A stretch of DNA of 64,000 bases. Origin: an uncultured Peptococcaceae bacterium (GTDB lineage Bacteria; Bacillota; Peptococcia; Peptococcales; Peptococcaceae). The stretch covers positions 11,478 through 75,477 of the forward strand of contig CABQBF010000001.1 in the NCBI GenBank assembly GCA_902462325.1, read 5' to 3'. Below are positions 1 to 64,000 of the stretch, piece after piece (the stretch's first letter is position 1; the number at the start of each line of letters is the position of its first letter). Both the position numbers and the translations under genes were made by a program. The notes under the pieces are model-generated. The model ran no database searches. It saw only the letters and a list, made by a program, of their open reading frames with translations, and was not told the DNA's origin.

Positions 1-366
1 GGTTTGAAGGAATATAACAAAGATATCCAGATTATCGGGGTAGAACCGCTGCAATCGGCGGTGATTAACGGTCATCCGAAGGGCCCCCATAAAATTCAGG
101 GCATTGGCGCAGGGTTTATTCCGTCCATTCTGGATTTGAGCATTGTGGATGAAGTATTGATGATTGACGGCGATGACGCTATGGCGGAAGCCAGAATGCT
201 GGCCAAAACCCAGGGCATTCTGGTAGGTATCTCGTCTGGGGCTGCTGCTTTGGCAGCCGAACGGATTGCCAGCCGTCCAGAAAATGCAGGAAAACGTATC
301 GTTGTAATATTACCGGATACGGGAGAGCGATATTTATCGACTGAGCTGTTCCGGGAAACAAATTAG
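1..366 (+). CDS. cysK: cysteine synthase A (O-acetylserine sulfhydrylase), C-terminal part; the 5' end lies outside the window
   Basis: The reading frame is open from base 1. The translation (IQIIGVEP...[12 protein letters not shown]...GISSGAA...[11 protein letters not shown]) matches the conserved PLP-dependent CysK C-terminal half. Confidence 0.85.
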
Positions 367-378
367 GAGGAATTTTGC

Positions 379-1017
379 ATGGAGTTTGCAGATAAGCCGG
401 AGCAAGAGATTATTGAAGCAGCGCAACAGGGAAATGAAGCGGCCATGGAACATCTGCTGAAACGGTATCAGGGTTTGATGAGCTACATTTGTGATAAGTA
501 TTATCTGAAAGATGGGGAACGGGACGATTTGATGCAGGAGGCTATGATTGGCTTTGTGCAGAGCGTAAAATGCTACAAGCCGGAAAGCGGCAAACAGTTT
601 AAAAATTTTGCCTATCTGTGCATCAAGCGGGAACTGGATTCCTGCGTAAAACGCTCCAACCGGAAAAAGCACATGGTACTGAATGACGCGGTGTCTATGT
701 CCAATTACAATGAAAACGATGAGCAGATGGAAGACAAGGCCGCTTATCTCATTGAACGGGATGCCAGCGGTGAAATCGTGTCGCCGGAAAACACCATCGT
801 AGAACGGGAAACCTATGCCGAAATTATGCAGAAAATCACCTCTCTGTTGTCTAAAATGGAGCTGAATGTGCTGATTATGCGTATGATGGGCATGTCCTAT
901 AATGAAATCACTCTGGCCCTGCAACTGGAAAATAAATCGGTGGATAACGCTGTGCAGCGTATCCGCAAAAAAGTGAACAAATCCAAAGCGTTGAATTTCT
1001 GTGTAGACGGAATTTAA
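379..1017 (+). CDS. sigH: sigma-70 family RNA polymerase sigma factor, SigH-like
   Basis: 212 aa with an AGGAGG RBS 8 nt upstream. Region 2 (DLMQEAMIGF), the RKKH..LN motif and the C-terminal KSVDNAVQRIRKKV resemble Bacillus SigH. Confidence 0.75.
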   Translation: MEFADKPEQEIIEAAQQGNEAAMEHLLKRYQGLMSYICDKYYLKDGERDDLMQEAMIGFVQSVKCYKPESGKQFKNFAYLCIKRELDSCVKRSNRKKHMVLNDAVSMSNYNENDEQMEDKAAYLIERDASGEIVSPENTIVERETYAEIMQKITSLLSKMELNVLIMRMMGMSYNEITLALQLENKSVDNAVQRIRKKVNKSKALNFCVDGI

Positions 1018-1026
1018 GCTGATAAG

Positions 1027-1073
1027 AACACCGCAGCTCGGTTTTGTTTGAAAAATCGGACTGCGGTGTTTTT
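1027..1073 (+). terminator. rho-independent terminator after sigH
   Basis: AACACCGCAG (1027-1036) pairs with CTGCGGTGTT (1061-1070) and is followed by a T-run. Confidence 0.6.
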
Positions 1074-1078
1074 GTAAT

Positions 1079-1094
1079 TGTTTCACGTGAAACA
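1079..1094. promoter_or_regulatory. perfect 16-bp palindrome TGTTTCACGTGAAACA upstream of the Crp/Fnr gene; candidate operator
   Basis: The palindrome is read directly from the sequence. It lies about 40 bp upstream of a TTGACA(1133-1138)-17-TACGAT promoter candidate. Confidence 0.3.
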
Positions 1095-1185
1095 TTCTGT
1101 TAAAGGCGGACGTTTCGTGAAAAAAGCGCTGCTTGACAAGAAAGTCGGTTATCAGTACGATATAGAGAAAAAAGGAGGAATGGGT

Positions 1186-1842
1186 ATGCCTTTTCGTGAT
1201 TTACCCGGTGTGACTTTGTGCCGCTTCAAGCGGGGCGATTATCTGATTCGTGCCGGAGAACAGGTGGAATATGTATATTATTTGCTGAAAGGCACTGTGT
1301 ATCGGGAATCGGTGACAGATGCCGGCCGTGAGCGCATTTTAAGCAGCAAGGCCAGTGGTGATATTGTACAGTCTTTAGTGGGCATTTTGATTTTATATCG
1401 TCGGCCGGATACAGGTGTTTCCAGCAATGATTTTATTGCCCATACCAATTGTGCCTGCTATCGCATTCCCAAAGATGTTTGCATGGAGTATTTGCGCCGT
1501 CGTCCTGCTTTGCTGGAGGATGTGGTTCGTACTGCTATGGACGAATATATGCGGTTAATGGCGTTGTTTCAGGTTAAAGAAGAAGGACATGTGGCTGGGC
1601 AGCTTTGCAATTTGTTACTGGAGAGAGGGCGCGAAACAGAGCAGGGGTTGCTGGTGTCCAAAAAGTTTACCAATGTGGAGATGGCAAAATTTCTTTCGGT
1701 GCATAAAGTGACAGTAGCGCGTATTTTGCGCGTTTTAAAAGAAGAAGGTTCGGTAGCTCGCACAACGGAAGGGCTGCTTTTGAAAAATCCGGAAAAGCTG
1801 CAGCAATATGCGGAGAATAAGTTGGAATTAAAATACAAATAA
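1186..1842 (+). CDS. Crp/Fnr family transcriptional regulator
   Basis: It has an N-terminal cNMP-binding-like fold (GDYLIRAGEQVEYVYYLLKGTV) and a C-terminal HTH (TNVEMAKFLSVHKVTVARILRVLKEEG). The start was chosen at the ATG 7 nt after AAAGGAGG; the ORF track extends to 1078. Confidence 0.8.
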   Translation: MPFRDLPGVTLCRFKRGDYLIRAGEQVEYVYYLLKGTVYRESVTDAGRERILSSKASGDIVQSLVGILILYRRPDTGVSSNDFIAHTNCACYRIPKDVCMEYLRRRPALLEDVVRTAMDEYMRLMALFQVKEEGHVAGQLCNLLLERGRETEQGLLVSKKFTNVEMAKFLSVHKVTVARILRVLKEEGSVARTTEGLLLKNPEKLQQYAENKLELKYK

Positions 1843-1877
1843 AAAATTTGAGGAGCATGTTAGAAAGACTGTACTTT

Positions 1878-1915
1878 CCCAATGGTTAACGCACGTTAAT
1901 TATTGGGACTTTTTT
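1878..1915 (+). terminator. rho-independent terminator after the Crp/Fnr gene
   Basis: CCCAATGGTTAACG / CGTTAATTATTGGG forms a long hairpin followed by TTTTTT. Confidence 0.65.
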
Positions 1916-2074
1916 ATGACGTAAATCGACAAATAATTAACTCATGTTATTTAAAAATAATTATAGATTCGATAAAATGAAAACACAAAAGATATATAGC
2001 GATATTTGAATAAAAGCTATAGATCAATAGACACTGATTTTTTACTTTATATTTTCTTAGGAGGATGATTGATT

Positions 2075-3541
2075 ATGGGTATTCCAAGCGTATTTCCAAC
2101 AGGCACAACAATTTATGACCCAGCAAAATGCTGGAACGGCTACACACTGATTCCCATGAAAAAAATCGGCGCGATGCTGATCGACATGAACGGTAATGTG
2201 GTAAAGGTGTGGAAAAATTTTCAGGGCTTTCCCAACAAATTGCTGCCGGGCGGCTATGTATTGGGCAGCTTAGGTGTGCGTGACGCTGATTATTCTTATC
2301 AGGACCAGGCCGACTTAACTCAGTTAGATTGGAACGGCAATGTGGTGTGGAAGTTTGACCACAAAGATTATATTGAAGATGAAGGCCATGAACCGCGCTG
2401 GATGGCCCGTCAGCATCACGACTATCAGCGGGAAGGCAATCCGGTGGGATACTATGTGCCAGGTATGGAATGCAAGACGGACAGCGGCAATACGCTGATT
2501 TTATGCCACAGCGATGTGTACAATAAGCGCATTTCTGACAAACGTCTGTTGGATGACACCATTATTGAAGTAGACTGGGAAGGCAATATTGTATGGGAAT
2601 GGACGGTGAACAAACATTTCAACGAGCTGGGCTTCTCTGAAGCAGCTAAAAATGTATTGTTCCGCAATCCAAATATTCATCACACCCAGAATGGCGAAAT
2701 GTGCGACTGGATGCATATCAACTCCATGAGCACATTGGGGCCAAACAAATGGTATGATGCCGGCGATGAACGGTTCCATCCTGATAATATTATCTGGGAT
2801 GCCCGTGAATCTAATATTATGGCTATCATCAGCAAGAAAACCGGTAAAATCGTATGGCAGATTGGGCCAGACTTTACCGTAAACAAAGAACTGCGCCGCA
2901 TTGGTCAGATTATCGGTCAGCATCATTGTCACATGATTCCAAAAGGTCTGCCAGGTGAAGGCAATATTTTAATCTTCGATAATGGCGGCTGGGCTGGTTA
3001 TGGCTTGCCAGACCGCATGAGCAAAGACGGTACCAAGGTGGATATCCGTGACCACTCCCGCGTGCTGGAAATTAACCCTGTAACGCTGGAAGTGGTATGG
3101 AGCTTCAAAGGCAGCGATTTGCGGGAAGGTATGATGGCAATGTGTGAAAACACAGCCTTCTACAGCCAGCTGGTAAGCTCGGCACAGCGCCTGCCCAATG
3201 GCAATACCATGATTACAGAAGGCAGCTTTGCCCGCATTTTTGAAGTAACGCCGGAAAAAGAAATCGTCTGGGAATTTAAAAACCCATTTGAGCATGACGG
3301 CGCTGCTATGATTTATCGTTCCTATCGGTACCCATACGAATATGTACCGCAGGTAGAAAAACCGGTAGAAATACCAGTAGCGAAAGTAGACAATATGACC
3401 TTCCGTATGCCTGGCGCTGCTTCCTGTGAATTGCAGAACGTGACAGAAGTTCCAGAAGCATTAGGCTACAGTTCTAAAATTGCAGCCTGTGTAACAGAAG
3501 AAACTATGGAAGATGATGAAGAAATAGGTGCAAAATTCTAA
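2075..3541 (+). CDS. arylsulfotransferase (ASST) family protein, no signal peptide
   Basis: 488 aa. The N-terminus (PTGTTIYDPAKCWNGYTL), HHDYQREGNP and WMHINS resemble ASST beta-propeller family proteins as I remember them. The ATG lies 10 nt after AGGAGG. Confidence 0.55.
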   Translation: MGIPSVFPTGTTIYDPAKCWNGYTLIPMKKIGAMLIDMNGNVVKVWKNFQGFPNKLLPGGYVLGSLGVRDADYSYQDQADLTQLDWNGNVVWKFDHKDYIEDEGHEPRWMARQHHDYQREGNPVGYYVPGMECKTDSGNTLILCHSDVYNKRISDKRLLDDTIIEVDWEGNIVWEWTVNKHFNELGFSEAAKNVLFRNPNIHHTQNGEMCDWMHINSMSTLGPNKWYDAGDERFHPDNIIWDARESNIMAIISKKTGKIVWQIGPDFTVNKELRRIGQIIGQHHCHMIPKGLPGEGNILIFDNGGWAGYGLPDRMSKDGTKVDIRDHSRVLEINPVTLEVVWSFKGSDLREGMMAMCENTAFYSQLVSSAQRLPNGNTMITEGSFARIFEVTPEKEIVWEFKNPFEHDGAAMIYRSYRYPYEYVPQVEKPVEIPVAKVDNMTFRMPGAASCELQNVTEVPEALGYSSKIAACVTEETMEDDEEIGAKF

Positions 3542-3810
3542 AATAAGAAATAGAGGGGCAAGCTCGAATATACGGCAAAATGGCTGTATATTCGGGAACG
3601 CCCATAGTTAGCGCTTGTTAAACGTAATGCCAGATAGTTTGGAATATTATACGTTTTTAAGCGTATGAAAATATACGGCTGAAGCATAACATCTGATATT
3701 TATATAAGGTTATACGATGACATGATTTGAAATCTTATTATTGAAGATATAGGCTAAAGCCTAATAATGGAAATGTATACCTTTTAGGTATGAAAAAGGA
3801 GCGAACGCTA

Positions 3811-5289
3811 ATGGCTGAAAAAACAGAGAAAGTAAAATGGACGTATTGGCTGCATATTGTCATTGGGATGTTTTTTATGCTGGTATTTCCACAATTGACA
3901 CCCTTTGAGCCGGTAACAACAGTTGGGATGGCTGTTATGGGCGTATTTATTGGGATGGTATATTTGTGGTCTACACTGGACAGTATTTGGCCTAGCCTGT
4001 TAGGGCTGCTGTTGGTGGCGATAGCCGGTTATGTGCCAGAATTGGAGGGCTATGCTGCTGTAAAGGATCTGTTTCTGAATGCGTTTGGTTCGGAAACGGT
4101 TCTGGTGTGTTTGTTTGGTATGATTTTATTTGCCGGTGTAGAATATGTAGGCTGTACCAAGTATATGGCGCGGTTCTTCATGAGCCGCAAGGTGTTGGAA
4201 GGACGTCCTTATATATTTTTGTTTATTTTCTTCTTATGTTCCTATGTAATCGCTGGGTTGACCAATCCCATGGCTTCTATGCTGATTTTGTGGCCTATTG
4301 CCATTGAAATTTGCGGCAACTTCGGCTATAAAAAGGGCGATAAAATTTTCTATACGATGATTTGCGGAGTTTATCTGGCCTCCACCTTAGGCCAGCCTAT
4401 GTTGCCAATTAAGGGCGCGCAGTATGTTATCGTCAGTGCGTTTGAAAAAACTAGCGGTTTGGCTGTAAATTATGCCGGCTTTATTGCGTATAACTGGATC
4501 ATGTCTGTTATTCTGTTGGCACTCTTTTTACTGTTTGTACGTTTTGGATTACGTCCCGATGTAGAAGGCTTCAAAAAAATCACGGTGGCAGACCTGACCA
4601 AAGAAAAACTGCCGAAAATGAATGCGCAGCAAATAGCATTTTTCCTGATGATCATTTTGTATATTGCAGGCGTATTGCTGCCGAGTTTTCTGCCCCAAAC
4701 CATTCCGGTTATCGGTTTCCTGAAAAGTATTGGCCTCTTAGGCGTTACTTCATTATGTATTGTGGCGTTGATGGTAATTCCTTATAAGGGCAAGCCAATG
4801 ATGGATTTTCGTGGTATTGCGAAAAAATCTTTCTCTTGGGATATTTTCTTTTTGGTAGCTGCAGCTTTGTATGTGTGCAATGCTATGACTGCTGAATCTA
4901 CCGGTATTAAACCATTCCTGGTGCAGGTGCTGCAGCCGCTGTTAGGTGGAAAACCGGAGTTTGTATTTGTATTCTTATTGCTGGCCTTTGCGCTGATTAC
5001 AACCAACTTTGCCAACAATGCAGGGATGGCTGTTGTGCTAATTCCTGTAGTATTGGCCTTTGCCGACCAGTATCCAATGGTAGAACCAACTGTAATCTGC
5101 ATGTCCATCTGCATGATGGTTTTCGTAGCGTTGCTGACGCCAGCAGCTTCTCCCTATTGCGGTATGTTGCATGCTCGGAAGGACTTGGTAGAATATAAAG
5201 AAATTATTCAGTTGTTCTTACCAGTAGTGTGCTTTGCCATTGTTGTATATACATTTATTGGCTATCCAATTGCAAAAATTCTGTTTTAA
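3811..5289 (+). CDS. polytopic anion permease (SLC13/CitMHS-like ion-transporter superfamily)
   Basis: About 490 aa and highly hydrophobic, with more than 10 predicted TM segments. The family assignment is by general resemblance only. The start was chosen at the ATG 9 nt after AAGGAG. Confidence 0.5.
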   Translation: MAEKTEKVKWTYWLHIVIGMFFMLVFPQLTPFEPVTTVGMAVMGVFIGMVYLWSTLDSIWPSLLGLLLVAIAGYVPELEGYAAVKDLFLNAFGSETVLVCLFGMILFAGVEYVGCTKYMARFFMSRKVLEGRPYIFLFIFFLCSYVIAGLTNPMASMLILWPIAIEICGNFGYKKGDKIFYTMICGVYLASTLGQPMLPIKGAQYVIVSAFEKTSGLAVNYAGFIAYNWIMSVILLALFLLFVRFGLRPDVEGFKKITVADLTKEKLPKMNAQQIAFFLMIILYIAGVLLPSFLPQTIPVIGFLKSIGLLGVTSLCIVALMVIPYKGKPMMDFRGIAKKSFSWDIFFLVAAALYVCNAMTAESTGIKPFLVQVLQPLLGGKPEFVFVFLLLAFALITTNFANNAGMAVVLIPVVLAFADQYPMVEPTVICMSICMMVFVALLTPAASPYCGMLHARKDLVEYKEIIQLFLPVVCFAIVVYTFIGYPIAKILF

Positions 5290-5399
5290 CAGCTTTGGCT
5301 AAGCGTCTATAGTACTTTTCAAACTGTCGCTTCTGTAGAGTTATCTGCCGGAGCGGCAGTTGCGCTTTCTATAAAAAATTACAGTAGGGGGGACTCTTC

Positions 5400-6830
5400 G
5401 TGTCTGGCAAAATCACAACAAATAAAACGCTTCTCACACTGATTTTGCTTATGATTGCAGGCACCAATTTTGTGGCGATGATTAATACCACAGCAGTAAC
5501 GATTTTGCTGCCGGTGTTTATGAAGCAGTTTGAAGTGGATATGATTCTTACTCAGTGGGTGGTTACAGCATACATTTTGGCGAACTGTACGATTGCGCCA
5601 ATTGTAGGCTTCATCTCTGATAGAATGGGAATAAAGCGGACTTTTTTACTGGCAGTCAGCGGCTTTGCCATTTTTACATTTTTGCTGGGTTGCTCCGGCA
5701 CCATTTACATAGTGATTGGGCTGCGTATTTTTCAGGGATTGTTTGGCGGTATGCTGATGCCATTAACGCAATCTATGATTTATCAGCTTTTTCCGTCGCA
5801 CAAGCAGGCGCAAGCCATTAGTATTTGGGCTACTACTAATTTAATTGCGCCTACGATTGCGCCAAGCCTGGCTGGTATTATTTCTGATTTGCTGAGCTGG
5901 CGCTGGATATTTTTACTGGAGGTACCGATTTTGATAATTGTATTGGCCGCTGCTATGAAGTTAATTCCAAAACAGCAGCCAAGAAGTGTGGAGCAGCATG
6001 CTTTTGACTTTGCAGGTTTGTTGCTGTCGGTATTTGGTAGTGTTGCTTTGTTGTTAGCTTTCAGTAATATTACAGTGTGGGGATTATGCAGCGTGCCGGT
6101 TATTGCGCTGACAGTCGGCGGTTTAGGTGCGTTAAGCTTATTTTTTTATCTGGAAAACAAAAAAGAACATCCATTGCTTCACGTGAAAGTGTTTGGGTAT
6201 GAGGGATTCCTCAGCAGTGTGATTTTATTGTGCGTAGGCAGTATTTTGATTAATGCGTCTAATAATATTTTTCCCGTATTTTTGCAGGATGTGCAGGGAT
6301 TTAGTACCACGCAAGCAGCGTTTATTATGCTGCCGGGGCCGCTGTTTATTATGTTTTTAGTTCCTTTGATGGGCAAATATTATGATTCCATAGGCCCACA
6401 GCGTATGCTGTATGGCATTATGACATTTGGAATTCTGGCCTGTATTGCACTGGGCAGTATTCACATGGAAACCACAATTCCATTTATTATTTTTGCCTTA
6501 ATTTTGCGGGATATCGGGGCTGGAACGCTGAATATGCCAGCCACCAATATGGGAATGCAGGCGGTGCCTATGGTTTATGCCACCCATGCTGCGGCTGTAA
6601 CTTCTTGGGCGCGGCAATGCGTAATTTCTCTGACAATCGGTTTGGCTAATACGTTTCAGACGGCGCGCACAAGCTATTATCAGAATATTCTGTCGGTGCA
6701 AGAAGAAGGCATGCGCTATGCGCAAAGCTACAGCATGGCGATGGACGATTTATTTCATGTGCTGATTCTGTTTTTTATAATCGGTTTTGCAGCGGTGTAT
6801 TTCTCTAAGTCAAGAAACGTTCAAACATGA
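5400..6830 (+). CDS. MFS transporter, DHA2 (EmrB/QacA-like, 14-TMS) family
   Basis: 476 aa with motif-A-like GFISDRMGIKRTF and the LRIFQGLFGG motif. GTG start 7 nt after GGGGGG. Confidence 0.75.
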   Translation: MSGKITTNKTLLTLILLMIAGTNFVAMINTTAVTILLPVFMKQFEVDMILTQWVVTAYILANCTIAPIVGFISDRMGIKRTFLLAVSGFAIFTFLLGCSGTIYIVIGLRIFQGLFGGMLMPLTQSMIYQLFPSHKQAQAISIWATTNLIAPTIAPSLAGIISDLLSWRWIFLLEVPILIIVLAAAMKLIPKQQPRSVEQHAFDFAGLLLSVFGSVALLLAFSNITVWGLCSVPVIALTVGGLGALSLFFYLENKKEHPLLHVKVFGYEGFLSSVILLCVGSILINASNNIFPVFLQDVQGFSTTQAAFIMLPGPLFIMFLVPLMGKYYDSIGPQRMLYGIMTFGILACIALGSIHMETTIPFIIFALILRDIGAGTLNMPATNMGMQAVPMVYATHAAAVTSWARQCVISLTIGLANTFQTARTSYYQNILSVQEEGMRYAQSYSMAMDDLFHVLILFFIIGFAAVYFSKSRNVQT

Positions 6831-6879
6831 ATCAAAACAATTTTTATGAGTTGTAAAATAATCACGTGAGTGTTTATGA

Positions 6880-6978
6880 AAGCCTTTTTACAGGATACAG
6901 TTATTCCTGCCGATGGTCATAATCGCGGTACTTGTCTATACTTTTATTGGTTATCCAATCGCGAAGATATTATTTTAA
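6880..6978 (+). pseudogene. 3'-terminal remnant of a paralogue of the 3811-5289 permease
   Basis: It translates as KPFYRIQLFLPMVIIAVLVYTFIGYPIAKILF*. The intact gene ends EYKEIIQLFLPVVCFAIVVYTFIGYPIAKILF*. An in-frame stop lies immediately upstream (6877-6879). Confidence 0.65.
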
Positions 6979-7022
6979 TGCAGACATTCTAACGAGTTGT
7001 GCCGTTATAAAACAGTTTTGAA

Positions 7023-7072
7023 CAACTGCCGCTTTTGCAGAGCTGTGCTGCGGAAGCGGCAGTTGCTTTTTT
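7023..7072 (+). terminator. rho-independent terminator, homologous to the hairpin downstream of the intact permease (about 5321-5370)
   Basis: CAACTGCCGCTT / AAGCGGCAGTTG stem followed by CTTTTTT. Confidence 0.7.
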
Positions 7073-7260
7073 GATATCTGCCAATCCCACTAGCCGCAAT
7101 AAAATTTTTTCATTGCAGCGTTTTATTGTAATGGTCTGTATCTGCGTGACTGTTGGCGCTGTTTGCAAAATTCCTTCTTTCGCAGTATGATAAAGATATG
7201 ACAGGTTCAGAATATCAGCAACGACGGCGGTCTTATTGCGCAGGTTGCAAAGGGAAGGAC

Positions 7261-7959
7261 GTGGTGATATTGAAGCAAAAGCTGGTGTATCGTGGGATTT
7301 GTTATTTGATTGGGCTTGTGGTGCTGGCCTTGGGTTTGAGTTTGAACACGAAAGCGGGTTTGGGCGTATCGCCCATTATTTCGGTTTCTTATTGTGTATC
7401 GCAACTGCTGCACAATAGCTTTGCCGATATGACCATGCTGCTTTACAGCGGTTTTATCGTGATAGAAATGGTGTTACATCTGGCGAAGCGAAAAGGGACA
7501 GCGGTGCTTGTGCAGGATTTGCTGCAGTTGCCGCTCAGTTTGATTTTTACCCGTTTTATGAATATATTTGTGCTGTGCATTCCCGATTTTTCCACTGCCT
7601 ATGCTGGTCGTTTGCTGGGCAGCCTGCCCTTTCGCATTGTGGTGCTGTTGTTGGCCATTGGATTGACTGGAATCGGCGCGGCAATGTCGCTGAATATGCG
7701 CATTATTGCCAATCCGGGCGATGGGATTGTACAAGCCATTGCCGATTATACCGGAAAAAGCGTAGGGCTGATGAAAAATTGCGTGGACGCCTCCTGCATT
7801 GCGTTGGCATTGGTTATCGGCTTTGCAGCGGCCCACAGCGTTGTTGGTGTAGGCATAGGTACTATTTTGGCTATGATTGGTACCGGCAGAGTGATTGCCA
7901 TATTTAATTATTGGTGTATGCAAAACATGCTGCGCAAAGCAGGCTTGCCAACCCGATAG
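7261..7959 (+). CDS. YczE/YitT-like integral membrane protein (function unknown)
   Basis: Hydrophobic protein (LGLSLNTKAGLGVSPI motif). The start is uncertain, with GTG 7261/7264 or TTG 7270 after GGGAAGGA. The ORF track extends to 7153. Confidence 0.45.
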   Translation: MVILKQKLVYRGICYLIGLVVLALGLSLNTKAGLGVSPIISVSYCVSQLLHNSFADMTMLLYSGFIVIEMVLHLAKRKGTAVLVQDLLQLPLSLIFTRFMNIFVLCIPDFSTAYAGRLLGSLPFRIVVLLLAIGLTGIGAAMSLNMRIIANPGDGIVQAIADYTGKSVGLMKNCVDASCIALALVIGFAAAHSVVGVGIGTILAMIGTGRVIAIFNYWCMQNMLRKAGLPTR

Positions 7960-8178
7960 ATGGAGAAATTGTGAAAAGCCTGTAATGGCAGGGTTCGGGA
8001 AGATTGGACAACTGGCTTGCTCGTTTTATGCTGTGGGATAGACTATTTTGGTGTATTTCGCCATGAAAACTTTGATAGTAAAAATTGGCATATTTTTGTG
8101 GTAGTCGGGCCGTTCATCATGTATAATGATAAAGAATACCGTATGCAACGATAACGAACTGAGGATGAGGTGGCCGCA

Positions 8179-8796
8179 ATGGATTTTGGATATATCAGAA
8201 TTTTAGAGCAAGAGGAAAAGGATCGAGCGCTCAGAGATAAAGTGCTGGAGATGCTGGAGGATGAGCGCACGCTTTTTGTGGATATCCGCAATAAAGATTA
8301 TACGAGACCGGCGTATGAGCGAATGTGCGATATGATACAGCCTGGAGATGTCATCTATGTTGATGAACTGGACAGCCTGGGCCGTACTTATGAAGACATG
8401 GCTGCGGAATGGTATCGGTTGACCCATGATTGGACCATTGATGTAGTGGTACTCAGCGACAGGGTGCAGTTGGACAGCCGTGTGTTCCGGCAACTAGGCG
8501 AAGAAGGAAAGCGACTGGAGCGGCAGATGCTGGATTTACTGGTGTATATGGCTGAGCTGCAGCATCGCAGAACGCGGGATAACCAGCGGGAAGGTATTGA
8601 AAGGGCACGACGGGAGGGCCGTCGCTTTGGGCGGCCTTCTATGGTGAAAGACCCGGTGTTGATGGAAAAAACCGCGCAGCGTTGGGCGGATGGCGAGCTT
8701 TCTATCGATGAGGTGTGTACAATTATCGGCGGCGGGCGCAGCACAGTGTATCAGTATATGAAGAATCATGGCTATACCAGAAAAAAGGAAGAATAG
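8179..8796 (+). CDS. serine-recombinase (resolvase/invertase) homologue with substituted catalytic residues and a retained C-terminal HTH
   Basis: It has the resolvase layout, namely GYIR..(Q)[17 protein letters not shown], a long helix E and a C-terminal [11 protein letters not shown]. The canonical R-V-S-T is R-I-L-E here. Confidence 0.6.
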
Positions 8797-8900
8797 CGGA
8801 GAAGGCTGCTGTAGCGGAAAATTTGCAGCGGCTTTTTTGTTTCTGTTTCATAAAAAAGCTATTTTGTGGAATACTATACATGCGTGGAAGGAGAATGAAG

Positions 8901-10898
8901 ATGGCAAATCAATTACAGTATGAAAAATCACCTTATTTGCTGCAGCACAGGGAAAATCCCGTGAACTGGTATCCTTGGGGAGAAGCAGCCTTTCAGAAGG
9001 CGCAGAGGGAGGATAAGCCCGTCTTTTTGAGTATTGGCTATTCCACCTGTCATTGGTGTCATGTGATGGCCCATGAATGCTTTGAGGATGAAACGGTGGC
9101 GGCGGTGTTGAACGAACATTTTGTCTGCATCAAGGTGGACCGGGAGGAGCGGCCCGATATCGATGCGGTGTATATGGCGGTGTGTCAGGCTTTGACTGGT
9201 TCGGGAGGTTGGCCGCTGACGGTGTTTTTAACGCCGGAACAAAAACCTTTTTTTGCTGGCACCTATTTTCCCAAGCGGCAGCGTTACGGCCAGCCGGGAA
9301 TATTGGATATCCTACAGCGCATTGTGGAGCTGTGGCAGCGGCAGCGGGAGCAGCTATTACAGGCTGGCGATGAGATTGCCGCGGCCGTCGGCAGAGAGGC
9401 TGGCGCTGAAAAGCAGGAGCCGTCCCGAAAATTGCTGCAACGGGCGTATGGTTTTTTCCAGCAACAGTTTGATGCTCGGTGGGGCGGTTTCGGCCCAGCA
9501 CCCAAATTTCCCACGCCCCATAATCTGCTGTTCTTGATGGAGTATGCTTGTCTGGAGCAGCAGCCGAAGGGCCTGGAAATGGCAGAATATACCTTAGAGC
9601 AAATGGCGCGGGGTGGTATCCAGGACCATATTGGCGGCGGTTTTTCCCGTTATTCTACTGATGAACGCTGGCTGGTGCCCCATTTTGAAAAGATGCTTTA
9701 TGATAATGCCTTGTTGCTTTTGGCTTATACGCGAGCCTATCAGTTGACGGGGCGGCAACAATATGGGCAGGTGGCCCGCCGTACAGCCGATTATGTACTG
9801 CGGGAACTGACCGATGGGCAAGGCGGCTTTTATTGTGGTCAGGACGCCGACAGCGACGGTGTGGAAGGGAAATATTATGTGTTTACGCCGCAGGAGGTTC
9901 TTGCTGTATTGGGCGAAACAGACGGCGCAGCCTTTAACCGGCTGTATCACATTGCGGAAACCGGCAATTTTGAAGGCAAGAGCATTCCCAATTTGCTCGG
10001 ACAGACAGAGGCTGCATGGCCTTTGGACGATAGCCGTCTGCAAAAATTGTATCATTACCGGTTCGGCCGTACCAAACTGCACAAGGATGATAAAATTCTG
10101 CTGTCCTGGAACGGCTGGATGATTATGGCTTTGGCGCGGGCTGGTTTTGTTTTGCAGGAGGACAGGTATGTACAGGCGGCGCAGCGGGCCCAGCAGTTTC
10201 TTGAACAGCACATGGTGGACAGCCAAAACCGGCTGTATTTGCGCTGGCGGGAAGGGGAAGCGGCCCATGCAGGACAGTTAGATGATTATGCGGTGTATGC
10301 TTTGGCGTTGTTGGAGCTGTATCAGGCTACGCTGGAAATTCGGTATTTACAGCAAGCTTTGCAACGCGCGGAGCAGATGATAACGCTGTTTGAGGATAAA
10401 GGGCGGGGCGGCTACTATCTCACTGCCGGCGATGCCGAGCAGTTGATTGCGCGGCCCAAGGAAACCTATGACGGCGCTATTCCTTCCGGCAATTCGGTGG
10501 CCGGAATGGTATTGCAAAAATTGGCGCTATTGTCTGGCGAGCAAACGTGGCAAGAAGCGGCCTACCGGCAGCTCTGCTTTTTGGCTGGACAGGCAAACCA
10601 ATATCCAGCTGGGCACAGCTTTGCACTGTTGGCTATGACGTGGGCGTTATATCCCCATCAGGAATTGGTCTGCACGACAGCGGAAGGTGTTCCCGCAGAA
10701 TTGCAGACATATCTGCGGAACCAGCGCGCAGAGCATTTGTCGCTTTTGCTGAAAAACAGGGAAAACGGGCGGTCCTTGGCCCAATGCGCTCCTTTTACCA
10801 AAGAGTATCCGGTGCCGGAGCAAGGCGCCGCGTATTATCTGTGCGAAGAGGGCGCTTGCCGCGCGCCGGTCACCAGCGTAAAGCAACTGCGATTGTGA
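8901..10898 (+). CDS. thioredoxin-domain (DUF255) / six-hairpin glycosidase-like protein, YyaL family
   Basis: [23 protein letters not shown]...[11 protein letters not shown] is the typical YyaL/SPATA20 N-terminus. The ATG lies 7 nt after GAAGGAG. The ORF-track start at 8715 is rejected. Confidence 0.8.
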
Positions 10899-10916
10899 GA
10901 TTTCTGTAAATTCCCG

Positions 10917-10945
10917 CTTGACGAAAACGCTTTATCGCGTTAAAA
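10917..10945 (+). promoter_or_regulatory. sigma-A-type promoter candidate TTGACG-17-TAAAAT
   Basis: The hexamers are at 10917-10922 and 10940-10945 with a 17-nt spacer. Confidence 0.4.
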
Positions 10946-11039
10946 TAGTTGTATACAAAATGAATAAATATAAAGAACAACGGCGTTCTTTTCCTGCAAT
11001 TAAAAAAAGGAGTGTTCGCCTTGTTGCTTGCGTCAGTAC

Positions 11040-11068
11040 AGGACGATTTCTCCGGAAGTCGTCCTTTT
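11040..11068 (+). terminator. rho-independent terminator closing a short (about 120 nt) transcription unit
   Basis: GGACGATTTC-TCCG-GAAGTCGTCC is a 10-bp stem followed by TTTTT. Confidence 0.6.
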
Positions 11069-11157
11069 TGTTGAGGGCGAGAAAGGTTGTGATGATGGCG
11101 GTAGAGTTAACGAATGTAAATGAAAAGTAAGAACTCCTGTCGATATTTTACGCTTTG

Positions 11158-11186
11158 TTGACAGTTGCAAAAAAATAGGATAAAAT
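11158..11186 (+). promoter_or_regulatory. consensus-like promoter TTGACA-17-TAAAAT for ispE
   Basis: The hexamers are at 11158-11163 and 11181-11186. Confidence 0.55.
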
Positions 11187-11245
11187 ACATAAACAGATAG
11201 AAATTTGTATAATGGCTTTTCTTAGCTGAAAGCGAGAGAAACACG

Positions 11246-12139
11246 ATGAAACAAGCAAAAATTACTGCATACGCAAAAATTAATCTGGTGTTGGATGTGC
11301 TGCGCAAGCGGGACGACGGCTATCATGAGGTAGCTATGGTGATGCAGGCCATTGATTTGGCCGACACCATTCTGCTGAAAGAAGCGCAGCGCAACTGGCT
11401 GGTGACCGATAACAAATATATTCCGCCAAATATGAATAATCTGGCAATGAAAGCGGTGGTTTTGATGCAGCAGCATTTCAGCGGTATACCGCCGCTTGAA
11501 GTGACGCTGCACAAACGCATTCCCGTGGCGGCAGGCTTGGCGGGCGGCAGTACTGACTGCGCCGGCGTATTGCTGGGTGTGAATAAAATGTTCGGCTTAG
11601 GCTTATCGCTGGCGGAATTGGAGCAATTAGGCGCAGAGCTTGGCTCCGACGTTCCCTTTTGTTTAGGCGGGCCAACAGCGCTTGCTACCGGGCGAGGGGA
11701 AAAGATTACACCGCTGCCCGATTGTCCGCCGTTGTTTTTTGTGCTGGTGAAGCCTTCTTTTGGGGTAGCCACGCCGAAGGTGTATGGCAATCTGCGGTTG
11801 GATTTGGTGAAAAAGCATCCTGATGTAGAGCAGTGCGTACAGGGATTATCGGCTGGCAGTGCTGAGCAGGTTTTGCAAGCGATGGGCAATCTGTTGGAGC
11901 ATAGTACCTTCCGGTTACAGCCGAATGTGGAAAAATTAAAGCAGCGTATGATAGAACACGGCTGCCGGCATGTGCTGATGTCCGGCAGCGGGCCTACAGT
12001 GTTTGCCGCTTTTACGGAACGGCAGCAGGCGCAGCAGTATTATCAGAAAGTAAAACAGGAATATCCGGGTGCGATTGTAGCCCAAACAGTCAATCAGAAA
12101 ATGCTGAAGGAAAGGGTGGAGCTTTATGGCAATGAATAA
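11246..12139 (+). CDS. ispE: 4-(cytidine 5'-diphospho)-2-C-methyl-D-erythritol kinase
   Basis: AYAKINLVLDVLRKRDDGYHEV...PVAAGLAGGSTDCAG is the GHMP-kinase IspE signature. Confidence 0.9.
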   Translation: MKQAKITAYAKINLVLDVLRKRDDGYHEVAMVMQAIDLADTILLKEAQRNWLVTDNKYIPPNMNNLAMKAVVLMQQHFSGIPPLEVTLHKRIPVAAGLAGGSTDCAGVLLGVNKMFGLGLSLAELEQLGAELGSDVPFCLGGPTALATGRGEKITPLPDCPPLFFVLVKPSFGVATPKVYGNLRLDLVKKHPDVEQCVQGLSAGSAEQVLQAMGNLLEHSTFRLQPNVEKLKQRMIEHGCRHVLMSGSGPTVFAAFTERQQAQQYYQKVKQEYPGAIVAQTVNQKMLKERVELYGNE

Positions 12140-12842
12140 TCAAAATGAGAGAAAATTAGTTCCAATCAAATTAGACGGCTATAAACCGCTGCGTGATGTA
12201 GTATTTGAAACTTTGCGGGACGCAATTATCCGGCAGGTGCTGAAACCTGGCGAACGGCTGATGGAAATTCAACTGGCCGATGAAATGGGCGTGAGCCGTA
12301 CACCGGTGCGGGAGGCTATCCGCAAGCTGGAGCTGGAAGGCTTAGTGGTGATGGTGCCGCGCAAAGGCGCTTATGTGGCAGGGGTGTCTATGAAGGATAT
12401 CCATGAAGTGTACGAGGTGCGTTCTGCGTTGGAAATGCTGGCGGTTACGCTGGCTGCGGAACGGATTACTGATGAGGAACTGGACGCGCTGGAACGGCAA
12501 GTGCTGCGTGAATCGGAAGAAGAAAGCAAAAAGGACGGCAGTCTGGATAATATTATTTACATTGATAGCAGCTTCCATGACATTATTTATCAGGCTGCCC
12601 ATAACCAGCGTTTGGTGCAGTTTGTCAACATTCTGCAGGAACAGCTACAGCGTTTCCGCGCTGCATCGTTGGCGCGACCGGGCAGAAGTAAAACTGCCTT
12701 GGAGGAACATAAAAAGATTGTAGAGGCCTTATCAGAGCGCAACGGCGAGCTGGCTGCCAAGCTAGCCCGCGAGCATATTGAAAATGCCGAAAACGCCATG
12801 ATCGCCAGCATGGAAGAAAACGGCGAATTGAGTCAAAAGTAA
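12126..12842 (+). CDS. GntR family transcriptional regulator (FadR/FCD subfamily)
   Basis: It has an N-terminal winged HTH (LADEMGVSRTPVREAIRKLELEGLV) and a helical FCD-like C-terminal domain. It overlaps the ispE stop. Confidence 0.8.
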   Translation: MAMNNQNERKLVPIKLDGYKPLRDVVFETLRDAIIRQVLKPGERLMEIQLADEMGVSRTPVREAIRKLELEGLVVMVPRKGAYVAGVSMKDIHEVYEVRSALEMLAVTLAAERITDEELDALERQVLRESEEESKKDGSLDNIIYIDSSFHDIIYQAAHNQRLVQFVNILQEQLQRFRAASLARPGRSKTALEEHKKIVEALSERNGELAAKLAREHIENAENAMIASMEENGELSQK

Positions 12843-12860
12843 ATATCAGCGAAACAAGTT

Positions 12861-12904
12861 TGCTGCTCTCGCACTGCCTGTTGCTGCGCGAGCAGCATTT
12901 TTTA
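12861..12904 (+). terminator. rho-independent terminator after the GntR gene
   Basis: TGCTGCTCTCGC / GCGAGCAGCA stem followed by TTTTTTT. Confidence 0.6.
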
Positions 12905-13113
12905 TTTGTTTCTGGAAAAATGAACCTGAATGCACATGTCCTTACTAGGAATATGTTGCCTATAAAAATTTTGCAAATTGGCCTATTTTACCAGTTATTT
13001 CCTTGTAAAAAAGAAAAAAGTGCGATATTATTATACATATAGTCATAAAACTGTTTTATTCATTCGATATATTTATGACGTATGTGAACAATGACAAAAG
13101 GGCGGTGAACAGA

Positions 13114-13401
13114 ATGATAGTAACAGATATCAGAATTAGGAAAGTAAACACAGAGGGACGGATGAAAGCCATTGTATCCATCACCTTTGACGATGCTTTC
13201 GCGGTGCATGATATCAAAGTCGTGGAAGGGGATAAAGGATTGTTTGTGGCGATGCCAAGTAAGCGGATGCCGGATGGCGAATATAAAGATATTGCCCATC
13301 CTATTTCCAGCGCTGCGAGAGAAATGATTCAAAGCGCTGTGTTGAAAGAATATGAAGCAGTTCTGGCGGCTGTTGCAGAAGAAAAAGCTATCGAAGCATA
13401 A
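13114..13401 (+). CDS. spoVG: septation protein SpoVG
   Basis: [39 protein letters not shown]...FVAMPSKR is the canonical SpoVG sequence. The ORF-track start at 13075 is rejected. Confidence 0.9.
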
Positions 13402-14071
13402 AGCGTGCACACGTGCATAGAGAACCACAACAACGGCGTTGTGAAAGCAAAATCGGGGGGATTTTGTGTTCATAACGCTGTTTGTTTTATTCTGTATTTT
13501 GTATATTAGCACAAGGAATATCGTGCTACAACTATAAGTAACAAGCATTGGATATTTTCAGATAAAAGCAGAAAAAGGTATCCTGTATTATATGAAAAAA
13601 GGATATTTTTCCCTTGCAATCTGCATAAATTAGCTTTATACTAAATACAAGCTATACGGATATAGGCTGCATTTATAGTAAGCATATTATGGAAAACAGA
13701 GTGTAATAAACATTTTTCTGTATAGAATTTGCATAAAGTCTAACTGGGAGTATATAAATCTATTAGACAAATGCATGTTCTTTGTGACAAAAAGTTATAG
13801 GTTTTTGGAGACATAAAAAAGACGCGTATATAGTATTTTTAAACTACATACACGCCAAATAAGCTTTAAATATTTTTAATTTTAAAAATCTAATAAATTA
13901 TACAAAATCATTTCTATAAATTTTGTAAAAAAGGCAGTATTTTCTGTGAAAAGACCATGAGATATCAAAGAAGGAGGGTAGAGGCGGCGTTTCACATGAA
14001 TATAGTATGTCTGAAACAGACATATTGGATTTATTTCAAGTTTATCACATAAGACATGGAGGGTATTTCTA

Positions 14072-15130
14072 ATGAAATTAAAAAGCAAAAAATTAGTTGC
14101 CGGTTTGTTACTAACCTCTTTTACTCTGGCTACAGCTCTGACTGGCTGTGGTGGCGGTGATACAAAGCAGGAAACCAATAATAATGCTGGCGATGGCGCT
14201 GAAACTATCACCTTTACAGTTGCAAACGTTATGTCAACGGGTAATAATGTAACCTTAGGCGTTGAAAAATTTGCTGAATTGGTAGAAGAAAAATCTGGTG
14301 GCACTATGAAAGTAGACGTTCACTCTGATGCTGAGCTGGGCAACGATGTTGACACCACACAGCAGGTACAGGCCGGTTCTATCGACATGGCAACTTGTTC
14401 TTCGGATAACTTTGGTGTATTTGACCCAGACGTTTTGGCTTTGTCTTTGCCATATATCGTAAACAAAGACCATATGGATGCTTTATATGATGCAATTGAT
14501 AATGGCGATTTGGGTAACTATTATAAAGAAAGAATGGCTGCACAGAACCTGCATCCGTTAATGTTCAATGAATATGGTTTCCGTTGCTTCCATTCTGCTT
14601 CCAAACCAATCACTTCTCCTGCTGACATGAAAGACATGAAGCTGCGTGCCACCAGCTCTCAGGTAGAATTGGCTGTTGCAGAAGCACTGGCAGCGCCTGC
14701 TCAGACTGTAGCGTGGGGCGAAACCTATACTGCTTTACAGCAGAAAACAGTTGATGGGGAATCCAATACCTTTGGTCTATTACATGCATCTAAACATGAC
14801 GAAGTATTGAAATATTCTGCTACTACTGAACACAACTATTCCATGCACATTTTGCTGATGGCTGAAGATAAATATCAGGCGCTGACTGATGAACAGAAAG
14901 CAATCCTGGACGAAGCAGCTGCTGAAGCTGTCGCTTATGAACGGGAACTGTCTGTACAGGCTGAACAGGATGCGAAAGACGCTTTCAAAGAAAATGGTGT
15001 AGAAATTGTAGAACTGACCGATGAACAGAAAGCCGAATGGGCTGCTGCTACTGCCAGTGTATATGACAAACTGGTTCCATCTGTAATTTCTCAGGAAGTT
15101 GTAGATATGATTAAAGCTACACAAGAATAA
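14072..15130 (+). CDS. TRAP transporter substrate-binding lipoprotein (DctP family)
   Basis: It has a lipobox (LTGC) and a DctP-like body. GGAGGG RBS 8 nt upstream. Confidence 0.8.
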   Translation: MKLKSKKLVAGLLLTSFTLATALTGCGGGDTKQETNNNAGDGAETITFTVANVMSTGNNVTLGVEKFAELVEEKSGGTMKVDVHSDAELGNDVDTTQQVQAGSIDMATCSSDNFGVFDPDVLALSLPYIVNKDHMDALYDAIDNGDLGNYYKERMAAQNLHPLMFNEYGFRCFHSASKPITSPADMKDMKLRATSSQVELAVAEALAAPAQTVAWGETYTALQQKTVDGESNTFGLLHASKHDEVLKYSATTEHNYSMHILLMAEDKYQALTDEQKAILDEAAAEAVAYERELSVQAEQDAKDAFKENGVEIVELTDEQKAEWAAATASVYDKLVPSVISQEVVDMIKATQE

Positions 15131-15300
15131 ATTCAAGTATTTTTAATTTAGAAGAAAAAGCAGAATTGTAGCGAAAAGTGGGCTCTGAAAGGTAGTTGCA
15201 ATTCTGCTTTCTTCATGAGTAGATATGTTAAAAATTTGTTAACAAGATAAACAAAACATAAAATGACGAAGAAAATAACATATTGTAAGAGGTGATTGTT

Positions 15301-17184
15301 ATGACAGAAGCGATTGTAAACAATAAAGAAAAAAAGCAAAGCCCTCTGCGTTGGTTGGATGAAAATTTTGAAAGCATATTCCTGGTAATTGGGATGCTGG
15401 CCATTATTTTTCTGATTACCTGGCAGGTATTATATCGCTATATTTTTACCAAATTTACCTCTGGCGCCAGCACCATGGTAGCAGCAGCACCAGAGGAAAT
15501 TGCCCGTTATATTTTTGTATGGATATCCTATTTGGCTGTGCCAGTTGCAATTAAAAAACGGGATTTGATTCGTGTAGATATTTTGTATGATAAATTGCCC
15601 AAACGGATACAGAACATGAGCTGGGTAATTGTAGATGCGGCTATGCTGATTTGGGCTGGTGTAATCACTTACGAAGGAATTATACATATTCAAAAGCTGA
15701 TGACGTTTGTATCCAGCACGCCAGTGTTAAAAATTCCTTTTTGGGCCCTATATCTGGTATTACCTGTTGCTTTCGGGCTATGTATTTTAAGAACCCTGCA
15801 GGATGTATTTGCGCAGGTAAAGCAATGCGGTTTGGTGGATAGTATAATTGCTGTTGTGATTGGTGCGGTGCTGTGTCTGCCCATACTTCTGCAAATCAAA
15901 TTGCCAACGATTGCCTTATTGTTTGGCTACTTTGTGATTTTGCTGGCATTAGGTGTGCCAATCTCCATGTCTTTGGGGATATCGTCCATTTTTACCATTT
16001 GGGTTAATCATCCCATAGATATATCCTATGTGGCGCAGTTATCCTTTGCCTCCATTGATAAAACAGCAATTATGTGTATTCCATTCTTCGTAGCCTCTGG
16101 CGATTTAATGGGAATTGGCGGACTTTCCCGCAGATTGTTCTCTATGGCCGATGAATTTTTAGGCTCTGCCTATGGCGGCTTGGCATTAGCTACGGTTGCC
16201 ACCTGTGTCTTGTTTGGCGCTATGAGTGGTTCCGGTCCTGCTACAGTAGCGGCTATTGGCGCTTTATGCGTGCCAGCTATGGTGGAACGGGGCTATGACC
16301 GGAAATTCTCAGCCGCTATCGTAGCTTGTGCTGGCGCCATTGGCGTATTAATTCCGCCTAGCAATCCCTTTGTTGTATATGCAATTTCAGCCAACGTATC
16401 GGTAGGGAAACTGTTTATGGCCGGTATTGTGCCGGGCTTGCTGGTTGCAGCCGTATTGATGGCCTACAGCTATTTCCTGGCTAAAAAAGAAGGCTGGCGT
16501 GGGGAAGATCGTCCGCGTAATGTCAAAACTAAGCTGCATGCGGTTTGGGAATCCAAATGGGCGTTGATGGTACCGGTTATTATTTTAGGAGGTATTTACG
16601 GCGGTTTTATGACGCCAACCGAAGCGGCAGCAGTGGCAGCTTTCTATGGTTTGATAGTAGGTTTGTTTATTCACCGTGAAATTACCGTTAAAAATTTGCT
16701 GCCTGCTATGGTAGGCTCTGCAGCTACATCATCTATGATTATCGTGCTGATGGCAATGGCGCAGATTTTCGGCAGTATCATGTCTATTGAACGGATTCCG
16801 ACCATGGTTGCAAACTTTATCCTGAGCCTGACAACCAGCAAAATCCTGGTGCTGCTGATGATTAATATATTGCTGCTTATTGTTGGTACTTTTATGGAAG
16901 CGCTGGCCGCCATTATTATTTTGGTACCGCTGTTATTACCGATTGTAACGCAGTTAGGTGTAAACCCAATTCATTTTGGCGTTGTGATGGTATTGAACTT
17001 GGCAATTGGATTTATTACACCGCCGGTTGGTGTAAACCTATTTGTGGCCAGTGGGATATCTAAGCTTAAGCTGGCTGACATTGCAAAAGCGGCCATGCCA
17101 ATGTTGGGGTTGATGATTGTCGTGTTGCTGGTTGTTACGTATTTCCCGCCGTTATCTTTGGCGTTAACCAATATTGTAAAATAA
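15301..17184 (+). CDS. TRAP transporter fused small/large permease (DctQ-DctM fusion)
   Basis: An N-terminal 4-TM DctQ-like part precedes a DctM-like 12-TM part (GLPISMSLG, PPSNPFVVY). The ATG lies 6 nt after AGAGGTG. Confidence 0.85.
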   Translation: MTEAIVNNKEKKQSPLRWLDENFESIFLVIGMLAIIFLITWQVLYRYIFTKFTSGASTMVAAAPEEIARYIFVWISYLAVPVAIKKRDLIRVDILYDKLPKRIQNMSWVIVDAAMLIWAGVITYEGIIHIQKLMTFVSSTPVLKIPFWALYLVLPVAFGLCILRTLQDVFAQVKQCGLVDSIIAVVIGAVLCLPILLQIKLPTIALLFGYFVILLALGVPISMSLGISSIFTIWVNHPIDISYVAQLSFASIDKTAIMCIPFFVASGDLMGIGGLSRRLFSMADEFLGSAYGGLALATVATCVLFGAMSGSGPATVAAIGALCVPAMVERGYDRKFSAAIVACAGAIGVLIPPSNPFVVYAISANVSVGKLFMAGIVPGLLVAAVLMAYSYFLAKKEGWRGEDRPRNVKTKLHAVWESKWALMVPVIILGGIYGGFMTPTEAAAVAAFYGLIVGLFIHREITVKNLLPAMVGSAATSSMIIVLMAMAQIFGSIMSIERIPTMVANFILSLTTSKILVLLMINILLLIVGTFMEALAAIIILVPLLLPIVTQLGVNPIHFGVVMVLNLAIGFITPPVGVNLFVASGISKLKLADIAKAAMPMLGLMIVVLLVVTYFPPLSLALTNIVK

Positions 17185-17225
17185 GTTTTCATGTCCCCTT
17201 TCAATATATGATATGAAGTAGAAGA

Positions 17226-17255
17226 AGTCAGTCGAATTGTTCGGCTGGCTTTTTC
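17226..17255 (+). terminator. rho-independent terminator after the TRAP operon
   Basis: AGTCAGTCGAA / TTCGGCTGGCT stem (with G-U pairs) followed by TTTTT. Confidence 0.55.
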
Positions 17256-17479
17256 TATGTTTATCCTTGGAAAAATATTCGGTCAAAAAATGATGAATGC
17301 GAAAAGGAAAATTTTCTACGCACCAAACATTATGGTTGCAAATAATAATTTATAAATAATGAAATGTATGCTATGATAAAAAGAAAACTGGTATAATTTT
17401 GAAAACCTGATCCTTAAAACGAAGCAAACATCATAGCACCTATGCCGGTAAAAAATAATGCAGATAGGTGCGTGAACTT

Positions 17480-18358
17480 ATGAAGGCCAATAGAAATTTG
17501 AAAGATAGTGTATCTTCCGCTTATTTTAGTGAAAATAATGCGCGATTGGTGGAATTATTCAATGCGTTGGAAGGAACGGATTATACGCCAGTGGAGCTCA
17601 ATACACTCACCGATGTGCTATGGATGGATAGAATAAATGATTTATCCTTTGTATTAAATGGTCAATTATTGGTGCTGTTGGAGCATCAATCTACCATAAA
17701 TCATAATATGGCGTTGCGGTCCTTGCTATATTGCGCGCGGCTTTATGAAAAGCTGTTGCCTAGAGATGCGGTGTATCGTACTGCACAGGCGAAAGTCCCC
17801 AATCCACGTTTTATTGTGCTGTATAATGGACAAGCGTCCTGTCCGAAGCACTATACCGAATATTTGACCGATGCTTTTTTAGTGCAGGAAGAAAATCCCG
17901 TGGTAAATGTTCGGGTGGAGGTGTATAATGTAAACTATACAGATAATGCAGTAGTCCAATCGGCACTCATAGAGCGCAGTCAGAGTTTAAAGGAATATAG
18001 TCAGTTTATTTATCAGCTGCAGCAAGGAAAGCGAAAAGGGCAACCTCTTGAGGAAGCGCTTTGCAATGCAATGGATTATTGTATAGAAAACGATATTATG
18101 CGTGGATTTTTAGAAACCCACGGAAGCGAGGTGCGCAATATGCTGTACACAGAGTGGAACATGGAAGAAGCTTGCCGTATTGCCTGCGAAGAAGGATGCA
18201 TGGAAGGACGTATAGAAGGAGAAAAGCGTGAACGGCTGAAAAATATTCGCCTGTTGAAAGATGTGTTATCTCCAGAAGTGATTGCAGAAAAGTTTGGACT
18301 GTCATTGTCGGAGGTGCTGGATATTTTGGAGATAGAGCCAGTACCCAAACAATCATAA
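17480..18358 (+). CDS. Rpn/YhgA-like PD-(D/E)XK nuclease family protein (recombination-promoting nuclease / putative transposase)
   Basis: The N-terminal half (DLSFVLNGQLLVLLEHQST) fits the D...E-x-Q nuclease core of the Rpn/PDDEXK_2 family as I remember it. Confidence 0.55.
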   Translation: MKANRNLKDSVSSAYFSENNARLVELFNALEGTDYTPVELNTLTDVLWMDRINDLSFVLNGQLLVLLEHQSTINHNMALRSLLYCARLYEKLLPRDAVYRTAQAKVPNPRFIVLYNGQASCPKHYTEYLTDAFLVQEENPVVNVRVEVYNVNYTDNAVVQSALIERSQSLKEYSQFIYQLQQGKRKGQPLEEALCNAMDYCIENDIMRGFLETHGSEVRNMLYTEWNMEEACRIACEEGCMEGRIEGEKRERLKNIRLLKDVLSPEVIAEKFGLSLSEVLDILEIEPVPKQS

Positions 18359-18380
18359 GATGCTGTTATACGGCAGCATA

Positions 18381-18420
18381 ACAAGGCGTTGCTCCATGAA
18401 AAGAGCAGCGCCTTGTTGTG
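18381..18420 (+). terminator. hairpin after the Rpn-like gene (weak T-tract)
   Basis: ACAAGGCGTTGCTC / GAGCAGCGCCTTGT forms a 14-bp stem. The downstream tract is only TGTGT. Confidence 0.4.
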
Positions 18421-18520
18421 TCTGGCCATGAGAGAAACGGCACAGTTCTGCTCTAAAGCATAGAATGGGTTGCAGCGAAAGTGTAGAAACGATTACGGGG
18501 TCAATATTTTTACAACGAAT

Positions 18521-18569
18521 TAGTTGACAAGGAAACTACTGCCTCTTATAATAGTTCACTAGGAAACTA
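18521..18569. promoter_or_regulatory. two 18-bp inverted-repeat sites (TAGTTGACAAGGAAACTA and TAGTTCACTAGGAAACTA); candidate MarR operators
   Basis: The sites are at 18521-18538 and 18552-18569. They are 16/18 identical, each has the form TAGTT-N8-AACTA, and their centres are 31 bp apart, overlapping the -35 and the region just after the -10. Confidence 0.5.
18524..18552 (+). promoter_or_regulatory. perfect consensus promoter TTGACA-17-TATAAT of the marR-MFS operon
   Basis: The hexamers are at 18524-18529 and 18547-18552. Confidence 0.65.
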
Positions 18570-18588
18570 GTTTGAGGAGATAACAGCA

Positions 18589-19050
18589 TTGCAGAATATG
18601 AATATCAGTCGCATGACGGCGGCCATGTTTCGCACACGGCAGAGCATTTTGGCCCAGCGGCTGCAAAATGCCGAGCTAAACGGCGGGCAAACCGATTGTC
18701 TGTATATTATCGGGCGGCATGAGGGGCTCAGTCAGATGGAACTGACAGAGCGGTTGTTTAACAGCAAATCGGCGACAGCCAAGTCGGTGAAAGCGCTGAT
18801 TGAAAAAGGTTATGTGCGCCGGGAGGCAGACGGGCAGGATAAGCGGCTCTGCCATTTATATTTAACCGAGAAAGGCCGCGCTATGGCGCCGAAGCTGCAG
18901 CAGCTTTATCAGGAGCTGGTAGCGCTGCATGTCAAAAATCTGACAGAGGACGAGGCGCAGCAACTGATTGTACTGATGGAAAAGGTTCTAGACGGGTTGC
19001 TGCAGGAAAAAGCAGCGCTGGAAAAAGGAACCGATCTTACATCAGAATAG
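18589..19050 (+). CDS. MarR family transcriptional regulator
   Basis: Winged-helix core (LSQMELTERLFNSKSATAKSVKALIEKGYVRREADGQDKR). The start is TTG 18589 or ATG 18598. Confidence 0.8.
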   Translation: MQNMNISRMTAAMFRTRQSILAQRLQNAELNGGQTDCLYIIGRHEGLSQMELTERLFNSKSATAKSVKALIEKGYVRREADGQDKRLCHLYLTEKGRAMAPKLQQLYQELVALHVKNLTEDEAQQLIVLMEKVLDGLLQEKAALEKGTDLTSE

Positions 19051-19058
19051 CACAGGGT

Positions 19059-19445
19059 GTGCATGAAAATGAAAAAACAACAAATCCTAAATGGATGAAA
19101 CGATTGAAGCTATTGCACTTATTGGGCATGATGCTTTTGTGTACAGGCTTATTGGGTGCCAGTGCAGCCTGGCTAGGGCCCGAACTGGACCAACAGTTGA
19201 TAACATTTTTCACCTTGCAGTTTACCCGCAACGGCGGCATTTTGCTGCTTGCTACCGGACTGATTTATAATTTGTTCACCGGTTATGGCTTCAAACGGCT
19301 TTGGATTGTGCTGAAATGGATTGCCACCGTGCTGCTCATTGCCGTCAGTGTAGGATTGCGATCCTCTGCTGTGGTACTGCCCATACAGCTTTCCCTGTTG
19401 GCGGTGATTATGGTGCTGTCCGTCTATAAATGGCAGGGCCGATAA
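19059..19445 (+). CDS. small 4-TM membrane protein, unknown function
   Basis: 128-aa hydrophobic ORF between marR and the MFS gene. No family was recognised. Confidence 0.4.
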   Translation: MHENEKTTNPKWMKRLKLLHLLGMMLLCTGLLGASAAWLGPELDQQLITFFTLQFTRNGGILLLATGLIYNLFTGYGFKRLWIVLKWIATVLLIAVSVGLRSSAVVLPIQLSLLAVIMVLSVYKWQGR

Positions 19446-19528
19446 AGCAACGGGCTATCTCTTTTCAAAAAATTGCAGAACATGATATAGAAACCGTGTG
19501 AGAAAAAATCCTTTCAGGAGGGGCATAA

Positions 19529-20971
19529 ATGAAAAAACCGAGTACAAGGCAAGAGATTTTTCAAAAACGATGGCTGATTTTTTTCGCTGTTGTGGTACAA
19601 ACCTTTATTAGCTGTGTAGATCAGAGCAGCGTTAATGTGGCGCTGCCCAGTATGGCCGATGAATTGGGCGTGCACATGGCCAGCATTGAATGGGTGGTAA
19701 CGGCCAACACGCTGGTCATCATCTGTCTGATTTTATTATTCGGCAAGCTGGGCGATACCATCGGCAAGGATAAAATATTTAAAACCGGTACTTTGGTGTT
19801 CATCGCCGGTTCGCTGTTGTGCGTACTGGCCGGCAGCTATCCTTTCCTGCTGATGGGCCGCATCATTGAAGGCATAGGATCTGCCGCCACCATGGCCAAT
19901 AACCAGGGCATTATTGTGCAAACCTTTCCGCTGCACGAGCGGGGCAAAGCGCTGGGCCTTTCCGGCAGCAGCGTGGCCTTAGGCTCTATGGTGGGCCCGT
20001 CCTTGGGCGGCTTGATTGTATCCTATTTTAACTGGAACGCTATTTTCGCCATGAATATTCCTGTGGCGCTGCTTTGCTTTATTCTGTGCTGCTGCTATTT
20101 GCCCGACATGTCTACCGGCAAAAAAGAAAAAACAGATCTCCGCGGCGCGGCGCTGTTTATCGTGATGATTTTCTGCGTGTATGGCGGCGTGAAGCTGCTG
20201 CAGGCTGGCGGCAGCTATTATCTGTATTGCCTGCTGCTGCTGGCTGTGGCGCTGATTTTTGGCTATGGCTTTTTGCGCTGGGAAGCGAAGCAGGGGAATG
20301 CTATGCTGGATATCCGAATGTTTCACAATAAATTATTTGCCGTCAGCGTATTCTGCGCCTTCCTGTCCTTTTTTGCCATCGCCGGACATAACTTTATTCA
20401 GCCCTTTTATCTGCAAAAGGTGCAGATGCTCAGCGCCGCGCAGACAGGGCTTCTGATGATGGCCTACTCGCTGACCATGTGCATTGTAGCGCCCTTCAGC
20501 GGACAACTGTCCGATAAAATCGGCTCCGAATTTCTCTGTTTTGTAGGGCTGTGCATCATTACAGTGGCGTTATTGATTTTATCGACCTTGGGCGTCGATA
20601 CATCGTTATTGGTATTCCTGGCAGGCTCCATTACGATGGCCGTGGGCATGGCCATGTTCCAGTCGCCCAACACATCGCTGATTATGTCCACCGTACAGAA
20701 ACATCAGACCGGCGTAGCTGGCAGCATCAATGCGCTGGCCCGCAATTTAGGGATGGTATTTGGAATTTCCCTGTCCACCGTTCTTTTATATAATGTCATG
20801 AGCGGTCAATTAGGCTACACCGTCATGAGCTTTGTCGAAGGCGAAGAGCAGATCTTTGTAACGGCGATGCACTGGGTGTACCGCTTTATGGCCTTTATCA
20901 GCGCAGTAGGCGCCGTTCTGACCGGCTTGCGCTGGAAAAACCGAAAGGAACATGAACAGGAACAAGCATAG
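19529..20971 (+). CDS. MFS transporter, DHA2 drug-efflux type
   Basis: 480 aa and 14-TMS-like, with GKLGDTIGKDKIF (motif A) and GRIIEGIGSA. Confidence 0.8.
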   Translation: MKKPSTRQEIFQKRWLIFFAVVVQTFISCVDQSSVNVALPSMADELGVHMASIEWVVTANTLVIICLILLFGKLGDTIGKDKIFKTGTLVFIAGSLLCVLAGSYPFLLMGRIIEGIGSAATMANNQGIIVQTFPLHERGKALGLSGSSVALGSMVGPSLGGLIVSYFNWNAIFAMNIPVALLCFILCCCYLPDMSTGKKEKTDLRGAALFIVMIFCVYGGVKLLQAGGSYYLYCLLLLAVALIFGYGFLRWEAKQGNAMLDIRMFHNKLFAVSVFCAFLSFFAIAGHNFIQPFYLQKVQMLSAAQTGLLMMAYSLTMCIVAPFSGQLSDKIGSEFLCFVGLCIITVALLILSTLGVDTSLLVFLAGSITMAVGMAMFQSPNTSLIMSTVQKHQTGVAGSINALARNLGMVFGISLSTVLLYNVMSGQLGYTVMSFVEGEEQIFVTAMHWVYRFMAFISAVGAVLTGLRWKNRKEHEQEQA

Positions 20972-21001
20972 AGAAAAACAATAGAAAAAGATGTATCGAA
21001 A

Positions 21002-21045
21002 AACAGTCTGGCAAAAGGCGTATCCATTTGTGCCAGACTGTTTTC
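21002..21045 (+). terminator. rho-independent terminator after the MFS gene
   Basis: AACAGTCTGGCA / TGCCAGACTGTT stem followed by TTTT. Confidence 0.7.
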
Positions 21046-21190
21046 ATACGTGCGCCAAGGATAGCCATTTGGGTGCGGGAAAATCCGTAAAGCAACAAAA
21101 CTGTTGATAAACAAAGCTGAAACCGCTACAATAGAAGCAGAAAAAATTGCAGAAGACCATTGTTCAGGCGAACAGAGAAAGGAGTCCGGC

Positions 21191-21292
21191 ATGGGTGAAC
21201 TGATTGCAGTATTACTGGATTTTTTGAGTACCATCATAGCATGGGGAAAGGCTTTCTGGGAAGGAGACGAGGAAGAACATGGATTGGATTGA
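21191..21292 (+). CDS. candidate small protein (33 aa), hydrophobic helix plus acidic tail
   Basis: AAAGGAG RBS 6 nt before the ATG. It encodes MGELIAVLLDFLSTIIAWGKAFWEGDEEEHGLD and overlaps the prmA start. No homology was recognised. Confidence 0.2.
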   Translation: MGELIAVLLDFLSTIIAWGKAFWEGDEEEHGLD

Positions 21293-22217
21293 AATAAAAA
21301 TGGAAGTGCAGGACCGCAACGCGGTGGAGGGCATCTCCAATATGCTGACAGAAATGGGCACCGGCGGCGTGATGATTGAGGACCCGCAGGCTATCGCCGA
21401 TTACGCCGAAAGCGGGCAGTGGGACGCCCACGAATTCAGCGACGAATTGCTGCACCGCAAGGAAATCTATATCAAATCCTACTTGCCGCAGGATGAAAAC
21501 CTGATGAACCGCATTGAGCAAATTATTATCGAGCTGAACGAAATTGAAACCCGCATGGACTTAGCGCCCACCCGCGTAACCTACAAGCCCGTGCAGGAGG
21601 AGGATTGGGCCAACGCCTGGAAGGTCTATTTTAAGCCGGAACGCATCGGCAAAAAAACAGTCATCAAGCCCACTTGGGAGCAGTATGACAAGCAGGACGG
21701 CGATTTAATCATTGAAATCGACCCCGGCATGGCCTTTGGCACCGGCAACCATGCCACCACAGCCTTGTGTCTGCAAATGCTGGAGGACTATGTGCAGCCC
21801 GGCATGGATGTGATGGACGTGGGCACCGGCAGCGGCATTTTGGCAGTGCAGGCAGGATTGTTAGGCGCAGCCTCGGTGCAGGCCATGGATTACGATACAG
21901 TAGCAGTGTCCGCCGCCACCGAAAACGTAGCGCTCAACGGCCTGCAGGATAAAATTTCCGTTTGCCAGAGCGACTTGTTGGCGCAAGCCAAAGGACAAGC
22001 CGATATCATGGTAGCCAATATCATCGCCGATATCATTATCCGCCTGACGCCAGCGGCCAAAGAGTATCTAAAAGGCCCCAAACTATTTATTTCCTCCGGT
22101 ATCATCGACACCCGCAAGGAGGATGTGCTGGCAGCGCTGGCACAGAACGGTTTCGCGATTGTCGAAGTGCGGGAAAGCGCCGGTTGGGTGGCCATTGCCG
22201 CCCGCTATGAGGGCTAA
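21279..22217 (+). CDS. prmA: ribosomal protein L11 methyltransferase
   Basis: WIEIKMEV..., FKPERIGKKTVIKPTWE, IIEIDPGMAFGTGNHATT and DVGTGSGILA are PrmA hallmarks. Confidence 0.9.
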   Translation: MDWIEIKMEVQDRNAVEGISNMLTEMGTGGVMIEDPQAIADYAESGQWDAHEFSDELLHRKEIYIKSYLPQDENLMNRIEQIIIELNEIETRMDLAPTRVTYKPVQEEDWANAWKVYFKPERIGKKTVIKPTWEQYDKQDGDLIIEIDPGMAFGTGNHATTALCLQMLEDYVQPGMDVMDVGTGSGILAVQAGLLGAASVQAMDYDTVAVSAATENVALNGLQDKISVCQSDLLAQAKGQADIMVANIIADIIIRLTPAAKEYLKGPKLFISSGIIDTRKEDVLAALAQNGFAIVEVRESAGWVAIAARYEG

Positions 22218-22220
22218 GCC

Positions 22221-22967
22221 ATGAGACGTTTTTTTGTAGCGCCGGAAGCGGTGCAGGGCAATACCATTTCCTTTGACGGCGAACTGGCTCACCACATGGG
22301 CAAAGTGCTGCGGCTCACCACCGGCGAGCAGGTGACGGTCTGCACCGGCGATGGCGCAGCCTATGTGGTGGAATTGCAGCAATTCAGCAAAAATGCTATC
22401 AACGGCGTTATTTTACAGCGCATGGAAAACCAGCAGGAAACCGCTGTGCAGGTGGTGCTGTATCAGGGGATGCCCAAGGGCGAAAAATTGGAGCTGATTA
22501 TTCAAAAATGCACCGAGTTAGGCGTTAGCGCCATTGTTCCTGTCGAAACCAGCCGTTCCGTGGTGCGTTTAGACAGCGGCAAAGCCGCCAAAAAAACAGA
22601 GCGGTGGCAAAAAATCGCCCAGGAAGCCAGCCAGCAATCCAAACGGGTGCAAGTGCCCACCGTTGGCCCCTATTTGCAGTGGAAGCCCTTTTTGCAGCGC
22701 ATCCAGCAGGACGACGGCCTTACCATCATCTTTTGGGAAGACGAACAGACCCAAGGGCTCAAGCAGCTCTTACAACAACTGCCCCAACAACCGCAGAAAA
22801 TCAACCTGATTGTCGGCCCTGAAGGTGGTCTGTCGACTGAAGAAGTAGAACAACTGCGCCAAGCAGGCGCCGTCAGCGCCAGCTTGGGCAAACGCATCCT
22901 GCGCACCGAAACAGCGGGCGTGGTGGGGGTAGGGGTAGTGCTCTACCAGTTTGATGAGCTAGGCTGA
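22221..22967 (+). CDS. rsmE: 16S rRNA (uracil1498-N3)-methyltransferase
   Basis: MRRFFV... N-terminus, a PUA-like region and a C-terminal IVGPEGGLS..E...LGKRILRTETA SPOUT knot. Confidence 0.9.
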   Translation: MRRFFVAPEAVQGNTISFDGELAHHMGKVLRLTTGEQVTVCTGDGAAYVVELQQFSKNAINGVILQRMENQQETAVQVVLYQGMPKGEKLELIIQKCTELGVSAIVPVETSRSVVRLDSGKAAKKTERWQKIAQEASQQSKRVQVPTVGPYLQWKPFLQRIQQDDGLTIIFWEDEQTQGLKQLLQQLPQQPQKINLIVGPEGGLSTEEVEQLRQAGAVSASLGKRILRTETAGVVGVGVVLYQFDELG

Positions 22968-23000
22968 TGGGCATATTAAATTTCCGTATAGCTGCGTTGT

Positions 23001-23057
23001 TTTGCAAACGGCTAGCTCGCATACTCGTATGTATAGCCTCGCGTCGCCGTTTGCAAA
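23001..23057. repeat. 12-bp perfect inverted repeat (TTTGCAAACGGC / GCCGTTTGCAAA) around a 33-nt loop that contains a nested hairpin
   Basis: The arms are at 23001-23012 and 23046-23057, read directly from the sequence. Confidence 0.4.
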
Positions 23058-23116
23058 GCCGCCTTGCTCTACGAAAATTTTCTAATGCCCATGATGAGGA
23101 CGTGTCTTTTTCCGCT

Positions 23117-23341
23117 TCACATTTTGGCCTTGCGTACGTTAGATATAAAAAAATAAAGCCGTGAGCCCAGATATAAACAGGGTCCACGGCTTTTTGTATG
23201 ATTTGCATCGTACCAATACTGTCCTTCAATGGCGCTTATCAGTAAATTCTCATCACGAATACCAGCAATACAACGGTTATCTCGTACTAGATTTTTATGA
23301 ACTTCCATCACATAATTAAACTTTACAGTGAAATCAGTCAT
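23117..23341 (-). pseudogene. truncated Fic/Doc (death-on-curing) toxin gene; only about the first 47 codons are Doc-like
   Basis: VMEVHKNLVRDNRCIAGIRDENLLISAIEG matches the Doc N-terminal region. The similarity is lost where the ORF runs into the 23155-23195 hairpin, and the HxFx(D/N)GNKR motif is absent. Confidence 0.5.
23155..23195. terminator. bidirectional terminator-like hairpin (A-run / stem / T-run)
   Basis: AAAGCCGTG (23155-23163) pairs with CACGGCTTT (23185-23193). It is flanked by AAAAAAATAAA and TTTTT. Confidence 0.5.
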
Positions 23342-23463
23342 GATAAAAGCTCTATTTCTTTGGCATTGTATTTGTAGGCGTCTTCGTATGCTTTTAACGC
23401 TTGGATTTTAACGATTAAATCTTCTTTTTCCTCAGGTGTTGTGGCCTTTTTTAAGGCGGCCAT
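23338..23463 (-). CDS. small helical ORF (41 aa) overlapping the Doc start by ATGA; possible antitoxin remnant
   Basis: It encodes MAALKKATTPEEKEDLIVKIQALKAYEDAYKYNAKEIELLS. A TTGCAA-17-TATACT promoter and an AAAGGAGGG RBS lie upstream on the minus strand, but the RBS-spaced codon is ATA (23484). Confidence 0.25.
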   Translation of the reverse strand: MAALKKATTPEEKEDLIVKIQALKAYEDAYKYNAKEIELLS

Positions 23464-23704
23464 CAATTCATCATAGTGGGTTATGGGGATTCCCTCCTTT
23501 ATGACTAAGTATAGAGGAATCGAGAGGTTTTTGCAAGAAGCGGACGGAGGATTGTGATGATGGATTATAATAAATTATCTTCGCAGCGCCAGCTTCATAA
23601 AAATTTTCCCAATTATAAAGCGAAACATCTTCCAGAGAGTAAAAACGATATGGCGGCAAAAAAGGTGTTCCTTTCGTCGATTGACGTTGGGACACCTTTC
23701 TATT

Positions 23705-24424
23705 TCACCGTATAATCAGGATAAAGCCGTAAATCAGCATGATGGCGTACACGATATTTTTCAGCCGCTGGGGATTCATGTGGTTCAGCAGTTTGTTGCC
23801 CAGATAAATGCCCGGCGGGATGGCTAGCAGGCCAATGGCCGAGTAGTGGACGGCGGCCGGTGTAACCAGGCCGTTCATGTAACGGATGGCCAACAGGAAG
23901 ATTTCGGTAACGGCAAACCAAGCCTGCACGCTGGCGGTATAGCGGCGCACGTCGTTGCTGACGGTGAGCAGATACAGCACGATTGGAGGCCCACCGACAC
24001 AGAACAGGCTCTCCAGGGTGCCGCTTAAAGCGCCGGCAATAAAGCCGTTGCGTTTGGTGGGCTGGATGCGGATTTTTTTCTGAAAGAAGATAAAATACAG
24101 GCTCAGCAAAATCAGCACAACGCCCAGCACTTTTTTGATAGAGCCGTCCTCCACTGTACTCAGCAGCCGCACAGCGAAGCAACTGGCGATAAAATAGCTG
24201 ATGAAGGTTGGCACAATCCACTTCCACACGATTTCCTTATGCATACGGATGGCATTGATGGCGGTAAAGGCCAGTGTGAGCACCGTCACGCATACTGTGG
24301 CGCAGGAATAGGTAGGCATCAGCAATGGAAACACCATAATGGTGATGATGCCAAAGCCAAAGCTGGTGGAGGTGTGAATGGCGGTGGCGATAAAGGTGAC
24401 CAGTAAAAGAATGGCAATGGACAT
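23705..24424 (-). CDS. TauE/SafE (TSUP, DUF81) family anion/sulfite exporter
   Basis: 239 aa and 7-8 TM, with the duplicated TSUP pattern (GFGFGIITI...; GALSGTLESLFCVGGPPIVLY). Confidence 0.75.
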   Translation of the reverse strand: MSIAILLLVTFIATAIHTSTSFGFGIITIMVFPLLMPTYSCATVCVTVLTLAFTAINAIRMHKEIVWKWIVPTFISYFIASCFAVRLLSTVEDGSIKKVLGVVLILLSLYFIFFQKKIRIQPTKRNGFIAGALSGTLESLFCVGGPPIVLYLLTVSNDVRRYTASVQAWFAVTEIFLLAIRYMNGLVTPAAVHYSAIGLLAIPPGIYLGNKLLNHMNPQRLKNIVYAIMLIYGFILIIR

Positions 24425-24622
24425 GACAAGCAGACTCCCTTGGGAAAAAATTGATTGATGGATGCACTCTTGTATCTAAAAGAAAGAAGTGCTATACTAA
24501 AATACATACGACGATTTTAATTTATACTAATATTCTATGAATTCGCTGAAAGAACGGCGCCTGCTGTTTTGGCCGGTGCATTTACCTGTATTGCTCAGCT
24601 TTCAGAAAAGGAGGAACACGTT

Positions 24623-25525
24623 ATGCGCATCGATCAGCTAGCCGCATTGGTGGAGGTTGCCAAATCCGGCTCGATTAATTCTGCGTCTAAAAAACTGCAT
24701 GTTACACAGCAAAGCCTAAACAAATCACTGAAAAGTCTGGAAAATGAAATGAATTGTCATTTGCTGGACCGCACCAAGAAAGGAATTCGTCTGACTGCTG
24801 ACGGTGAGAAGGTGCTCAGCGCCGCCCAGGATATTATCAGCCGCTTAAATAAGCTGGAACGGGAATTAAATTTAAAACAGCATGCCGATACTTCGCTGCA
24901 CGGCAATTTGAATGTCAACTTGTCGCCTATGTTGAATATCTCGGTTCTTCCTGTGGCGTTTAAGGATTTTATATCCCATTATCCAGAAGTGAATTTATTT
25001 ACGGCAGAACGCTATCGGGATCAGATTTTGGAACGATGCTTAACCCATCAGGAGTTGGGCTTGTTGTGCGTATCGCCGCTGATTACTGAATTTTTTGACA
25101 ATATTCCCGACGAGATTGAGCTAATTCCTATGAAGCAGTACCCGATTTATGTAGCTGTCTCGGCTGGACATCCGCTGGCGGACCATAAATCGCTTTCGGT
25201 TAGCACGGTGGCCCATTATCCCTTTGTGGTGTATGAGATTGGCGGCACCGGCGGCGTTCATGCTTTTCAAAAGCTGGGACATACCAAGGTGGCTTTATCC
25301 ACCAATAACTACAAGCTGTGCGAAGAAATTCTGCGCAATGACACAGCCATTATGTACAGTTTTCCACCCTATCTGGAGCGCAATGTGTTCCCGACGCTTG
25401 TGCATATCCCCATTAAGGATAAGCAGGCGACCTTTACTATTTATGCTGCGCTGAATAAAAAGATGGATAAAAATCAGTTGTCGTTGGCGCGGGCGTTTAT
25501 TCATGTATTTAACGAGTATCTATAA
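24623..25525 (+). CDS. LysR family transcriptional regulator (divergent from tauE-like, directly upstream of the BMC operon)
   Basis: MRIDQLAALVEVAKSGSINSASKKLHVTQQSLNKSLKSLE is a LysR HTH. AAGGAGG RBS upstream. The ORF-track start at 24569 is rejected. Confidence 0.85.
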   Translation: MRIDQLAALVEVAKSGSINSASKKLHVTQQSLNKSLKSLENEMNCHLLDRTKKGIRLTADGEKVLSAAQDIISRLNKLERELNLKQHADTSLHGNLNVNLSPMLNISVLPVAFKDFISHYPEVNLFTAERYRDQILERCLTHQELGLLCVSPLITEFFDNIPDEIELIPMKQYPIYVAVSAGHPLADHKSLSVSTVAHYPFVVYEIGGTGGVHAFQKLGHTKVALSTNNYKLCEEILRNDTAIMYSFPPYLERNVFPTLVHIPIKDKQATFTIYAALNKKMDKNQLSLARAFIHVFNEYL

Positions 25526-25789
25526 AATACAGTAGGATTATAGCACATCCTTTTGGGTTGTGCAATATTGAACAAGTCGGTATACAATATGACAGAAAGC
25601 GGTGCTGGCAGCCGCTTTTTTGTATCGCCGACGGCGCCGAAAAACCGCCGAATTATGGCGCGAAAAAGGGGCGGTATTGCTGCAGCACAAGGAAAAGCAT
25701 GCTCCAGAATTACCCTGAACGGAAAAGTTGAAAATAAAGCATTGATACAACTAGAAGTGGCAAAGAATAAATTGCAAAAGGCTTGCTCA

Positions 25790-25846
25790 GGCAGTATACT
25801 TAAAATATAATAAATTTATAGTATTATATCATGCAAGCATACTGCC
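25790..25846. promoter_or_regulatory. long AT-rich imperfect palindrome in the LysR-BMC intergenic region
   Basis: The outer arms are GGCAGTAT (25790-25797) and ATACTGCC (25839-25846). The inner arms are ATATAATA (25805-25812) and TATTATAT (25822-25829). Confidence 0.35.
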
Positions 25847-25941
25847 GTAGGGCGTTCATAAAAGGATTTTCGACAATCTATTCTATCTTTTCACCGGATA
25901 TCGGCTATATCATTTTGATTGTGTCAAAATGGGGCGTTATC

Positions 25942-25950
25942 TGATAAAAT
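25942..25950 (+). promoter_or_regulatory. extended -10 element (TGATAAAAT) with a poor -35; candidate activator-dependent promoter of the BMC operon
   Basis: TG at 25942-25943 and TAAAAT at 25945-25950. It lies about 120 nt upstream of the first BMC gene. Confidence 0.3.
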
Positions 25951-26072
25951 GAAAGGGAACAATCTTAACGTCGTACAGGCAAGCGCTGCAATTTTTTTAT
26001 GTTTTTGCTGGTCAAAGCCAGCGCCAGGCTGGCGATTGTCTGTAAATTCTGAATTGCAGGTGAGTTGAAACT

Positions 26073-26417
26073 ATGGAAGAAAAGCAGCGTATTATTCAAG
26101 AGTATGTGCCTGGCAAGCAGGTGACTTTGGCGCACATCATTCCCAGTCCGGTGCCTTCGCTTTATATGAAGCTGGGCTTGGTAGATGCGGAGGGGGCAAT
26201 CGGCATCTTTACCATTACGCCGACGGAAGCGGCGATGATTGCCGCCGATGTGGCTTCTAAGGCTGCTGATGTTGATTTGGGTTTGGTAGACCGGTTTAAC
26301 GGCAGTTTGGTGATTACCGGTGACGTGGCTGCTGTGGAGGCTGCCATGCAGGAAGTGTTGCACGTACTTTGCGGGCAGATGGGCTTTACCGCCGCTGCAG
26401 AGCTGACCAGAAGCTGA
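26073..26417 (+). CDS. BMC shell protein, circularly permuted BMC-H (EutS/PduU type)
   Basis: It carries the EutS/PduU signature N-terminus ([18 protein letters not shown]) and a permuted BMC domain. Confidence 0.85.
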
Positions 26418-26427
26418 GGTGGCAGGC

Positions 26428-26904
26428 ATGGCAAAAAAAGAAGGCCCCAAACGGGCTATCCTCATAGGTCGCTCAACGGCTGGTAAGACAACCATGTGCC
26501 AGTATATTTCCCAGGAGGAACTGCAGTATCACAAAACGCAGACGGTGCAGGTCATTGACGAAAGGTTAATCGACACGCCCGGTGAGTATTTGGAGAGCAG
26601 ACGGTTTCGCGGCTCACTGACAACGACGGCTGCCGACGCCGATATTATCGTGCTGGTGCAAGACGCTACCGAAAACGGCACCATGTTTTGGCCGGCCTAT
26701 TCTTCTATGTTCGCTAAGCCGGCGATCGGTGTGGTGACCAAAAGCGATATTGCCACGGAAAAGCAGATTGACACAGCGAAAAAGTATTTGACCATGGCCG
26801 GTGCTCAAAAATTATTTGTGACCAGCAGCGTGGCAGGCACAGGCTTTGATGAATTTCTGGAATATCTGGACTATCCTCGGCGGGAGCAAAGCACAGAAGC
26901 GTAA
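26428..26904 (+). CDS. EutP/PduV family microcompartment-associated GTPase
   Basis: Walker A (GRSTAGKTT), IDTPGEY and VVTKSD fit the EutP/PduV pattern. Confidence 0.8.
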   Translation: MAKKEGPKRAILIGRSTAGKTTMCQYISQEELQYHKTQTVQVIDERLIDTPGEYLESRRFRGSLTTTAADADIIVLVQDATENGTMFWPAYSSMFAKPAIGVVTKSDIATEKQIDTAKKYLTMAGAQKLFVTSSVAGTGFDEFLEYLDYPRREQSTEA

Positions 26905-27095
26905 ATTGGTTTATGGCTGCCCATTCCGGCTGATCGGTCTGTCCCGGCAGACAGTCGGGCGGTATGTGGCGGATATAAGATATCAGATAAAAAGATGCAG
27001 GAGGTGGTCGCCCCAATCGTACAATGGACTGCATGGTGAAATTGGACATGATAGAAACAAAATAAGAAATTTTGAATGTCCGATGGAGGTGAAAT

Positions 27096-27704
27096 ATGAA
27101 AGCATTAGGTTTAATTGAGCTCTTAGGATATTGTCCTGCAGTGGTAGCGCTGGATACTGCGTTGAAAACAGCCGATGTATCGTTCCAGCAAATCAGTAAA
27201 ATTGATAAAGGCATTGTTTCTTTAACAGTGACTGGCGATGTAGCGGCGGTACAAGCAGCTATGGACGCGGCAAAAGCGGCAGCGGAACAGGTTGGGCAGG
27301 TATTATATGTACATGTCATTCCCCGTCCCCATGAGGAAGTGGATGCCATGTTGAATCCGCCACCGGCAGCACCGCAGGCGCCAACGCCACAGCCGCCGTC
27401 TGCTCCTGATGCGCCTTCCGGCGATGGGGCAGAAGCAGTGGAAGAAGTGGAGGCTGCAGCGCAGGACAGCGCGGAGGAGGATGAGGAAGAGCCCTCGGCT
27501 CAGGAAGCGGCAGAGCCATCAAGTGATGTAAAGGCTTTGCTGGAAACTCTGACTCCGGAAGTGTTGGAGGGTATGACCGTGAAGGAATTACGCACGGTTG
27601 CCCGTGAATTGAATATCACCAACATGACGCGGAAGGAAATCAGATTTGGCAAAAAAGAAGACTTAGTGTCCTCTATTTGTAAATATTTAGAACAGGAGTG
27701 TTGA
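27096..27704 (+). CDS. BMC-H shell protein with a long Pro/Ala/Glu-rich linker and a C-terminal Rho_N/SAP-like helix-extended-helix domain
   Basis: Residues 1-90 form a canonical BMC domain (ALGLIELLGY...VIPRPHEEV). A low-complexity acidic linker of about 65 aa follows, then MTVKELRTVARELNITNMTRKEIRFGKKEDLVSSICKYL. Confidence 0.8.
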   Translation: MKALGLIELLGYCPAVVALDTALKTADVSFQQISKIDKGIVSLTVTGDVAAVQAAMDAAKAAAEQVGQVLYVHVIPRPHEEVDAMLNPPPAAPQAPTPQPPSAPDAPSGDGAEAVEEVEAAAQDSAEEDEEEPSAQEAAEPSSDVKALLETLTPEVLEGMTVKELRTVARELNITNMTRKEIRFGKKEDLVSSICKYLEQEC

Positions 27705-27707
27705 TTT

Positions 27708-29255
27708 ATGCAACTTTTTGACAAAGACCTTTTGTCTGTACAGGAAGTGCGCGACTTAGTAAGTGCAGCAAAAGAAGCACAGGCAGAACTGGCTGAAAAA
27801 TCCCAGGAAGACGTGGATCGCATTGTGAAATCCATCGCTGACGCCGGTGTGCGCAACGCAGCTCGTCTGGCTGTAATGGCTAACGAAGATACCGGTTTTG
27901 GTATCGTAGCTGATAAAGTAGTGAAAAACGTATTTGGTAGCTACAATGTTTACAACGCTATCAAAGATATGAAAACCATTGGTGTAATTGACAGAAACGA
28001 TGAAAAGGGTCTGATTACCATTGCAGTACCTCTGGGCGTTGTAGCTGGGATTGTTCCATCTACCAACCCAACTTCTACCGTTTTCTTCAAATCAGAAATT
28101 GCTATCAAATCCGGGAACTCGATTGTATTCTCTCCACATCCATCTGCACTGCGCTGCATCCAGGAAGCTGTTAAAGTAATCCGTCAAGCGATTGCAGAAG
28201 TTGGCGGCAACGAAAATCTGGTTTCCTGCATCAGCATTCCAACCAGACAGGCTACCGAAACTCTGATGAGACATCCAGACACCGCTATGATTTTAGCAAC
28301 TGGCGGTTCTGCAATGGTTCATGCAGCTTATTCCTCCGGGAACCCTGCAATCGGCGTAGGTCCTGGTAATGGTCCAGCCTTCATTGATAAGAGCGCAGAC
28401 CTGGCTCTGGCTGTAAAACGGATTATGGACTCCAAAACTTTCGACAACGGTACCATTTGCGCTTCCGAACAGTCCATCATCTGCGAAGAAGATTACAAAC
28501 CGGCTGTTCAGGCTGAAATGGAAAAACAGGGCGCTTACTTCCTGAGCGATGAAGAAAGTGCCAAACTGGGCAAATTCATTCTGCGTGCTAACGGCACCAT
28601 GAACCCACAGATTGTTGGGAAGAGTGTACAGACCATCGCTGGCTTGGCTGGCTTAGAAGTTCCTGCCGGCGCTCGCGTACTGGTTGCAAAAGAAGATGGC
28701 GTTGGCCGTGGTCATCCATACTCCAACGAAAAACTGGCTCCAATCTTAGGCTTCTACACAGGCAAAGACTACAAAGATGTTTGCGATAAAGTCTGCATGA
28801 TTTTGAGCTATGAAGGGAAAGGTCATACCTTCTCCATGCATACCAACAACCAGGAAATGGTTGAATATTTTGCAAAACGGGTACCAGTATCCCGTATCTG
28901 CGTAAACACCCCAAGTACACTGGGCGGTATCGGCGCAAGCACTGCATTGATGCCATCCTTGACACTGGGCTGCGGCGCAATCGGCGGTTCTGCTACTTCT
29001 GAAAACGTAGGTCCAATGCAGTTATTAAATCTGCGCTATGTTGCCATCGGCGCTCTGGAAATTGAAGACATTCGCGCTACTCTGCCAGATTGCTCCAGCG
29101 GCGTATGCGTTATGAGAAACAACAATGCTGCTGCTCCTGCAGCCGCTCCAACACTGGGCGCTGCTGCTCCAGCTTCCACTGCCAGCGCATCTTTGAATGA
29201 TAGCCAGATGGATGAACTGGTTCGCAAAATTATTGAACGTTTACAGAATGCGTAA
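27708..29255 (+). CDS. CoA-acylating aldehyde dehydrogenase (EutE/PduP family) with a C-terminal encapsulation-peptide-like helix
   Basis: [21 protein letters not shown] and [10 protein letters not shown] are the ALDH acylating motifs. The C-terminus is an Ala/Pro linker followed by [17 protein letters not shown]. Confidence 0.9.
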
Positions 29256-29331
29256 GCATAAATGAAAAATGTTTAAAATCTTAAAACAATAAAAATCATA
29301 AGATTGTATTTTTTAAGGAGGAATTTGTGTT

Positions 29332-29613
29332 ATGGCTGCAACGCAAGCTTTAGGTATGATTGAAACAAAAGGTGTAGTAGCTGCTATTGAAGCTGCTGAC
29401 GCTATGGTAAAAGCCGCTAATGTTACTCTGATTGGGAAAGAACACATCGGCGCTGGTCTGGTAGATGTAATGGTGCGCGGCGATGTAGGCGCTGTAAAAG
29501 CTGCTGTAGACGCAGGTGCTGCCGCTGCTGAACGTGTTGGGGAATTGATGTTTGTGCATGTAATCCCAAGACCACATGACGAAGTAGAAGAAATTCTGCC
29601 AACTCTGGGCTAA
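29332..29613 (+). CDS. BMC-H shell protein (PduA/EutM-like)
   Basis: 93 aa. ALGMIETKG...[17 protein letters not shown]...HVIPRPH. Confidence 0.9.
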
Positions 29614-29670
29614 GTATCGTTATCTCATATAATTGCTGAAAGAACAGCGTAGAAAAAGGAGTGTATAGCA

Positions 29671-29952
29671 ATGGCTACAATGCAAGCATTAGGCATGGTT
29701 GAAACAAAAGGTCTGGTACCTTCTATCGAAGCTGCGGATGCTATGGTAAAAGCCGCTAATGTTACCCTGATTGGGAAAGTACAGGTAGGCGGCGGCTTAA
29801 TCTGCGTTATGGTACGCGGTGATGTAGGCGCAGTAAAATCTTCTGTAGACGCAGGCGCTGCTGCTGCAGAAAGAATTGGCGGTCTGTTGGCTGTTCATGT
29901 AATTCCAAGACCACATGAAGAAGTAGAAGCAATTCTGCCTAAATTAAAATAA
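29671..29952 (+). CDS. BMC-H shell protein (PduA/EutM-like), copy 1 of an identical pair
   Basis: 93-aa canonical BMC-H. The protein is identical to the product of 30030-30311. Confidence 0.9.
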
Positions 29953-30029
29953 GTTTGACAGAATTTTTCCCGGTACCGGCGCTTTCTAGTGTGCGCCGGA
30001 AGCCGGAAGTTGAAGGAGTGTATAGATAA

Positions 30030-30311
30030 ATGGCTACAATGCAAGCTTTAGGCATGGTTGAAACAAAAGGTTTGGTACCTTCTATCGAAGCTGCAGATGC
30101 TATGGTAAAGGCTGCAAACGTTACCCTGATTGGTAAAGTACAGGTAGGCGGCGGCTTGATTTGTGTAATGGTACGCGGTGATGTAGGCGCAGTAAAATCT
30201 TCCGTAGATGCTGGTGCTGCTGCCGCTGAACGGATTGGCGGTCTGCTGGCTGTTCATGTAATCCCAAGACCACACGAAGAAGTAGAAGCAATTCTGCCTA
30301 AATTAAAATAG
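30030..30311 (+). CDS. BMC-H shell protein (PduA/EutM-like), copy 2 of an identical pair
   Basis: The protein is 100% identical to copy 1, but the DNA differs at about 22 codons, all synonymously. Confidence 0.9.
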
Positions 30312-30352
30312 GATTACAGTTTTAATTCTGACCCAATAAGGGGGTGTAGCGT

Positions 30353-31141
30353 TTGAAGGTACTTACAGAAGCAAAGGTGAGAGCGGAGGTGCCGCGCAGT
30401 GCGCAGCCCGAGGTTTACTATGTGGAGCCGGGGTATATCCTCTCGCCGGCAGCTCGTGAATATCTGATGGGACGTCAAATCAAAATTTCTAACGGACCAA
30501 AGCCCGGTGAAGAGCCGGAAGCCGTCATCGCTGCAGATGAGGTTCCCCCTATGCCTGCTGCAGCGCCTCAGACGAAGGCTGACTGTGCCAAATATGTGGA
30601 TTACACCACAGGCGCCTGCTATTTTGAAAAACCGGTGCATATGACTGTTTTATACGGCGATGTGCTGGTGGCCAAGGATCATCCGCAGATTTTATTCCGC
30701 GGTAAGGTGGAGAGCCTGCAAGCGCAGATTATTCTCTATCAGGCCATGATTGCAGAGCAAAACGGCAGCCAGAAGCTGATTGATGATTTAAATAATATTT
30801 TAACGATTTTACGAAATATCCTGCGGAGTCATGTATTAAATCAGCCGCTGGAAGTGGAAAGCATTATCGGGCTGAGCCCTGTGGAATTAGAAGAACGGGT
30901 CAAAGAGCCAATGCGGTACTTCCGGCTTGAGCAGGCCGGTATCCCCGATTATACCCGGGGAATCCAATATGCCCGGCTGAATCAACTGTATACACAGACG
31001 CGGGAAGTAGAAGTGGCAGCCATTACAGCGCTCCACGAAGGAAACCAATATACCAGAAGCGATATTCTGGAAACCTTAAACTGGTTGTCCAGCGCGTTTC
31101 GGGTAATGATGTTTATGCAGTTGGCAGGTGAATATAAATGA
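30353..31141 (+). CDS. EutT/PduO-family (Cob_adeno_trans-like) cobalamin adenosyltransferase homologue
   Basis: The N-terminus (LTEAKVRAEV....ILSPAAREYLMGRQIKI) and VAKDHPQILFRGKVESLQAQII resemble EutT as I remember it. TTG start after GGGGGTG. Confidence 0.5.
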   Translation: MKVLTEAKVRAEVPRSAQPEVYYVEPGYILSPAAREYLMGRQIKISNGPKPGEEPEAVIAADEVPPMPAAAPQTKADCAKYVDYTTGACYFEKPVHMTVLYGDVLVAKDHPQILFRGKVESLQAQIILYQAMIAEQNGSQKLIDDLNNILTILRNILRSHVLNQPLEVESIIGLSPVELEERVKEPMRYFRLEQAGIPDYTRGIQYARLNQLYTQTREVEVAAITALHEGNQYTRSDILETLNWLSSAFRVMMFMQLAGEYK

Positions 31142-31764
31142 GCGAAACAAGCATGATTGATCAGGTCGTCAATGCGGTTGTAGATACAATCAACAGAGAA
31201 TATGTGCAGGTTGAAGTTTCTGCACGGCACGTACATTTGAGTCAGGCTGATTTGGAAGTATTATTTGGGCCAGGCGCAACATTAACACCAAAACGTGAAT
31301 TGTCGCAGCCGGGTCAGTTTCTTTCTGAACAGCGCGTAACACTGGTGGGGCCAAAGGGCAGAAAAGAAAATGTTTCTGTTTTAGGGCCTGTGCGGAAAGC
31401 CACCCAGGTTGAATTATCCAAGAGTGATGCCAGAGGTTTAGGGGTGAAGGCTCCATTGCGGGAATCGGGCGATGTAGCTGGCTCCGGTTCTATCACATTG
31501 GAAGGGCCGAAAGGCAGCGTAACAATTCCGGAAGGCGTCATTGTGGCTCACTGCCACATTCATATGACAACTGCCGATGCCCGCAGAATGGGCTTGACCG
31601 ATAATCAGCACGTCAGTGTAGAAATCGGCGGCGAACGTCCGCTGGTGTTCAAAGATGTGATTGTTCGTGTCAGCGATAAATTCCGCTGCCGAATGCACAT
31701 TGACACCGATGAAGGCAATGCAACCAGCTTAGGAAAACTGACCTTAGGCAGAATTATTAAATAA
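31138..31764 (+). CDS. pduL: phosphate propanoyl/acetyl-transferase PduL
   Basis: It has the two PduL repeats (VEVSARHVHLSQADLEVLFG; IVAHCHIHMTTADARRMG). The N-terminal helix IDQVVNAVVDTI looks like an encapsulation peptide. Confidence 0.9.
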   Translation: MSETSMIDQVVNAVVDTINREYVQVEVSARHVHLSQADLEVLFGPGATLTPKRELSQPGQFLSEQRVTLVGPKGRKENVSVLGPVRKATQVELSKSDARGLGVKAPLRESGDVAGSGSITLEGPKGSVTIPEGVIVAHCHIHMTTADARRMGLTDNQHVSVEIGGERPLVFKDVIVRVSDKFRCRMHIDTDEGNATSLGKLTLGRIIK

Positions 31765-31789
31765 AATTCCAGCGAAGGAGTTTTTCAGC

Positions 31790-32623
31790 ATGATGGATTT
31801 ACAACGGGTAAATGCCTATATGGAACGGGTGGAGCAGTCGGAGAAGCAAACCTTCAAGCCGGTCGGCGAGAAGCTGAAGGTCGGTTTGGATTTGGGGACG
31901 GCTTACATTGTTCTGGTTGTATTGGATGAAGAAGATAACCCCATCGCTTGCGAAAAGCAGGCGGCCAGTGTTTTGAAAGATGGCGTTGTGGTAGATTATG
32001 TGGGTGCTCTGCAAATTGTGAGAGCCTTGAAAGAAAAGCTGGAAGAACGGCTAGGCACCCAATTACAGTATTGTGCCATTGCCATGCCGGCTGGCACAGA
32101 AGACAGCATCAAAACCCATCAATATATTGCAGAAGGCGCAGGCTTTGAAGTAACCAATATTTTGGATGAGCCATCGGCAGCCAATGCTATCTATCAGATT
32201 GAAGACGGTGTTGTGGTTGATATCGGCGGCGGTACGACGGGGCTGGCGATTTTAAAAAACGGCATAGTCACCCAGATTGAAGATGAGCCTACCGGCGGTA
32301 CCCATGTATCGCTGGTGCTGGCGGGAAATTATAAAATTCCCTTCGACGAGGCAGAACAGATTAAGCAGGACTATAAGCGCCACAAAGAAATCTTTCCTGT
32401 GGTGAAACCTGTACTGGAAAAAATGGCTACCATCGTCAATCGCTACGTGAAAAAAGGTGATGTGGATACCATCTATCTTTGCGGTGGTACCTGCTGCTTG
32501 ACCGGCATTGAGACCGTTTTTGAAAAAATAACCGGCATTCATACCGTAAAACCGGCCAATCCGTTTTTGGTAACACCGGCTGGCATTGCGATGAATTGCA
32601 AGCTGGATGGGACAGTTGTATAA
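31790..32623 (+). CDS. eutJ: EutJ-like actin/Hsp70-fold chaperone
   Basis: VGLDLGTAYIVLVV, VVDIGGGTTGLAI and IYLCGGTC are ASKHA phosphate motifs in an EutJ-sized protein. Confidence 0.85.
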   Translation: MMDLQRVNAYMERVEQSEKQTFKPVGEKLKVGLDLGTAYIVLVVLDEEDNPIACEKQAASVLKDGVVVDYVGALQIVRALKEKLEERLGTQLQYCAIAMPAGTEDSIKTHQYIAEGAGFEVTNILDEPSAANAIYQIEDGVVVDIGGGTTGLAILKNGIVTQIEDEPTGGTHVSLVLAGNYKIPFDEAEQIKQDYKRHKEIFPVVKPVLEKMATIVNRYVKKGDVDTIYLCGGTCCLTGIETVFEKITGIHTVKPANPFLVTPAGIAMNCKLDGTVV

Positions 32624-33452
32624 AAGGTTGTTTAATAAGAAAGAAGGGGATTCCTTGGACTTCGATGCGTTGGTAGACGAACTTGCAAATCGTGTGCGTG
32701 CAGCGCTGGCCGTGCAGGAAGCTGCAGAACAGCTGGTTTCGGCTTGCAGCACCACCGGCTTCTGCACTGCAGATGCACCAGAGTCGCAGAAACCAATCTT
32801 GATTGGTCTGACTCAGGATAGTCCACTGCCACCTTGCCGCTTTACTCTGCTGGAAAGTGCCAGAGTAAAAGAGAAATACCGCATTCAATGTGCGCAGAAA
32901 TGCAACTATGATGTGGATATTGCCAGCTGCGAAGCCGTGGTACTCCATGATTTGACCAATGAATCGCTGGCCAAAATTGCCAGCGGCATCTGTGACACCC
33001 CTTACACCAAGCTAGTGTCGCAGGCATTGTTAATGGGAAAGACAGTTTATCTGCTGCAGGATCAGATTGAATTATACAACTACCGGCAGACTGCCGCTAA
33101 GGTGTATTATAAGATGTTCCGCGGCCAGCTCGGTATGCTGGAACAGTCCGGTCTGGTGATTTGCTGCCCGGATAAAATTGAAGAGATTCTTGTGCAGGCC
33201 GCTGGCGGTGGTGCAGCTACTTGCCAAACCACCTGCGTAAAGGATGCAGATAAAAAAGAAGCAGAACAGGCGACAGAACCTAAGGCTGCTGACAAAACCG
33301 TGAAGCTGGAAAATCATTTAATCAGCGAACGGAGCGTTGCCGAAGCTTGCCAGTCTGGAGCAAGCCGGATTGTTGTCGGTGCAAAAGCCATTGTAACTGA
33401 TTTAGCCAAGGAATATGCGCAGAACCGGAATGTAGAGCTGGTTCGGGAATAA
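32607..33452 (+). CDS. BMC-associated protein of unknown function (flavoprotein-fold-like core, EutQ/EutT-N-terminal-like C-terminal module)
   Basis: It has an N-terminal amphipathic helix (LDFDALVDELANRVRAAL) and a core with LTNESLAKIASGICDTPYTKLVSQALLMGKTVYLL (PF02441-like by memory). The C-terminus is ISERSVAEACQSGASRIVVGAKAIVTDLAKEYAQNRNVELV. The start is uncertain (ATG 32607 or TTG 32655). Confidence 0.4.
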   Translation: MGQLYKRLFNKKEGDSLDFDALVDELANRVRAALAVQEAAEQLVSACSTTGFCTADAPESQKPILIGLTQDSPLPPCRFTLLESARVKEKYRIQCAQKCNYDVDIASCEAVVLHDLTNESLAKIASGICDTPYTKLVSQALLMGKTVYLLQDQIELYNYRQTAAKVYYKMFRGQLGMLEQSGLVICCPDKIEEILVQAAGGGAATCQTTCVKDADKKEAEQATEPKAADKTVKLENHLISERSVAEACQSGASRIVVGAKAIVTDLAKEYAQNRNVELVRE

Positions 33453-33477
33453 TGGCGTCATAAGAGGAGGAGTTTCA

Positions 33478-33762
33478 GTGCAGATTGCAAAAGTAATCGG
33501 CAATATCTGGGCAACCAGAAAGGAATCAACACTGACCGGTATGAAGCTGCTGATTGTACAGCCTATCAACATTTTAGATGGCGATAAGCCGTGCAGCGAG
33601 CCCATTGTGGCAGCCGATATGATTGGCGCCGGCATGGGCGAGACGGTTATTATTGTAACCGGCAGCACCGCCCGGGTGGCTACAGGCTCGGCAGAAGCGT
33701 CGGTAGACGCCACTGTCATCGGCATTGTAGACGACAAAGAGTTTGATGCCAATTTAATTTAA
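33478..33762 (+). CDS. BMC-P pentameric vertex protein (EutN/PduN/CcmL family)
   Basis: MQIAKVIGNIWATRK...LLIVQP...VAADMIGAG.GE.VIIVTGS is the EutN/CcmL pattern. GTG start after GAGGAGG. Confidence 0.9.
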   Translation: MQIAKVIGNIWATRKESTLTGMKLLIVQPINILDGDKPCSEPIVAADMIGAGMGETVIIVTGSTARVATGSAEASVDATVIGIVDDKEFDANLI

Positions 33763-33806
33763 ATAGTAGGAAAGTCCCATAGATTTTCTTTAGAAAAGTG
33801 TGGTGT

Positions 33807-35162
33807 ATGACCTTGAGTTTTATTGATACAGTAAAAGATGCAGGTATCGTAGGGGCCGGCGGCGCCGGTTTTCCAACGCACGTGAAGCTGAATGCGAAAG
33901 CCGAATACTTTATCGTAAACGCAGCGGAATGTGAACCACTGATTGAAACAGATAAATATCTGTGCCGTACCTTTGCTGATCAGATCGTAGAAGCAGTGCT
34001 GGCTACCGCCGCTCATATCGGCGCAAGCCGCAAAGTCATCGCACTCAAAGGCAAATACAAAGAAGAAATCGCTTCTTTGCAGGCTGCTATTGACCGTGCG
34101 CATGCCGACATCGAAATTTTTCAGATGCCAACCTTCTACCCTGCCGGCGATGAACAGACCATGGTACAGATGGTTACTGGCAGAAGCGTACCAGAACGCG
34201 GTCTTCCGCTAGACGTAGGCGCTGTGGTAGACAACGTTGGTACCATGCTCAATCTGTATGAAGCGCTGCATGGCGCACCTGTTACAGAAAAATATCTGTC
34301 TGTAGTAGGGGAAGTAAAAGAACCGATTATGCTGAAAGTGCCAATTGGTACTCCAGTAACCGAATGTATCGCGGCTGCACAGCCGACCATCAGCGACTAT
34401 GCCATCATTTTAGGCGGCCCGATGATGGGTAAAATCCCTGCCGATGACCAAGCCATCCAGGCAGCAGTTGTTACAAAAACCACCGGTAATATTATCGTAT
34501 TGCCAAAAGACCATTATCTGTTCCAGCGGGCCAGTCTGCCGCTGGCAACCATTAAACGGCAGGCTCGCGCAGCCTGCATCCAGTGTAAAATGTGTACCGA
34601 TTTGTGCCCTCGCTACATGATTGGGCATCAAATCCGTCCAAACCTGGTAATGCGCAATATCTGGAGAGAAGACCAGATTACCGATAACGATGAGTACCTG
34701 GCAAATTTTGGCGATGCCATGAACTGCTGCGACTGCGGCATTTGTGAAATGTTCGCTTGCCCGATGGGGCTGTCGCCACGGAAAGTCAACAGCTATGTGA
34801 AAGGTCAGTTGCGTGCCAAAGGCATTCAGGTTCCTCGCAATATGGAACCAGTTGCTCGGGACGCTATTGACAACCGTCGCGTTCCAACTCACCGGCTCAT
34901 TGCCCGTCTGGACTTGGCTGAGTTTGACGGTCTGCACGCCCATACCTGCATAGAATTGAAACCGGAAACGGTATATATTCCATTTAGTCAGCATATTGGC
35001 AAACCGGCTGTTGCCGCTAAAAAAGTGGGCGACCGCGTTGTAAAAGGCGAAGTGCTGGCTGCTGCGGCAGAAGGATTATCCACCAATATTCACGCCAGCA
35101 TGGACGGCGTAATTGTTGCCATTGATGAAAAAGGCGCTCGTATAAGCGGAAAGGAGGTATAA
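33807..35162 (+). CDS. PduS-like (RnfC/NuoF-type) Fe-S flavoprotein
   Basis: GAGGAGFPTHVK, NAAECEPL, and two ferredoxin-type clusters (CIQCKMCTDLCP; CCDCGICEMFACP). Confidence 0.85.
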   Translation: MTLSFIDTVKDAGIVGAGGAGFPTHVKLNAKAEYFIVNAAECEPLIETDKYLCRTFADQIVEAVLATAAHIGASRKVIALKGKYKEEIASLQAAIDRAHADIEIFQMPTFYPAGDEQTMVQMVTGRSVPERGLPLDVGAVVDNVGTMLNLYEALHGAPVTEKYLSVVGEVKEPIMLKVPIGTPVTECIAAAQPTISDYAIILGGPMMGKIPADDQAIQAAVVTKTTGNIIVLPKDHYLFQRASLPLATIKRQARAACIQCKMCTDLCPRYMIGHQIRPNLVMRNIWREDQITDNDEYLANFGDAMNCCDCGICEMFACPMGLSPRKVNSYVKGQLRAKGIQVPRNMEPVARDAIDNRRVPTHRLIARLDLAEFDGLHAHTCIELKPETVYIPFSQHIGKPAVAAKKVGDRVVKGEVLAAAAEGLSTNIHASMDGVIVAIDEKGARISGKEV

Positions 35163-35166
35163 TGCT

Positions 35167-35706
35167 ATGGGAAATGCATTAGGCATGATTGAATTGTCCA
35201 GTATTGCCCGAGGCATCGAAACCTGCGATTACATGGTGAAAGCTGCTCAGGTAGATCTGGTACGCGCTTCCACAGTTTGTCCAGGTAAATACATCATCAT
35301 TATCGGCGGTGATACTGCTGATGTAAGAGCCTCCATGACAGAAGGATCTAAAATTGGGGGGCCCTATGTAGTGGATACATTGTTAATCCCCAATATTAAC
35401 GAACAGGTAATTCCAGCCATCTCCATGACCAATCAGGTGACCGACCGTGACGCCATTGGGATTTTGGAATTCTACTCCATCGCCTCTGCTATCACGGCTG
35501 CCGATGTGGCTGCCAAAGCTGCCGATGTTACCTTAATTGAAGTGAGAATTGGGTATGCCATCGGCGGAAAAGGCTTTGTAACCTTAACCGGCGATGTAGG
35601 AGCGGTTCGCGCTGCAGTTGCTGCGGCTAAAGAAAACGCTGAATTACTGGTGAATACAAGTATCGTACCAAGACCAGCAAATCAGTTGTTTGACGCATTG
35701 TTATAA
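35167..35706 (+). CDS. BMC-T tandem-domain shell protein, PduT-like (candidate pore 4Fe-4S site)
   Basis: Two BMC domains in 179 aa. The TVCPGKY motif lies at the position of the PduT cluster-ligand Cys. Confidence 0.85.
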   Translation: MGNALGMIELSSIARGIETCDYMVKAAQVDLVRASTVCPGKYIIIIGGDTADVRASMTEGSKIGGPYVVDTLLIPNINEQVIPAISMTNQVTDRDAIGILEFYSIASAITAADVAAKAADVTLIEVRIGYAIGGKGFVTLTGDVGAVRAAVAAAKENAELLVNTSIVPRPANQLFDALL

Positions 35707-35750
35707 TCCAAGAAGATACAGTTAAAATCTTGTCTAAGGAGAGAGATAGA

Positions 35751-36707
35751 ATGGATTTATTGAAACTTCAGGAAGAACTGAGAGAAAAAGCTCTGCAGAG
35801 ATCCAGAGCAGAAAAAGCTGCTAACAAAGCCAAAGCACCGGCTGCTGGCGCTGTAAAGGGCCCAATCATCGACTTCCGTTATCGTCCAAACACCAAAAGC
35901 ATTATCGGCGGCATTGCAGAAAGCCCAATTTTCCGTGCCGGTCTGATTGCCAACGGTGTAGATATTGATGAATTCTACAGCAGAGCAAGAACCATGCCAG
36001 AAATCATCGCCGACCTGAAAGAACACAACGTAATTAAAGCTGTTATCGTTGGTCGTGACGCGGAAACCACCTATGGTTACAAACCAAACAATCCAGAAAT
36101 TCGTCAGTTCGTGCAGGCTTGCCCAGAAATCTTCCTGGGTTACTACGGTGTAGACCCACATAAAGGCATGCAGGCTATCCGTGATTTAGACGCTGCTGTA
36201 AAAAGCGGCGACTTCCACGGCGCTGCCATGGACCCAATGTATGCCCAGTTGAAATCCAGTGATGCCAAAATGTATCCAGTTTATGCAAAATGCTGCGAAC
36301 TGAACATTCCAATCGTTATCACTGCTGGTCCAGCTCGTTATACCGCTAATACCGTTATGGATTACACCCATCCAAGCGAAATTGATATCGTAGCAAAAGA
36401 CTTCCCAGATTTGAAAATCATCATCAGCCATGGTGCATGGCCATTTGTAGATGAAATGATTGGCGTTACCTTCCGTAACAGAAATGTATTCCTGGAAATC
36501 TCCGAATACGAAGAATATCCAGGCGCAAGCGACTTCCTGGATGCAGCAAAAACCATTCTGAAAGACCAGATGTTGTTCGCCAGCGCTTGCCCATTCGTGC
36601 CATATCTGGAAGCTGCAGAAAAATACACCACTTACGGCTTTGACGCAGAAACCTACGAAAAAGTTATGTGGAAAAACGCTGCAAGAGTATTGGGTATGGA
36701 AGTATAA
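35751..36707 (+). CDS. divergent amidohydrolase-2 (PF04909/COG2159-like TIM-barrel) protein with an N-terminal encapsulation-peptide-like extension
   Basis: The family-like blocks are IIDFRYRP, VIKAVIVG, GVDPHKG, NIPIVITAG, FPDLKIIISHGAWP, MLFASACPF and WKNAARVLG. The N-terminus is MDLLKLQEELREKALQRS followed by an Ala/Lys/Pro linker. The ATG lies 9 nt after AAGGAG; the ORF-track TTG at 35730 is rejected. Confidence 0.65.
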   Translation: MDLLKLQEELREKALQRSRAEKAANKAKAPAAGAVKGPIIDFRYRPNTKSIIGGIAESPIFRAGLIANGVDIDEFYSRARTMPEIIADLKEHNVIKAVIVGRDAETTYGYKPNNPEIRQFVQACPEIFLGYYGVDPHKGMQAIRDLDAAVKSGDFHGAAMDPMYAQLKSSDAKMYPVYAKCCELNIPIVITAGPARYTANTVMDYTHPSEIDIVAKDFPDLKIIISHGAWPFVDEMIGVTFRNRNVFLEISEYEEYPGASDFLDAAKTILKDQMLFASACPFVPYLEAAEKYTTYGFDAETYEKVMWKNAARVLGMEV

Positions 36708-36751
36708 TACGATCTGCAACCAAGAAACAATTAAATTTTACATTGCGAGCA

Positions 36752-36779
36752 AAAGGACTCCTGCGGGAGTCCTTTTTTG
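36752..36779 (+). terminator. strong rho-independent terminator ending the BMC operon
   Basis: AAAGGACTCC-TGCG-GGAGTCCTTT followed by TTTT. Confidence 0.8.
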
Positions 36780-36941
36780 TTTTGTGTTCCCGTAAAATAT
36801 CCCAATAAAATTTATAGATGTTTCAAAGAAATATTTATAAATTTGACGAAAAAGATAGCGAAAATCATGCACGGAAATTCCATTTTTATGGTATGCTTAT
36901 ATTGTATCATAGATATTTTTGGTATAAAATGGGGTGAAAAC

Positions 36942-37184
36942 ATGAGATTAAAAGGCTTTGATGGACAGAGAAATATTTGCGGTCCCAAGATTAAAGAAGA
37001 ACGGATGAAACAAAAAATGACCCAGACCCAATTATCGGAATTGTTAAAGGCGTATCGGATAGACTTAAACCAGAAAGTGCTGAGTCAGATTGAATTACAA
37101 AAAAGACATGTCACCGAGTTTGAGTTTGTAGCCATAGCGCGCGCCTTGCAGGTAAATCCGCTCGATTTGGTAGACCTAGATTAG
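36942..37184 (+). CDS. XRE-family helix-turn-helix protein (80 aa)
   Basis: KIKEERMKQKMTQTQLSELL...SQIELQKRHVTEFEFVAIARALQVNPLDL is an HTH_3 pattern. The ORF-track start at 36777 is rejected. Confidence 0.7.
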   Translation: MRLKGFDGQRNICGPKIKEERMKQKMTQTQLSELLKAYRIDLNQKVLSQIELQKRHVTEFEFVAIARALQVNPLDLVDLD

Positions 37185-37201
37185 GGCTGTGCATAGCAGT
37201 A

Positions 37202-37302
37202 CTGTGGATAAAAAAGAAAATTATCCACAAGGAATAGCGAGTTTCCACATGAATGAACAGCTATCCACAGTGTTATGCACAAAACATATAGAAGTTATCC
37301 AC
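37202..37302. promoter_or_regulatory. cluster of six DnaA-box-like 9-mers in 100 bp
   Basis: The boxes are TGTGGATAA (37202-37210, perfect, reverse), TTATCCACA (37220-37228, perfect), GTTTCCACA (37240-37248), CTATCCACA (37260-37268), TTATGCACA (37272-37280) and TTATCCACA (37294-37302, perfect). Confidence 0.6.
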
Positions 37303-37367
37303 AGAACGGAAGGCGATAATGGGTAAACTAGTCTACAAAAAAATTAAAAATATCCAGATACTTCCTG

Positions 37368-37397
37368 CTTGACTTTCGGAAAAATTTTATGTTAAAA
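37368..37397 (+). promoter_or_regulatory. promoter TTGACT-18-TAAAAT with an extended -10 TG
   Basis: TTGACT at 37368-37373, TG at 37389-37390 and TAAAAT at 37392-37397. Confidence 0.55.
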
Positions 37398-37428
37398 TAT
37401 GTCTCGACTTGAATAAGAAAACGGCTAA

Positions 37429-37505
37429 CGACACACGTAAAGCTTGGCTTGTAAATCTGATTACGGAACCGCAAACAGATAAATGGCCGGGTTGACGTGT
37501 GTTTT
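37429..37505 (+). ncRNA. structured leader element: nested long hairpin followed by U5 (candidate attenuator, riboswitch domain or sRNA 3' end)
   Basis: ACACACGT (37430-37437) pairs with ACGTGTGT (37494-37501). The inner helices are CTTGGC/GCCGGG and ATCTG/CAGAT, followed by TTTTT. No known riboswitch class was recognised. Confidence 0.35.
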
Positions 37506-37532
37506 TACTGCGATTACTTTGTGTGGAAACGG

Positions 37533-37582
37533 GCGGCAGCCATTGGCCTTTCTTTACGGCCAGTGGGTGTCGTTTTCTTTTT
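37533..37582 (+). terminator. strong intrinsic terminator inside the 5' leader of the MFS-CBS gene
   Basis: CGGCAGCCATTGGCC / GGCCAGTGGGTGTCG forms a stem of about 14 bp, followed directly by TTTTCTTTTTT. It lies about 65 nt before the ATG at 37646. Confidence 0.65.
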
Positions 37583-37645
37583 TCTGACAAAAAGAAGGGA
37601 GCGTTTCTTTTGGAACAAAACAATTTTGCAGACAGTTCAATTCAG

Positions 37646-39498
37646 ATGGAGGTGGAGCAGAGTGTCGGGCGCAAGCCGGATCTGATGATTTTTGTGGCGG
37701 CGTTTTCCGCTTTTCTGGCTACGTTTAACGAAACCTTTTTAAACGTGGCGTTTACCTCTATCATGGCAGATTTAGGGGTGGGAGTTGCTACGGTACAATG
37801 GCTTTCGACAGCGTATATGCTGGGCGCGGCAGTTATGGTGCCCATCTCGGCTTTTCTATACCGCAGCATTCCCACCAAACGACTATATTTAATCACAGTG
37901 GGCTTTTTGGTAGCGGGCAGTGTAGTCTGCGGCTTAGCGCCAACCTTTGCGATTCTGCTGTTGGGCCGGATTATTCAGGCGCTGGGCACAGGGATGTTAA
38001 TTCCTATTGGTATGAATATCACATTGGAAGTAGCGCCAAAACGAAAATTAGGTACTTACATGGGCATTATGGGCGCTATGACAACCTTAGGCCCTTCCTC
38101 CAGCGTTATTCTGGCCGGATTAATTTTGGCCATTGCCGATTGGCATGCTATGCTTTGGTTCTTTTGTGCGCTGACTGTGCTCTGCATGATTTGCGGCGCC
38201 TGTCTATTGGATGATGTAGCCCATCTGACCCATCCTAAACTGGATTTTCTATCGGTTGTGGAAATCAGCTTGGCGCTGATTGGAATTTTGTATGGCATTT
38301 CCACCCTATTCTCAGGAAATTATCTGATAGCACTGGGGATCATGCTGATAGGCTTCCTATTTTTGGCCGCCTTTGTAAGTCGGCAGCAAAAGTTGGAACA
38401 GCCGTTAATTCATTTGCAGCCGTTAAAAGTAAAACCCTTTGCCGTTGGCGTTATCATCAATATGTTTTCACTGATTGTGATTTTTGCTATGAATATCGTA
38501 ACGCCGATGTTCTTGCAAAGTGGCTTGGGCATTTCAGCTTTTGCAGCGTCTATGACCTTATTTCCGGCCATTCTGCTGTCCTGCGTGATTTCTCCGCTGG
38601 CTGGTCGTATTTACGACAAGCATGGCGCCGGTATTTTACTGCCGTTAGGATTTTTATTGATTGGTGCAGCCAGTTTAGGTCTGGCGGCCGTTCATGTAAC
38701 AGGGAGTGTTATCTTCCTGGCGCTGTTGTATATTCCGGTAATTTGCGGTTCTGCGCTGATTATCGGGCCAGTACAGAGCTTGGCGCTGTCCTATTTGAGC
38801 TTTGAGCAAAATCCCCATGGCGTTACAGTAATGAGTACCGGCTTCCAAATTGCCGGCTGTATCGGTGCATCGTTATTCTCTGGAATTTACGCCATTTGTC
38901 AGCCGCCTAGCTACGGATTTACAGCGGTGTGTCTGTTGTCCACAGTATTTGCGGTGGCTGGCATTGGCTTGGCGCTGTATGAAAATCGGCTCAGCCGCAC
39001 TGTGGTGGTGGAAAAACCGAAACTGGCCGGAATTGGCGCTATTATGAAGGCCGAGCCTTATAGTATTTCTGCACAGGCCACCGCTTTAGATGCGCTGCAC
39101 TGTATGGTAGAGAAGAAAACCACCGGTTTGCCTGTTGTTGCCGCCGACGGCACTGTAAAAGGTTTTGTGTCGGATGGGGACATCATCCGCTATATGAATG
39201 GGAAAGAGAGCGAAGCCAGCGGCTTTGCTTCCATGTATCCGTTATGGCACAATACCGGAGCGCTGGATGACCGCTTATCGGCGCTGGCTAAATTCCCAGT
39301 ATTAGAAAACTGGCCACTGAGAAGGTTATCAGCATTGATGTGGCCGATGATATGCAGAGTCTGTTCCAGATTTTCTCCGACAAGCGCATCAAAAAAATTC
39401 CAGTGCTGCAGCAAGGTAAACTGGTTGGCGTTGTCAGTCGTTCCGATTTATTGCGGCAGTTGGTAGGAAAATCGCAAGTAAACAGCCAGCAGGCTTAG
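37646..39498 (+). pseudogene. MFS transporter fused to a C-terminal CBS-domain pair, interrupted by a -1 frameshift in an A-run (39306-39309)
   Basis: The MFS body (FNETFLNVAF...) and CBS1 are in frame 1. From about 39305 the next frame reads KLATEKVISIDVADDMQSLFQIFSDKRIKKIPVLQQGKLVGVVSRSDLLRQL..., a perfect CBS2, ending at 39498. Frame 1 gives a nonsense tail ending at 39466. Confidence 0.7.
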
Positions 39499-39530
39499 AT
39501 GCAGGGCAAGGACGTTGCTTCTAACCGTGT

Positions 39531-39569
39531 ACAACAAAGGGGTCGGTAAGTTGCCGACCCCTTTGTTGT
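39531..39569. terminator. 16-bp perfect hairpin terminator between convergent genes
   Basis: ACAACAAAGGGGTCGG-TAAGTTG-CCGACCCCTTTGTTGT. Confidence 0.75.
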
Positions 39570-39595
39570 ATATATAAAAAAGTATATTCAGCCAA

Positions 39596-39634
39596 TCAAA
39601 AAGTCCTACTTCCCGTTATGGAAAATAGGACTTT
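39596..39634 (-). terminator. rho-independent terminator of gltS (minus strand)
   Basis: AAAGTCCTA / TAGGACTTT stem. A plus-strand A-run at 39596-39600 gives the T-run on the minus strand. Confidence 0.6.
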
Positions 39635-39671
39635 TACTTATGAGATGATATTCACATTGATTAGAGGTCAA

Positions 39672-41114
39672 TTAGAATGGAGAATGACCATTGCTCTGTT
39701 CAAAACGGTCACAATCGTCAGATACATCGGGGCAAACCACAGGTGCCCGGAAACTGTAAGTCGGTTTGTTGATAGTGCCAACCAATTTCATTAATACGAT
39801 GTTGACGATGAATAATACAACGCCTACGCCCAGCAAGGTGAGGAAGCTGCCATTGCCGATACAGAATTCGACGATAAACGGCGCCACCAGAGTTCCAGGA
39901 ATCATAGCTGCGTTCATAGCGCCCATTTCAGTAGCAGCGGTGGTTTTCAGGTTAGGGTCAACGATACGAATTAAGGCAACGCCGCTAGGGCAGGTACCGG
40001 TTAAGCAACCCCATAAGCCCAGTGTACGTTCAAAGTCGCAAGTGCCGCCCAGACGAGAACCGAAGAACAGTGCAAAGCCCAAAGTAACAGCGCCAACCAC
40101 AACGCACATAACGAGAATTGGAATTAACCATTTGCCGATGACAGACATTTGTACTGCCATAAATGCGCCGACGATTAAGAAGTCGGTGGTGCAGCCAGTA
40201 ATTCTGGCTTGTAAAATATCGTCGTGATATTGTTTCAGATTTAATTTGCCTAATACCCATTTTACACCGTAAGCTACAAATAAACCTACGAAGAAGGTCA
40301 TAGAACCGATTGTTTTTACAAAGCTGACAGGTGCCAGCAAAATGAGCTTCTGTACATACAGTGTGATGACAAAGGTTAAGCCAACCAAGGCCATGTGGAA
40401 AGCCAAAACGTCAATGTTGCCATTGTAAGTAGTGATTTTCCCGCAGGTTTCTGTTTGCTGTTCGGGCGGATAAATCCCTTTTAATACAGCGGCGCTTAAT
40501 TTTTCCGGGTGAGAAGCCAATCCTTTTTTCAAACCCAGCTTAGCCAGCGGTACCCCGATTAAGAAAGCGAATACAAAGCCGATTACAGAATAGGTGATGG
40601 CAACCTGACCAGCGCCCGGCATAACACCGGCAGCTTCGATCTGTGCACCGAAAGAGGCAGATTGACCAGGTCCCTGACAGAAAGCAAATGGAATTAAAAC
40701 ACCATATTCGGCCGACATATCAAAGGGCTGGCCTAACAGCAGGATGCAGATATAACCAATGACTGGCTGTACAAGACAGTACAGAGCGCCCCACAATAAA
40801 CCCATACCCAAAGAGCCTTTTAACATCTGTTTTGCGGTATCACTGGAAGATTTCCCTTCTTCTTTTGGGGTTGCAGTTAACCCGATGGAGATAAAGGATA
40901 AGGTGAAGAAGAACCCAACAATGGTGTTGCACATATTTGCATCAACGCCTGTTGCCGTTGCAAAGCCCGGAATGTTCATTAAAACAAAGCCGACAAGCCC
41001 CCCAATTACGCTGGCTGGCATTAGAATGTTGGATAAAAACGGAACTTTGGCACGTAATATCATCCCTACCAGCAACATAATACCAATCCACGAAAATGCT
41101 ACCATTGCACTCAT
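39672..41114 (-). CDS. gltS: sodium/glutamate symporter (GltS/ESS family)
   Basis: 480 aa with a typical GltS N-terminus (IGIMLLVGMILRAKVPFLSNILMPASVIGGLVGF) and a 10-TM repeat architecture. Confidence 0.8.
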   Translation of the reverse strand: MSAMVAFSWIGIMLLVGMILRAKVPFLSNILMPASVIGGLVGFVLMNIPGFATATGVDANMCNTIVGFFFTLSFISIGLTATPKEEGKSSSDTAKQMLKGSLGMGLLWGALYCLVQPVIGYICILLLGQPFDMSAEYGVLIPFAFCQGPGQSASFGAQIEAAGVMPGAGQVAITYSVIGFVFAFLIGVPLAKLGLKKGLASHPEKLSAAVLKGIYPPEQQTETCGKITTYNGNIDVLAFHMALVGLTFVITLYVQKLILLAPVSFVKTIGSMTFFVGLFVAYGVKWVLGKLNLKQYHDDILQARITGCTTDFLIVGAFMAVQMSVIGKWLIPILVMCVVVGAVTLGFALFFGSRLGGTCDFERTLGLWGCLTGTCPSGVALIRIVDPNLKTTAATEMGAMNAAMIPGTLVAPFIVEFCIGNGSFLTLLGVGVVLFIVNIVLMKLVGTINKPTYSFRAPVVCPDVSDDCDRFEQSNGHSPF

Positions 41115-41602
41115 AATAAAACCCTCTTTCTAAAGAAATTTTGTTGCAGTTAAGTTGTTCGAGTTCTTTCACTAAATTCCTGTTTTTTCCAGAAAATACT
41201 TCCGAAGGATTTAAATAAAAGCTGAAATCAAAAGAAATGAAAGTGTTTTCTGTATACAAAAATAAGTTTTTCTAATTCGAACCATAACTTCTATCTGTAA
41301 CTATACACTAGAGAAAGGATAAAAACAAATATATGTTTATTTAAATTGTTTTGCTTAAATATTTATAAAATGTTATAATTTCAGTAAAAGATGCAATGAT
41401 AACAAAAAGAAAATGCGTCGAGCTGTAAAAAAATCTATACATTTCTTGTAAACATAAAAAAACAGCTATACAGTAAACGATGGATTGTATAGCTGCTATA
41501 TCTGGTATATAAAATGGGAGGAATTTACAATTAGCACGTTGTTAGAAATGTATACCTTTTCTGCAAGAAGCAAGAATTTGCATATTGAGGAACTGAGGAG
41601 GA

Positions 41603-42565
41603 TTGGCCGTGTTATTGTCCCAATTAAATTATTTTCGTGTAGTGGCGCGTTACCAGCATATCAGCCGTGCCGCGGAGGCGTTGATGGTGGCGCAGCCGGC
41701 GCTTAGCGCTACCATCAGCAAGCTGGAAAAAGAATTAGGCGTGCCCTTGTTTAACCGGCAGGGCCGCAATATTGAATTGAATGAGGCTGGACGACGTCTG
41801 CTGGTGCATGCCGACTTTGTTTTTGAACAGTTAGAAGCTATGGAGCAATCGTTGGCGCAAACAAAAGAGATTTTAGAAAATGAGTTTACCTTATCGGTCA
41901 GCAATAGTATGTTTCTCAATGGCTGGCTGCAGCAATTTGTGCTGGACAATCCTAAAATTCGCTTGCGCCAGAAAATGCTCAGTGAAAATCAAATGTTGGA
42001 AGCTCTATTGGAAGAATCTATCGATGTGGCGTTGGGAGAGTTCGACCAGGATATACCAGGCATCGTGCGCAAAACGATTGTAGAAGACGAATATGTCATC
42101 ACCATTCCCAAAGGGCATCCGTTGGCGGAAAAGCAGGAAATTTTCTTTGCCGATATTCAAAATGAAAATATTGTGGCGTTGCCGTCCAACACCATTTTTA
42201 AAATTGCGGACCGCATGTTTGCCCAGCGGGAGTGTAAGCCCAATGTTGTATTTGAAGGAAATCAACGTATGATGACGAAAATGATGCACTTGAACAGGGG
42301 CATTTTATTCGCTTCCCGGCAGATGCTATATATGCCCTATTTATCGAAAGACCGTTTTTTTAATGAGTTGCCGTCCTATGAGGTGATTGTACGTTCCATT
42401 GCCGATTTGGAATGCCACTATCATTTGGCGCTGTGTTGGAAAGAGGAACGGGAACTGCCGATGATGGCGCGCAAATTTATCGACGCTATGGAGCAGAGTT
42501 ACCCCAAATATCAACAGGATGAAGACTATCTGCATGCCAGTGCGGTCTATTATCCCAGCCTGTGA
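41603..42565 (+). CDS. LysR family transcriptional regulator
   Basis: LSQLNYFRVVARYQHISRAAEALMVAQPALSATISKLEKELG is a LysR HTH. TTG start after GAGGAGG. Confidence 0.8.
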   Translation: MAVLLSQLNYFRVVARYQHISRAAEALMVAQPALSATISKLEKELGVPLFNRQGRNIELNEAGRRLLVHADFVFEQLEAMEQSLAQTKEILENEFTLSVSNSMFLNGWLQQFVLDNPKIRLRQKMLSENQMLEALLEESIDVALGEFDQDIPGIVRKTIVEDEYVITIPKGHPLAEKQEIFFADIQNENIVALPSNTIFKIADRMFAQRECKPNVVFEGNQRMMTKMMHLNRGILFASRQMLYMPYLSKDRFFNELPSYEVIVRSIADLECHYHLALCWKEERELPMMARKFIDAMEQSYPKYQQDEDYLHASAVYYPSL

Positions 42566-42611
42566 TTTGGCGTGGCAATGCGCAAATATGAGATGCGAGA
42601 GAGGAACAGCT

Positions 42612-43493
42612 ATGAACTTATTGCAATTAGAATATTTTCAGGAGGTTGCCAAGGCCCAATCCATTACCAAGGCAGCAAAAATTTTGGGAATTTCCCAGTC
42701 GGCGTTAAGTATTATGATGAATAAATTGGAAACGGAGATTGGCTATCCGTTGTTCAGTCGGCAAGGCCGCAGCATAGCCATTACGCCCTACGGCAAAAAT
42801 GTATTGTATTATAGCTATATCTTACTGCATAAAATGGAGGATATTCAACGGGAGTTTCGAGAACTGCAGGGGCAGGAAATAGAAACCAAATTGGCACTGG
42901 GTGTGACTGACAGCAACTACTACGGCGACTGGCTTTTAGATTTGATGGAGCAATATCCTGGTATGCAGTTAAACGTGTTGCAGATGTCGCGGGAGGAAAT
43001 CTATGAGAACCTGTTGATTGGCACTTTGGATTTTGGCATTTCCAATGAAATGGAGTATCACGGACAATTAAACTCTCAGCTTTTGTTCAGCCAGCCCTAT
43101 CAGCTTTTGGTGCTGCAAGACCATCCCTTAGCCAAAAAAGGAACCATCACCATGGAAGAATTGACTCGGGAGCCGGTTATTTCCCTGCCGCCTTCTCACA
43201 AAGAGCGGATGATTGACAACTTGAGCGCCGATATGCATTTCCGTCCCAATATTATCTTTGAAGGCAATTCGGATATTATGGCAGAAATGTTTCATGCCGG
43301 CATTGGCAGCATTTTAACCTGCGCCCATAACCGCAAACAGTGGATGAAACTGTCGGCAGAATCCTATGCTCTGTTAGAAATCATGGGTACCAATTCCCGT
43401 TATGAAATGTATCTGCTGTGGTCTAAGCACCGCTATCTGTCCAAATGGGCGCGGATATTTCAAAACTATGTGTTTGAGTATTATCATGTTTAA
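42612..43493 (+). CDS. LysR family transcriptional regulator (tandem paralogue)
   Basis: MNLLQLEYFQEVAKAQSITKAAKILGISQSALSIMMNKLE. The ORF-track start at 42519 is rejected. Confidence 0.8.
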   Translation: MNLLQLEYFQEVAKAQSITKAAKILGISQSALSIMMNKLETEIGYPLFSRQGRSIAITPYGKNVLYYSYILLHKMEDIQREFRELQGQEIETKLALGVTDSNYYGDWLLDLMEQYPGMQLNVLQMSREEIYENLLIGTLDFGISNEMEYHGQLNSQLLFSQPYQLLVLQDHPLAKKGTITMEELTREPVISLPPSHKERMIDNLSADMHFRPNIIFEGNSDIMAEMFHAGIGSILTCAHNRKQWMKLSAESYALLEIMGTNSRYEMYLLWSKHRYLSKWARIFQNYVFEYYHV

Positions 43494-43594
43494 TAAGGTT
43501 TTATCAAGGTAGTTTGTGCATCAAATATTTTGCATAAAAAATGAGGTTTTACAGTATAATAATCATAATTTGTCAATGAGTAAATAAAAATGCA

Positions 43595-43630
43595 AAAGCG
43601 GGGAGCAGCCAACGACTACTCCCCGCTTTT
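43595..43630. terminator. bidirectional terminator hairpin
   Basis: AAAGCGGGGAG / CTCCCCGCTTT stem flanked by A- and T-runs. Confidence 0.75.
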
Positions 43631-43648
43631 GTTATAAATGTTGTCTCC

Positions 43649-44101
43649 TTATGATTTATTGATAGCGCTCTTTACCCAAACAAAAACTACGATTGCAGTT
43701 GCAATCAGTAATTCGGCGAGAATTACAGAAGCATTCCATATTTCAAAATAGAAATGTCCAATGAAATAAACCGCAAAAAATAGCAAATAAACGCCAACCG
43801 AATACATGACATTTTTAGAAAGATGGGTGCGTTTTTGTTCCCTGATCAACATTTGTTTCTGCTGCTGTTCCAAAATTTCTGTTTTGACCGATAATTCATC
43901 TATTTCCGATGGTTTTAACAGATAATCTACAGTAACGTCGAAGGCTTTGCTCAATTCAACAATCTTTTCTACTTCGGGTATAACCTGTCCACTTTCCCAT
44001 TTCGAAATAGACTGTCTTGAAACATTAAGCTGTTCAGCCAGTTGTTCCTGTGTCAAGTCTCTGCTTTTGCGTAGTGTTATAAGTTTTTCTGCGAACTCCA
44101 T
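43649..44101 (-). CDS. XRE-family HTH protein with a C-terminal two-TM membrane anchor
   Basis: [29 protein letters not shown] is an HTH_3 motif, and the C-terminus is hydrophobic. Confidence 0.7.
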
Positions 44102-44704
44102 ATGCGTTCCTCCTTTTGATTTGTGGGTTCTGTTAGATTATTAGGGAGAAAAGTTAGAAATCCCTTATATCAAAGAGTTGCGGTTCCATACTTTATCTCC
44201 CTGGGACTTTTTTGCTCTAGTACTGTGCAGAGCCAGATTTCTTTCATGCCTTCTGAACAGAACCGCTTTGTGTATAAATCTTATCAAAATATCAATTTGC
44301 ACTCCAGCAAGTGCGCGATACAATTACGTAGCAATCGGTGGAATTTAAGCGTTTTTTTGTATATCTTAATTGTCATGCTGCATTCTATGCCTATTTTAGC
44401 ATAGAAAAAGCGCTTTCTCTATTATTTGATGGAATAACAGGCAGGCTTTTTGATTTTAGCAAAGTTATTTTCGGATAGATGAGTATTTTAACGAGGCATT
44501 GCACCAGCAAGAATTGATAAAGAGGGCGCTCCGTTGCAGATCAAGTGCGATAGAGGTATACGCCTATCTGCAACTTTATTATGCAGCCTGTGATTTATCG
44601 GAGCGATATCCTGATAAATGTAAGAAAGGAAACCTGTAATTTGTTTTTACGTCAGCTTCTACCGAGAGGCTGGCGTATTTCTTTTGTATTTTTATAGAAA
44701 GCAG

Positions 44705-44732
44705 TTGACAAATACGTGGAATGGAATATAAT
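44705..44732 (+). promoter_or_regulatory. promoter TTGACA-16-TATAAT upstream of the metal ATPase
   Basis: The hexamers are at 44705-44710 and 44727-44732. Confidence 0.55.
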
Positions 44733-44738
44733 GAATAT

Positions 44739-44754
44739 ATGAATTGATGTTCAT
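44739..44754. promoter_or_regulatory. palindrome ATGAA-N6-TTCAT at the predicted transcription start; candidate metalloregulator operator
   Basis: ATGAATTGATGTTCAT, read directly from the sequence. Confidence 0.35.
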
Positions 44755-44794
44755 GCATAGAAGGAAATGAAAAGAAATAGAAGGGGTGGAACCG

Positions 44795-47506
44795 ATGGAG
44801 CGAGTTTATCACATTGCAGGTTTGGATTGTGCCAACTGCGCGGCCCAATTAGAGCGACAGCTAAAAAATGTGAAATATTTTGATAATGTGGTCATTGATT
44901 TTATGGCGCAGAAGATTATTTTGACTGCACAGGACGAGCAAAGCCTGCAAGCGGGCTTATTAGAAGCTCAAAAGGTGATTGATAGAGTAGAACCGGGCGT
45001 TACGATTACAGAGAAAACAAAAAAGAAAAAAATAAGTCATCATGGGGAACATGGAGAACCTTGCGACTGCGGCCATGACCACCATTATGGGGACCATGAG
45101 GAACATTGTGGTTGCGATCATGACCATCATCATGGGGAACATGAGGAGCATTGCGGTTGCGGTCATGATCATCATCGCCATGGGGAACAGGATGTGCATG
45201 CAGTGCAGGCGCATACAGCGGTTTCTGGTAAAGGGCAGCGGGTTTATTTCATCAGCGGCTTGGATTGCGCCAACTGTGCCGCCAAGCTGGAACGGCATTT
45301 AAAAGAACTGCCCTATTTTGATGACGTTACTATCGACTTTATGGCGCAAAAATTGATTTTGCAGGTAAAAGACTTGCAGACGCTGCCAACGGCGATAAAA
45401 GAAGTTGAAGCAGTGATTGAAACGGTAGAGCCTGGTGTAACTATCAGCGAGAAGCAGAAAAAAGCCAAGGGCGCGTATCATGACCATGTACATGACGAGC
45501 ATTGCGGCTGTGGGCATGACCACGAACATGACCATAACCATAACCATAACCACAGACAGCATTGTGATTGTGGACAGCATCATGAACAGGAGTATCAGAC
45601 AAAGCAGCTATCAGAGCCTGCGGCAATGGCGCAGCCTGTTGCGGTTAAGCCTAAGGCGGCGCCTTTTACGCCAGAAATGAAGCAATCAGCCATGAAGATA
45701 GCTGCTGGCGCAGTGCTGGTGCTGCTGGCAAATTTGTTAAAACTATCGGAACTGGCGCAGTTTGGAGTTTATTTGCTGGCTTATTTGATTGTGGGCGGCG
45801 AGATTGTGCTGCGGGCTGTCAAAAATATTACCCGCGGACAGGTTTTTGACGAAAATTTTTTGATGGCGGTGGCCACTATTGGCGCTTTTTGTGTCGGGGA
45901 ATATCCCGAAGGCGTGATGGTAATGCTGCTGTATCAGTTAGGTGAGTTGTTTCAAGACTATGCAGTGCATCGTTCCCGCCGTTCTATTGCCGATTTAATG
46001 GATATTAAGCCGGAAGTGGCCCATGTAAAGCAGGGCGATCGGTTCATCTCCGTTGAACCGGACGAAGTGGCGCTGGGCGATATCATCCAAATTCGGCCCG
46101 GCGAAAAAATTCCGTTGGATGGCGTTGTTTTAGACGGGCATTCTGCTTTGGATACCGTAGCGCTCACCGGAGAATCGGTGCCGCGGGAAGTGGCCCCAGG
46201 TCAACAGGTAATGAGCGGCTGCATCAATACCTCCGGTGTGTTGACTGTACGGGTGGAAAAAGAATATGAGGACTCTACCGTTGCCAAGATTTTAGATTTG
46301 GTGGAAAACGCCAGCAGCAAAAAGGCTGAGGCAGAAAATTTTATCACCCGTTTTGCCCGGTATTACACGCCGGTGGTGGTGGCTATTGCCGCTATATTGG
46401 CCATTGTGCCGCCTCTCGCTTTACAGGAGCCCTTCAGTGGTTGGATTTATCGTGCGCTGACCTTCCTGGTTATCTCTTGCCCCTGCGCGTTGGTCATCTC
46501 CATCCCGCTGACCTTTTTTGGCGGTTTGGGCGCCAGCTCCCGGCATGGGGTATTGGTAAAAGGCAGCAACTATCTGGAATCATTGGCCCAGCTTGAAATT
46601 GCAGTGTTTGACAAAACCGGCACCCTAACGAAGGGCCAGTTTGCCGTCACTGAAGTGCATCCGGTAGGTATCAGTGAAGAACAATTGCTCTACTATGCCG
46701 CTTGTGCCGAAAGCATCTCCAATCATCCTATTGCTCAGGCTGTGCAGCAGGCTAATCAAAAGGCCGTTGCAGCTCAAGCGCTGCAGAGCGCGGAAGAAAT
46801 CGCCGGGCACGGCATTTCGGCTGTAGTAGAAGGCCATACCGTTTTGGCAGGCAACTACCGGCTGATGGAACGGGAACAGGTGGTGTGCAGCCAAGTGGAA
46901 GAAGCGGGCACTATCATTTATCTGGCGCTGGATAGAAAATTCTGCGGCTGGATTGTTATTGCCGATGAATTAAAACCGGACGCTCAGGAAATGATTACGC
47001 GGCTGAAAGCATTAGGCATAAATCAGATTGTGATGTTGACCGGCGATAATCAGAAAACTGCAGAACAGGTGGCGGGGCAGTTAGGTATTACCAAAGTATT
47101 CAGCCAGCTATTGCCTGGCGACAAAGTACATTGCCTGGAACAGTTATTGCAGCAGAAAAGCCAGAAGGGTACCATTTCCTTTACCGGCGACGGTCTCAAC
47201 GACGCGCCTGTATTGGCTCGTGCTGATGTAGGCATCGCCATGGGCGGCTTAGGCTCCGATGCGGCCATCGAAGCGGCTGACGTTGTCATTATGAACGACC
47301 AGCCCAGCAAGTTGGCTGACGCAGTGGAAATTGCCCGAGCCACACGGCGTATTGTGAAGCAAAATATTGTTTTCATTCTAGCTGTCAAGCTGTTGGTATT
47401 GATTTTAGCTGCGCTGGGTTTGGCAACCATGTGGATGGCCGTTTTTGCTGATGTGGGCGTGGCGGTGTTGGCTATCTTGAATGCGGTGCGCATCATCCGT
47501 AAATAA
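44795..47506 (+). CDS. heavy-metal translocating P1B-type ATPase (Cd/Zn/Co-like) with two HMA domains, each followed by a His/Cys/Asp-rich tract
   Basis: Two copies of GLDCANCAA, His-rich tracts, the CPC motif (SCPCALVIS), DKTGTLT, and GDGLNDAP. The start is ATG 44795 or GTG 44786. Confidence 0.9.
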   Translation: MERVYHIAGLDCANCAAQLERQLKNVKYFDNVVIDFMAQKIILTAQDEQSLQAGLLEAQKVIDRVEPGVTITEKTKKKKISHHGEHGEPCDCGHDHHYGDHEEHCGCDHDHHHGEHEEHCGCGHDHHRHGEQDVHAVQAHTAVSGKGQRVYFISGLDCANCAAKLERHLKELPYFDDVTIDFMAQKLILQVKDLQTLPTAIKEVEAVIETVEPGVTISEKQKKAKGAYHDHVHDEHCGCGHDHEHDHNHNHNHRQHCDCGQHHEQEYQTKQLSEPAAMAQPVAVKPKAAPFTPEMKQSAMKIAAGAVLVLLANLLKLSELAQFGVYLLAYLIVGGEIVLRAVKNITRGQVFDENFLMAVATIGAFCVGEYPEGVMVMLLYQLGELFQDYAVHRSRRSIADLMDIKPEVAHVKQGDRFISVEPDEVALGDIIQIRPGEKIPLDGVVLDGHSALDTVALTGESVPREVAPGQQVMSGCINTSGVLTVRVEKEYEDSTVAKILDLVENASSKKAEAENFITRFARYYTPVVVAIAAILAIVPPLALQEPFSGWIYRALTFLVISCPCALVISIPLTFFGGLGASSRHGVLVKGSNYLESLAQLEIAVFDKTGTLTKGQFAVTEVHPVGISEEQLLYYAACAESISNHPIAQAVQQANQKAVAAQALQSAEEIAGHGISAVVEGHTVLAGNYRLMEREQVVCSQVEEAGTIIYLALDRKFCGWIVIADELKPDAQEMITRLKALGINQIVMLTGDNQKTAEQVAGQLGITKVFSQLLPGDKVHCLEQLLQQKSQKGTISFTGDGLNDAPVLARADVGIAMGGLGSDAAIEAADVVIMNDQPSKLADAVEIARATRRIVKQNIVFILAVKLLVLILAALGLATMWMAVFADVGVAVLAILNAVRIIRK

Positions 47507-47559
47507 AAGGCTGTCAGATTACACACAAAAATTTGCAAACAAACTGATGAAACGATGAA

Positions 47560-47604
47560 GTCATGCTGGCGTTCTGCATTGGGCGGAAGGCTGGCATGGC
47601 TTTT
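47560..47604 (+). terminator. terminator-like hairpin after the ATPase gene
   Basis: GTCATGCTGGC / GGCTGGCATGGC stem (with G-U pairs) followed by TTTT. Confidence 0.45.
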
Positions 47605-47920
47605 GTGTTTGGAGAGCAAAAGTAATTATACAGGGAAAAAGGAAGAAAAAATTAAATATTGACCGCAGGATTTATGAAGAGAAAACGCACCCGTTACCAG
47701 GCAGCCGAAGAATATGATATCAGAGAGTTTCTGGTTAAGCTGCTCTGCGAAACGATGAATAAAGAATCGAAGAGGCTTCTATCATTGGAAGAAGCTGTTT
47801 AAAAGTCATCTCTAAAAACCATAGCAGTCCTTTTACATGGACGTTGTTCTGTTATGTGAATACTATAAATAAAAATAATGAAACTATCGTGAAAAATAGT
47901 GCGAAGCGGCGAAAAAAAGC

Positions 47921-47949
47921 CTTGCAAATGTATTTTCAGTGTGATAATA
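47921..47949 (+). promoter_or_regulatory. candidate promoter of the S10 operon (TTGCAA-17-TAATAT)
   Basis: The hexamers are at 47921-47926 and 47944-47949, about 125 nt upstream of rpsJ. Confidence 0.4.
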
Positions 47950-48074
47950 TTTAGAAGTTGCGTAAGACAGGCGATGAAGCGGAAGGTTGCTAGGCGCGGC
48001 GACACGCCAGACCCCGTGTTCTAGGTAATTTCCGTGGAGAATGTCCGTTAATCGGGCGCGAAGGAGGGAAAAAC

Positions 48075-48383
48075 ATGGCAAAACAGAAAATCAGAATTCG
48101 TTTAAAAGCATTCGATCACAAATTATTGGATCAGTCTGCTCAGAAAATCGTTGAAACAGCGAAGAAAACAGGAGCCAAAGTTTCCGGTCCGGTTCCACTG
48201 CCGACCGAAAAAAATGTGTTTACAATTTTGAGATCTCCTCATGTAAACAAAGACTCCCGTGAACAGTTCGAAATGAGAACGCATAAACGTCTGATTGACA
48301 TTTTTGATCACAATCAGAAAACTGTTGAAGCTCTGATGCGTTTGGATTTACCATCCGGCGTTGAAATCGAAATTAAATTATAA
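48075..48383 (+). CDS. rpsJ: 30S ribosomal protein S10
   Basis: [19 protein letters not shown]... is canonical S10. It is the first gene of the conserved cluster. Confidence 0.95.
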
Positions 48384-48412
48384 TTGTTTGCTAAGCTTAA
48401 GGAGGTGGCAAG

Positions 48413-49039
48413 ATGAAAGCGATTTTAGGTAAGAAAATTGGTATGACTCAAATCTTTTCTCCAGAAGGTAAAGCAATCCCTGTAACAGTTATTGAAGCAG
48501 GTCCTTGCACAGTCATCCAGACAAAAACAAATGATACTGATGGCTATGAAGCTATTCAGATTGGTTTTGATGAAATCAAAGAAGTACGTGCAAATAAACC
48601 TCAGAAAGGCCATTTTGCAAAAGTGCAGGCAAAACCAATGAGATATTTAAGAGAATTCCGCGTTGATAACGCTGCTGAATATCAGTTGGGTCAGGTTATC
48701 AAGGCTGACATTTTTGAAGCTGGCGATATCATTGATGCTACTGGAATCAGCAAAGGAAAAGGTTTCCAGGGTAGTATCAAACGCTGCGGCCAGTCCAGAG
48801 GGCCAATGGGTCACGGTTCTAAATATCATCGCCGTTCCGGTTCTTTGGGTGCGTTAGGTCCAAACCACGTATTTAAAGGCCGTCAACTGCCAGGCCGTAT
48901 GGGCGGGCTGAAAATTACAGTTCAGAATCTGCAGGTCGTAAAAGTAGACGCTGAACGCAATCTGCTGTTAGTAAAAGGTTCCGTACCTGGTCCTAACAAA
49001 TCTATGATTACTATTAAAAGTGCTGTAAAAGCGAAATAA
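48413..49039 (+). CDS. rplC: 50S ribosomal protein L3
   Basis: [12 protein letters not shown]...GKGFQG is canonical L3. Confidence 0.95.
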
Positions 49040-49069
49040 TTAGTGTCGCAAGAAAGGAGGAAACTACAA

Positions 49070-49693
49070 ATGCCAAAAGTAGCTTTATTAAATGTAGAAG
49101 GCACTCAGGTTGGCGAAATCGAACTGAACGATGAAGTGTTCGGTATTGAACCAAACGAAAGCGTTGTACATGAAGCTGTTGTAATGCAGATGGCTAGCTG
49201 GCGTCAGGGCACTCACTGCACAAAATCCAGAGGTGAAGTGAGAGGCGGCGGCCGCAAACCATGGAGACAGAAAGGAACTGGTCGTGCCAGAGTTGGTACT
49301 ATTCGTTCTCCACTGTGGCGTGGCGGTGCTATTATCTTCGGGCCAAAACCAAGAAGCTATAGCTATTCCATTCCAAAGAAGAAAAGACGTCTTGCATTGA
49401 AATCTGTACTTTCCAGTAAAGTTGCAGAAAACGATATTATCGTATTAGATACTTTGAATTTTGACCAGCCAAAAACAAAGGAAATGGTTAAGGTTCTGGA
49501 TGCATTAAAAGTTGATGCAAAAGCATTAGTTGTTACCGCTGAAGTAGATGAAACCGTTGTGAAATCTGCTCGTAATATTGAAGGGGTTACACCGGTTGCA
49601 GCAGCATCAGTGAATGTATATGATGTGTTGGCCCACAATAAGCTGATCATCACCAAAGATGCAATCGCTAAGATTGAGGAGGTGCTGGCATAA
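49070..49693 (+). CDS. rplD: 50S ribosomal protein L4
   Basis: [11 protein letters not shown]... and [13 protein letters not shown]. The ATG follows AAAGGAGG. The ORF-track start at 49043 is rejected. Confidence 0.95.
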
Positions 49694-49977
49694 TGGACGC
49701 GCGTGACATCATTATCAAACCTGTTGTAACAGAAAAATCCGTTTCCTTGATGGAACATAACAAATATGTTTTCAGAGTTGCTTTAAGCGCAAACAAAATT
49801 GAAATCAAAAAGGCTGTTGAAGAAATCTTCAAAGTAAAAGTAATTGATGTGAATACTGTTCGCGTAAAAGGTAAAGTAAAACGTATGGGCCGTTATGAAG
49901 GCAAAACATCTGATTACAAGAAAGCTGTTGTGCAGTTGGCTGAAGGCGACAGCATTGAAATTTTTGAAGGTATGTAA
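49693..49977 (+). CDS. rplW: 50S ribosomal protein L23
   Basis: [10 protein letters not shown]...FRV...[13 protein letters not shown]. Confidence 0.95.
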
Positions 49978-50018
49978 TCTGAAATAATTTTGATAGAATC
50001 CAGAAGGAGGGAACTGCA

Positions 50019-50852
50019 ATGGCAGTAAAAAGTTTTAAGCCTACTTCTCCTGGTAGACGTCAGATGACTGTTTCTACATTCGAAGAAATCACAGCGAGCA
50101 AACCAGAAAAATCTTTGCTGGCTCCTATGAAGAAAACAGCCGGCAGAAATGCACAGGGTTGCATTACTGTTCGTCATCATGGCGGCGGTCATAAAAGACA
50201 GTACCGGGTAATTGACTTTAAACGTAATAAAGATAATATTCCAGCCAGAGTTGCTACGATTGAATACGATCCAAACCGTTCCGCACGTATTGCGCTGTTG
50301 AACTATGTTGATGGTGAAAAGAGATACATTCTTGCACCAAACGGCTTGAAGGTCGGCGATGTAATCGTATCTGGTCCGGACTCTGATATTAAGATTGGCA
50401 ACTGCTTGCCGATCGACAACATTCCAGTTGGTACCGTAATTCACAATGTTGAATTAAAACCGGAAAAAGGCGCGCAGTTATGCCGTGCGGCTGGTGCTTC
50501 TGCTCAGTTGATGGCAAAGGAAGGCAAATATGCTACCCTGAGACTGCCATCTGGTGAAATGAGACTGGTTCTGTTGGCTTGCCGGGCTACAATCGGTCAG
50601 GTTGGCAATCTGGAACATGAAATCATCAACATTGGTAAAGCTGGTCGTACCCGTTGGATGGGTGTAAGACCTACTGTACGCGGTTCTGTTATGAACCCGA
50701 ACGACCATCCACATGGTGGTGGGGAAGGTCGCGCTCCTGTAGGCCGTAAGTGCCCAGTTAGCCCATGGGGTAAATCTGCACATGGCGGTAACACCCGTAA
50801 GAAAAATAATGTAAATGACAAATATATTGTTAAATCACGCAAGAATAAATAG
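50019..50852 (+). CDS. rplB: 50S ribosomal protein L2
   Basis: [14 protein letters not shown]... and [12 protein letters not shown]. Confidence 0.95.
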
Positions 50853-50879
50853 CTTGCGCGAAGGGAGGCAAATATCCTC

Positions 50880-51164
50880 ATGAGTAGATCATTGAAAAAA
50901 GGACCTTTTGTTGAAGAAAAATTGTACAACAGAATCGTGGCTATGAATGAATCTGGTGACAAGAGAGTCATCAAAACATGGTCCCGCAGTTCTACAATCT
51001 TCCCAGAATTCATTGGTCATACAATTGCTGTTCATGATGGTCGTAAACATGTGCCTGTTTATGTAACTGAAGATATGGTAGGACATAAGCTGGGCGAATT
51101 TGCGCCAACACGTACTTTTAAAGGCCACGGTGACCACACCGAACGGTCGACTTCCTTGAAGTAG
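50880..51164 (+). CDS. rpsS: 30S ribosomal protein S19
   Basis: [10 protein letters not shown]... and [16 protein letters not shown]. Confidence 0.95.
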
Positions 51165-51186
51165 AAATAAGAGAGGGGGTTTCGCA

Positions 51187-51519
51187 ATGGAAGCGAAAGC
51201 TGTCGCTAAATTCGTAAGAATTTCTCCTAGAAAAGCTCGTCAGGTAGTTGACCTGATTCGCGGCAAAAGTGTTGGAGAAGCATATGCGATTTTGAAATTT
51301 ACACCTCACAAGGGTGCTGCATTAGTAGAAAAAGTATTGAAATCTGCTGTAGCTAACGCTGAACATAATTACAACATGAACGTTGATAACCTGTATGTCA
51401 GCACAGCTTATGTTGATCAGGGTGCGTCTTTAAAAAGATTTAAACCTAGAGCAATGGGCAGAGCGGATGGTATCCGTAAGAGAACAAGCCATATTACAGT
51501 AATGGTTAGCGAAAAATAA
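51187..51519 (+). CDS. rplV: 50S ribosomal protein L22
   Basis: [17 protein letters not shown]. Confidence 0.95.
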
Positions 51520-51533
51520 GGAGGGATCACTCA

Positions 51534-52199
51534 GTGGGTCAAAAGGTAAGTCCTAAAGGAATGCGTATCGGCGTCATTAAAGACTGGGACGCTAGATGGT
51601 ATGCTGATAAGAATTATGTAGAACTCCTCCATGAAGATCTGAAGGTCCGTAAGTTTGTTAAAGCCAAATTATTTGAAAGCGGCGTTTCTGAAATTATCAC
51701 TGAAAGAACTGGGAATACCAAACTGAGAGTGACAATTCATACAGCAAAACCTGGTATCGTAATCGGCGCCAAGGGCTCCGAAATCGAAAAACTGCGTAAA
51801 GAACTGGAAGCCATGACTGGCAAACAGGTAAACATCAATATCCAGGAAGTAAAAAGACCAGAAGCCAATGCACAGTTGGTTGCGGAAGCTACCGCTGCAC
51901 AGCTGGTAAGACGTGTAGCATTCCGTAGAGCTATGAAACAGGCTGTAGGCAGAGCTTTGAAATCTGGCGCTGAAGGTATTAAAATTGCAATCTCTGGTCG
52001 TTTGGCAGGTGCTGATATCGCCCGTACTGAATGGTACAGCGAAGGCAAGGTGCCACTGCACACACTCCGTGCCGACATTGATTACGGTTTCGCAGAAGCA
52101 GATACAACTTATGGTAAAATCGGCGTAAAAGTTTGGATCTACAAAGGGGAAGTTCTTCCTGAAGCGAAAAATGCTCAAGCTAAGGAAGGAGGCAACTAA
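51534..52199 (+). CDS. rpsC: 30S ribosomal protein S3
   Basis: [12 protein letters not shown]...[10 protein letters not shown] is the KH domain. GTG start. Confidence 0.95.
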
Positions 52200-52201
52200 T
52201 C

Positions 52202-52630
52202 ATGTTGGTGCCAAAGAGAGTAAAATGGCGTAGACCACATCGTGCAAGCTTGAAAGGTGAAGCACATAAAGGTACAGAAGTAACATATGGCGAATATGGT
52301 TTGCAGGCTCTGGAAGGTGCATGGATTACAAGCCGCCAGATTGAAGCTGCCCGTATTGCAATGACTCGTTACATCAAACGTGGCGGTAAAGTATGGATTA
52401 AAATTTTCCCAGACAAACCTGTAACAGCAAAACCTGCTGAAGTACGTATGGGTTCCGGGAAAGGTGCTCCTGATTACTGGGTTGCAGTGGTAAAACCAGG
52501 CAGAGTAATGTTTGAATTGGCTGGCGTTCCAGAAGAAGTAGCCAGAGAAGCATTGCGTTTGGCAATGCATAAATTGCCTATTAAATGTAAATTCGTGAAA
52601 AAAGAAGGCGGTGACGTAAATGAAGGTTAA
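52202..52630 (+). CDS. rplP: 50S ribosomal protein L16
   Basis: [11 protein letters not shown]... and RMGSGKG. Confidence 0.95.
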
Positions 52631-52820
52631 GGCATTGAGAGACTTAAGCACAGCTGAATTGGAAAAGAAGGTTGTAGATCTCAAAGAAGAACTTTTTAAT
52701 TTGCGTTTCCAGATGGCTACCGGCCAGTTAGAAAATCCAATGAAGATTAAAGAAATCCGTAAGGACATTGCAAAAGCAAAAACAATCTTGCGGGAACGTG
52801 AAATTAAAGAACAGGCCTAG
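52620..52820 (+). CDS. rpmC: 50S ribosomal protein L29
   Basis: [17 protein letters not shown]. Confidence 0.95.
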
Positions 52821-52842
52821 GCTCAAGTGAGGAGGTTACAAC

Positions 52843-53103
52843 GTGGAAAGAGGAAATCGTAAAGTTCGTTACGGCGTTGTTGTAAGCGACAAAATGGACA
52901 AAACTGTTACAGTTTCTGTCGAAAACCATTTCCGTCATCCTCTGTACGGCAAAATTACTGCCATGACAAAGAAATATAAAGCTCATGACGAAGAAAATGC
53001 CTGCAAAGTAGGAGATAAAGTAAAAATTATGGAAACACGTCCACTGAGTAAAGATAAAAGATGGCGTGTTGTTGAAATTACTGAAAAGGCTACGCTCGTA
53101 TAA
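52843..53103 (+). CDS. rpsQ: 30S ribosomal protein S17
   Basis: [14 protein letters not shown]... and [14 protein letters not shown] start. Confidence 0.95.
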
Positions 53104-53153
53104 GTTGTGTAGTTTTTTCACAACGAGATGTTGCCGGAAGGAGGTAACCTGAT

Positions 53154-53522
53154 ATGATTCAACAAGAAACCAGACTGAAAGTCGGTGACAATACCGGTGC
53201 AAAAGAATTGTTGTGCATCCGTGTACTGGGTGGTACAGGACGCCGTTATGCATCCGTAGGTGATATCATTATTGCTGCTGTTAAAGAAGCAACACCTGGT
53301 GGCGTTGTCAAGAAGGGTGACGTGGTAAAAGCAGTAGTTGTTAGAACAAAAGAATCTGTTCGCAGAGCTGATGGTTCTTACATTCGCTTTAGTGAAAACG
53401 CAGCCGTTATCATCAAAGATGATAAGAGCCCAAGAGGAACCCGTATTTTTGGGCCAGTGGCCAGAGAACTGCGGGATAGAGATTTCATGAAAATTGTATC
53501 TCTGGCTCCTGAAGTGCTGTAA
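53154..53522 (+). CDS. rplN: 50S ribosomal protein L14
   Basis: [27 protein letters not shown]. Confidence 0.95.
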
Positions 53523-53546
53523 GCTGTAGCCTTGGAGGTGAAAATC

Positions 53547-53861
53547 GTGGCAAAAATGAACGTTAAAAAAGGCGATGAAGTTATTGTAATCGCTGGAAAA
53601 GATAAAGGTAAAACTGGTAAAGTGATTCAAGCAATCCCAAGCCAGGATAAAGTTGTTGTGGAAGGTGTTGCCGTTGTAAAACGTCACACAAAACCAACAC
53701 AGAAAATGCCACAGGGTGGTATTATTGAAAAGGAAGCAGCTATTCACGTTTCTAACGTAATGCCTTACTGCAGTACCTGTAAAAAGGGCGTAAGAGTAGC
53801 GCACACCATCGACAATGGCAAAAAAATTCGTGTTTGCCGTAAATGCGGAAAAGCACTTTAA
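53547..53861 (+). CDS. rplX: 50S ribosomal protein L24 (C-terminal CxxC...CxxC variant)
   Basis: [21 protein letters not shown] is the KOW motif. GTG start 8 nt after GGAGG, with ATG 53556 as an alternative. Confidence 0.9.
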
Positions 53862-53895
53862 TTCATAGTCTTGGTGGAAAGGAGGCTATATTGAA

Positions 53896-54435
53896 ATGGC
53901 TAGATTAAAAGATAAATATCTGAATGAAGTTGTTCCTGGCTTGCAGGAACAGTTCAAATATACAAACGTAATGGCTATTCCAAAACTGGATAAGGTTGTA
54001 GTCAACATTGGTCTGGGTGAAGCCGTACAGAATCCAAAAGCTCTGGACGCTGCCCTGAACGATTTAACTCTGATTACCGGTCAGAAGCCTGTTGTAACCA
54101 GAGCAAAAAAATCTATCGCTGGTTTCAAATTAAGAGAAGGTATGCCAGTAGGTGTAAAAGTAACTTTGCGTGGCGACCGTATGTATGAGTTTGTTGACAG
54201 ACTGCTGAGCGTAGCGCTGCCACGTGTTCGTGATTTCAGAGGTGTTTCTCCAAAATCTTTTGATGGCAGAGGAAACTACAGCCTGGGCTTAAAAGAACAG
54301 TTGATTTTCCCTGAAATCGAATACGATAAAATTGATAAACTCAGAGGTATGGAAATCGTTTTTGCAACAACAGCAAAAACTGATGAAGAAGGCAGAGCAT
54401 TGCTGAAACTTCTGGGTATGCCATTTGCAAGTTAA
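53896..54435 (+). CDS. rplE: 50S ribosomal protein L5
   Basis: [12 protein letters not shown]... and DGRGNYSLG. Confidence 0.95.
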
Positions 54436-54454
54436 TTGATTAGGAGGTAATCCT

Positions 54455-54634
54455 GTGGCAAAAACATCCATGAAGGTGCGGAAAGCGCCCAAATACAAAG
54501 TAAGAGAAGTAAATAGATGTAAAGTTTGCGGACGTCCACATGCATATATGCGTAAATTCGGTCTTTGCAGAGTATGTTTCCGTGAATTAGCTTATAAAGG
54601 CCAACTACCTGGTGTAACAAAATCCAGTTGGTAA
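54455..54634 (+). CDS. rpsN: 30S ribosomal protein S14 type Z (zinc-binding, 59 aa)
   Basis: It is not in the ORF track because it is under 60 aa. GTG start after AGGAGG. It encodes [59 protein letters not shown]. Confidence 0.9.
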
Positions 54635-54664
54635 AACCAAATGTATGGAAGGGGGTCGCTGTAA

Positions 54665-55063
54665 ATGGTAATGACAGATCCAATTGCAGATTTTTTAACA
54701 AGAATTCGTAATGCAAATATGGTTATGCACGAAAAGGTAGAAATTCCTGCTTCCAAAACCAAAACTGCTTTGGCCGAAATCTTGAAAAACGAAGGTTTCA
54801 TCAAAGATTACGAACAGGTTGAAGATGGAAAACAGGGTATCATTCGTGTATACTTAAAATATGGTCCTAACCGTGAAAAAGTTATTTCCGGCTTGAAACG
54901 GATTAGTAAACCAGGTCTGAAAGTATATTGCAAAAAAGACGAGATTCCAAAAGTATTAGGTGGTTTGGGGATTGCAGTTATCTCTACCTCTAAAGGAATC
55001 ATGACAGATAAAGAGGCTCGTAAGCTCGGCTTAGGCGGCGAAGTTATCTGCTACGTATGGTAA
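54665..55063 (+). CDS. rpsH: 30S ribosomal protein S8
   Basis: [17 protein letters not shown]. Confidence 0.95.
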
Positions 55064-55097
55064 GATAAATAAACTTGGTAGTTCAGGAGGTGCAAAA

Positions 55098-55634
55098 ATG
55101 TCCCGTATTGGTAAACTTCCTATTAGCATTGTTGACGGCGTAGAAGTAACAATCGCTGAAGGTAATCATGTAACTGTAAAAGGGCCAAAAGGTCAGTTAG
55201 AAAAACAATTACATCCTGATATGATCCTGGAACAGGAAAACGGCCAGGTAAAAGTTATTTGCCCAGATGAAAGCAAAAACGCACTGTGGGGCTTAACCCG
55301 TACACTGTTAAACAACATGGTAATTGGCGTAACTCAGGGTTACTCCAAGAGCCTGGAACTGGTTGGTGTAGGTTACAGAGCACAGATGCAGGGCAAAAAA
55401 CTGGTTCTGCAGGTTGGTTATTCTCATCCTGTCGAATTTGACCCGGAAGATGGCATGGAAATCGAAGTTCCAGCTCCTACCCAGATCGTAGTAAAGGGTA
55501 TTGATAAAGAAAAAGTTGGCAGCCTGGCAGCAAATATTCGTGCTGTACGTGAACCAGAACCTTACAAAGGCAAAGGGATTCGTTATGCAGGCGAAGTTGT
55601 AAAATTGAAAGCTGGTAAATCTGGCGGTAAATAA
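55098..55634 (+). CDS. rplF: 50S ribosomal protein L6
   Basis: SRIGKLPI...VKGPKG... Confidence 0.95.
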
Positions 55635-55685
55635 TAGCCGTTCCTCTAGGTAGAGGGCCAGCTCCAATGAAAGGAGTGAAGTAAC

Positions 55686-56039
55686 GTGATTAAGCAAACC
55701 CCAAGAAAAAGTATCCGGAATAAAAAGCACTGGAGAACAAGAAATAAAATCAAGGGTACTGCAGAAAGACCACGTTTAGCAGTGTTCAGAAGCACACAGC
55801 ATATTTACGCACAGATCATTGATGATACTGTAGGAAATACTCTGGTATCTGCTTCTACTTTAGAAGTAAAAGTTGACGGTACTAAGAGCGATGCTGCTAA
55901 GGCAGTCGGTGTAGCCGTAGCAAAAAAAGCACTTGAAAAAGGTATCAATAAAGTCGTTTTTGACCGGGGTGGCAACCTTTATCATGGCCGTATCAAAGCT
56001 CTGGCTGAAGGAGCTAGAGAGGCCGGTCTTGACTTCTAA
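55686..56039 (+). CDS. rplR: 50S ribosomal protein L18
   Basis: [19 protein letters not shown]... and FDRGG.LYHGR. GTG start. Confidence 0.95.
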
Positions 56040-56063
56040 TCAATGACGAAGGAGGGAAAGGTA

Positions 56064-56564
56064 TTGGCAAGACTAGATGCTAACAACTATGAATTAAAAG
56101 AAAAAGTTGTACAGATCAACCGTGTAGCGAAAACTGTAAAAGGTGGTCGCCGTATGAGCTTCAGCGCTCTGGTTGTTGTTGGTAATGAAAACGGCATTGT
56201 TGGCGTTGGTATGGGGAAAGCAAACGAAGTACCAGAAGCAATCCGTAAAGGCATTGAAGATGCAAAGAAAAATCTGATTGAAGTACCTGTAGTAAACGGT
56301 ACAATCCCACATGAAATCGTTGGTCGGTTCGGCGCAGGCCGTGTAATGCTGAGACCGGCTGCTGAAGGTACTGGGGTTATCGCCGGCGGCGCAGTACGTG
56401 CGGTTGTAGAATTAGCAGGTATTAAAAATATCTTAGCAAAATCTTTGGGTTCTGACACCAGTCTGAACATCGTAAAAGCCACTATGCAGGGCTTAGCCTC
56501 CATGAAGAGAGTCGAAGATGTTGCAAGACTGCGCGGCAAGTCCGTTGAAGAAATCTTAGGTTAA
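56064..56564 (+). CDS. rpsE: 30S ribosomal protein S5
   Basis: [24 protein letters not shown] start 7 nt after AGGAGGG. The ORF-track ATG at 56043 is possible but lacks an RBS. Confidence 0.9.
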
Positions 56565-56577
56565 GGGGGATTCTGAG

Positions 56578-56763
56578 ATGGCACAGCTTAAAATTACTTT
56601 AGTAAAAAGTGTAATCGGTTCATCTGAAAGACAAAGAAATGTTGTAAAAGCCCTCGGCCTCAAGAAAACACACAGCTCTGTTGTTCAGGATGACACGGCT
56701 GTTATCAGAGGTATGATTGCAAAAGTCAATCACTTAGTAAGTGTTGAAGAAGTAGAAGCTTAA
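56578..56763 (+). CDS. rpmD: 50S ribosomal protein L30
   Basis: [11 protein letters not shown]....R..V.ALGL.K. Confidence 0.95.
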
Positions 56764-56780
56764 TATAGGAGGTGTTTTAA

Positions 56781-57227
56781 GTGAAACTCCATGAGCTAAA
56801 ACCTGCTGAAGGGTCTAAACAGGCTCCTAAACGCAAAGGTAGAGGTATTGGTTCCGGTTTGGGTAAAACAGCCGGTAAAGGTCATAAAGGTCAAAAAGCT
56901 CGTTCTGGCGGCGGCAAAGGCCCAGCTTTTGAAGGTGGTCAGACACCATTACAGCGTCGTATGCCAAAGAGAGGATTTACCAATGCAATTTTCAAAGTAG
57001 AATATACAGAAGTAAATCTGGATCGTCTGGAACGGTTTGAAGCAAATACTGAAATTACACCAGAATTGTTATTTGATAACGGTATTGTAAAACAGGTTAA
57101 AAACGGCGGCGTGAAAATTTTAGGCAATGGCGAAGTTACCAAGGCATTCACTGTAAAAGCAAACGCTTTCAGTAAATCCGCTCAGGAAAAAATTGAAGCA
57201 GCCGGTGGCCGAGTTGAGGTGATTTAA
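56781..57227 (+). CDS. rplO: 50S ribosomal protein L15
   Basis: [12 protein letters not shown]...[24 protein letters not shown]. Confidence 0.95.
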
Positions 57228-57228
57228 T

Positions 57229-58479
57229 TTGTTATCAACTCTCAAAAGTGCAGTAAAAGCTGAGGATACTCGTAAAAAGATTCTTTTTACACTGATGATG
57301 TTTCTGGTGTTTCGTATTGGGGCGCATATCCCAGTGCCAAACATTGATGTCGCTGCAATTGCTGAATTAACTGAAAAAGCAAAATTACTGGGTTTCTTTG
57401 ATATGGTATCTGGTGGTGCTTTCAAGAACTTCTCAATTTTTGCTATGAGTATTACACCTTACATCAACGCATCCATTATCATGCAGCTGTTGACAGTTAT
57501 TGTTCCTAGACTGGAACAGCTGGCAAAAGAAGATCGTAGAAAGATTGTTGAATATACTAGATATTTAACTGTTGTATTAGCTTTTGTTCAGGCTATTGGC
57601 GTTTCCTTAGGATTTAGAACAGCGTTAGTGAATGATTCCTTTGGCAGTATCGCTTTAATTGCTTTAACATTGACAGCTGGTACAGCCTGCCTGATGTGGA
57701 TTGGTGAGTTGATTACAGAAAAAGGAATCGGCAATGGGATTTCTTTAATCATCTTTGCAGGGATTGTTTCCCGGATTCCTTCTGGTTGCTACTATCTGTA
57801 CAACTATATTGCACAGAATGGCGCAATCGGGTTCTTAGTAGTATTACTGTTTGCAGTGATTGCTCTGGCTGCTATTGTTGCAGTTGTGGCAATTCAGGAA
57901 GGTCAGAGAAGAATTCCTGTACAGTATGCAAAACGGGTGGTTGGCCGCAAAGTGTATGGCGGACAGTCCACACACATTCCAATTAAAGTAAACTCCGCAG
58001 GGGTTATTCCGGTAATCTTTGCAATGTCTATTCTGATGTTCCCTGGCACAGTTGCTTCTTTCTTCCCAAATAGCAGTGTTGCCCAGACCATCACACAAAT
58101 TTTTGATGCTTCCGGCATCTTCTACAACATTTTATATGCATTGTTGATCGTTTTCTTCACCTACTTCTATTCTGCGATTACATTCAATCCGGTGGACGTA
58201 GCGGAAAACATCAAGAAAAACGGCGGTTTTATTCCTGGCTTACGTCCAGGCAGACCGACATCCGATTACATCGCCAAAGTCATGGGCCGGATTACCTTAT
58301 TCGGTGCAATCTTCTTAGCAGCTATCGCTGTTCTGCCAGCCATTATCATGGGCCTGACAGATTTGGAACTGTACTTCGGCGGTACAGCACTGCTGATTGT
58401 AGTCGGCGTTGCATTAGATACTATGAAACAACTGGAAGCTTCTCTGCTGATGCGCAGCTATGAAGGCTTTATGAAATAA
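57229..58479 (+). CDS. secY: preprotein translocase subunit SecY
   Basis: 416 aa and 10 TM, with SITPYINASIIMQLL and GGFIPGLRPG. TTG start. Confidence 0.95.
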   Translation: MLSTLKSAVKAEDTRKKILFTLMMFLVFRIGAHIPVPNIDVAAIAELTEKAKLLGFFDMVSGGAFKNFSIFAMSITPYINASIIMQLLTVIVPRLEQLAKEDRRKIVEYTRYLTVVLAFVQAIGVSLGFRTALVNDSFGSIALIALTLTAGTACLMWIGELITEKGIGNGISLIIFAGIVSRIPSGCYYLYNYIAQNGAIGFLVVLLFAVIALAAIVAVVAIQEGQRRIPVQYAKRVVGRKVYGGQSTHIPIKVNSAGVIPVIFAMSILMFPGTVASFFPNSSVAQTITQIFDASGIFYNILYALLIVFFTYFYSAITFNPVDVAENIKKNGGFIPGLRPGRPTSDYIAKVMGRITLFGAIFLAAIAVLPAIIMGLTDLELYFGGTALLIVVGVALDTMKQLEASLLMRSYEGFMK

Positions 58480-59148
<669 letters not shown>

Positions 59149-59150
59149 GC

Positions 59151-59897
59151 ATGATTCATGCAAAATCTCCTCGGGAAATTCAATATATGCGGGATGCGGG
59201 CCGCATTGTCGCCCAAACCCACGAGGAACTTGCTAAGGCTGCGAAACCGGGCATTAGTACCAAAGAACTGGACCAGATTGCGGAAGACTATATCATATCC
59301 CAAGGGGCGGTGCCTTCTTTCAAAGGATATCGTGGTTTTCCGGCTACAATCTGTACTTCCGTTAATCATGTTGTAGTACATGGGATTCCAAGTTTAGAGA
59401 TAGTAGAAAATGGTGATATTATCAGTATTGATATCGGAGCAATTCTCAATGGATATCATGGTGATGCAGCCAGAACTTTACCGATTGGTGAAATTTCTGA
59501 GACCGCAGAGAAATTATTGCAGGTCACAGAAGAAAGTCTGTACAAAGGGATTGAGCAGGCCGTTATTGGAAACAGGCTCTCCGATATATCCAGCGCTGTG
59601 CAGACTCATGTGGAAAACAATGGTTTTTCTGTGGTACGTAATTACTGCGGTCATGGGATTGGCCGCGCCATGCATGAAGAACCGCAAATTCCGAACTATG
59701 GAAGCCCGGGACATGGTCCAAGACTAAAAGCTGGTTATTGTCTGGCAATTGAGCCAATGGTCAATGTCGGTACTCATAATGTCTCTGTTTTAAAAGACAG
59801 ATGGACAGTTATTACAAATGATAAACAATTATCCGCCCATTTTGAACATACTGTGGCAGTAACGGAGGATGGGCCATTGATTTTAACGGAGCTATAA
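59151..59897 (+). CDS. map: type I methionine aminopeptidase
   Basis: VVHGIP, DIGAILNGYHGD, GHGIGRAMHE and EHTV are the metal ligands and motifs. Confidence 0.95.
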   Translation: MIHAKSPREIQYMRDAGRIVAQTHEELAKAAKPGISTKELDQIAEDYIISQGAVPSFKGYRGFPATICTSVNHVVVHGIPSLEIVENGDIISIDIGAILNGYHGDAARTLPIGEISETAEKLLQVTEESLYKGIEQAVIGNRLSDISSAVQTHVENNGFSVVRNYCGHGIGRAMHEEPQIPNYGSPGHGPRLKAGYCLAIEPMVNVGTHNVSVLKDRWTVITNDKQLSAHFEHTVAVTEDGPLILTEL

Positions 59898-59930
59898 AAG
59901 GTGAAGGTGTCGTGAAGGAGGCTATCTCAT

Positions 59931-60297
<367 letters not shown>

Positions 60298-60332
60298 TTT
60301 ATAAATAGAGCTTCTCATGGGAGGTGCATCAA

Positions 60333-60701
60333 ATGGCACGAATCGTTGGTATTGACTTACCGAGAGAAAAGAGAGTCGTAATTGGCTTGACATATATCTA
60401 TGGTATTGGCAAAGCTACTTCTGAAAAAATTGTTGCAGAAGCAGGTATCAATCCTGACACAAGAGTACGTGATCTGACAGAAGAAGAAGTACAGAAATTA
60501 AGAGATATCATCGGCAAAATGAAAGTGGAAGGCGACCTGCGCCGTGAAATTTCTCTGAATATCAAACGTCTGTCTGAAATCGGTTGCTATCGTGGTGTAA
60601 GACACCGCAGAGGTCTGCCGGTTAGAGGTCAGAGAACCAAAACAAATGCAAGAACACGTAAAGGTAAAATTAAAACTGTAGGCGCAAAACGTAAGAAGTA
60701 A
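60333..60701 (+). CDS. rpsM: 30S ribosomal protein S13
   Basis: [15 protein letters not shown]. The ATG follows GGGAGGTG. The ORF-track start at 60324 is rejected. Confidence 0.95.
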
Positions 60702-60716
60702 GGGGTGATATGTTAA

Positions 60717-61115
60717 ATGGCTAGACCAAAGACTGCTAATACTCGTGTAAAACGCAGAGAACGTAAAAATGTTGATAAGGGTATCGCCCATATCAAATCT
60801 ACATTTAACAATACAATCGTTACTATCACTGATATGAATGGTAACGCCTTATCTTGGGCCAGTGCTGGCGGTATGGGCTTCAAAGGCTCCAGAAAAAGCA
60901 CTCCATACGCTGCTCAGACTGCTGCAGACACTGCTGCAAAGGCTGCAATGGAACATGGCTTAAGAGAAGTTGAATGTTATGTAAAAGGCCCAGGTGCCGG
61001 TAGAGAAGCTGCAATCCGTTCTTTACAGGCTGCTGGTTTAGAAGTAAGTATGATTAAGGACGTAACTCCAATTCCTCATAATGGTTGTCGTCCACCAAAA
61101 CGTAGAAGAGTCTAG
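60717..61115 (+). CDS. rpsK: 30S ribosomal protein S11
   Basis: [20 protein letters not shown] and [17 protein letters not shown]. Confidence 0.95.
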
Positions 61116-61131
61116 GAGGTGCAATTGAGGA

Positions 61132-61758
61132 ATGGCTAGATATACAGGTCCTGTTTGCCGTTTGTGCCGTAGAGAAGGCGTGAAACTGTTTTTGAAAGGT
61201 GATCGTTGCTACTCTGACAAATGTGCAATCGAAAAAAGAAGTTATGCTCCTGGTCAGCATGGCCAGCGCAGAAGCAAACAGAGTGAATATGGTTTGCAGT
61301 TAAGAGAAAAACAGAAAGCTCGTCGTATTTATGGTGTGCTGGAAGGCCAGTTTGAAACCTATTTCGACAAAGCTGAACGTAAAAAAGGTGTTACTGGTGA
61401 AAACCTGCTGGTATTGCTGGAAACCCGTTTCGATAACATTGTTTATCGCGCAGGCTTTGCATCTTCCAGAAATCAGGCTAGACAGTTCGTTCGCCACAAT
61501 CACTTCACACTGAATGGTAAAAAAGCCAATATCCCATCTATGGAATTAAAAGTTGGCGATGTTATTCAGTTAAAAGATAAGAGTAAAAATTCTGCCTTGA
61601 TTAAAGAATTAGCTGACAATCTGGGCACCAAAAATCCTCCTGCATGGTTGGAACTGGATGTAGACAATCTGTCTGCTAAAGTTGTAAGAATGCCAAGCAA
61701 AGAAGATATTGATATACCAGTTGAAGAACAGATGATTGTTGAGTTGTACTCCAAATAA
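61132..61758 (+). CDS. rpsD: 30S ribosomal protein S4
   Basis: [16 protein letters not shown]... Confidence 0.95.
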
Positions 61759-61809
61759 TTGATAATCATTACTCTTAGGTTATACTGAGTATAAGTAGGA
61801 GGTTGAAAT

Positions 61810-62757
61810 ATGATTGAGATTGAAAAGCCAAATATCGAGTGCGTTGCGATGAGTGACGATAACACTTATGGTAAATTTGTTGTTGAACCACTTGAAAAGG
61901 GTTATGGTACAACACTGGGGAACTCCTTAAGACGTATTTTACTGTCTTCTCTGCCTGGTACAGCAGTTACATCCATCAAGATTGACGGTGTGCTGCATGA
62001 GTTTTCCACGGTGCCTGGTGTGGTGGAAGATGTTGCAGATATCATTCTGAACATCAAATCTTTGGCTCTGAAGTCGGATAGCGATGAACCACAGATTATT
62101 GTGATTGATGCCAACGGACCAGGTGAAGTGACCGCTGCCGATGTCATTACAACAGAAGCAATTGAAGTGCTGAACGGGGACTTACATATTGCGACGTTGG
62201 ATGAAGACAGCCGTTTATACATTGAGATGGTAGTAGAACGTGGCCGTGGTTATGTTTCTTCCGTAAAAAATAAAAAGGAAGATCAGCCAATAGGAACAAT
62301 TCCGATTGATTCTATTTATACTCCTATTCACAAGGTTAACTTTTATCTGGAAGATACTCGTGTTGGTCAGCGGACTGACTATGATAAACTGACGATTGAA
62401 TTGTGGAGTAACGGTAGCATTAAGCCGGATGACGCAGTTAGTTTGGCAGCTAGAATTTTGAGCGATCACTTGAAATTATTTGTTGGCCTGACCGACGGTA
62501 TGGATCACGTTCCAATCATGGTAGAAAAAGAGGAAGAGGAAAAGAACAAGATTTTAGATATGACCATTGAAGAGTTAGATTTGTCTGTTCGTTCCTACAA
62601 CTGTTTAAAACGTGCTGGTATCAACACTGTTTCTGAATTAACGCAGAAAACAGAAGATGATATGATGAAGGTTCGGAACCTGGGTAAAAAATCCCTGGAA
62701 GAAGTTCAGCAAAAAATGGAAGCTCTGGGCTTAGGCTTAAGATCCACGGAAGAATAA
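61810..62757 (+). CDS. rpoA: DNA-directed RNA polymerase subunit alpha
   Basis: [25 protein letters not shown], and a CTD with [17 protein letters not shown]. Confidence 0.95.
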
Positions 62758-62788
62758 AAGTGAATTTTGTAGTAAAGGAGGAACAGAA

Positions 62789-63127
62789 ATGCCTCATAGA
62801 AATTTAGGTCGTAATAGCTCTCAGCGCCGGGCGCTGTTAAGAAATATGACCACTTCTGTATTAAAATATGGTCAGATCGAAACCACAGAAGCAAAAGCAA
62901 AAGAAGTTAGAAGAATCGTTGAAAAAATGATTACTTTAGGCAAAGCAGGCAATTTGCATGCTTACCGTCAGGCTCTGGCTTACTTGACAGAAGAAGACGT
63001 GGCTAAGAAATTATTTGACGAAATTGCTCCGAAATACGAAGACCGTCAGGGTGGTTACACCCGTGTGGTAAAAGCAGGATATCGTCGCGGTGACGGTACG
63101 CCAATGGCTATTGTAGAATTGGTATAA
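62789..63127 (+). CDS. rplQ: 50S ribosomal protein L17
   Basis: [15 protein letters not shown]...TTEAKAKE. Confidence 0.95.
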
Positions 63128-63140
63128 GGAGAAGGGCGTG

Positions 63141-63175
63141 GAAGTCAGGAATTTCGTTCCTGACTTCTGCTGTTT
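63141..63175 (+). terminator. hairpin after rplQ (attenuating terminator before ecfA)
   Basis: GAAGTCAGGAA-TTTCG-TTCCTGACTTC perfect 11-bp stem. The T-tract (TGCTGTTTCCC) is weak. Confidence 0.5.
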
Positions 63176-63188
63176 CCCACATAAAACG

Positions 63189-64000
63189 ATGATTAAGATC
63201 AATCATTTAACACATATATTTCATAAAGAATCAACAAAACAGGAAGTCAAAGCGTTAGATGATGTTTCTCTGGAAATTCATGAAGGAGAACATATTGCTG
63301 TGTTAGGGCATAATGGTTGCGGAAAATCTACGTTGGCAAAGCACTTGAATGCTCTTTTGTTACCAACTGCAGGGACAGTTGAAGTTGACGCTGTCGATAC
63401 AGCAAACGAAGCAGACTTATGGACGATTCGGCAAACAGTAGGGATGGTATTTCAAAATCCTGATAATCAGCTTGTTGCCACAACGGTGGAGGAAGATGTT
63501 GCCTTCGGTCCAGAAAATATGGGTATGGATCCAGTCCTGATTAGGCAGAGAGTTGACGAAGCTCTGGCGGCGGTTGGTATGAGCCAATATAAAGAAAAAG
63601 GGCCCCATTTGTTATCTGGCGGACAAAAGCAGCGAATTGCCATAGCAGGCATTATTGCTATGCGGCCCAAGTATATTGTGTTTGATGAACCGACTGCCAT
63701 GCTGGACCCGTTAGGACGGCGCGAAGTAATGGAAACCATGCAGCGCTTAAACAGGGAAGATGGCATCACGGTTATCAATATCACCCATTTCATGGAGGAA
63801 GCTGTTCTGGCAGATCGTGTTATTGTGATGGAAAATGGCCGGATTATACTGTCGGGGACTCCAAAAGAGGTATTTACCCAAGTTGATTTACTGAAACAAA
63901 TGCAGCTAGATGTTCCGCCGGTGGCGGAATTGGCAGCATTGCTACATAAAGAAGATAAACGAATTGCAGCAGATATCATGACAATAGAGGAAATGGTGAC
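63189..64000 (+). CDS. ecfA: energy-coupling factor (ECF) transporter ATPase, N-terminal about 270 aa; the 3' end lies outside the window
   Basis: It is not in the ORF track because there is no stop within the window. It encodes MIKINHLTHIF...GHNGCGKSTLAK (Walker A), LSGGQKQRIAIAG (signature) and IVFDEPT (Walker B). Its position after rplQ is typical of Firmicutes. Confidence 0.85.
   Translation, partial: MIKINHLTHIFHKESTKQEVKALDDVSLEIHEGEHIAVLGHNGCGKSTLAKHLNALLLPTAGTVEVDAVDTANEADLWTIRQTVGMVFQNPDNQLVATTVEEDVAFGPENMGMDPVLIRQRVDEALAAVGMSQYKEKGPHLLSGGQKQRIAIAGIIAMRPKYIVFDEPTAMLDPLGRREVMETMQRLNREDGITVINITHFMEEAVLADRVIVMENGRIILSGTPKEVFTQVDLLKQMQLDVPPVAELAALLHKEDKRIAADIMTIEEMV

Follow-up and report, generated by a model that had tools for sequence, protein, structure and literature searches.

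In Bilophila wadsworthia, a bacterial microcompartment (BMC) of the GRMguf type houses the isethionate sulfite-lyase IslA/IslB, and the encapsulated activity has been demonstrated (Burrichter 2021, PMC8667426). GRMguf has been equated with IslA in a 2026 review (PMC13450708), and GRMguf loci with a PF04909 protein have been catalogued in Desulfosporosinus, Desulfitobacterium, Moorella and Desulfobulbia (Sutter 2021). We analysed a 64 kb stretch of DNA from an uncultured gut Peptococcaceae bacterium (hereafter, the window), in which an earlier note had described a BMC operon that might belong to an orphan class and whose substrate could not be deduced from the locus. The note's statement that BMC loci bearing amidohydrolases have been catalogued is correct (Sutter 2021), but the catalogued class that carries the PF04909 protein is GRMguf, and the parts list of the operon is of this type, whose cargo in Bilophila is isethionate sulfite-lyase; neither the orphan class nor the undeducible substrate was upheld. 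Judged from gene content and homology, what the operon encodes is probably a shell and a downstream core for a GRMguf (isethionate/C2-sulfonate) glycyl-radical enzyme (GRE) microcompartment, with the signature pair at a separate locus of the same genome. The kind of organelle that this points to, one that degrades the taurine-derived sulfonate isethionate, is already known; here it would come as a variant, with a GRE-less operon, a satellite GRE and one conserved, uncharacterised encapsulated enzyme.

The Bilophila IslAB cluster and the window operon have in common an aldehyde dehydrogenase (AldDH), a phosphotransacetylase, an EutT-like adenosyltransferase, BMC-H and BMC-P shell proteins, a PduT-like Fe-S shell protein, PduS and a terminal "amidohydrolase", and neither has an alcohol dehydrogenase. 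The GRE of the window's clade, like the one encapsulated in Bilophila, is of the IslA type, although it has Asn in place of Ile192. Unlike the Bilophila cluster, the window operon lacks the GRE and activase, which in a near-identical strain lie ~195 kb away beside an Fe-ADH, and it is found in a Firmicute (Peptococcaceae), next to a LysR rather than a PAS-domain regulator. It also lacks EutQ and adds EutS, EutP, an EutK-like BMC-H, EutJ and a TIGR02536-like protein; the first four of these are EUT-like extras that are all missing from the tabulated Bilophila main cluster, which we count against the GRMguf reading.

An intact operon encoding a shell and a metabolosome core

Fifteen ORFs on the forward strand, separated by gaps of 0-190 nt, form the BMC operon (26073-36707), and Pfam and NCBIfam profiles confirmed every gene call of the earlier note. 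The operon begins with an EutS/PduU-type permuted BMC-H shell protein (26073-26417; PF00936; NF012012 EutS, 117.6 bits), whose gene is missing in three related loci (L005, L006 and L011), and an EutP/PduV GTPase (26419-26904; PF10662, 165.6 bits) with the P-loop GRSTAGKTT. These are followed by a 202-aa EutK-like BMC-H (27096-27704; PF00936, 82 bits; PF07498, 25.5 bits), in which an acidic linker leads to a Rho_N/SAP-like C-terminal domain; it matches the EutM and EutK NCBIfam models, both under cutoff. The next gene encodes an acetaldehyde dehydrogenase of the CoA-acylating kind that carries an encapsulation peptide at its C-terminus (27708-29255; TIGR02518, 697.7 bits, cutoff 620.1; dN/dS 0.07-0.10). 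Three canonical 93-aa BMC-H genes (29332-29613, 29671-29952 and 30030-30311; PF00936, ~96 bits) precede a homologue of EutT-like (PduO-type domain) adenosyltransferases (30353-31141; PF01923, 42 bits; NF011595 EutT, 102 bits, cutoff 226), which has the highest dN/dS of the operon (0.14-0.17); its counterpart in the Bilophila IslAB cluster is tabulated as "unclear".

In the second half of the operon are a PduL phosphotransacylase bearing an amphipathic segment at its N-terminus (MIDQVVNAVVDTINRE; 31138-31764; PF06130, 258.7 bits), EutJ, of the actin/Hsp70 fold (31790-32623; NF011660, 368 bits against a cutoff of 182), a TIGR02536-like "ethanolamine utilization" (eut_hyp) protein (32607-33452; 82.8 bits, under cutoff), and the BMC-P vertex protein EutN (33478-33762; PF03319, 103 bits). 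A PduS-like flavin/Fe-S oxidoreductase with Complex1_51K, SLBB, Fer4_17 and RnfC_N domains (33798-35162) and a PduT-type tandem BMC-T (35167-35706; two BMC domains, 152.8 bits), in which the pore cysteine Cys38 is present within TVC38PGK, lead to the last gene, a non-canonical PF04909 TIM-barrel protein or "amidohydrolase" (35751-36707). The strong terminator described in the earlier note was recovered on the forward strand (36751-36786), with an 11-bp stem and 4-nt loop at 36751-36776 followed by a T-rich tail. Of the extended -10 promoter that the note had proposed, the site itself exists (GTGTCA-18-TG-TAAAAT, with a TG-extended TAAAAT, at 25921-25950 on the forward strand), but such sites are not enriched in the sequence relative to shuffles (23 found against 17.7 +/- 4.6 expected), so it stays a candidate.

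Relationship to GRMguf loci and to a GRE-led operon

A GRE-containing counterpart comes from another, related gut Peptococcaceae: L021 (Logan SRR22184585) is an uncharacterised, integrated GRE-BMC operon with the order LysR <- GRE-activase-AldDH-3x BMC-H-PduL fusion-EutN-PduS-PduT-Amidohydro_2-TauE. It shares with the window an orthologous core, an eut_hyp domain and an amidohydrolase with an N-terminal extension. The identities are 68-83%, and the 3' order is kept: AldDH is 78.6% identical, with a C-terminal helix common to both, BMC-H 78-83%, EutN 70%, PduS 74.5%, PduT 78% and the amidohydrolase 75%. The two differ in that L021 places the GRE and activase first and TauE last, and lacks EutS, EutP, the EutK-like shell protein, the EutT-like protein and EutJ. 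In L021, PduL is also fused to an eut_hyp-like domain; the N-terminal half of this 457-aa protein is 68% identical to the window's PduL, and its C-terminal half is 35% identical to the TIGR02536-like protein (E 1e-44). The GRMguf loci of the lineages named above (Sutter 2021; L012, L022 and L054) likewise contain the PF04909 protein, AldDH, BMC-H, PduL, EutN, PduS and PduT, together with a TRAP transporter. Their PF04909 protein also bears an encapsulation peptide, but there the gene is first and the peptide is C-terminal (…EKLIIETVIKELAKKG…), whereas the window has the gene at the end of the operon and an N-terminal extension.

A satellite locus encoding an IslA/IseG-like GRE

The earlier note had found no signature enzyme, and this held for the whole window. 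Profile matches gave none among the 15 genes, and a Pfam scan of 30 of the ~37 non-nested ORFs of at least 150 aa outside the operon detected no GRE, activase, EutBC, PduCDE, aldolase or alcohol dehydrogenase; tblastn with GRE and activase queries against the 64 kb gave no match below E = 1. A GRE (P0245), an activase and an Fe-ADH are instead found on a contig of 244,096 bp (CAXVQW010094660.1, fetched range 41.9-50.4 kb, L042), which also carries PduS-PduT-amidohydrolase (fetched range 240.3-244.1 kb, L051); the amidohydrolase there (P0256) shares 96.9% identity with the last protein of the window's operon. On this contig, the 3' end of the operon and the GRE-activase-Fe-ADH cluster are ~195 kb apart. 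Neighbouring GenBank accessions pair GRE and amidohydrolase within two further MAGs (MBE6112374/MBE6112404 and MBQ2034598/MBQ2034759), so that the evidence for a satellite GRE comes from this 96.9%-identical strain and from sister MAGs rather than from the window's own genome. The operon would thus resemble an orphan only because the C-S-cleaving GRE is encoded ~195 kb away. With the GRMguf match and the satellite GRE and activase, an experimentally assigned substrate therefore largely exists for the family of this gene set, though not for this organism. Two observations count against the GRMguf reading: no encapsulation peptide is recognisable on the GRE, the N-terminus of which resembles those of non-BMC homologues, and a comparison of the regions upstream of the operon and of the GRE found no shared regulatory motif, so that their co-expression is only putative.

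By sequence, the satellite GRE is IslA/IseG-like. Its best PDB matches are 5YMR (IseG, 1202 bits) and 7KQ3 (IslA, 1168 bits), and it carries the IslA-type motifs FRSSxQW, GGAFNEGYAHW, TSGG and RYVPFTSH rather than the HpsG variants, as does the operon-embedded GRE of L021. All gut Peptococcaceae GREs, however, have Asn where IslA and IseG have Ile192 (FRSSNQW instead of FRSSIQW), a polar substitution within the pocket, and therefore the substrate may not be exactly isethionate. The same organelle and satellite GRE could act on another hydroxy-sulfonate, for example a substituted C2 or C3 compound, in which case the core aldehyde would differ. Other amidohydrolase-linked GREs diverge further (SCLQW and TSGC in L019, RLVPF in L018, Gln193 missing in L023), and NCBIfam is without an IslA-specific model, all of these GREs matching the HpsG-named NF048011. 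Nevertheless, we consider a different sulfonate unlikely, as four other discriminating motifs are IslA/IseG-like and not HpsG-like, the best structural matches are IseG and IslA, the AldDH scores above the acetaldehyde-dehydrogenase equivalog cutoff, and the product of HpsG is a ketone with no need for an AldDH/PduL core (PMC13450708).

Neighbouring genes and the ethanolamine alternative

Upstream of the operon, the window encodes a TRAP transporter on the forward strand (DctP 14072-15130 and a fused DctQM 15292-17184; Pfam DctP, DctQ and DctM) that is 42-49% (DctP) and 51-58% (DctQM) identical to TRAPs adjoining sulfonate-type GRE/BMC genes (L012, L019, L037, L054 and L055), making it a candidate sulfonate (isethionate) importer. 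A LysR-family regulator with HTH_1 and LysR_substrate domains lies directly 5' of the operon (24569-25525, forward strand) and is kept there in L005, L006 and L011 (87-90% identity); with LysRs divergent from DctP-DctQM-GRE-activase-Amidohydro_2 clusters (L037 and L055) it shares 49-51% identity. Both neighbours would fit a sulfonate substrate. A TauE/SafE-family anion (sulfite) exporter is encoded on the reverse strand (23705-24424; PF01925, 86.8 bits), and TauE genes also occur in the GRE/BMC loci L019, L020 and L021, but the TauE proteins of different loci are only 20-25% identical to one another and are not orthologues, which counts against the sulfonate reading and leaves the link as a family-level hint.

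Much of the gene content would also suit an ethanolamine (EUT2-like) BMC with its EutABC lyase elsewhere and with PduS, PduT and the amidohydrolase as add-ons. EutS, EutP, EutK/M-type shell proteins, an EutE-type (TIGR02518) AldDH, EutT, PduL, EutJ, a TIGR02536-like protein and EutN are shared with Firmicute EUT2 and typical of Firmicute eut operons, and B12 could be recycled by EutT and PduS acting together. Unlike EUT2, the window has no EutA, B, C, L, H, Q, V or W within its 64 kb (Pfam scan of the operon and of 30 of the ~37 large ORFs outside it), and has PduS, PduT and the PF04909 protein in addition. Moreover, the AldDH, PduL, shell, PduS, PduT and amidohydrolase are orthologous to those of the GRE-led L021 operon, the Bilophila isethionate cluster too has an EutT-like gene, B12-related genes have been described as relics in GRM loci (Axen 2014), and a TauE gene and a sulfonate-cluster-related LysR adjoin the operon. 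An ethanolamine compartment is accordingly improbable.

The last gene encodes a non-canonical PF04909 protein

The earlier note described the product of the last gene as Amidohydro_2-like but divergent, its N-terminus resembling a targeting peptide, and this proved accurate (PF04909, 93 bits). Its most likely start is ATG 35751, which has an AAGGAGA Shine-Dalgarno sequence 8 nt upstream and agrees with homologues that begin MDLL...; TTG 35730 is less likely. The protein has no NCBIfam match, and its PF04909 alignment spans residues 124-322 only. An N-terminal amphipathic helix and linker (window residues 8-45) precede the barrel, and the AF2 model (pLDDT 89.2) places the helix at 2-33 and the linker at 34-45. 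The canonical HxH and Asp metal ligands are missing, with an invariant D48-x-R50-x-R52 in place of HxH (alignment A1). The nearest solved structure, BB4693 of Bordetella bronchiseptica (PDB 3IRS/3K4W; E 1.5e-30, 28% identity, TM 0.81), is an uncharacterised TIM barrel that similarly has "IIDFRxRP" where HxH would stand, but has neither BMC context nor N-terminal extension.

Outside the window's clade, all ten genome contexts examined for this protein family have sulfonate-type GRE genes, or a BMC/TRAP locus of that type, no more than 10 kb away. A GRE is visible within the fetched 10 kb in six of them (L018, L019/L020, L021, L023/L024, L037 and L055); in L022 it starts at the edge of the stretch fetched around the PF04909 gene, in L012 and L054 the fetched stretch shows BMC and TRAP genes only, and the tenth context, the Bilophila cluster, is taken from the literature alone. 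The protein bears a targeting extension in BMC loci only, N-terminal here and C-terminal in the loci of other lineages. From these patterns, the last gene is predicted to encode an encapsulated, non-canonical PF04909 TIM barrel of a kind that generally accompanies sulfonate-cleaving GREs, and for its reaction we favour, as a guess, a step in the handling of sulfonate or sulfite.

The earlier note implied a true orphan metabolosome in which this protein is itself the aldehyde-generating signature enzyme, and it is indeed the sole non-core enzyme of the operon, tagged for encapsulation and the most conserved of its genes (dN/dS 0.04-0.05). This role is very doubtful, however, given that homologues without the encapsulation peptide stand in GRE clusters that have no shell or AldDH (L018, L019, L023, L037 and L055), and their role is therefore independent of feeding an AldDH. 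In addition, the PF04909 protein of other lineages' BMC loci always goes with a GRE-type locus, and the canonical catalytic ligands are absent.

Proposed mechanism

Under the GRMguf reading, and by homology with Bilophila, a hydroxy-sulfonate, most likely isethionate, would enter the cell, possibly via the TRAP system at 14-17 kb. Within the shell, the radical-SAM activase would activate the IslA-like GRE, and C-S cleavage would yield acetaldehyde and sulfite. The peptide-tagged AldDH would then form acetyl-CoA and NADH, and PduL would convert acetyl-CoA to acetyl-phosphate, recycling CoA. PduS and the Fe-S pore of PduT could pass electrons across the shell for NAD+ recycling, for the activase or for both, while the satellite Fe-ADH may be an alternative NADH sink or form isethionate from sulfoacetaldehyde. 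Sulfite would leave the shell and be exported (TauE) or reduced.

The GRE-less layout is conserved

That the operon is a decaying remnant, no longer functional after losing a GRE and activase that stand at the 5' end of its relative L021, is barely credible, since all 15 ORFs are intact and the GRE-less layout is kept, stop-free and with dN/dS of 0.03-0.17, in at least seven species-level MAGs. The disruption in related strains that the earlier note had envisaged was not seen; the operon is intact in L002, L004, L005, L006, L007, L008 and L011. The GRE-less architecture is maintained under strong purifying selection and has not decayed, and within the window itself, the second and third 93-aa BMC-H genes are only 90% identical in DNA, differing at 10% of positions, and encode identical proteins.

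The operon and its microcompartment class

The fifteen co-directional genes that the earlier note placed at 26073-36707 were recovered by an ORF listing together with Pfam and NCBIfam scans, all on the + strand. They encode an EutS-type permuted BMC-H (26073-26417), an EutP/PduV GTPase (26419-26904), a 202-aa EutK-like BMC-H with a Rho_N/SAP-like tail (27096-27704), a CoA-acylating aldehyde dehydrogenase (AldDH, TIGR02518; 27708-29255), three 93-aa BMC-H proteins (29332-30311), an EutT-like adenosyltransferase homolog (30353-31141), PduL (31138-31764), EutJ (31790-32623), a TIGR02536-like protein (32607-33452), EutN (33478-33762), PduS (33798-35162), PduT with Cys38 present (35167-35706), and a PF04909 Amidohydro_2 protein (35730/35751-36707), whose most likely start is the ATG at 35751, preceded by AAGGAGA. 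The AldDH scores above the NCBIfam cutoff for the acetaldehyde-dehydrogenase equivalog TIGR02518 (697.7 bits, cutoff 620.1).

The reported lack of a signature enzyme extends to the surrounding DNA. Pfam scans of 30 large ORFs outside the operon (part of the ~37 non-nested ORFs of at least 150 aa there) detected no glycyl radical enzyme (GRE), activase, EutBC, diol dehydratase, aldolase, or alcohol dehydrogenase, and tblastn with one GRE and one activase found no remnant of either in the window. The remaining sequence is ordinary chromosome, with ispE, prmA, rsmE, and the S10/spc ribosomal cluster among its contents.

The further suggestion that the operon represents an orphan class did not survive, as its gene set matches that of GRMguf, the BMC type housing an IslA-type GRE, and the GRE itself is found at a satellite locus in a near-identical strain and in sister MAGs. 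Judged by gene content, the operon is real but mis-filed, a predicted GRMguf-type sulfonate microcompartment with three predicted variations: the signature enzyme is relocated, EUT-like accessories are added, and the targeting peptide is terminus-swapped on the PF04909 cargo protein. The uncultured gut Peptococcaceae of this group, which are widespread in human, mouse, and ruminant metagenomes, are likely producers of sulfite or H2S from taurine-derived sulfonates within microcompartments, a role so far linked mainly to Bilophila and Desulfovibrio. Judged by locus content alone, a functional BMC of known type can be mislabeled as an orphan if its signature enzyme has been relocated to a satellite position.

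GRMguf denoted a GRE microcompartment without known function before taurine-induced compartments with IslAB (isethionate sulfite-lyase and activase) and acetaldehyde dehydrogenase activity were described in Bilophila wadsworthia (Burrichter et al., 2021; PMC8667426), and the GRMguf/IslA equivalence is stated in a 2026 review (PMC13450708). To date, compartment formation and isethionate cleavage within the shell have been demonstrated in Bilophila only (PMC8667426). The Bilophila cluster comprises a regulator, IslB, IslA, AldDH, two shell genes, and a phosphotransacetylase, followed by a "cobalamin adenosyltransferase (unclear)", EutQ, BMC-H, a PduT-like protein, PduS, and a "hypothetical, predicted amidohydrolase" (PMC8667426), which amounts to the parts list of the window plus the GRE pair. 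Because this cluster has an adenosyltransferase gene too, the EutT-like gene is accounted for without B12.

The shell set is complete for GRMguf, which combines BMC-H, BMC-P, and BMC-T: there are five BMC-H-type genes, EutN, and PduT with Cys38. The GRMguf core is likewise present (acylating AldDH, PduL, PduS, and the PduT-type Fe-S shell protein) and is orthologous to that of L021, a related gut Peptococcaceae operon with the GRE inside. An IslA-type GRE and activase, which GRMguf loci contain, are found neither in the operon nor elsewhere in the 64 kb window. The PF04909 protein that carries an encapsulation peptide (EP) in GRMguf is represented by the last gene (93 bits), whose product has its extension, a helix (2-33) and a linker, at the N-terminus, whereas in the encapsulation-peptide HMM library of Sutter et al. 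(2021), HMM04909amidhy_1_grmguf (consensus …MDaqeIQsIIEnVIaq…) describes a C-terminal EP.

PF04909 HMMs are listed for two BMC types only, GRMguf and MIC3 (Sutter et al., 2021). In MIC3, the core is incomplete, having AldDH but no PTAC, a BMC-P triplet lies with an aldolase at a satellite site, and EPs are missing (Sutter et al., 2021); this type is rejected on the PduL, single EutN, and EP-like extensions of the window. MUF1, with its PduB-like BMC-Tsp, PDU1D-like AldDH, and restriction to Clostridium (Sutter et al., 2021), does not fit a window that lacks a PduB/EutL-type protein, has an AldDH of the EutE/TIGR02518 type, and comes from a Peptococcaceae host. An EUT2 ethanolamine compartment appears unlikely, as no EutBC (or EutA) domains occur within the window, and MUF2, MUF3, and BUF are ruled out by gene content.

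A satellite locus for the glycyl radical enzyme

L021 is the closest outgroup to the window's clade (75% identity in the last gene), differing in that its GRE lies inside a single operon (LysR <- GRE-activase-AldDH-3x BMC-H-PduL fusion-EutN-PduS-PduT-Amidohydro_2-TauE). The two AldDHs are 78.6% identical and share the same C-terminal amphipathic helix, the PduL proteins are 68% identical, and the long PTAC of L021 consists of PduL plus a domain 35% identical to the TIGR02536-like protein of the window.

A search with the L021 GRE retrieved an 84%-identical protein cluster, P0125, named "Peptococcaceae bacterium" and comprising 269 members, whose context is an activase and the housekeeping genes glmU, prs, pth, and mfd rather than a BMC locus. 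The GRE MBE6112374 and the BMC-type amidohydrolase MBE6112404 are 30 GenBank accessions apart, and 161 separate the GRE MBQ2034598 from the amidohydrolase MBQ2034759; since the accession numbers are close, each pair may derive from one MAG submission. On the 244,096-bp contig CAXVQW010094660.1, the stretch fetched at 41.9-50.4 kb encodes a GRE (P0245), an activase, and a 382-aa Fe-dependent alcohol dehydrogenase (Fe-ADH), and that at 240.3-244.1 kb encodes PduS, PduT, and an amidohydrolase (P0256) 96.9% identical to the last-gene protein of the window. As both lie on one contig, the signature enzyme of this strain is ~195 kb from the operon, far beyond the reach of a 64 kb window. A comparison of inverted repeats and shared 14-mers (up to two mismatches) between the operon upstream region and the satellite GRE upstream region yielded no shared operator above shuffled controls.

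The best solved relatives of the satellite GRE are the sulfonate GRE IseG of D. vulgaris (5YMR, 1202 bits) and Bilophila IslA (7KQ3, 1168 bits), with HpsG (6LON) behind both at 1137 bits. At four discriminating motifs, it has the FRSS, GGAFN, TSGG, and RYVPF of IslA/IseG instead of the YRSA, GNEFQ, TSGC, and RYVPI of HpsG, and its motifs are identical to those of the operon-embedded L021 GRE. The sulfonate-binding and catalytic residues of IslA/IseG, as listed in the 2026 review (PMC13450708), are all kept in P0125 and P0245 (Arg189, Gln193, Cys468, Glu470, Arg678, and Val680). One change, Ile192 to Asn (IslA numbering), is clade-wide, occurring in P0125, P0241, P0126, L021, and other gut Peptococcaceae GREs with the other IslA motifs unchanged; residue 192 adjoins the sulfonate-binding Gln193, and Asn here may permit a hydroxy-sulfonate that differs slightly from isethionate as substrate. 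The one model that NCBIfam provides for the satellite GRE is the HpsG-named NF048011 (1428 bits), which does not separate IslA-type from HpsG-type enzymes.

The Fe-ADH gene follows the GRE and activase at 6641-7789 of L042/L041, the fetched satellite locus, and its product has no obvious EP. Its NCBIfam scores are highest for the AdhE alcohol-dehydrogenase domain (375 bits), followed by EutG (220) and SarD (200, against a cutoff of 700), which falls short of an assignment as SarD. It could be the 'missing' NAD-recycling alcohol dehydrogenase of the compartment or a sulfoacetaldehyde reductase.

Relatives and maintenance of the divided layout

Eleven species-level gut "Peptococcaceae bacterium" MAGs from human, mouse, cattle, goat, and buffalo encode the last gene at 91-99% identity, and the exact protein occurs in ~100 blocks of a metagenome collection. 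Homologs of ~50% identity occur widely in Desulfosporosinus, Desulfitobacterium-like Firmicutes, Moorella, Desulfovibrio, and Desulfobulbia. Outside the window's clade, all fetched contexts of the last gene are sulfonate-type loci, a tally that leaves aside the distant (30-35% identical) proteobacterial homologs L013 and L016, whose high-GC ORFs are ambiguous. Shell-free GRE clusters are found in Desulfosporosinus (L018), Desulfovibrio aminophilus (L019/L020; Amidohydro_2-DctP-DctQM-GRE-activase-MCP-TauE), and gut Firmicutes (L023/L024, L037, and L055). BMC loci are found in Moorella (L022), where the GRE starts at the edge of the fetched stretch, and in Desulfocapsaceae (L012) and Desulfosediminicola (L054), whose fetched stretches show BMC and TRAP genes only. 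In L023/L024, from a very abundant gut Firmicute present in 169 collection blocks, a CitMHS transporter, GRE, and Amidohydro_2 gene (7416-10846) lie beside a divergent LysR with no adjacent activase. This GRE is without Gln193 (SSINW) and has RMVPVTGH in place of RYVPFTSH, and its specificity probably differs.

The GRE-less operon is intact in related loci (L002, L004, L005, L006, L007, L008, and L011). EutS and EutP are present in L002, L004, and L007 and absent from the sister species L005, L006, and L011, where the operon begins at the EutK-like BMC-H. Against L002 and L011, the EutT-like gene has a dN/dS of 0.14-0.17, compared with 0.03-0.10 for AldDH, PduS, EutJ, and the amidohydrolase. 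Two of the tandem BMC-H genes (29671-29952 and 30030-30311) encode identical 93-aa proteins from DNA that is 90% identical (a 296-nt repeat), all differences being synonymous, and L006 has one copy fewer.

The LysR gene upstream is kept with the operon; LysRs that diverge from GRE clusters share 49-51% identity with its product, and the TRAP system at 14-17 kb shows 42-58% identity to the TRAP genes of those clusters. A TauE-family gene sits between the TRAP system and LysR; TauE proteins of different loci are just 20-25% identical, too far apart for an orthologous marker, and the gene counts only as a weak hint of a sulfonate locus.

The last-gene protein

The earlier description of the last gene as a divergent amidohydrolase-2-like protein was borne out: PF04909 matches at 93 bits over residues 124-322 only, and the HxH is lost. 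The targeting-peptide-like N-terminus also reappears as helix 2-33 and a linker in the AF2 model (pLDDT 89.2). In a 29-member alignment, the HxH of beta-strand 1 is replaced by an invariant D-x-R-x-R-P (D48-F-R50-Y-R52-P53 in the window protein), and the Asp motif 'GSD' of beta-strand 8 by A284-S285-A286. D-[FC]-R-[FY]-R-P is found in 111 of the 120 listed homologs; the remaining nine are N-terminally truncated or have another residue just before the Asp, and all of those that reach beta-strand 1 keep both arginines. The other invariant polar residues (R109/D110, D142/H144/K145, D168, H234, E259/E261, and S285) lie at predicted strand ends in the AF2 model, a placement on which the proposed active-site geometry is based. 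The nearest structure is the uncharacterized BB4693 (3IRS), which likewise has IIDFRLRP, with characterized PF04909 decarboxylases and hydratases far behind (12-19% identity). With both HxH and Asp replaced, the protein does not conform to a canonical metal-dependent PF04909 amidohydrolase or decarboxylase, and it is unlikely to be a metal amidohydrolase of the ordinary type. An amidohydrolase near taurine genes might also be read as a metal-dependent bile salt hydrolase, but those enzymes belong to a different family, the 101-kDa secreted PF07969 proteins of two 2026 preprints (PMC13081902 and PMC13081988).

By motif search, 59 of the 120 listed homologs have no extension, 43 have a C-terminal EP with the Sutter HMM04909amidhy_1_grmguf consensus, nine have an N-terminal helix and linker (the window's clade and the protein P0022), and nine are unclassified. 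In the ten contexts and the window locus, extended proteins are always encoded in BMC loci and unextended ones in shell-free GRE clusters. The family accompanies GREs with differing active sites, which argues that its role is linked to the sulfonate or sulfite common to them and not to a particular substrate. It provides sulfonate GREs with a highly conserved, non-canonical TIM-barrel partner that is predicted to be encapsulated.

It seems unlikely, though conceivable, that these proteins form an enzyme class of their own on which all sulfonate-cleaving GRE systems depend; such an RxR-type TIM barrel would act on a sulfonate or on sulfite and would probably require no metal. An acetaldehyde-bisulfite adduct (1-hydroxyethanesulfonate) should form when the lyase frees both products in a closed shell, and one possibility is that the last-gene protein speeds its breakdown. 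An RxR-type enzyme would explain the linkage to GREs of differing active sites, the confinement of EP tagging to BMC loci, and the strong colonization defect of the presumed Bilophila counterpart, WCP94_002051 (HMPREF0179_00649), whose homology is taken from its annotation and the catalog of Sutter et al. (2021). This gene, which appears important in gut colonization, has a TraDIS logFC of -5.6 to -15.7 in 5/6 gut conditions, with similar values for PduS and PduT (PMC12125255, Supplementary Data 1).

Signals and surroundings of the operon

The terminator reported after the last gene is convincing (36751-36776). At the proposed promoter, a site does exist (25921-25950), but shuffled sequence yields sites of this kind at a comparable frequency. 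The LysR-EutS intergenic region holds a perfect inverted repeat, TATAAT-N11-ATTATA (25806-25828), T-N11-A-like as in LysR boxes; it is AT-rich, may be due to chance, and is absent upstream of the satellite GRE. In the 5' region and the 190-nt non-coding gap between EutP and the EutK-like BMC-H (26905-27095), Rfam returned no riboswitch or ANTAR-like RNA at gathering score and only chance-level matches at E < 1.

Downstream of the amidohydrolase, gene content varies among close strains (L045-L053): the window has HTH_3 and MFS-CBS genes, other strains have GGDEF/EAL genes, and the 244 kb contig has a DDE transposase. From these comparisons, the 3' border of the operon is a putative recombination hotspot. 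Within the window, a higher-GC stretch (8170-10898, ~50%) contains a resolvase-domain ORF that overlaps the beginning of a DUF255/thioredoxin-domain protein, and a YhgA-like transposase homolog (17468-18358) lies between the TRAP genes and a MarR/MFS pair; both may be traces of earlier rearrangement in the vicinity of the operon. A second sulfur-compound-related pair, an arylsulfotransferase (ASST) homolog followed by a CitMHS/Na-sulfate-symporter-type transporter, occupies 2069-5289.

Follow-up and report, generated by a model that had tools for sequence, protein, structure and literature searches.

The microcompartment operon and its final gene

The window, meaning the whole 64-kb stretch of DNA that was analysed, contains a microcompartment (BMC) operon that ends in the gene for a protein given the working name AH2 (the 35751-36707 product). 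The relevant features are listed below, with coordinates as positions within the window.

14072..17184, + strand: TRAP transporter, DctP and fused DctQM (by identity to TRAP systems at related AH2 loci)
23705..24424, - strand: TauE/SafE family exporter (sulfite or sulfonate), divergent from the LysR gene (Pfam)
24569..25525, + strand: LysR-type regulator, 5' of the BMC operon (Pfam; LysR genes are also found at related loci)
26073..27704, + strand: 114-aa BMC-domain protein, PduV/EutP GTPase, and BMC-H with a Rho_N-like tail (Pfam)
27708..29255, + strand: aldehyde dehydrogenase (AldDH) with a C-terminal encapsulation peptide (EP), 79% identical to the AldDH of L001, a related operon that contains a glycyl radical enzyme (GRE)
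29332..30311, + strand: three BMC-H shell genes
30353..33452, + strand: PduO-like adenosyltransferase, PduL-type phosphotransacylase (PTAC) with an N-terminal EP, EutJ-like protein, and an unassigned 281-aa protein
33478..35706, + strand: BMC-P (EutN), PduS-like flavo-FeS protein, and PduT-like tandem BMC-T
35736..35741, + strand: Shine-Dalgarno sequence AAGGAG, 9 nt 5' of the ATG at 35751 (read from the sequence)
35751..36707, + strand: AH2 gene, metal-ligand-free Amidohydro_2-like (ORF; PF04909 and 3IRS matches; AlphaFold2 model)
35751..35831, + strand: candidate encapsulation peptide MDLLKLQEELREKALQRSRAEKAANKA, residues 1-27, predicted N-terminal helix (model helix 3-27)
35832..35864, + strand: linker KAPAAGAVKGP, residues 28-38, Ala/Lys/Pro/Gly-rich and non-helical in the model
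35865..36704, + strand: TIM barrel, residues 39-318 (alignments, model secondary structure and PDB profile alignments)
36751..36786, + strand: intrinsic-terminator-like hairpin and T-run at the operon end, 3' of the AH2 stop (hairpin itself 36751-36776)

The AH2 open reading frame was confirmed at 35751..36707 (+), with a product of 318 aa. At the start codon, 9/9 close extension-bearing homologues begin with MDL (MMDL in P0003). Every sequence block quoted in the preliminary description of this DNA was present in the translation: IIDFRYRP (39-46), VIKAVIVG (93-100), GVDPHKG (133-139), IVITAG (188-193), FPDLKIIISHGAWP (218-231), FASACPF (276-282) and WKNAARVLG (307-315).

The operon holds the GRMguf-type set of shell genes, AldDH, PTAC, PduS, PduT-like BMC-T and PF04909 protein, and its AldDH, BMC-T, PduS and AH2 were 75-79% identical to those of L001. 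Neither a GRE nor an activase was found in the 64-kb window, and tblastn detected no remnant of either. There was also no other candidate signature enzyme in the operon or the 64 kb. The same GRE-less operon is kept in 11 species-level gut MAGs (L008-L018). At the level of gene content and identity, these comparisons show the window operon to be the BMC "chassis" of a sulfonate-GRE system without the GRE and activase genes. The MUF locus type, defined as "complete core, no signature enzyme" (Axen 2014), was considered and dropped; the relatives are the same chassis with a GRE, and PF04909 is placed under GRMguf (Sutter 2021). Outside the operon, DctQM and DctP were 56-68% and 44-49% identical, respectively, to TRAP systems at related AH2 loci, many of which have a GRE, and the window transporter could possibly be a sulfonate importer. 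A TauE gene is also located 3' of AH2 in L001 and is present at 17/80 loci.

A TIM barrel without the family metal ligands

Characterised hydrolases, hydratases and decarboxylases of PF04909 (LigW, LigJ, LigY, ACMSD) use a metal site, and in the canonical enzymes the metal is held by H-x-H, one His and an Asp/Glu. AH2 matched PF04909 with E=4e-26 and 92.8 bits (cut-off 26.4); there was no NCBIfam family match. The AlphaFold2 (AF2) model had a pLDDT of 92.3 and a pTM of 0.87, and a Foldseek search with it returned 3IRS first, followed by LigW, LigJ, LigY, ACMSD and gamma-resorcylate decarboxylases, the top matches all being PF04909 structures. The Pfam match, the model and the Foldseek result together confirm AH2 as a PF04909 TIM barrel, as had been proposed.

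Ligand positions were mapped by profile alignments of the AH2 family to solved PF04909 members. On strand 5, the family's "ipivittG" aligned with LigY "ahihatG" and, thus, AH2 has no strand-5 His (Thr191). On strand 6, "shG" aligned with "shG" or "ghwG" of solved members, so His227 is kept. On strand 8, "fasahPf" aligned with "aadyPy", "stdwPf" and "gsecPg", which puts Ala279 at the position of the Asp/Glu. HMMER aligned no strand 1 to canonical members, and strand 1 was mapped by position and by a pattern common to 3IRS: the model strand at 39-41 leads into D41-F-R43-Y-R45, where the family has D-x-H-x-H. The four canonical metal-ligand positions are therefore Arg43, Arg45, Thr191 and Ala279 in AH2, only His227 is retained, and no shifted His or Asp was available in those strands. 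The preliminary description had read an Arg-x-Arg on strand 1, a missing strand-5 His, a missing C-terminal Asp and the ISHG His as the sole retained ligand. All of these readings stood, the first by position, pattern and identity with 3IRS and the others by profile alignment, and no profile alignment showed the ligands to be present but shifted.

The D-x-R-x-R metal-ligand-free state is common to a large PF04909 clade that includes PDB 3IRS. The clade comprised 428 representatives (one per 50%-identity cluster) at E<=1e-30, and the pattern was read in the best 150, among which Arg-x-Arg/Ala was near-universal. Where the position was aligned in these 150, R43 was found in 93/102, R45 in 93/102 and H227 in 140/146. 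AH2 carries all the clade marks, D41-x-R43-x-R45, His227 and Ala279 (the clade has Ala/Gly/Ser for Asp). The state is, therefore, not specific to BMCs, and the idea that ligand replacement is special to AH2 or to BMCs was not upheld.

Across 94 homologues (AH2 included), 39 positions are invariant, and the polar ones lie at strand ends: D41, R43, R45, R102, D103, D135, H137, K138, S226, H227, E252 and E254. D161 is nearly invariant (>=90%). The subfamily motifs G-R-D (101-103), D-P-H-K (135-138), S-E-x-E (251-254) and A-S-A-x-P (277-281) are invariant in the 94 homologues. Position 280 is His in >=90% of the GRE-linked subfamily, Cys in AH2 and its own clade, and Ser in P0009. In the GRE-less AH2 clade, dN/dS was 0.01-0.06, indicating strong purifying selection. 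A non-catalytic role for AH2 appears unlikely from this conservation and the dN/dS values. Thus, of the earlier suggestion of "non-metal chemistry or a non-catalytic role", the loss of metal ligands stood and the non-catalytic option did not fare well.

A second homologue search found 801 proteins (90%-identity clusters) at E<=1e-30, spanning Desulfobacterota, Peptococcaceae, Negativicutes and Eggerthellaceae; a Bilophila orthologue was not among the matches listed. Domain fusions were dropped as a functional clue: P0211 (436 aa) is duplicated internally, probably through an assembly error, and the tail of P0374 has no assignable domain.

Terminal extensions follow shell genes

Ahead of the barrel, which starts at residue 39, AF2 placed a 38-residue extension with a helix at 3-27 (pLDDT 65-82) and a linker at 28-38. 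The helix occurs only in the BMC-linked window clade, and the linker varies in sequence and length among clade members. A terminal extension was found in 30/30 shell-containing loci compared to 1/17 loci without shell genes (Fisher p ~2e-10, with kinship ignored and L074 counted among the extended loci). N- and C-terminal extensions were gained independently in several lineages of an NJ tree. L090 is one more C-terminal case and adjoins a BMC-H gene, and P0023, on a contig too short to reveal shell genes, has a second N-terminal tag type. The extension of AH2 is presumed to be a shell-targeting peptide, and the encapsulation tag proposed earlier was borne out comparatively, since shell-linked orthologues are tagged and those without shell genes are untagged.

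The tag had also been described as an amphipathic helix followed by a linker. The helix and linker were seen in the model, but support for amphipathicity is weak: residues 1-18 had an Eisenberg hydrophobic moment of 0.22 (p=0.59 vs shuffles), in a test of low power because EP sequences also gave mixed results in it. On the helical wheel, Leu3, Leu6, Leu10 and Ala14 do line up as a stripe. For the C-terminal tags of homologues, the hydrophobic moment gave p=0.002-0.014 at the best window lengths and weaker values at others.

Related loci encode a sulfonate-type glycyl radical enzyme

A sulfonate-type GRE (IseG/IslA/HpsG clade) was located within 10 kb of the AH2 homologue in 50/80 species-level loci. 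This included 17/17 full-flank loci without shell genes, while 13/30 full-flank shell-containing loci had no GRE within 10 kb. In non-BMC loci, the AH2 gene commonly lies directly 3' of the activase, sometimes with a 4-bp overlap. Therefore, DFR-x-RP-type homologues are not always BMC-linked, a point the preliminary description had raised. In L001, whose AH2 is 75% identical and has the same N-terminal tag, the GRE and activase lie inside the operon. By gene neighbourhood, the AH2 subfamily is conserved and, at most related loci, BMC or not, is encoded close to a GRE of the IseG/IslA/HpsG clade and its activase.

The best PDB matches of these GREs were IseG 5YMR, IslA 7KQ3 and HpsG 6LON. R187, C466, E468 and R676 (IseG numbering), named as sulfonate-binding and catalytic residues (2026 review PMC13450708), are conserved in at least 44/45 GREs. 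The GRE pockets at AH2 loci are diverse, so no single GRE substrate goes with AH2. Between L001 and Eggerthellaceae, identity is 84-87% for the GRE but only 53-57% for AH2; AH2 therefore travels with the chassis and not with the GRE module. GREs of BMC-linked loci have no N- or C-terminal extension relative to those of non-BMC loci. Desulfocapsaceae loci have the order AH2-AldDH-shell-PTAC-PduS-PduT-TRAP and are GRE-free within 10 kb. One MAG holds a GRE and an AH2 paralogue on one contig (L049) and a window-like contig (L008) as well; the binning is weak because L008 is only 3 kb.

Comparison with known systems

A PF04909 protein is a named component of GRMguf loci, with an entry in the EP HMM library (HMM04909amidhy_1_grmguf; Sutter et al. 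2021). The isethionate BMC cluster of Bilophila wadsworthia ends in a "predicted amidohydrolase", HMPREF0179_00649, with no function given (Burrichter et al. 2021), and by the annotation in these papers it is probably of the same kind. The "metalloBSH" amidohydrolases of Bilophila are secreted and metal-dependent and were ruled out as the AH2 kind. The GRMguf protein resembles AH2 in its Pfam family, its EP-like terminal extension, the absence of an assigned function and its operon partners (AldDH, PduL-type PTAC, PduS, PduT-like BMC-T, BMC-P and an adenosyltransferase-like gene). However, GRM loci are defined by a GRE and activase, and the window operon has neither. The GRMguf EP consensus (…MDaqeiQsIIEnVIaq…) matches the C-terminal tags of Firmicutes homologues, whereas the AH2 tag is unrelated and N-terminal, and the GRMguf-type subfamily has His280 instead of the Cys280 of AH2. 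Thus, an EP-bearing PF04909 protein in GRMguf loci is already known (Sutter 2021); what is new is the N-terminal tag, the His280Cys change and the absence of a GRE from the operon and the rest of the 64 kb. In the literature searched, no functional assignment was found for an AH2-type protein, and no paper was found that notes its missing metal site.

In both sequence (E=1.5e-30; profile 1e-45) and fold (TM 0.72/0.81), the best match of AH2 was 3IRS. This structural-genomics entry (3IRS/3K4W) is BB4693 of Bordetella bronchiseptica, an "uncharacterized TIM-barrel protein" for which no published function was found in the literature searched. Both proteins have IIDFRxRP and SHG, neither has a strand-5 His, and in each the strand-8 Asp is replaced by Ala. 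The two are only ~28-30% identical, however, and 3IRS has no terminal extension, has Tyr at 280, and is without two motifs of the GRE-linked subfamily, D-P-H-K (strand 3) and S-E-x-E (strand 7). B. bronchiseptica is an aerobe, and a glycyl-radical pathway would not be expected there. Canonical PF04909 enzymes (ACMSD, LigW, gamma-resorcylate decarboxylase, LigJ, LigY) have the fold, block structure and strand-6 His in common with AH2, at Foldseek E ~1e-10, TM ~0.6 and 13-21% identity, but they have no BMC or GRE link and AH2 has lost their metal ligands. LigI, the 2-pyrone-4,6-dicarboxylate lactonase of subgroup COG3618, is an amidohydrolase-superfamily TIM barrel that is reported to catalyse its reaction without a divalent metal, keeping His and Asp residues as acid-base and polarising groups. 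It is a precedent for metal-independent chemistry in the AH2 fold, although the residues kept there are Arg, Arg, Thr and Ala in AH2.

Proposed role of AH2

Judging from sequence comparison, AH2 is probably an encapsulated, metal-independent accessory enzyme of an anaerobic sulfonate-cleaving GRE pathway, and not the aldehyde-generating signature enzyme. The barrel would be catalytically active without the usual family metal site and would work after the GRE, on a sulfonate or a sulfite species. In favour of a product-side role, purified IseG and its activase are sufficient for cleavage in vitro. The Arg43/Arg45 pair would fill the H-x-H site and bind the anionic sulfonate or sulfite group, and His227, Lys138, His137 and strand-end Asp/Glu residues may carry out acid-base chemistry. 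Against this role, the Arg pair is common to a much wider clade with no known sulfonate link, AH2 has Cys280 where His280 is typical of the GRE-linked subfamily, and the 13/30 full-flank shell-containing loci show no GRE within 10 kb. A role downstream of the GRE needs a GRE in trans, since the window has no GRE or activase, and the evidence for one is only the L049 contig of the MAG with the weakly binned L008.

As for the reaction, the GRE would release aldehyde and bisulfite in equal amounts, and a 1-hydroxyalkanesulfonate adduct would form spontaneously. Putative splitting of this adduct by AH2 is the most likely specific reaction and is offered tentatively. The co-encapsulated CoA-acylating dehydrogenase would then receive the free aldehyde, and the sulfite would be available for export or respiration. 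Dissociation of the adduct is spontaneous, and thus an enzyme would not be strictly required. A doubtful further step is that AH2 might be a metal-free, radical-free sulfite-releasing lyase that feeds the GRE-less BMC alone, converting adducts, sulfo-aldehydes or sulfo-acyl-CoAs to acyl-phosphate and sulfite. The second candidate reaction, in which AH2 would release sulfite by beta-elimination from a sulfo-acyl-CoA or a sulfo-aldehyde (3-sulfopropionaldehyde, for example), is unlikely.

Another possible explanation is that AH2 is itself the signature enzyme of a GRE-less BMC, as the preliminary description had proposed. It would then form aldehyde, and probably sulfite too, out of an imported compound by neither radical nor metal chemistry. 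One candidate substrate would be an aldehyde-bisulfite adduct or another activated sulfonate brought in by the TRAP system. Neither a GRE or activase nor any other candidate is encoded in the 64 kb, purifying selection on AH2 is strong in the 11 gut MAGs that keep this operon, and the Desulfocapsaceae loci fit as well. None of the best 120 homologues of the Desulfopila GRE could be assigned to the D. flagellatus chromosome, and the main locus of the MIC3 BMC type has only AldDH and a PF04909 protein (Sutter 2021). However, 10 kb free of a GRE is not a genome free of one, and a same-clade GRE is present in the same MAG (L049). The closest relative outside the immediate clade, L001, has a GRE and activase, and the subfamily is otherwise GRE-linked. 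In the relatives the genomic context points to an IseG/IslA-type GRE as the source of the aldehyde, and this GRE would account for it alone in the AH2 loci without a BMC, so the claim was not borne out and we regard this explanation as improbable.

We also give little credence to a role upstream of the GRE, in which AH2 would carry out genuine hydrolase, hydratase or decarboxylase chemistry, as other PF04909 members do, and would turn an imported precursor (an N-acyl or ester derivative, lactone, sultone or hydrate) into the sulfonate substrate. Membership of the fold family holds, automated annotations and the family name read "amidohydrolase", and TRAP transporters and LysR regulators recur at AH2 loci. 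Nevertheless, characterised PF04909 enzymes use the metal site that AH2 has lost, with LigI as the metal-free exception, and encapsulation with AldDH and travel with the chassis fit the product side better. Organisms reported to grow on free isethionate or taurine (Peck 2019; Xing 2019) need no precursor step.

Finally, it is very unlikely that AH2 is a non-catalytic adaptor (pseudo-enzyme) bringing a GRE or other cargo into the shell by its own tag: the catalytic metal site is lost, AH2, AldDH and PTAC all have tags, and GREs of BMC-linked loci have no extra termini, but untagged AH2 is equally conserved in the 17/17 full-flank GRE loci without shell genes, where an encapsulation adaptor would be useless, its invariant residues are polar and lie on the barrel's catalytic face, there is no GRE in the window operon for it to bring in, and the discordant AH2 and GRE phylogenies speak against a tightly co-evolving complex.

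Implications

The AH2 family is a clean natural experiment for BMC biology, with tags gained on either terminus in several lineages where shells are present. The GREs that it accompanies are used by gut and sediment anaerobes to split sulfonates, and sulfonate-cleaving GREs (IslA/IseG, HpsG) connect H2S production in the gut with taurine, isethionate and sulfonates derived from sulfoquinovose. AH2 is among their most constant genomic companions. If AH2 were indeed a lyase that feeds the BMC alone, this would be a new activity for the amidohydrolase superfamily, and the GRE-less operons would represent a so far overlooked way of making H2S in the gut. The function of AH2, once known, would complete the pathway model of a disease-relevant metabolism. 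It might also explain 3-sulfopropionate respiration and would show the purpose of the GRE-less BMC.

AH2 lacks the canonical metal site

The protein AH2, a member of the Amidohydro_2-like TIM-barrel family PF04909, is encoded by the following gene.

35751-36707, + strand: AH2, intact open reading frame of 318 codons

The ribosome-binding site AAGGAG lies 9 nt ahead of its ATG. An in-frame TTG at 35730 gives a longer mechanical reading frame; the start MDL was found in 9/9 close extension-bearing homologues (MMDL in one of the homologues, P0003). A terminator-like hairpin follows 44 nt 3' of the stop and, therefore, AH2 is the last gene of the bacterial microcompartment (BMC) operon, as the preliminary description had held. 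All the family sequence blocks quoted there were found in the translation, and PF04909 matched with E=4e-26 from residue 117 onward only; no NCBIfam model matched. An AlphaFold2 model, with an alignment of 94 homologues as input, was confident (pLDDT 92.3, pTM 0.87) and showed a helix (residues 3-27), a non-helical linker (28-38), and a barrel starting at residue 39. Foldseek ranked PDB 3IRS first (TM 0.72/0.81), followed by LigW, LigJ, LigY, ACMSD, and resorcylate decarboxylases.

Metal-ligand positions were mapped by HMMER alignments of AH2 and of the family profile to solved PF04909 structures, and the replacements proposed from the sequence were borne out. On strand 5, the family's ipivittG aligned to ahihatG of LigY, so AH2 (IVITAG) has no His there. 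Since shG aligned to shG on strand 6, His227 of the ISHG motif is retained. On strand 8, fasahPf aligned to aadyPy, stdwPf, and gsecPg, with Ala279 of FASACPF at the metal Asp/Glu position. The alignments to canonical members stop short of strand 1, which was mapped by position and identity with 3IRS: D41-F-R43-Y-R45, after model residues 39-41, occupies the place of the family's D-x-H-x-H and puts R43 and R45 at the site. Given this mapping, the refuting case named beforehand, His/Asp ligands that are present but shifted, does not apply.

The replacement is not peculiar to AH2. BB4693 of Bordetella bronchiseptica (3IRS/3K4W, an unpublished structural-genomics entry) likewise has IIDFRxRP, SHG, and Ala at the Asp position and is missing the strand-5 His. 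When 1.84 billion representative proteins were searched with a profile, 428 clusters passed E<=1e-30 and 3157 passed E<=1e-10; Arg43, Arg45, His227, and a non-acidic residue 279 were the rule in the best 150 matches. These unusual motifs are the hallmark of a large existing clade. Homologue alignments of the target subfamily added the invariants R102, D103, D135-P-H137-K138, S251-E252-x-E254, and S278, a nearly invariant D161 (>=90%), and position 280, which is His in >=90% of the subfamily and Cys in the target's clade. In the AlphaFold2 model, each of the invariant and near-invariant residues sits where a predicted strand ends C-terminally, on the face that is catalytic in TIM barrels.

The operon and its surroundings

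The operon order is LysR, a 114-aa BMC-domain protein, PduV, BMC-H with a Rho_N-like tail, aldehyde dehydrogenase (AldDH), three BMC-H, PduO-like adenosyltransferase, PduL-type phosphotransacylase (PTAC), EutJ, a 281-aa protein, BMC-P, PduS, PduT-like BMC-T, and AH2. Upstream lie a divergent TauE gene and, at 9 kb, a TRAP transporter. No glycyl radical enzyme (GRE), activase, or other candidate signature enzyme was found in the 64-kb window, not even as a remnant.

2069-5289, + strand: arylsulfotransferase-like gene, then Na+/sulfate-symporter/CitMHS-type transporter
26073-26417, + strand: 114-aa protein, partial BMC-domain match (profile positions 1-61 of 75)
27096-27704, + strand: BMC-H with C-terminal tail of ~110 residues, Rho_N/SAP-like motif at its end
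27708-29255, + strand: AldDH, classical C-terminal encapsulation peptide (EP) behind an Ala/Pro-rich linker
31138-31764, + strand: PTAC, N-terminal EP MSETSMIDQVVNAVVDTINRE
32607-33452, + strand: 281-aa protein, no family, sub-threshold Flavoprotein match only
37499-39466, + strand: MFS transporter fused to a CBS domain
41603-43493, + strand: two tandem LysR-family regulator reading frames, ~45 nt overlap as called

The AldDH and PTAC tags give the operon tags at both termini. The 281-aa protein has an EP-like N-terminus (DSLDFDALVDELANRVRAALA) and keeps its place in window-clade operons, with a weaker match in the related locus L042. The 114-aa protein is possibly a shell protein of permuted or PduU/EutS-like type. 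The Rho_N/SAP-like tail is an unusual appendage on a hexamer shell protein. The last ~90 residues of the MFS-CBS protein resemble out-of-frame sequence, so towards its 3' end the gene may contain a frameshift or a sequencing error. The genes at 2069-5289 represent more sulfur-compound metabolism in the neighborhood.

AH2 accompanies sulfonate GREs

The window belongs to a gut lineage of uncultured Peptococcaceae, with 99% identity to MGYG-HGUT-04093. Among genomes scanned at one per GTDB species, 449 loci encode an AH2 relative. The best 80 were examined, with neighbor genes labelled by phmmer against reference proteins. A GRE was found within 10 kb in 50 of these 80, including all 17 full-flank loci without shell genes. 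In shell-free loci AH2 typically comes directly after the activase, with a 4-bp overlap in some. The GREs match the sulfonate-cleaving IseG (5YMR), IslA (7KQ3), and HpsG (6LON) at >1000 bits, and R187, C466, E468, and R676 (IseG numbering), the sulfonate-anchoring and catalytic residues (2026 review, PMC13450708), are conserved in at least 44 of 45. Their pockets vary at other positions, so the GREs found beside AH2 are of several subtypes.

The closest outgroup, L001, encodes an AH2 that is 75% identical and has the same N-terminal extension, in the operon LysR-GRE-activase-AldDH-shell-PTAC-BMC-P-PduS-BMC-T-AH2-TauE. Its AldDH, BMC-T, and PduS are 75-79% identical to those of the window. Its GRE is 84-87% identical to Eggerthellaceae/Actinomycetes GREs (L022-L027, L031), but the AH2 proteins of these loci only 53-57%, suggesting that the GRE module alone was recently transferred horizontally. 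AH2 therefore goes with the BMC chassis (shell genes, AldDH, PTAC, PduS, etc.), and the GRE module is exchangeable or, in the window, absent.

The MAG with a window-like contig (L008) has a second, extension-less AH2 (L049, 6072-11735), flanked on one side by a sulfonate-clade GRE gene and on the other by one for a beta-hydroxyacid dehydrogenase, with a CitMHS-type transporter ahead and no activase adjoining. In this GRE, Asn replaces Gln at sulfonate-binding position 191, and the locus may have a different sulfonate specificity. In Desulfitobacterium sp. Sab5 (L050, 20.8 kb), three GREs surround one tag-less AH2 that has a short remnant-like C-terminal tail. Two of the three belong to the sulfonate clade, and the other is further removed (44% identity to the L001 GRE).

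A terminal extension marks AH2 as probable cargo

That the extension is an EP is best supported by comparison of loci. A helix-plus-linker extension, N- or C-terminal, was found on AH2 in 30/30 full-flank loci with shell genes and was lacking in 16/17 without (Fisher p ~2e-10, without phylogenetic correction). The sole exception, L060 (a Desulfovibrionaceae MAG), encodes an AH2 tagged at the C-terminus through a long Ala/Ser linker and has no shell gene within 10 kb; its shell genes may be encoded elsewhere. AH2 is, as proposed, almost certainly BMC cargo. No GRE of the BMC loci carried a terminal extension.

In an NJ tree, the window-type N-terminal extension occurs only in the window clade, nested among extension-less proteins. 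A second, unrelated N-terminal type occurs in P0023, a small separate C-terminal group (P0018/P0024) adjoins a BMC-H gene, and a large C-terminal-extension clade has apparent losses. The C-terminal tags EKLIIENVLKELAKRG, MQDLVSEIVREVMVRL, and ESRLVEQVLRRLAQEN are clearly amphipathic. The helix and linker described at the N-terminus of AH2 are present in the model, but amphipathicity is less evident than in those tags: the helix is highly charged, and its hydrophobic moment does not exceed that of shuffles. Leu3/6/10/Ala14 do form a stripe. Within the window clade, L3, L4, L10, R11, and E12 show conservation.

Possible functions of AH2

PF04909 is a component of loci of the GRE microcompartment type GRMguf, and the EP HMM library includes HMM04909amidhy_1_grmguf (32 positions, 8 sequences; Sutter et al. 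2021), whose consensus fits the C-terminal tag type. GRMguf is now equated with the Bilophila isethionate BMC (2026 review, PMC13450708), and the last gene of the isethionate cluster was named "hypothetical protein, predicted amidohydrolase" without further comment (Burrichter et al. 2021). Sutter et al. 2021 (Supplementary Data 2) also describe the BMC type MIC3; in its main locus an AldDH is accompanied solely by a PF04909 amidohydrolase, on which no EP is detectable. In vitro cleavage needs only IseG or IslA with its activase. In the literature searched, neither a function for the AH2 family nor a remark on the absent metal site was found.

AH2 had been put forward as a candidate signature enzyme. 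It is more probably an accessory of a known system, GRMguf or the isethionate-type BMC; new are the N-terminal tag, the His280Cys change, and the conserved GRE-less operon version in gut Peptococcaceae. Three less likely rival explanations are that AH2 is the true signature enzyme in GRE-less loci, a non-catalytic adaptor, or a hydrolase upstream of the GRE. A product-side role is favored by three observations: AH2 accompanies diverse GRE pockets, follows the chassis and not the GRE, and is packed together with AldDH.

We infer that AH2 works as an enzyme without a metal and that its Arg pair would bind a sulfonate or sulfite group. Two Arg residues anchor the sulfonate in GREs (2026 review, PMC13450708), which is only an analogy for AH2. 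On the product side, the GRE would yield aldehyde and bisulfite in equal amounts. These associate tightly, and the association would be strongest within a closed shell. Our preferred reaction, itself rather unlikely, is that AH2 splits the carbonyl-bisulfite adduct. In the second-ranked candidate reaction, 3-sulfopropionaldehyde or its CoA ester would lose sulfite by beta-elimination; this is relevant because 3-sulfopropionate respiration in Bilophila has no known pathway.

Gene content and conservation show AH2 to be a companion of sulfonate GREs, and a conserved one, predicted to be tagged for encapsulation where shells exist. Even in the GRE-less clade it is under strong purifying selection (dN/dS of 0.01-0.06). 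The family is very common, and its function is a real, testable gap in anaerobic sulfonate metabolism.
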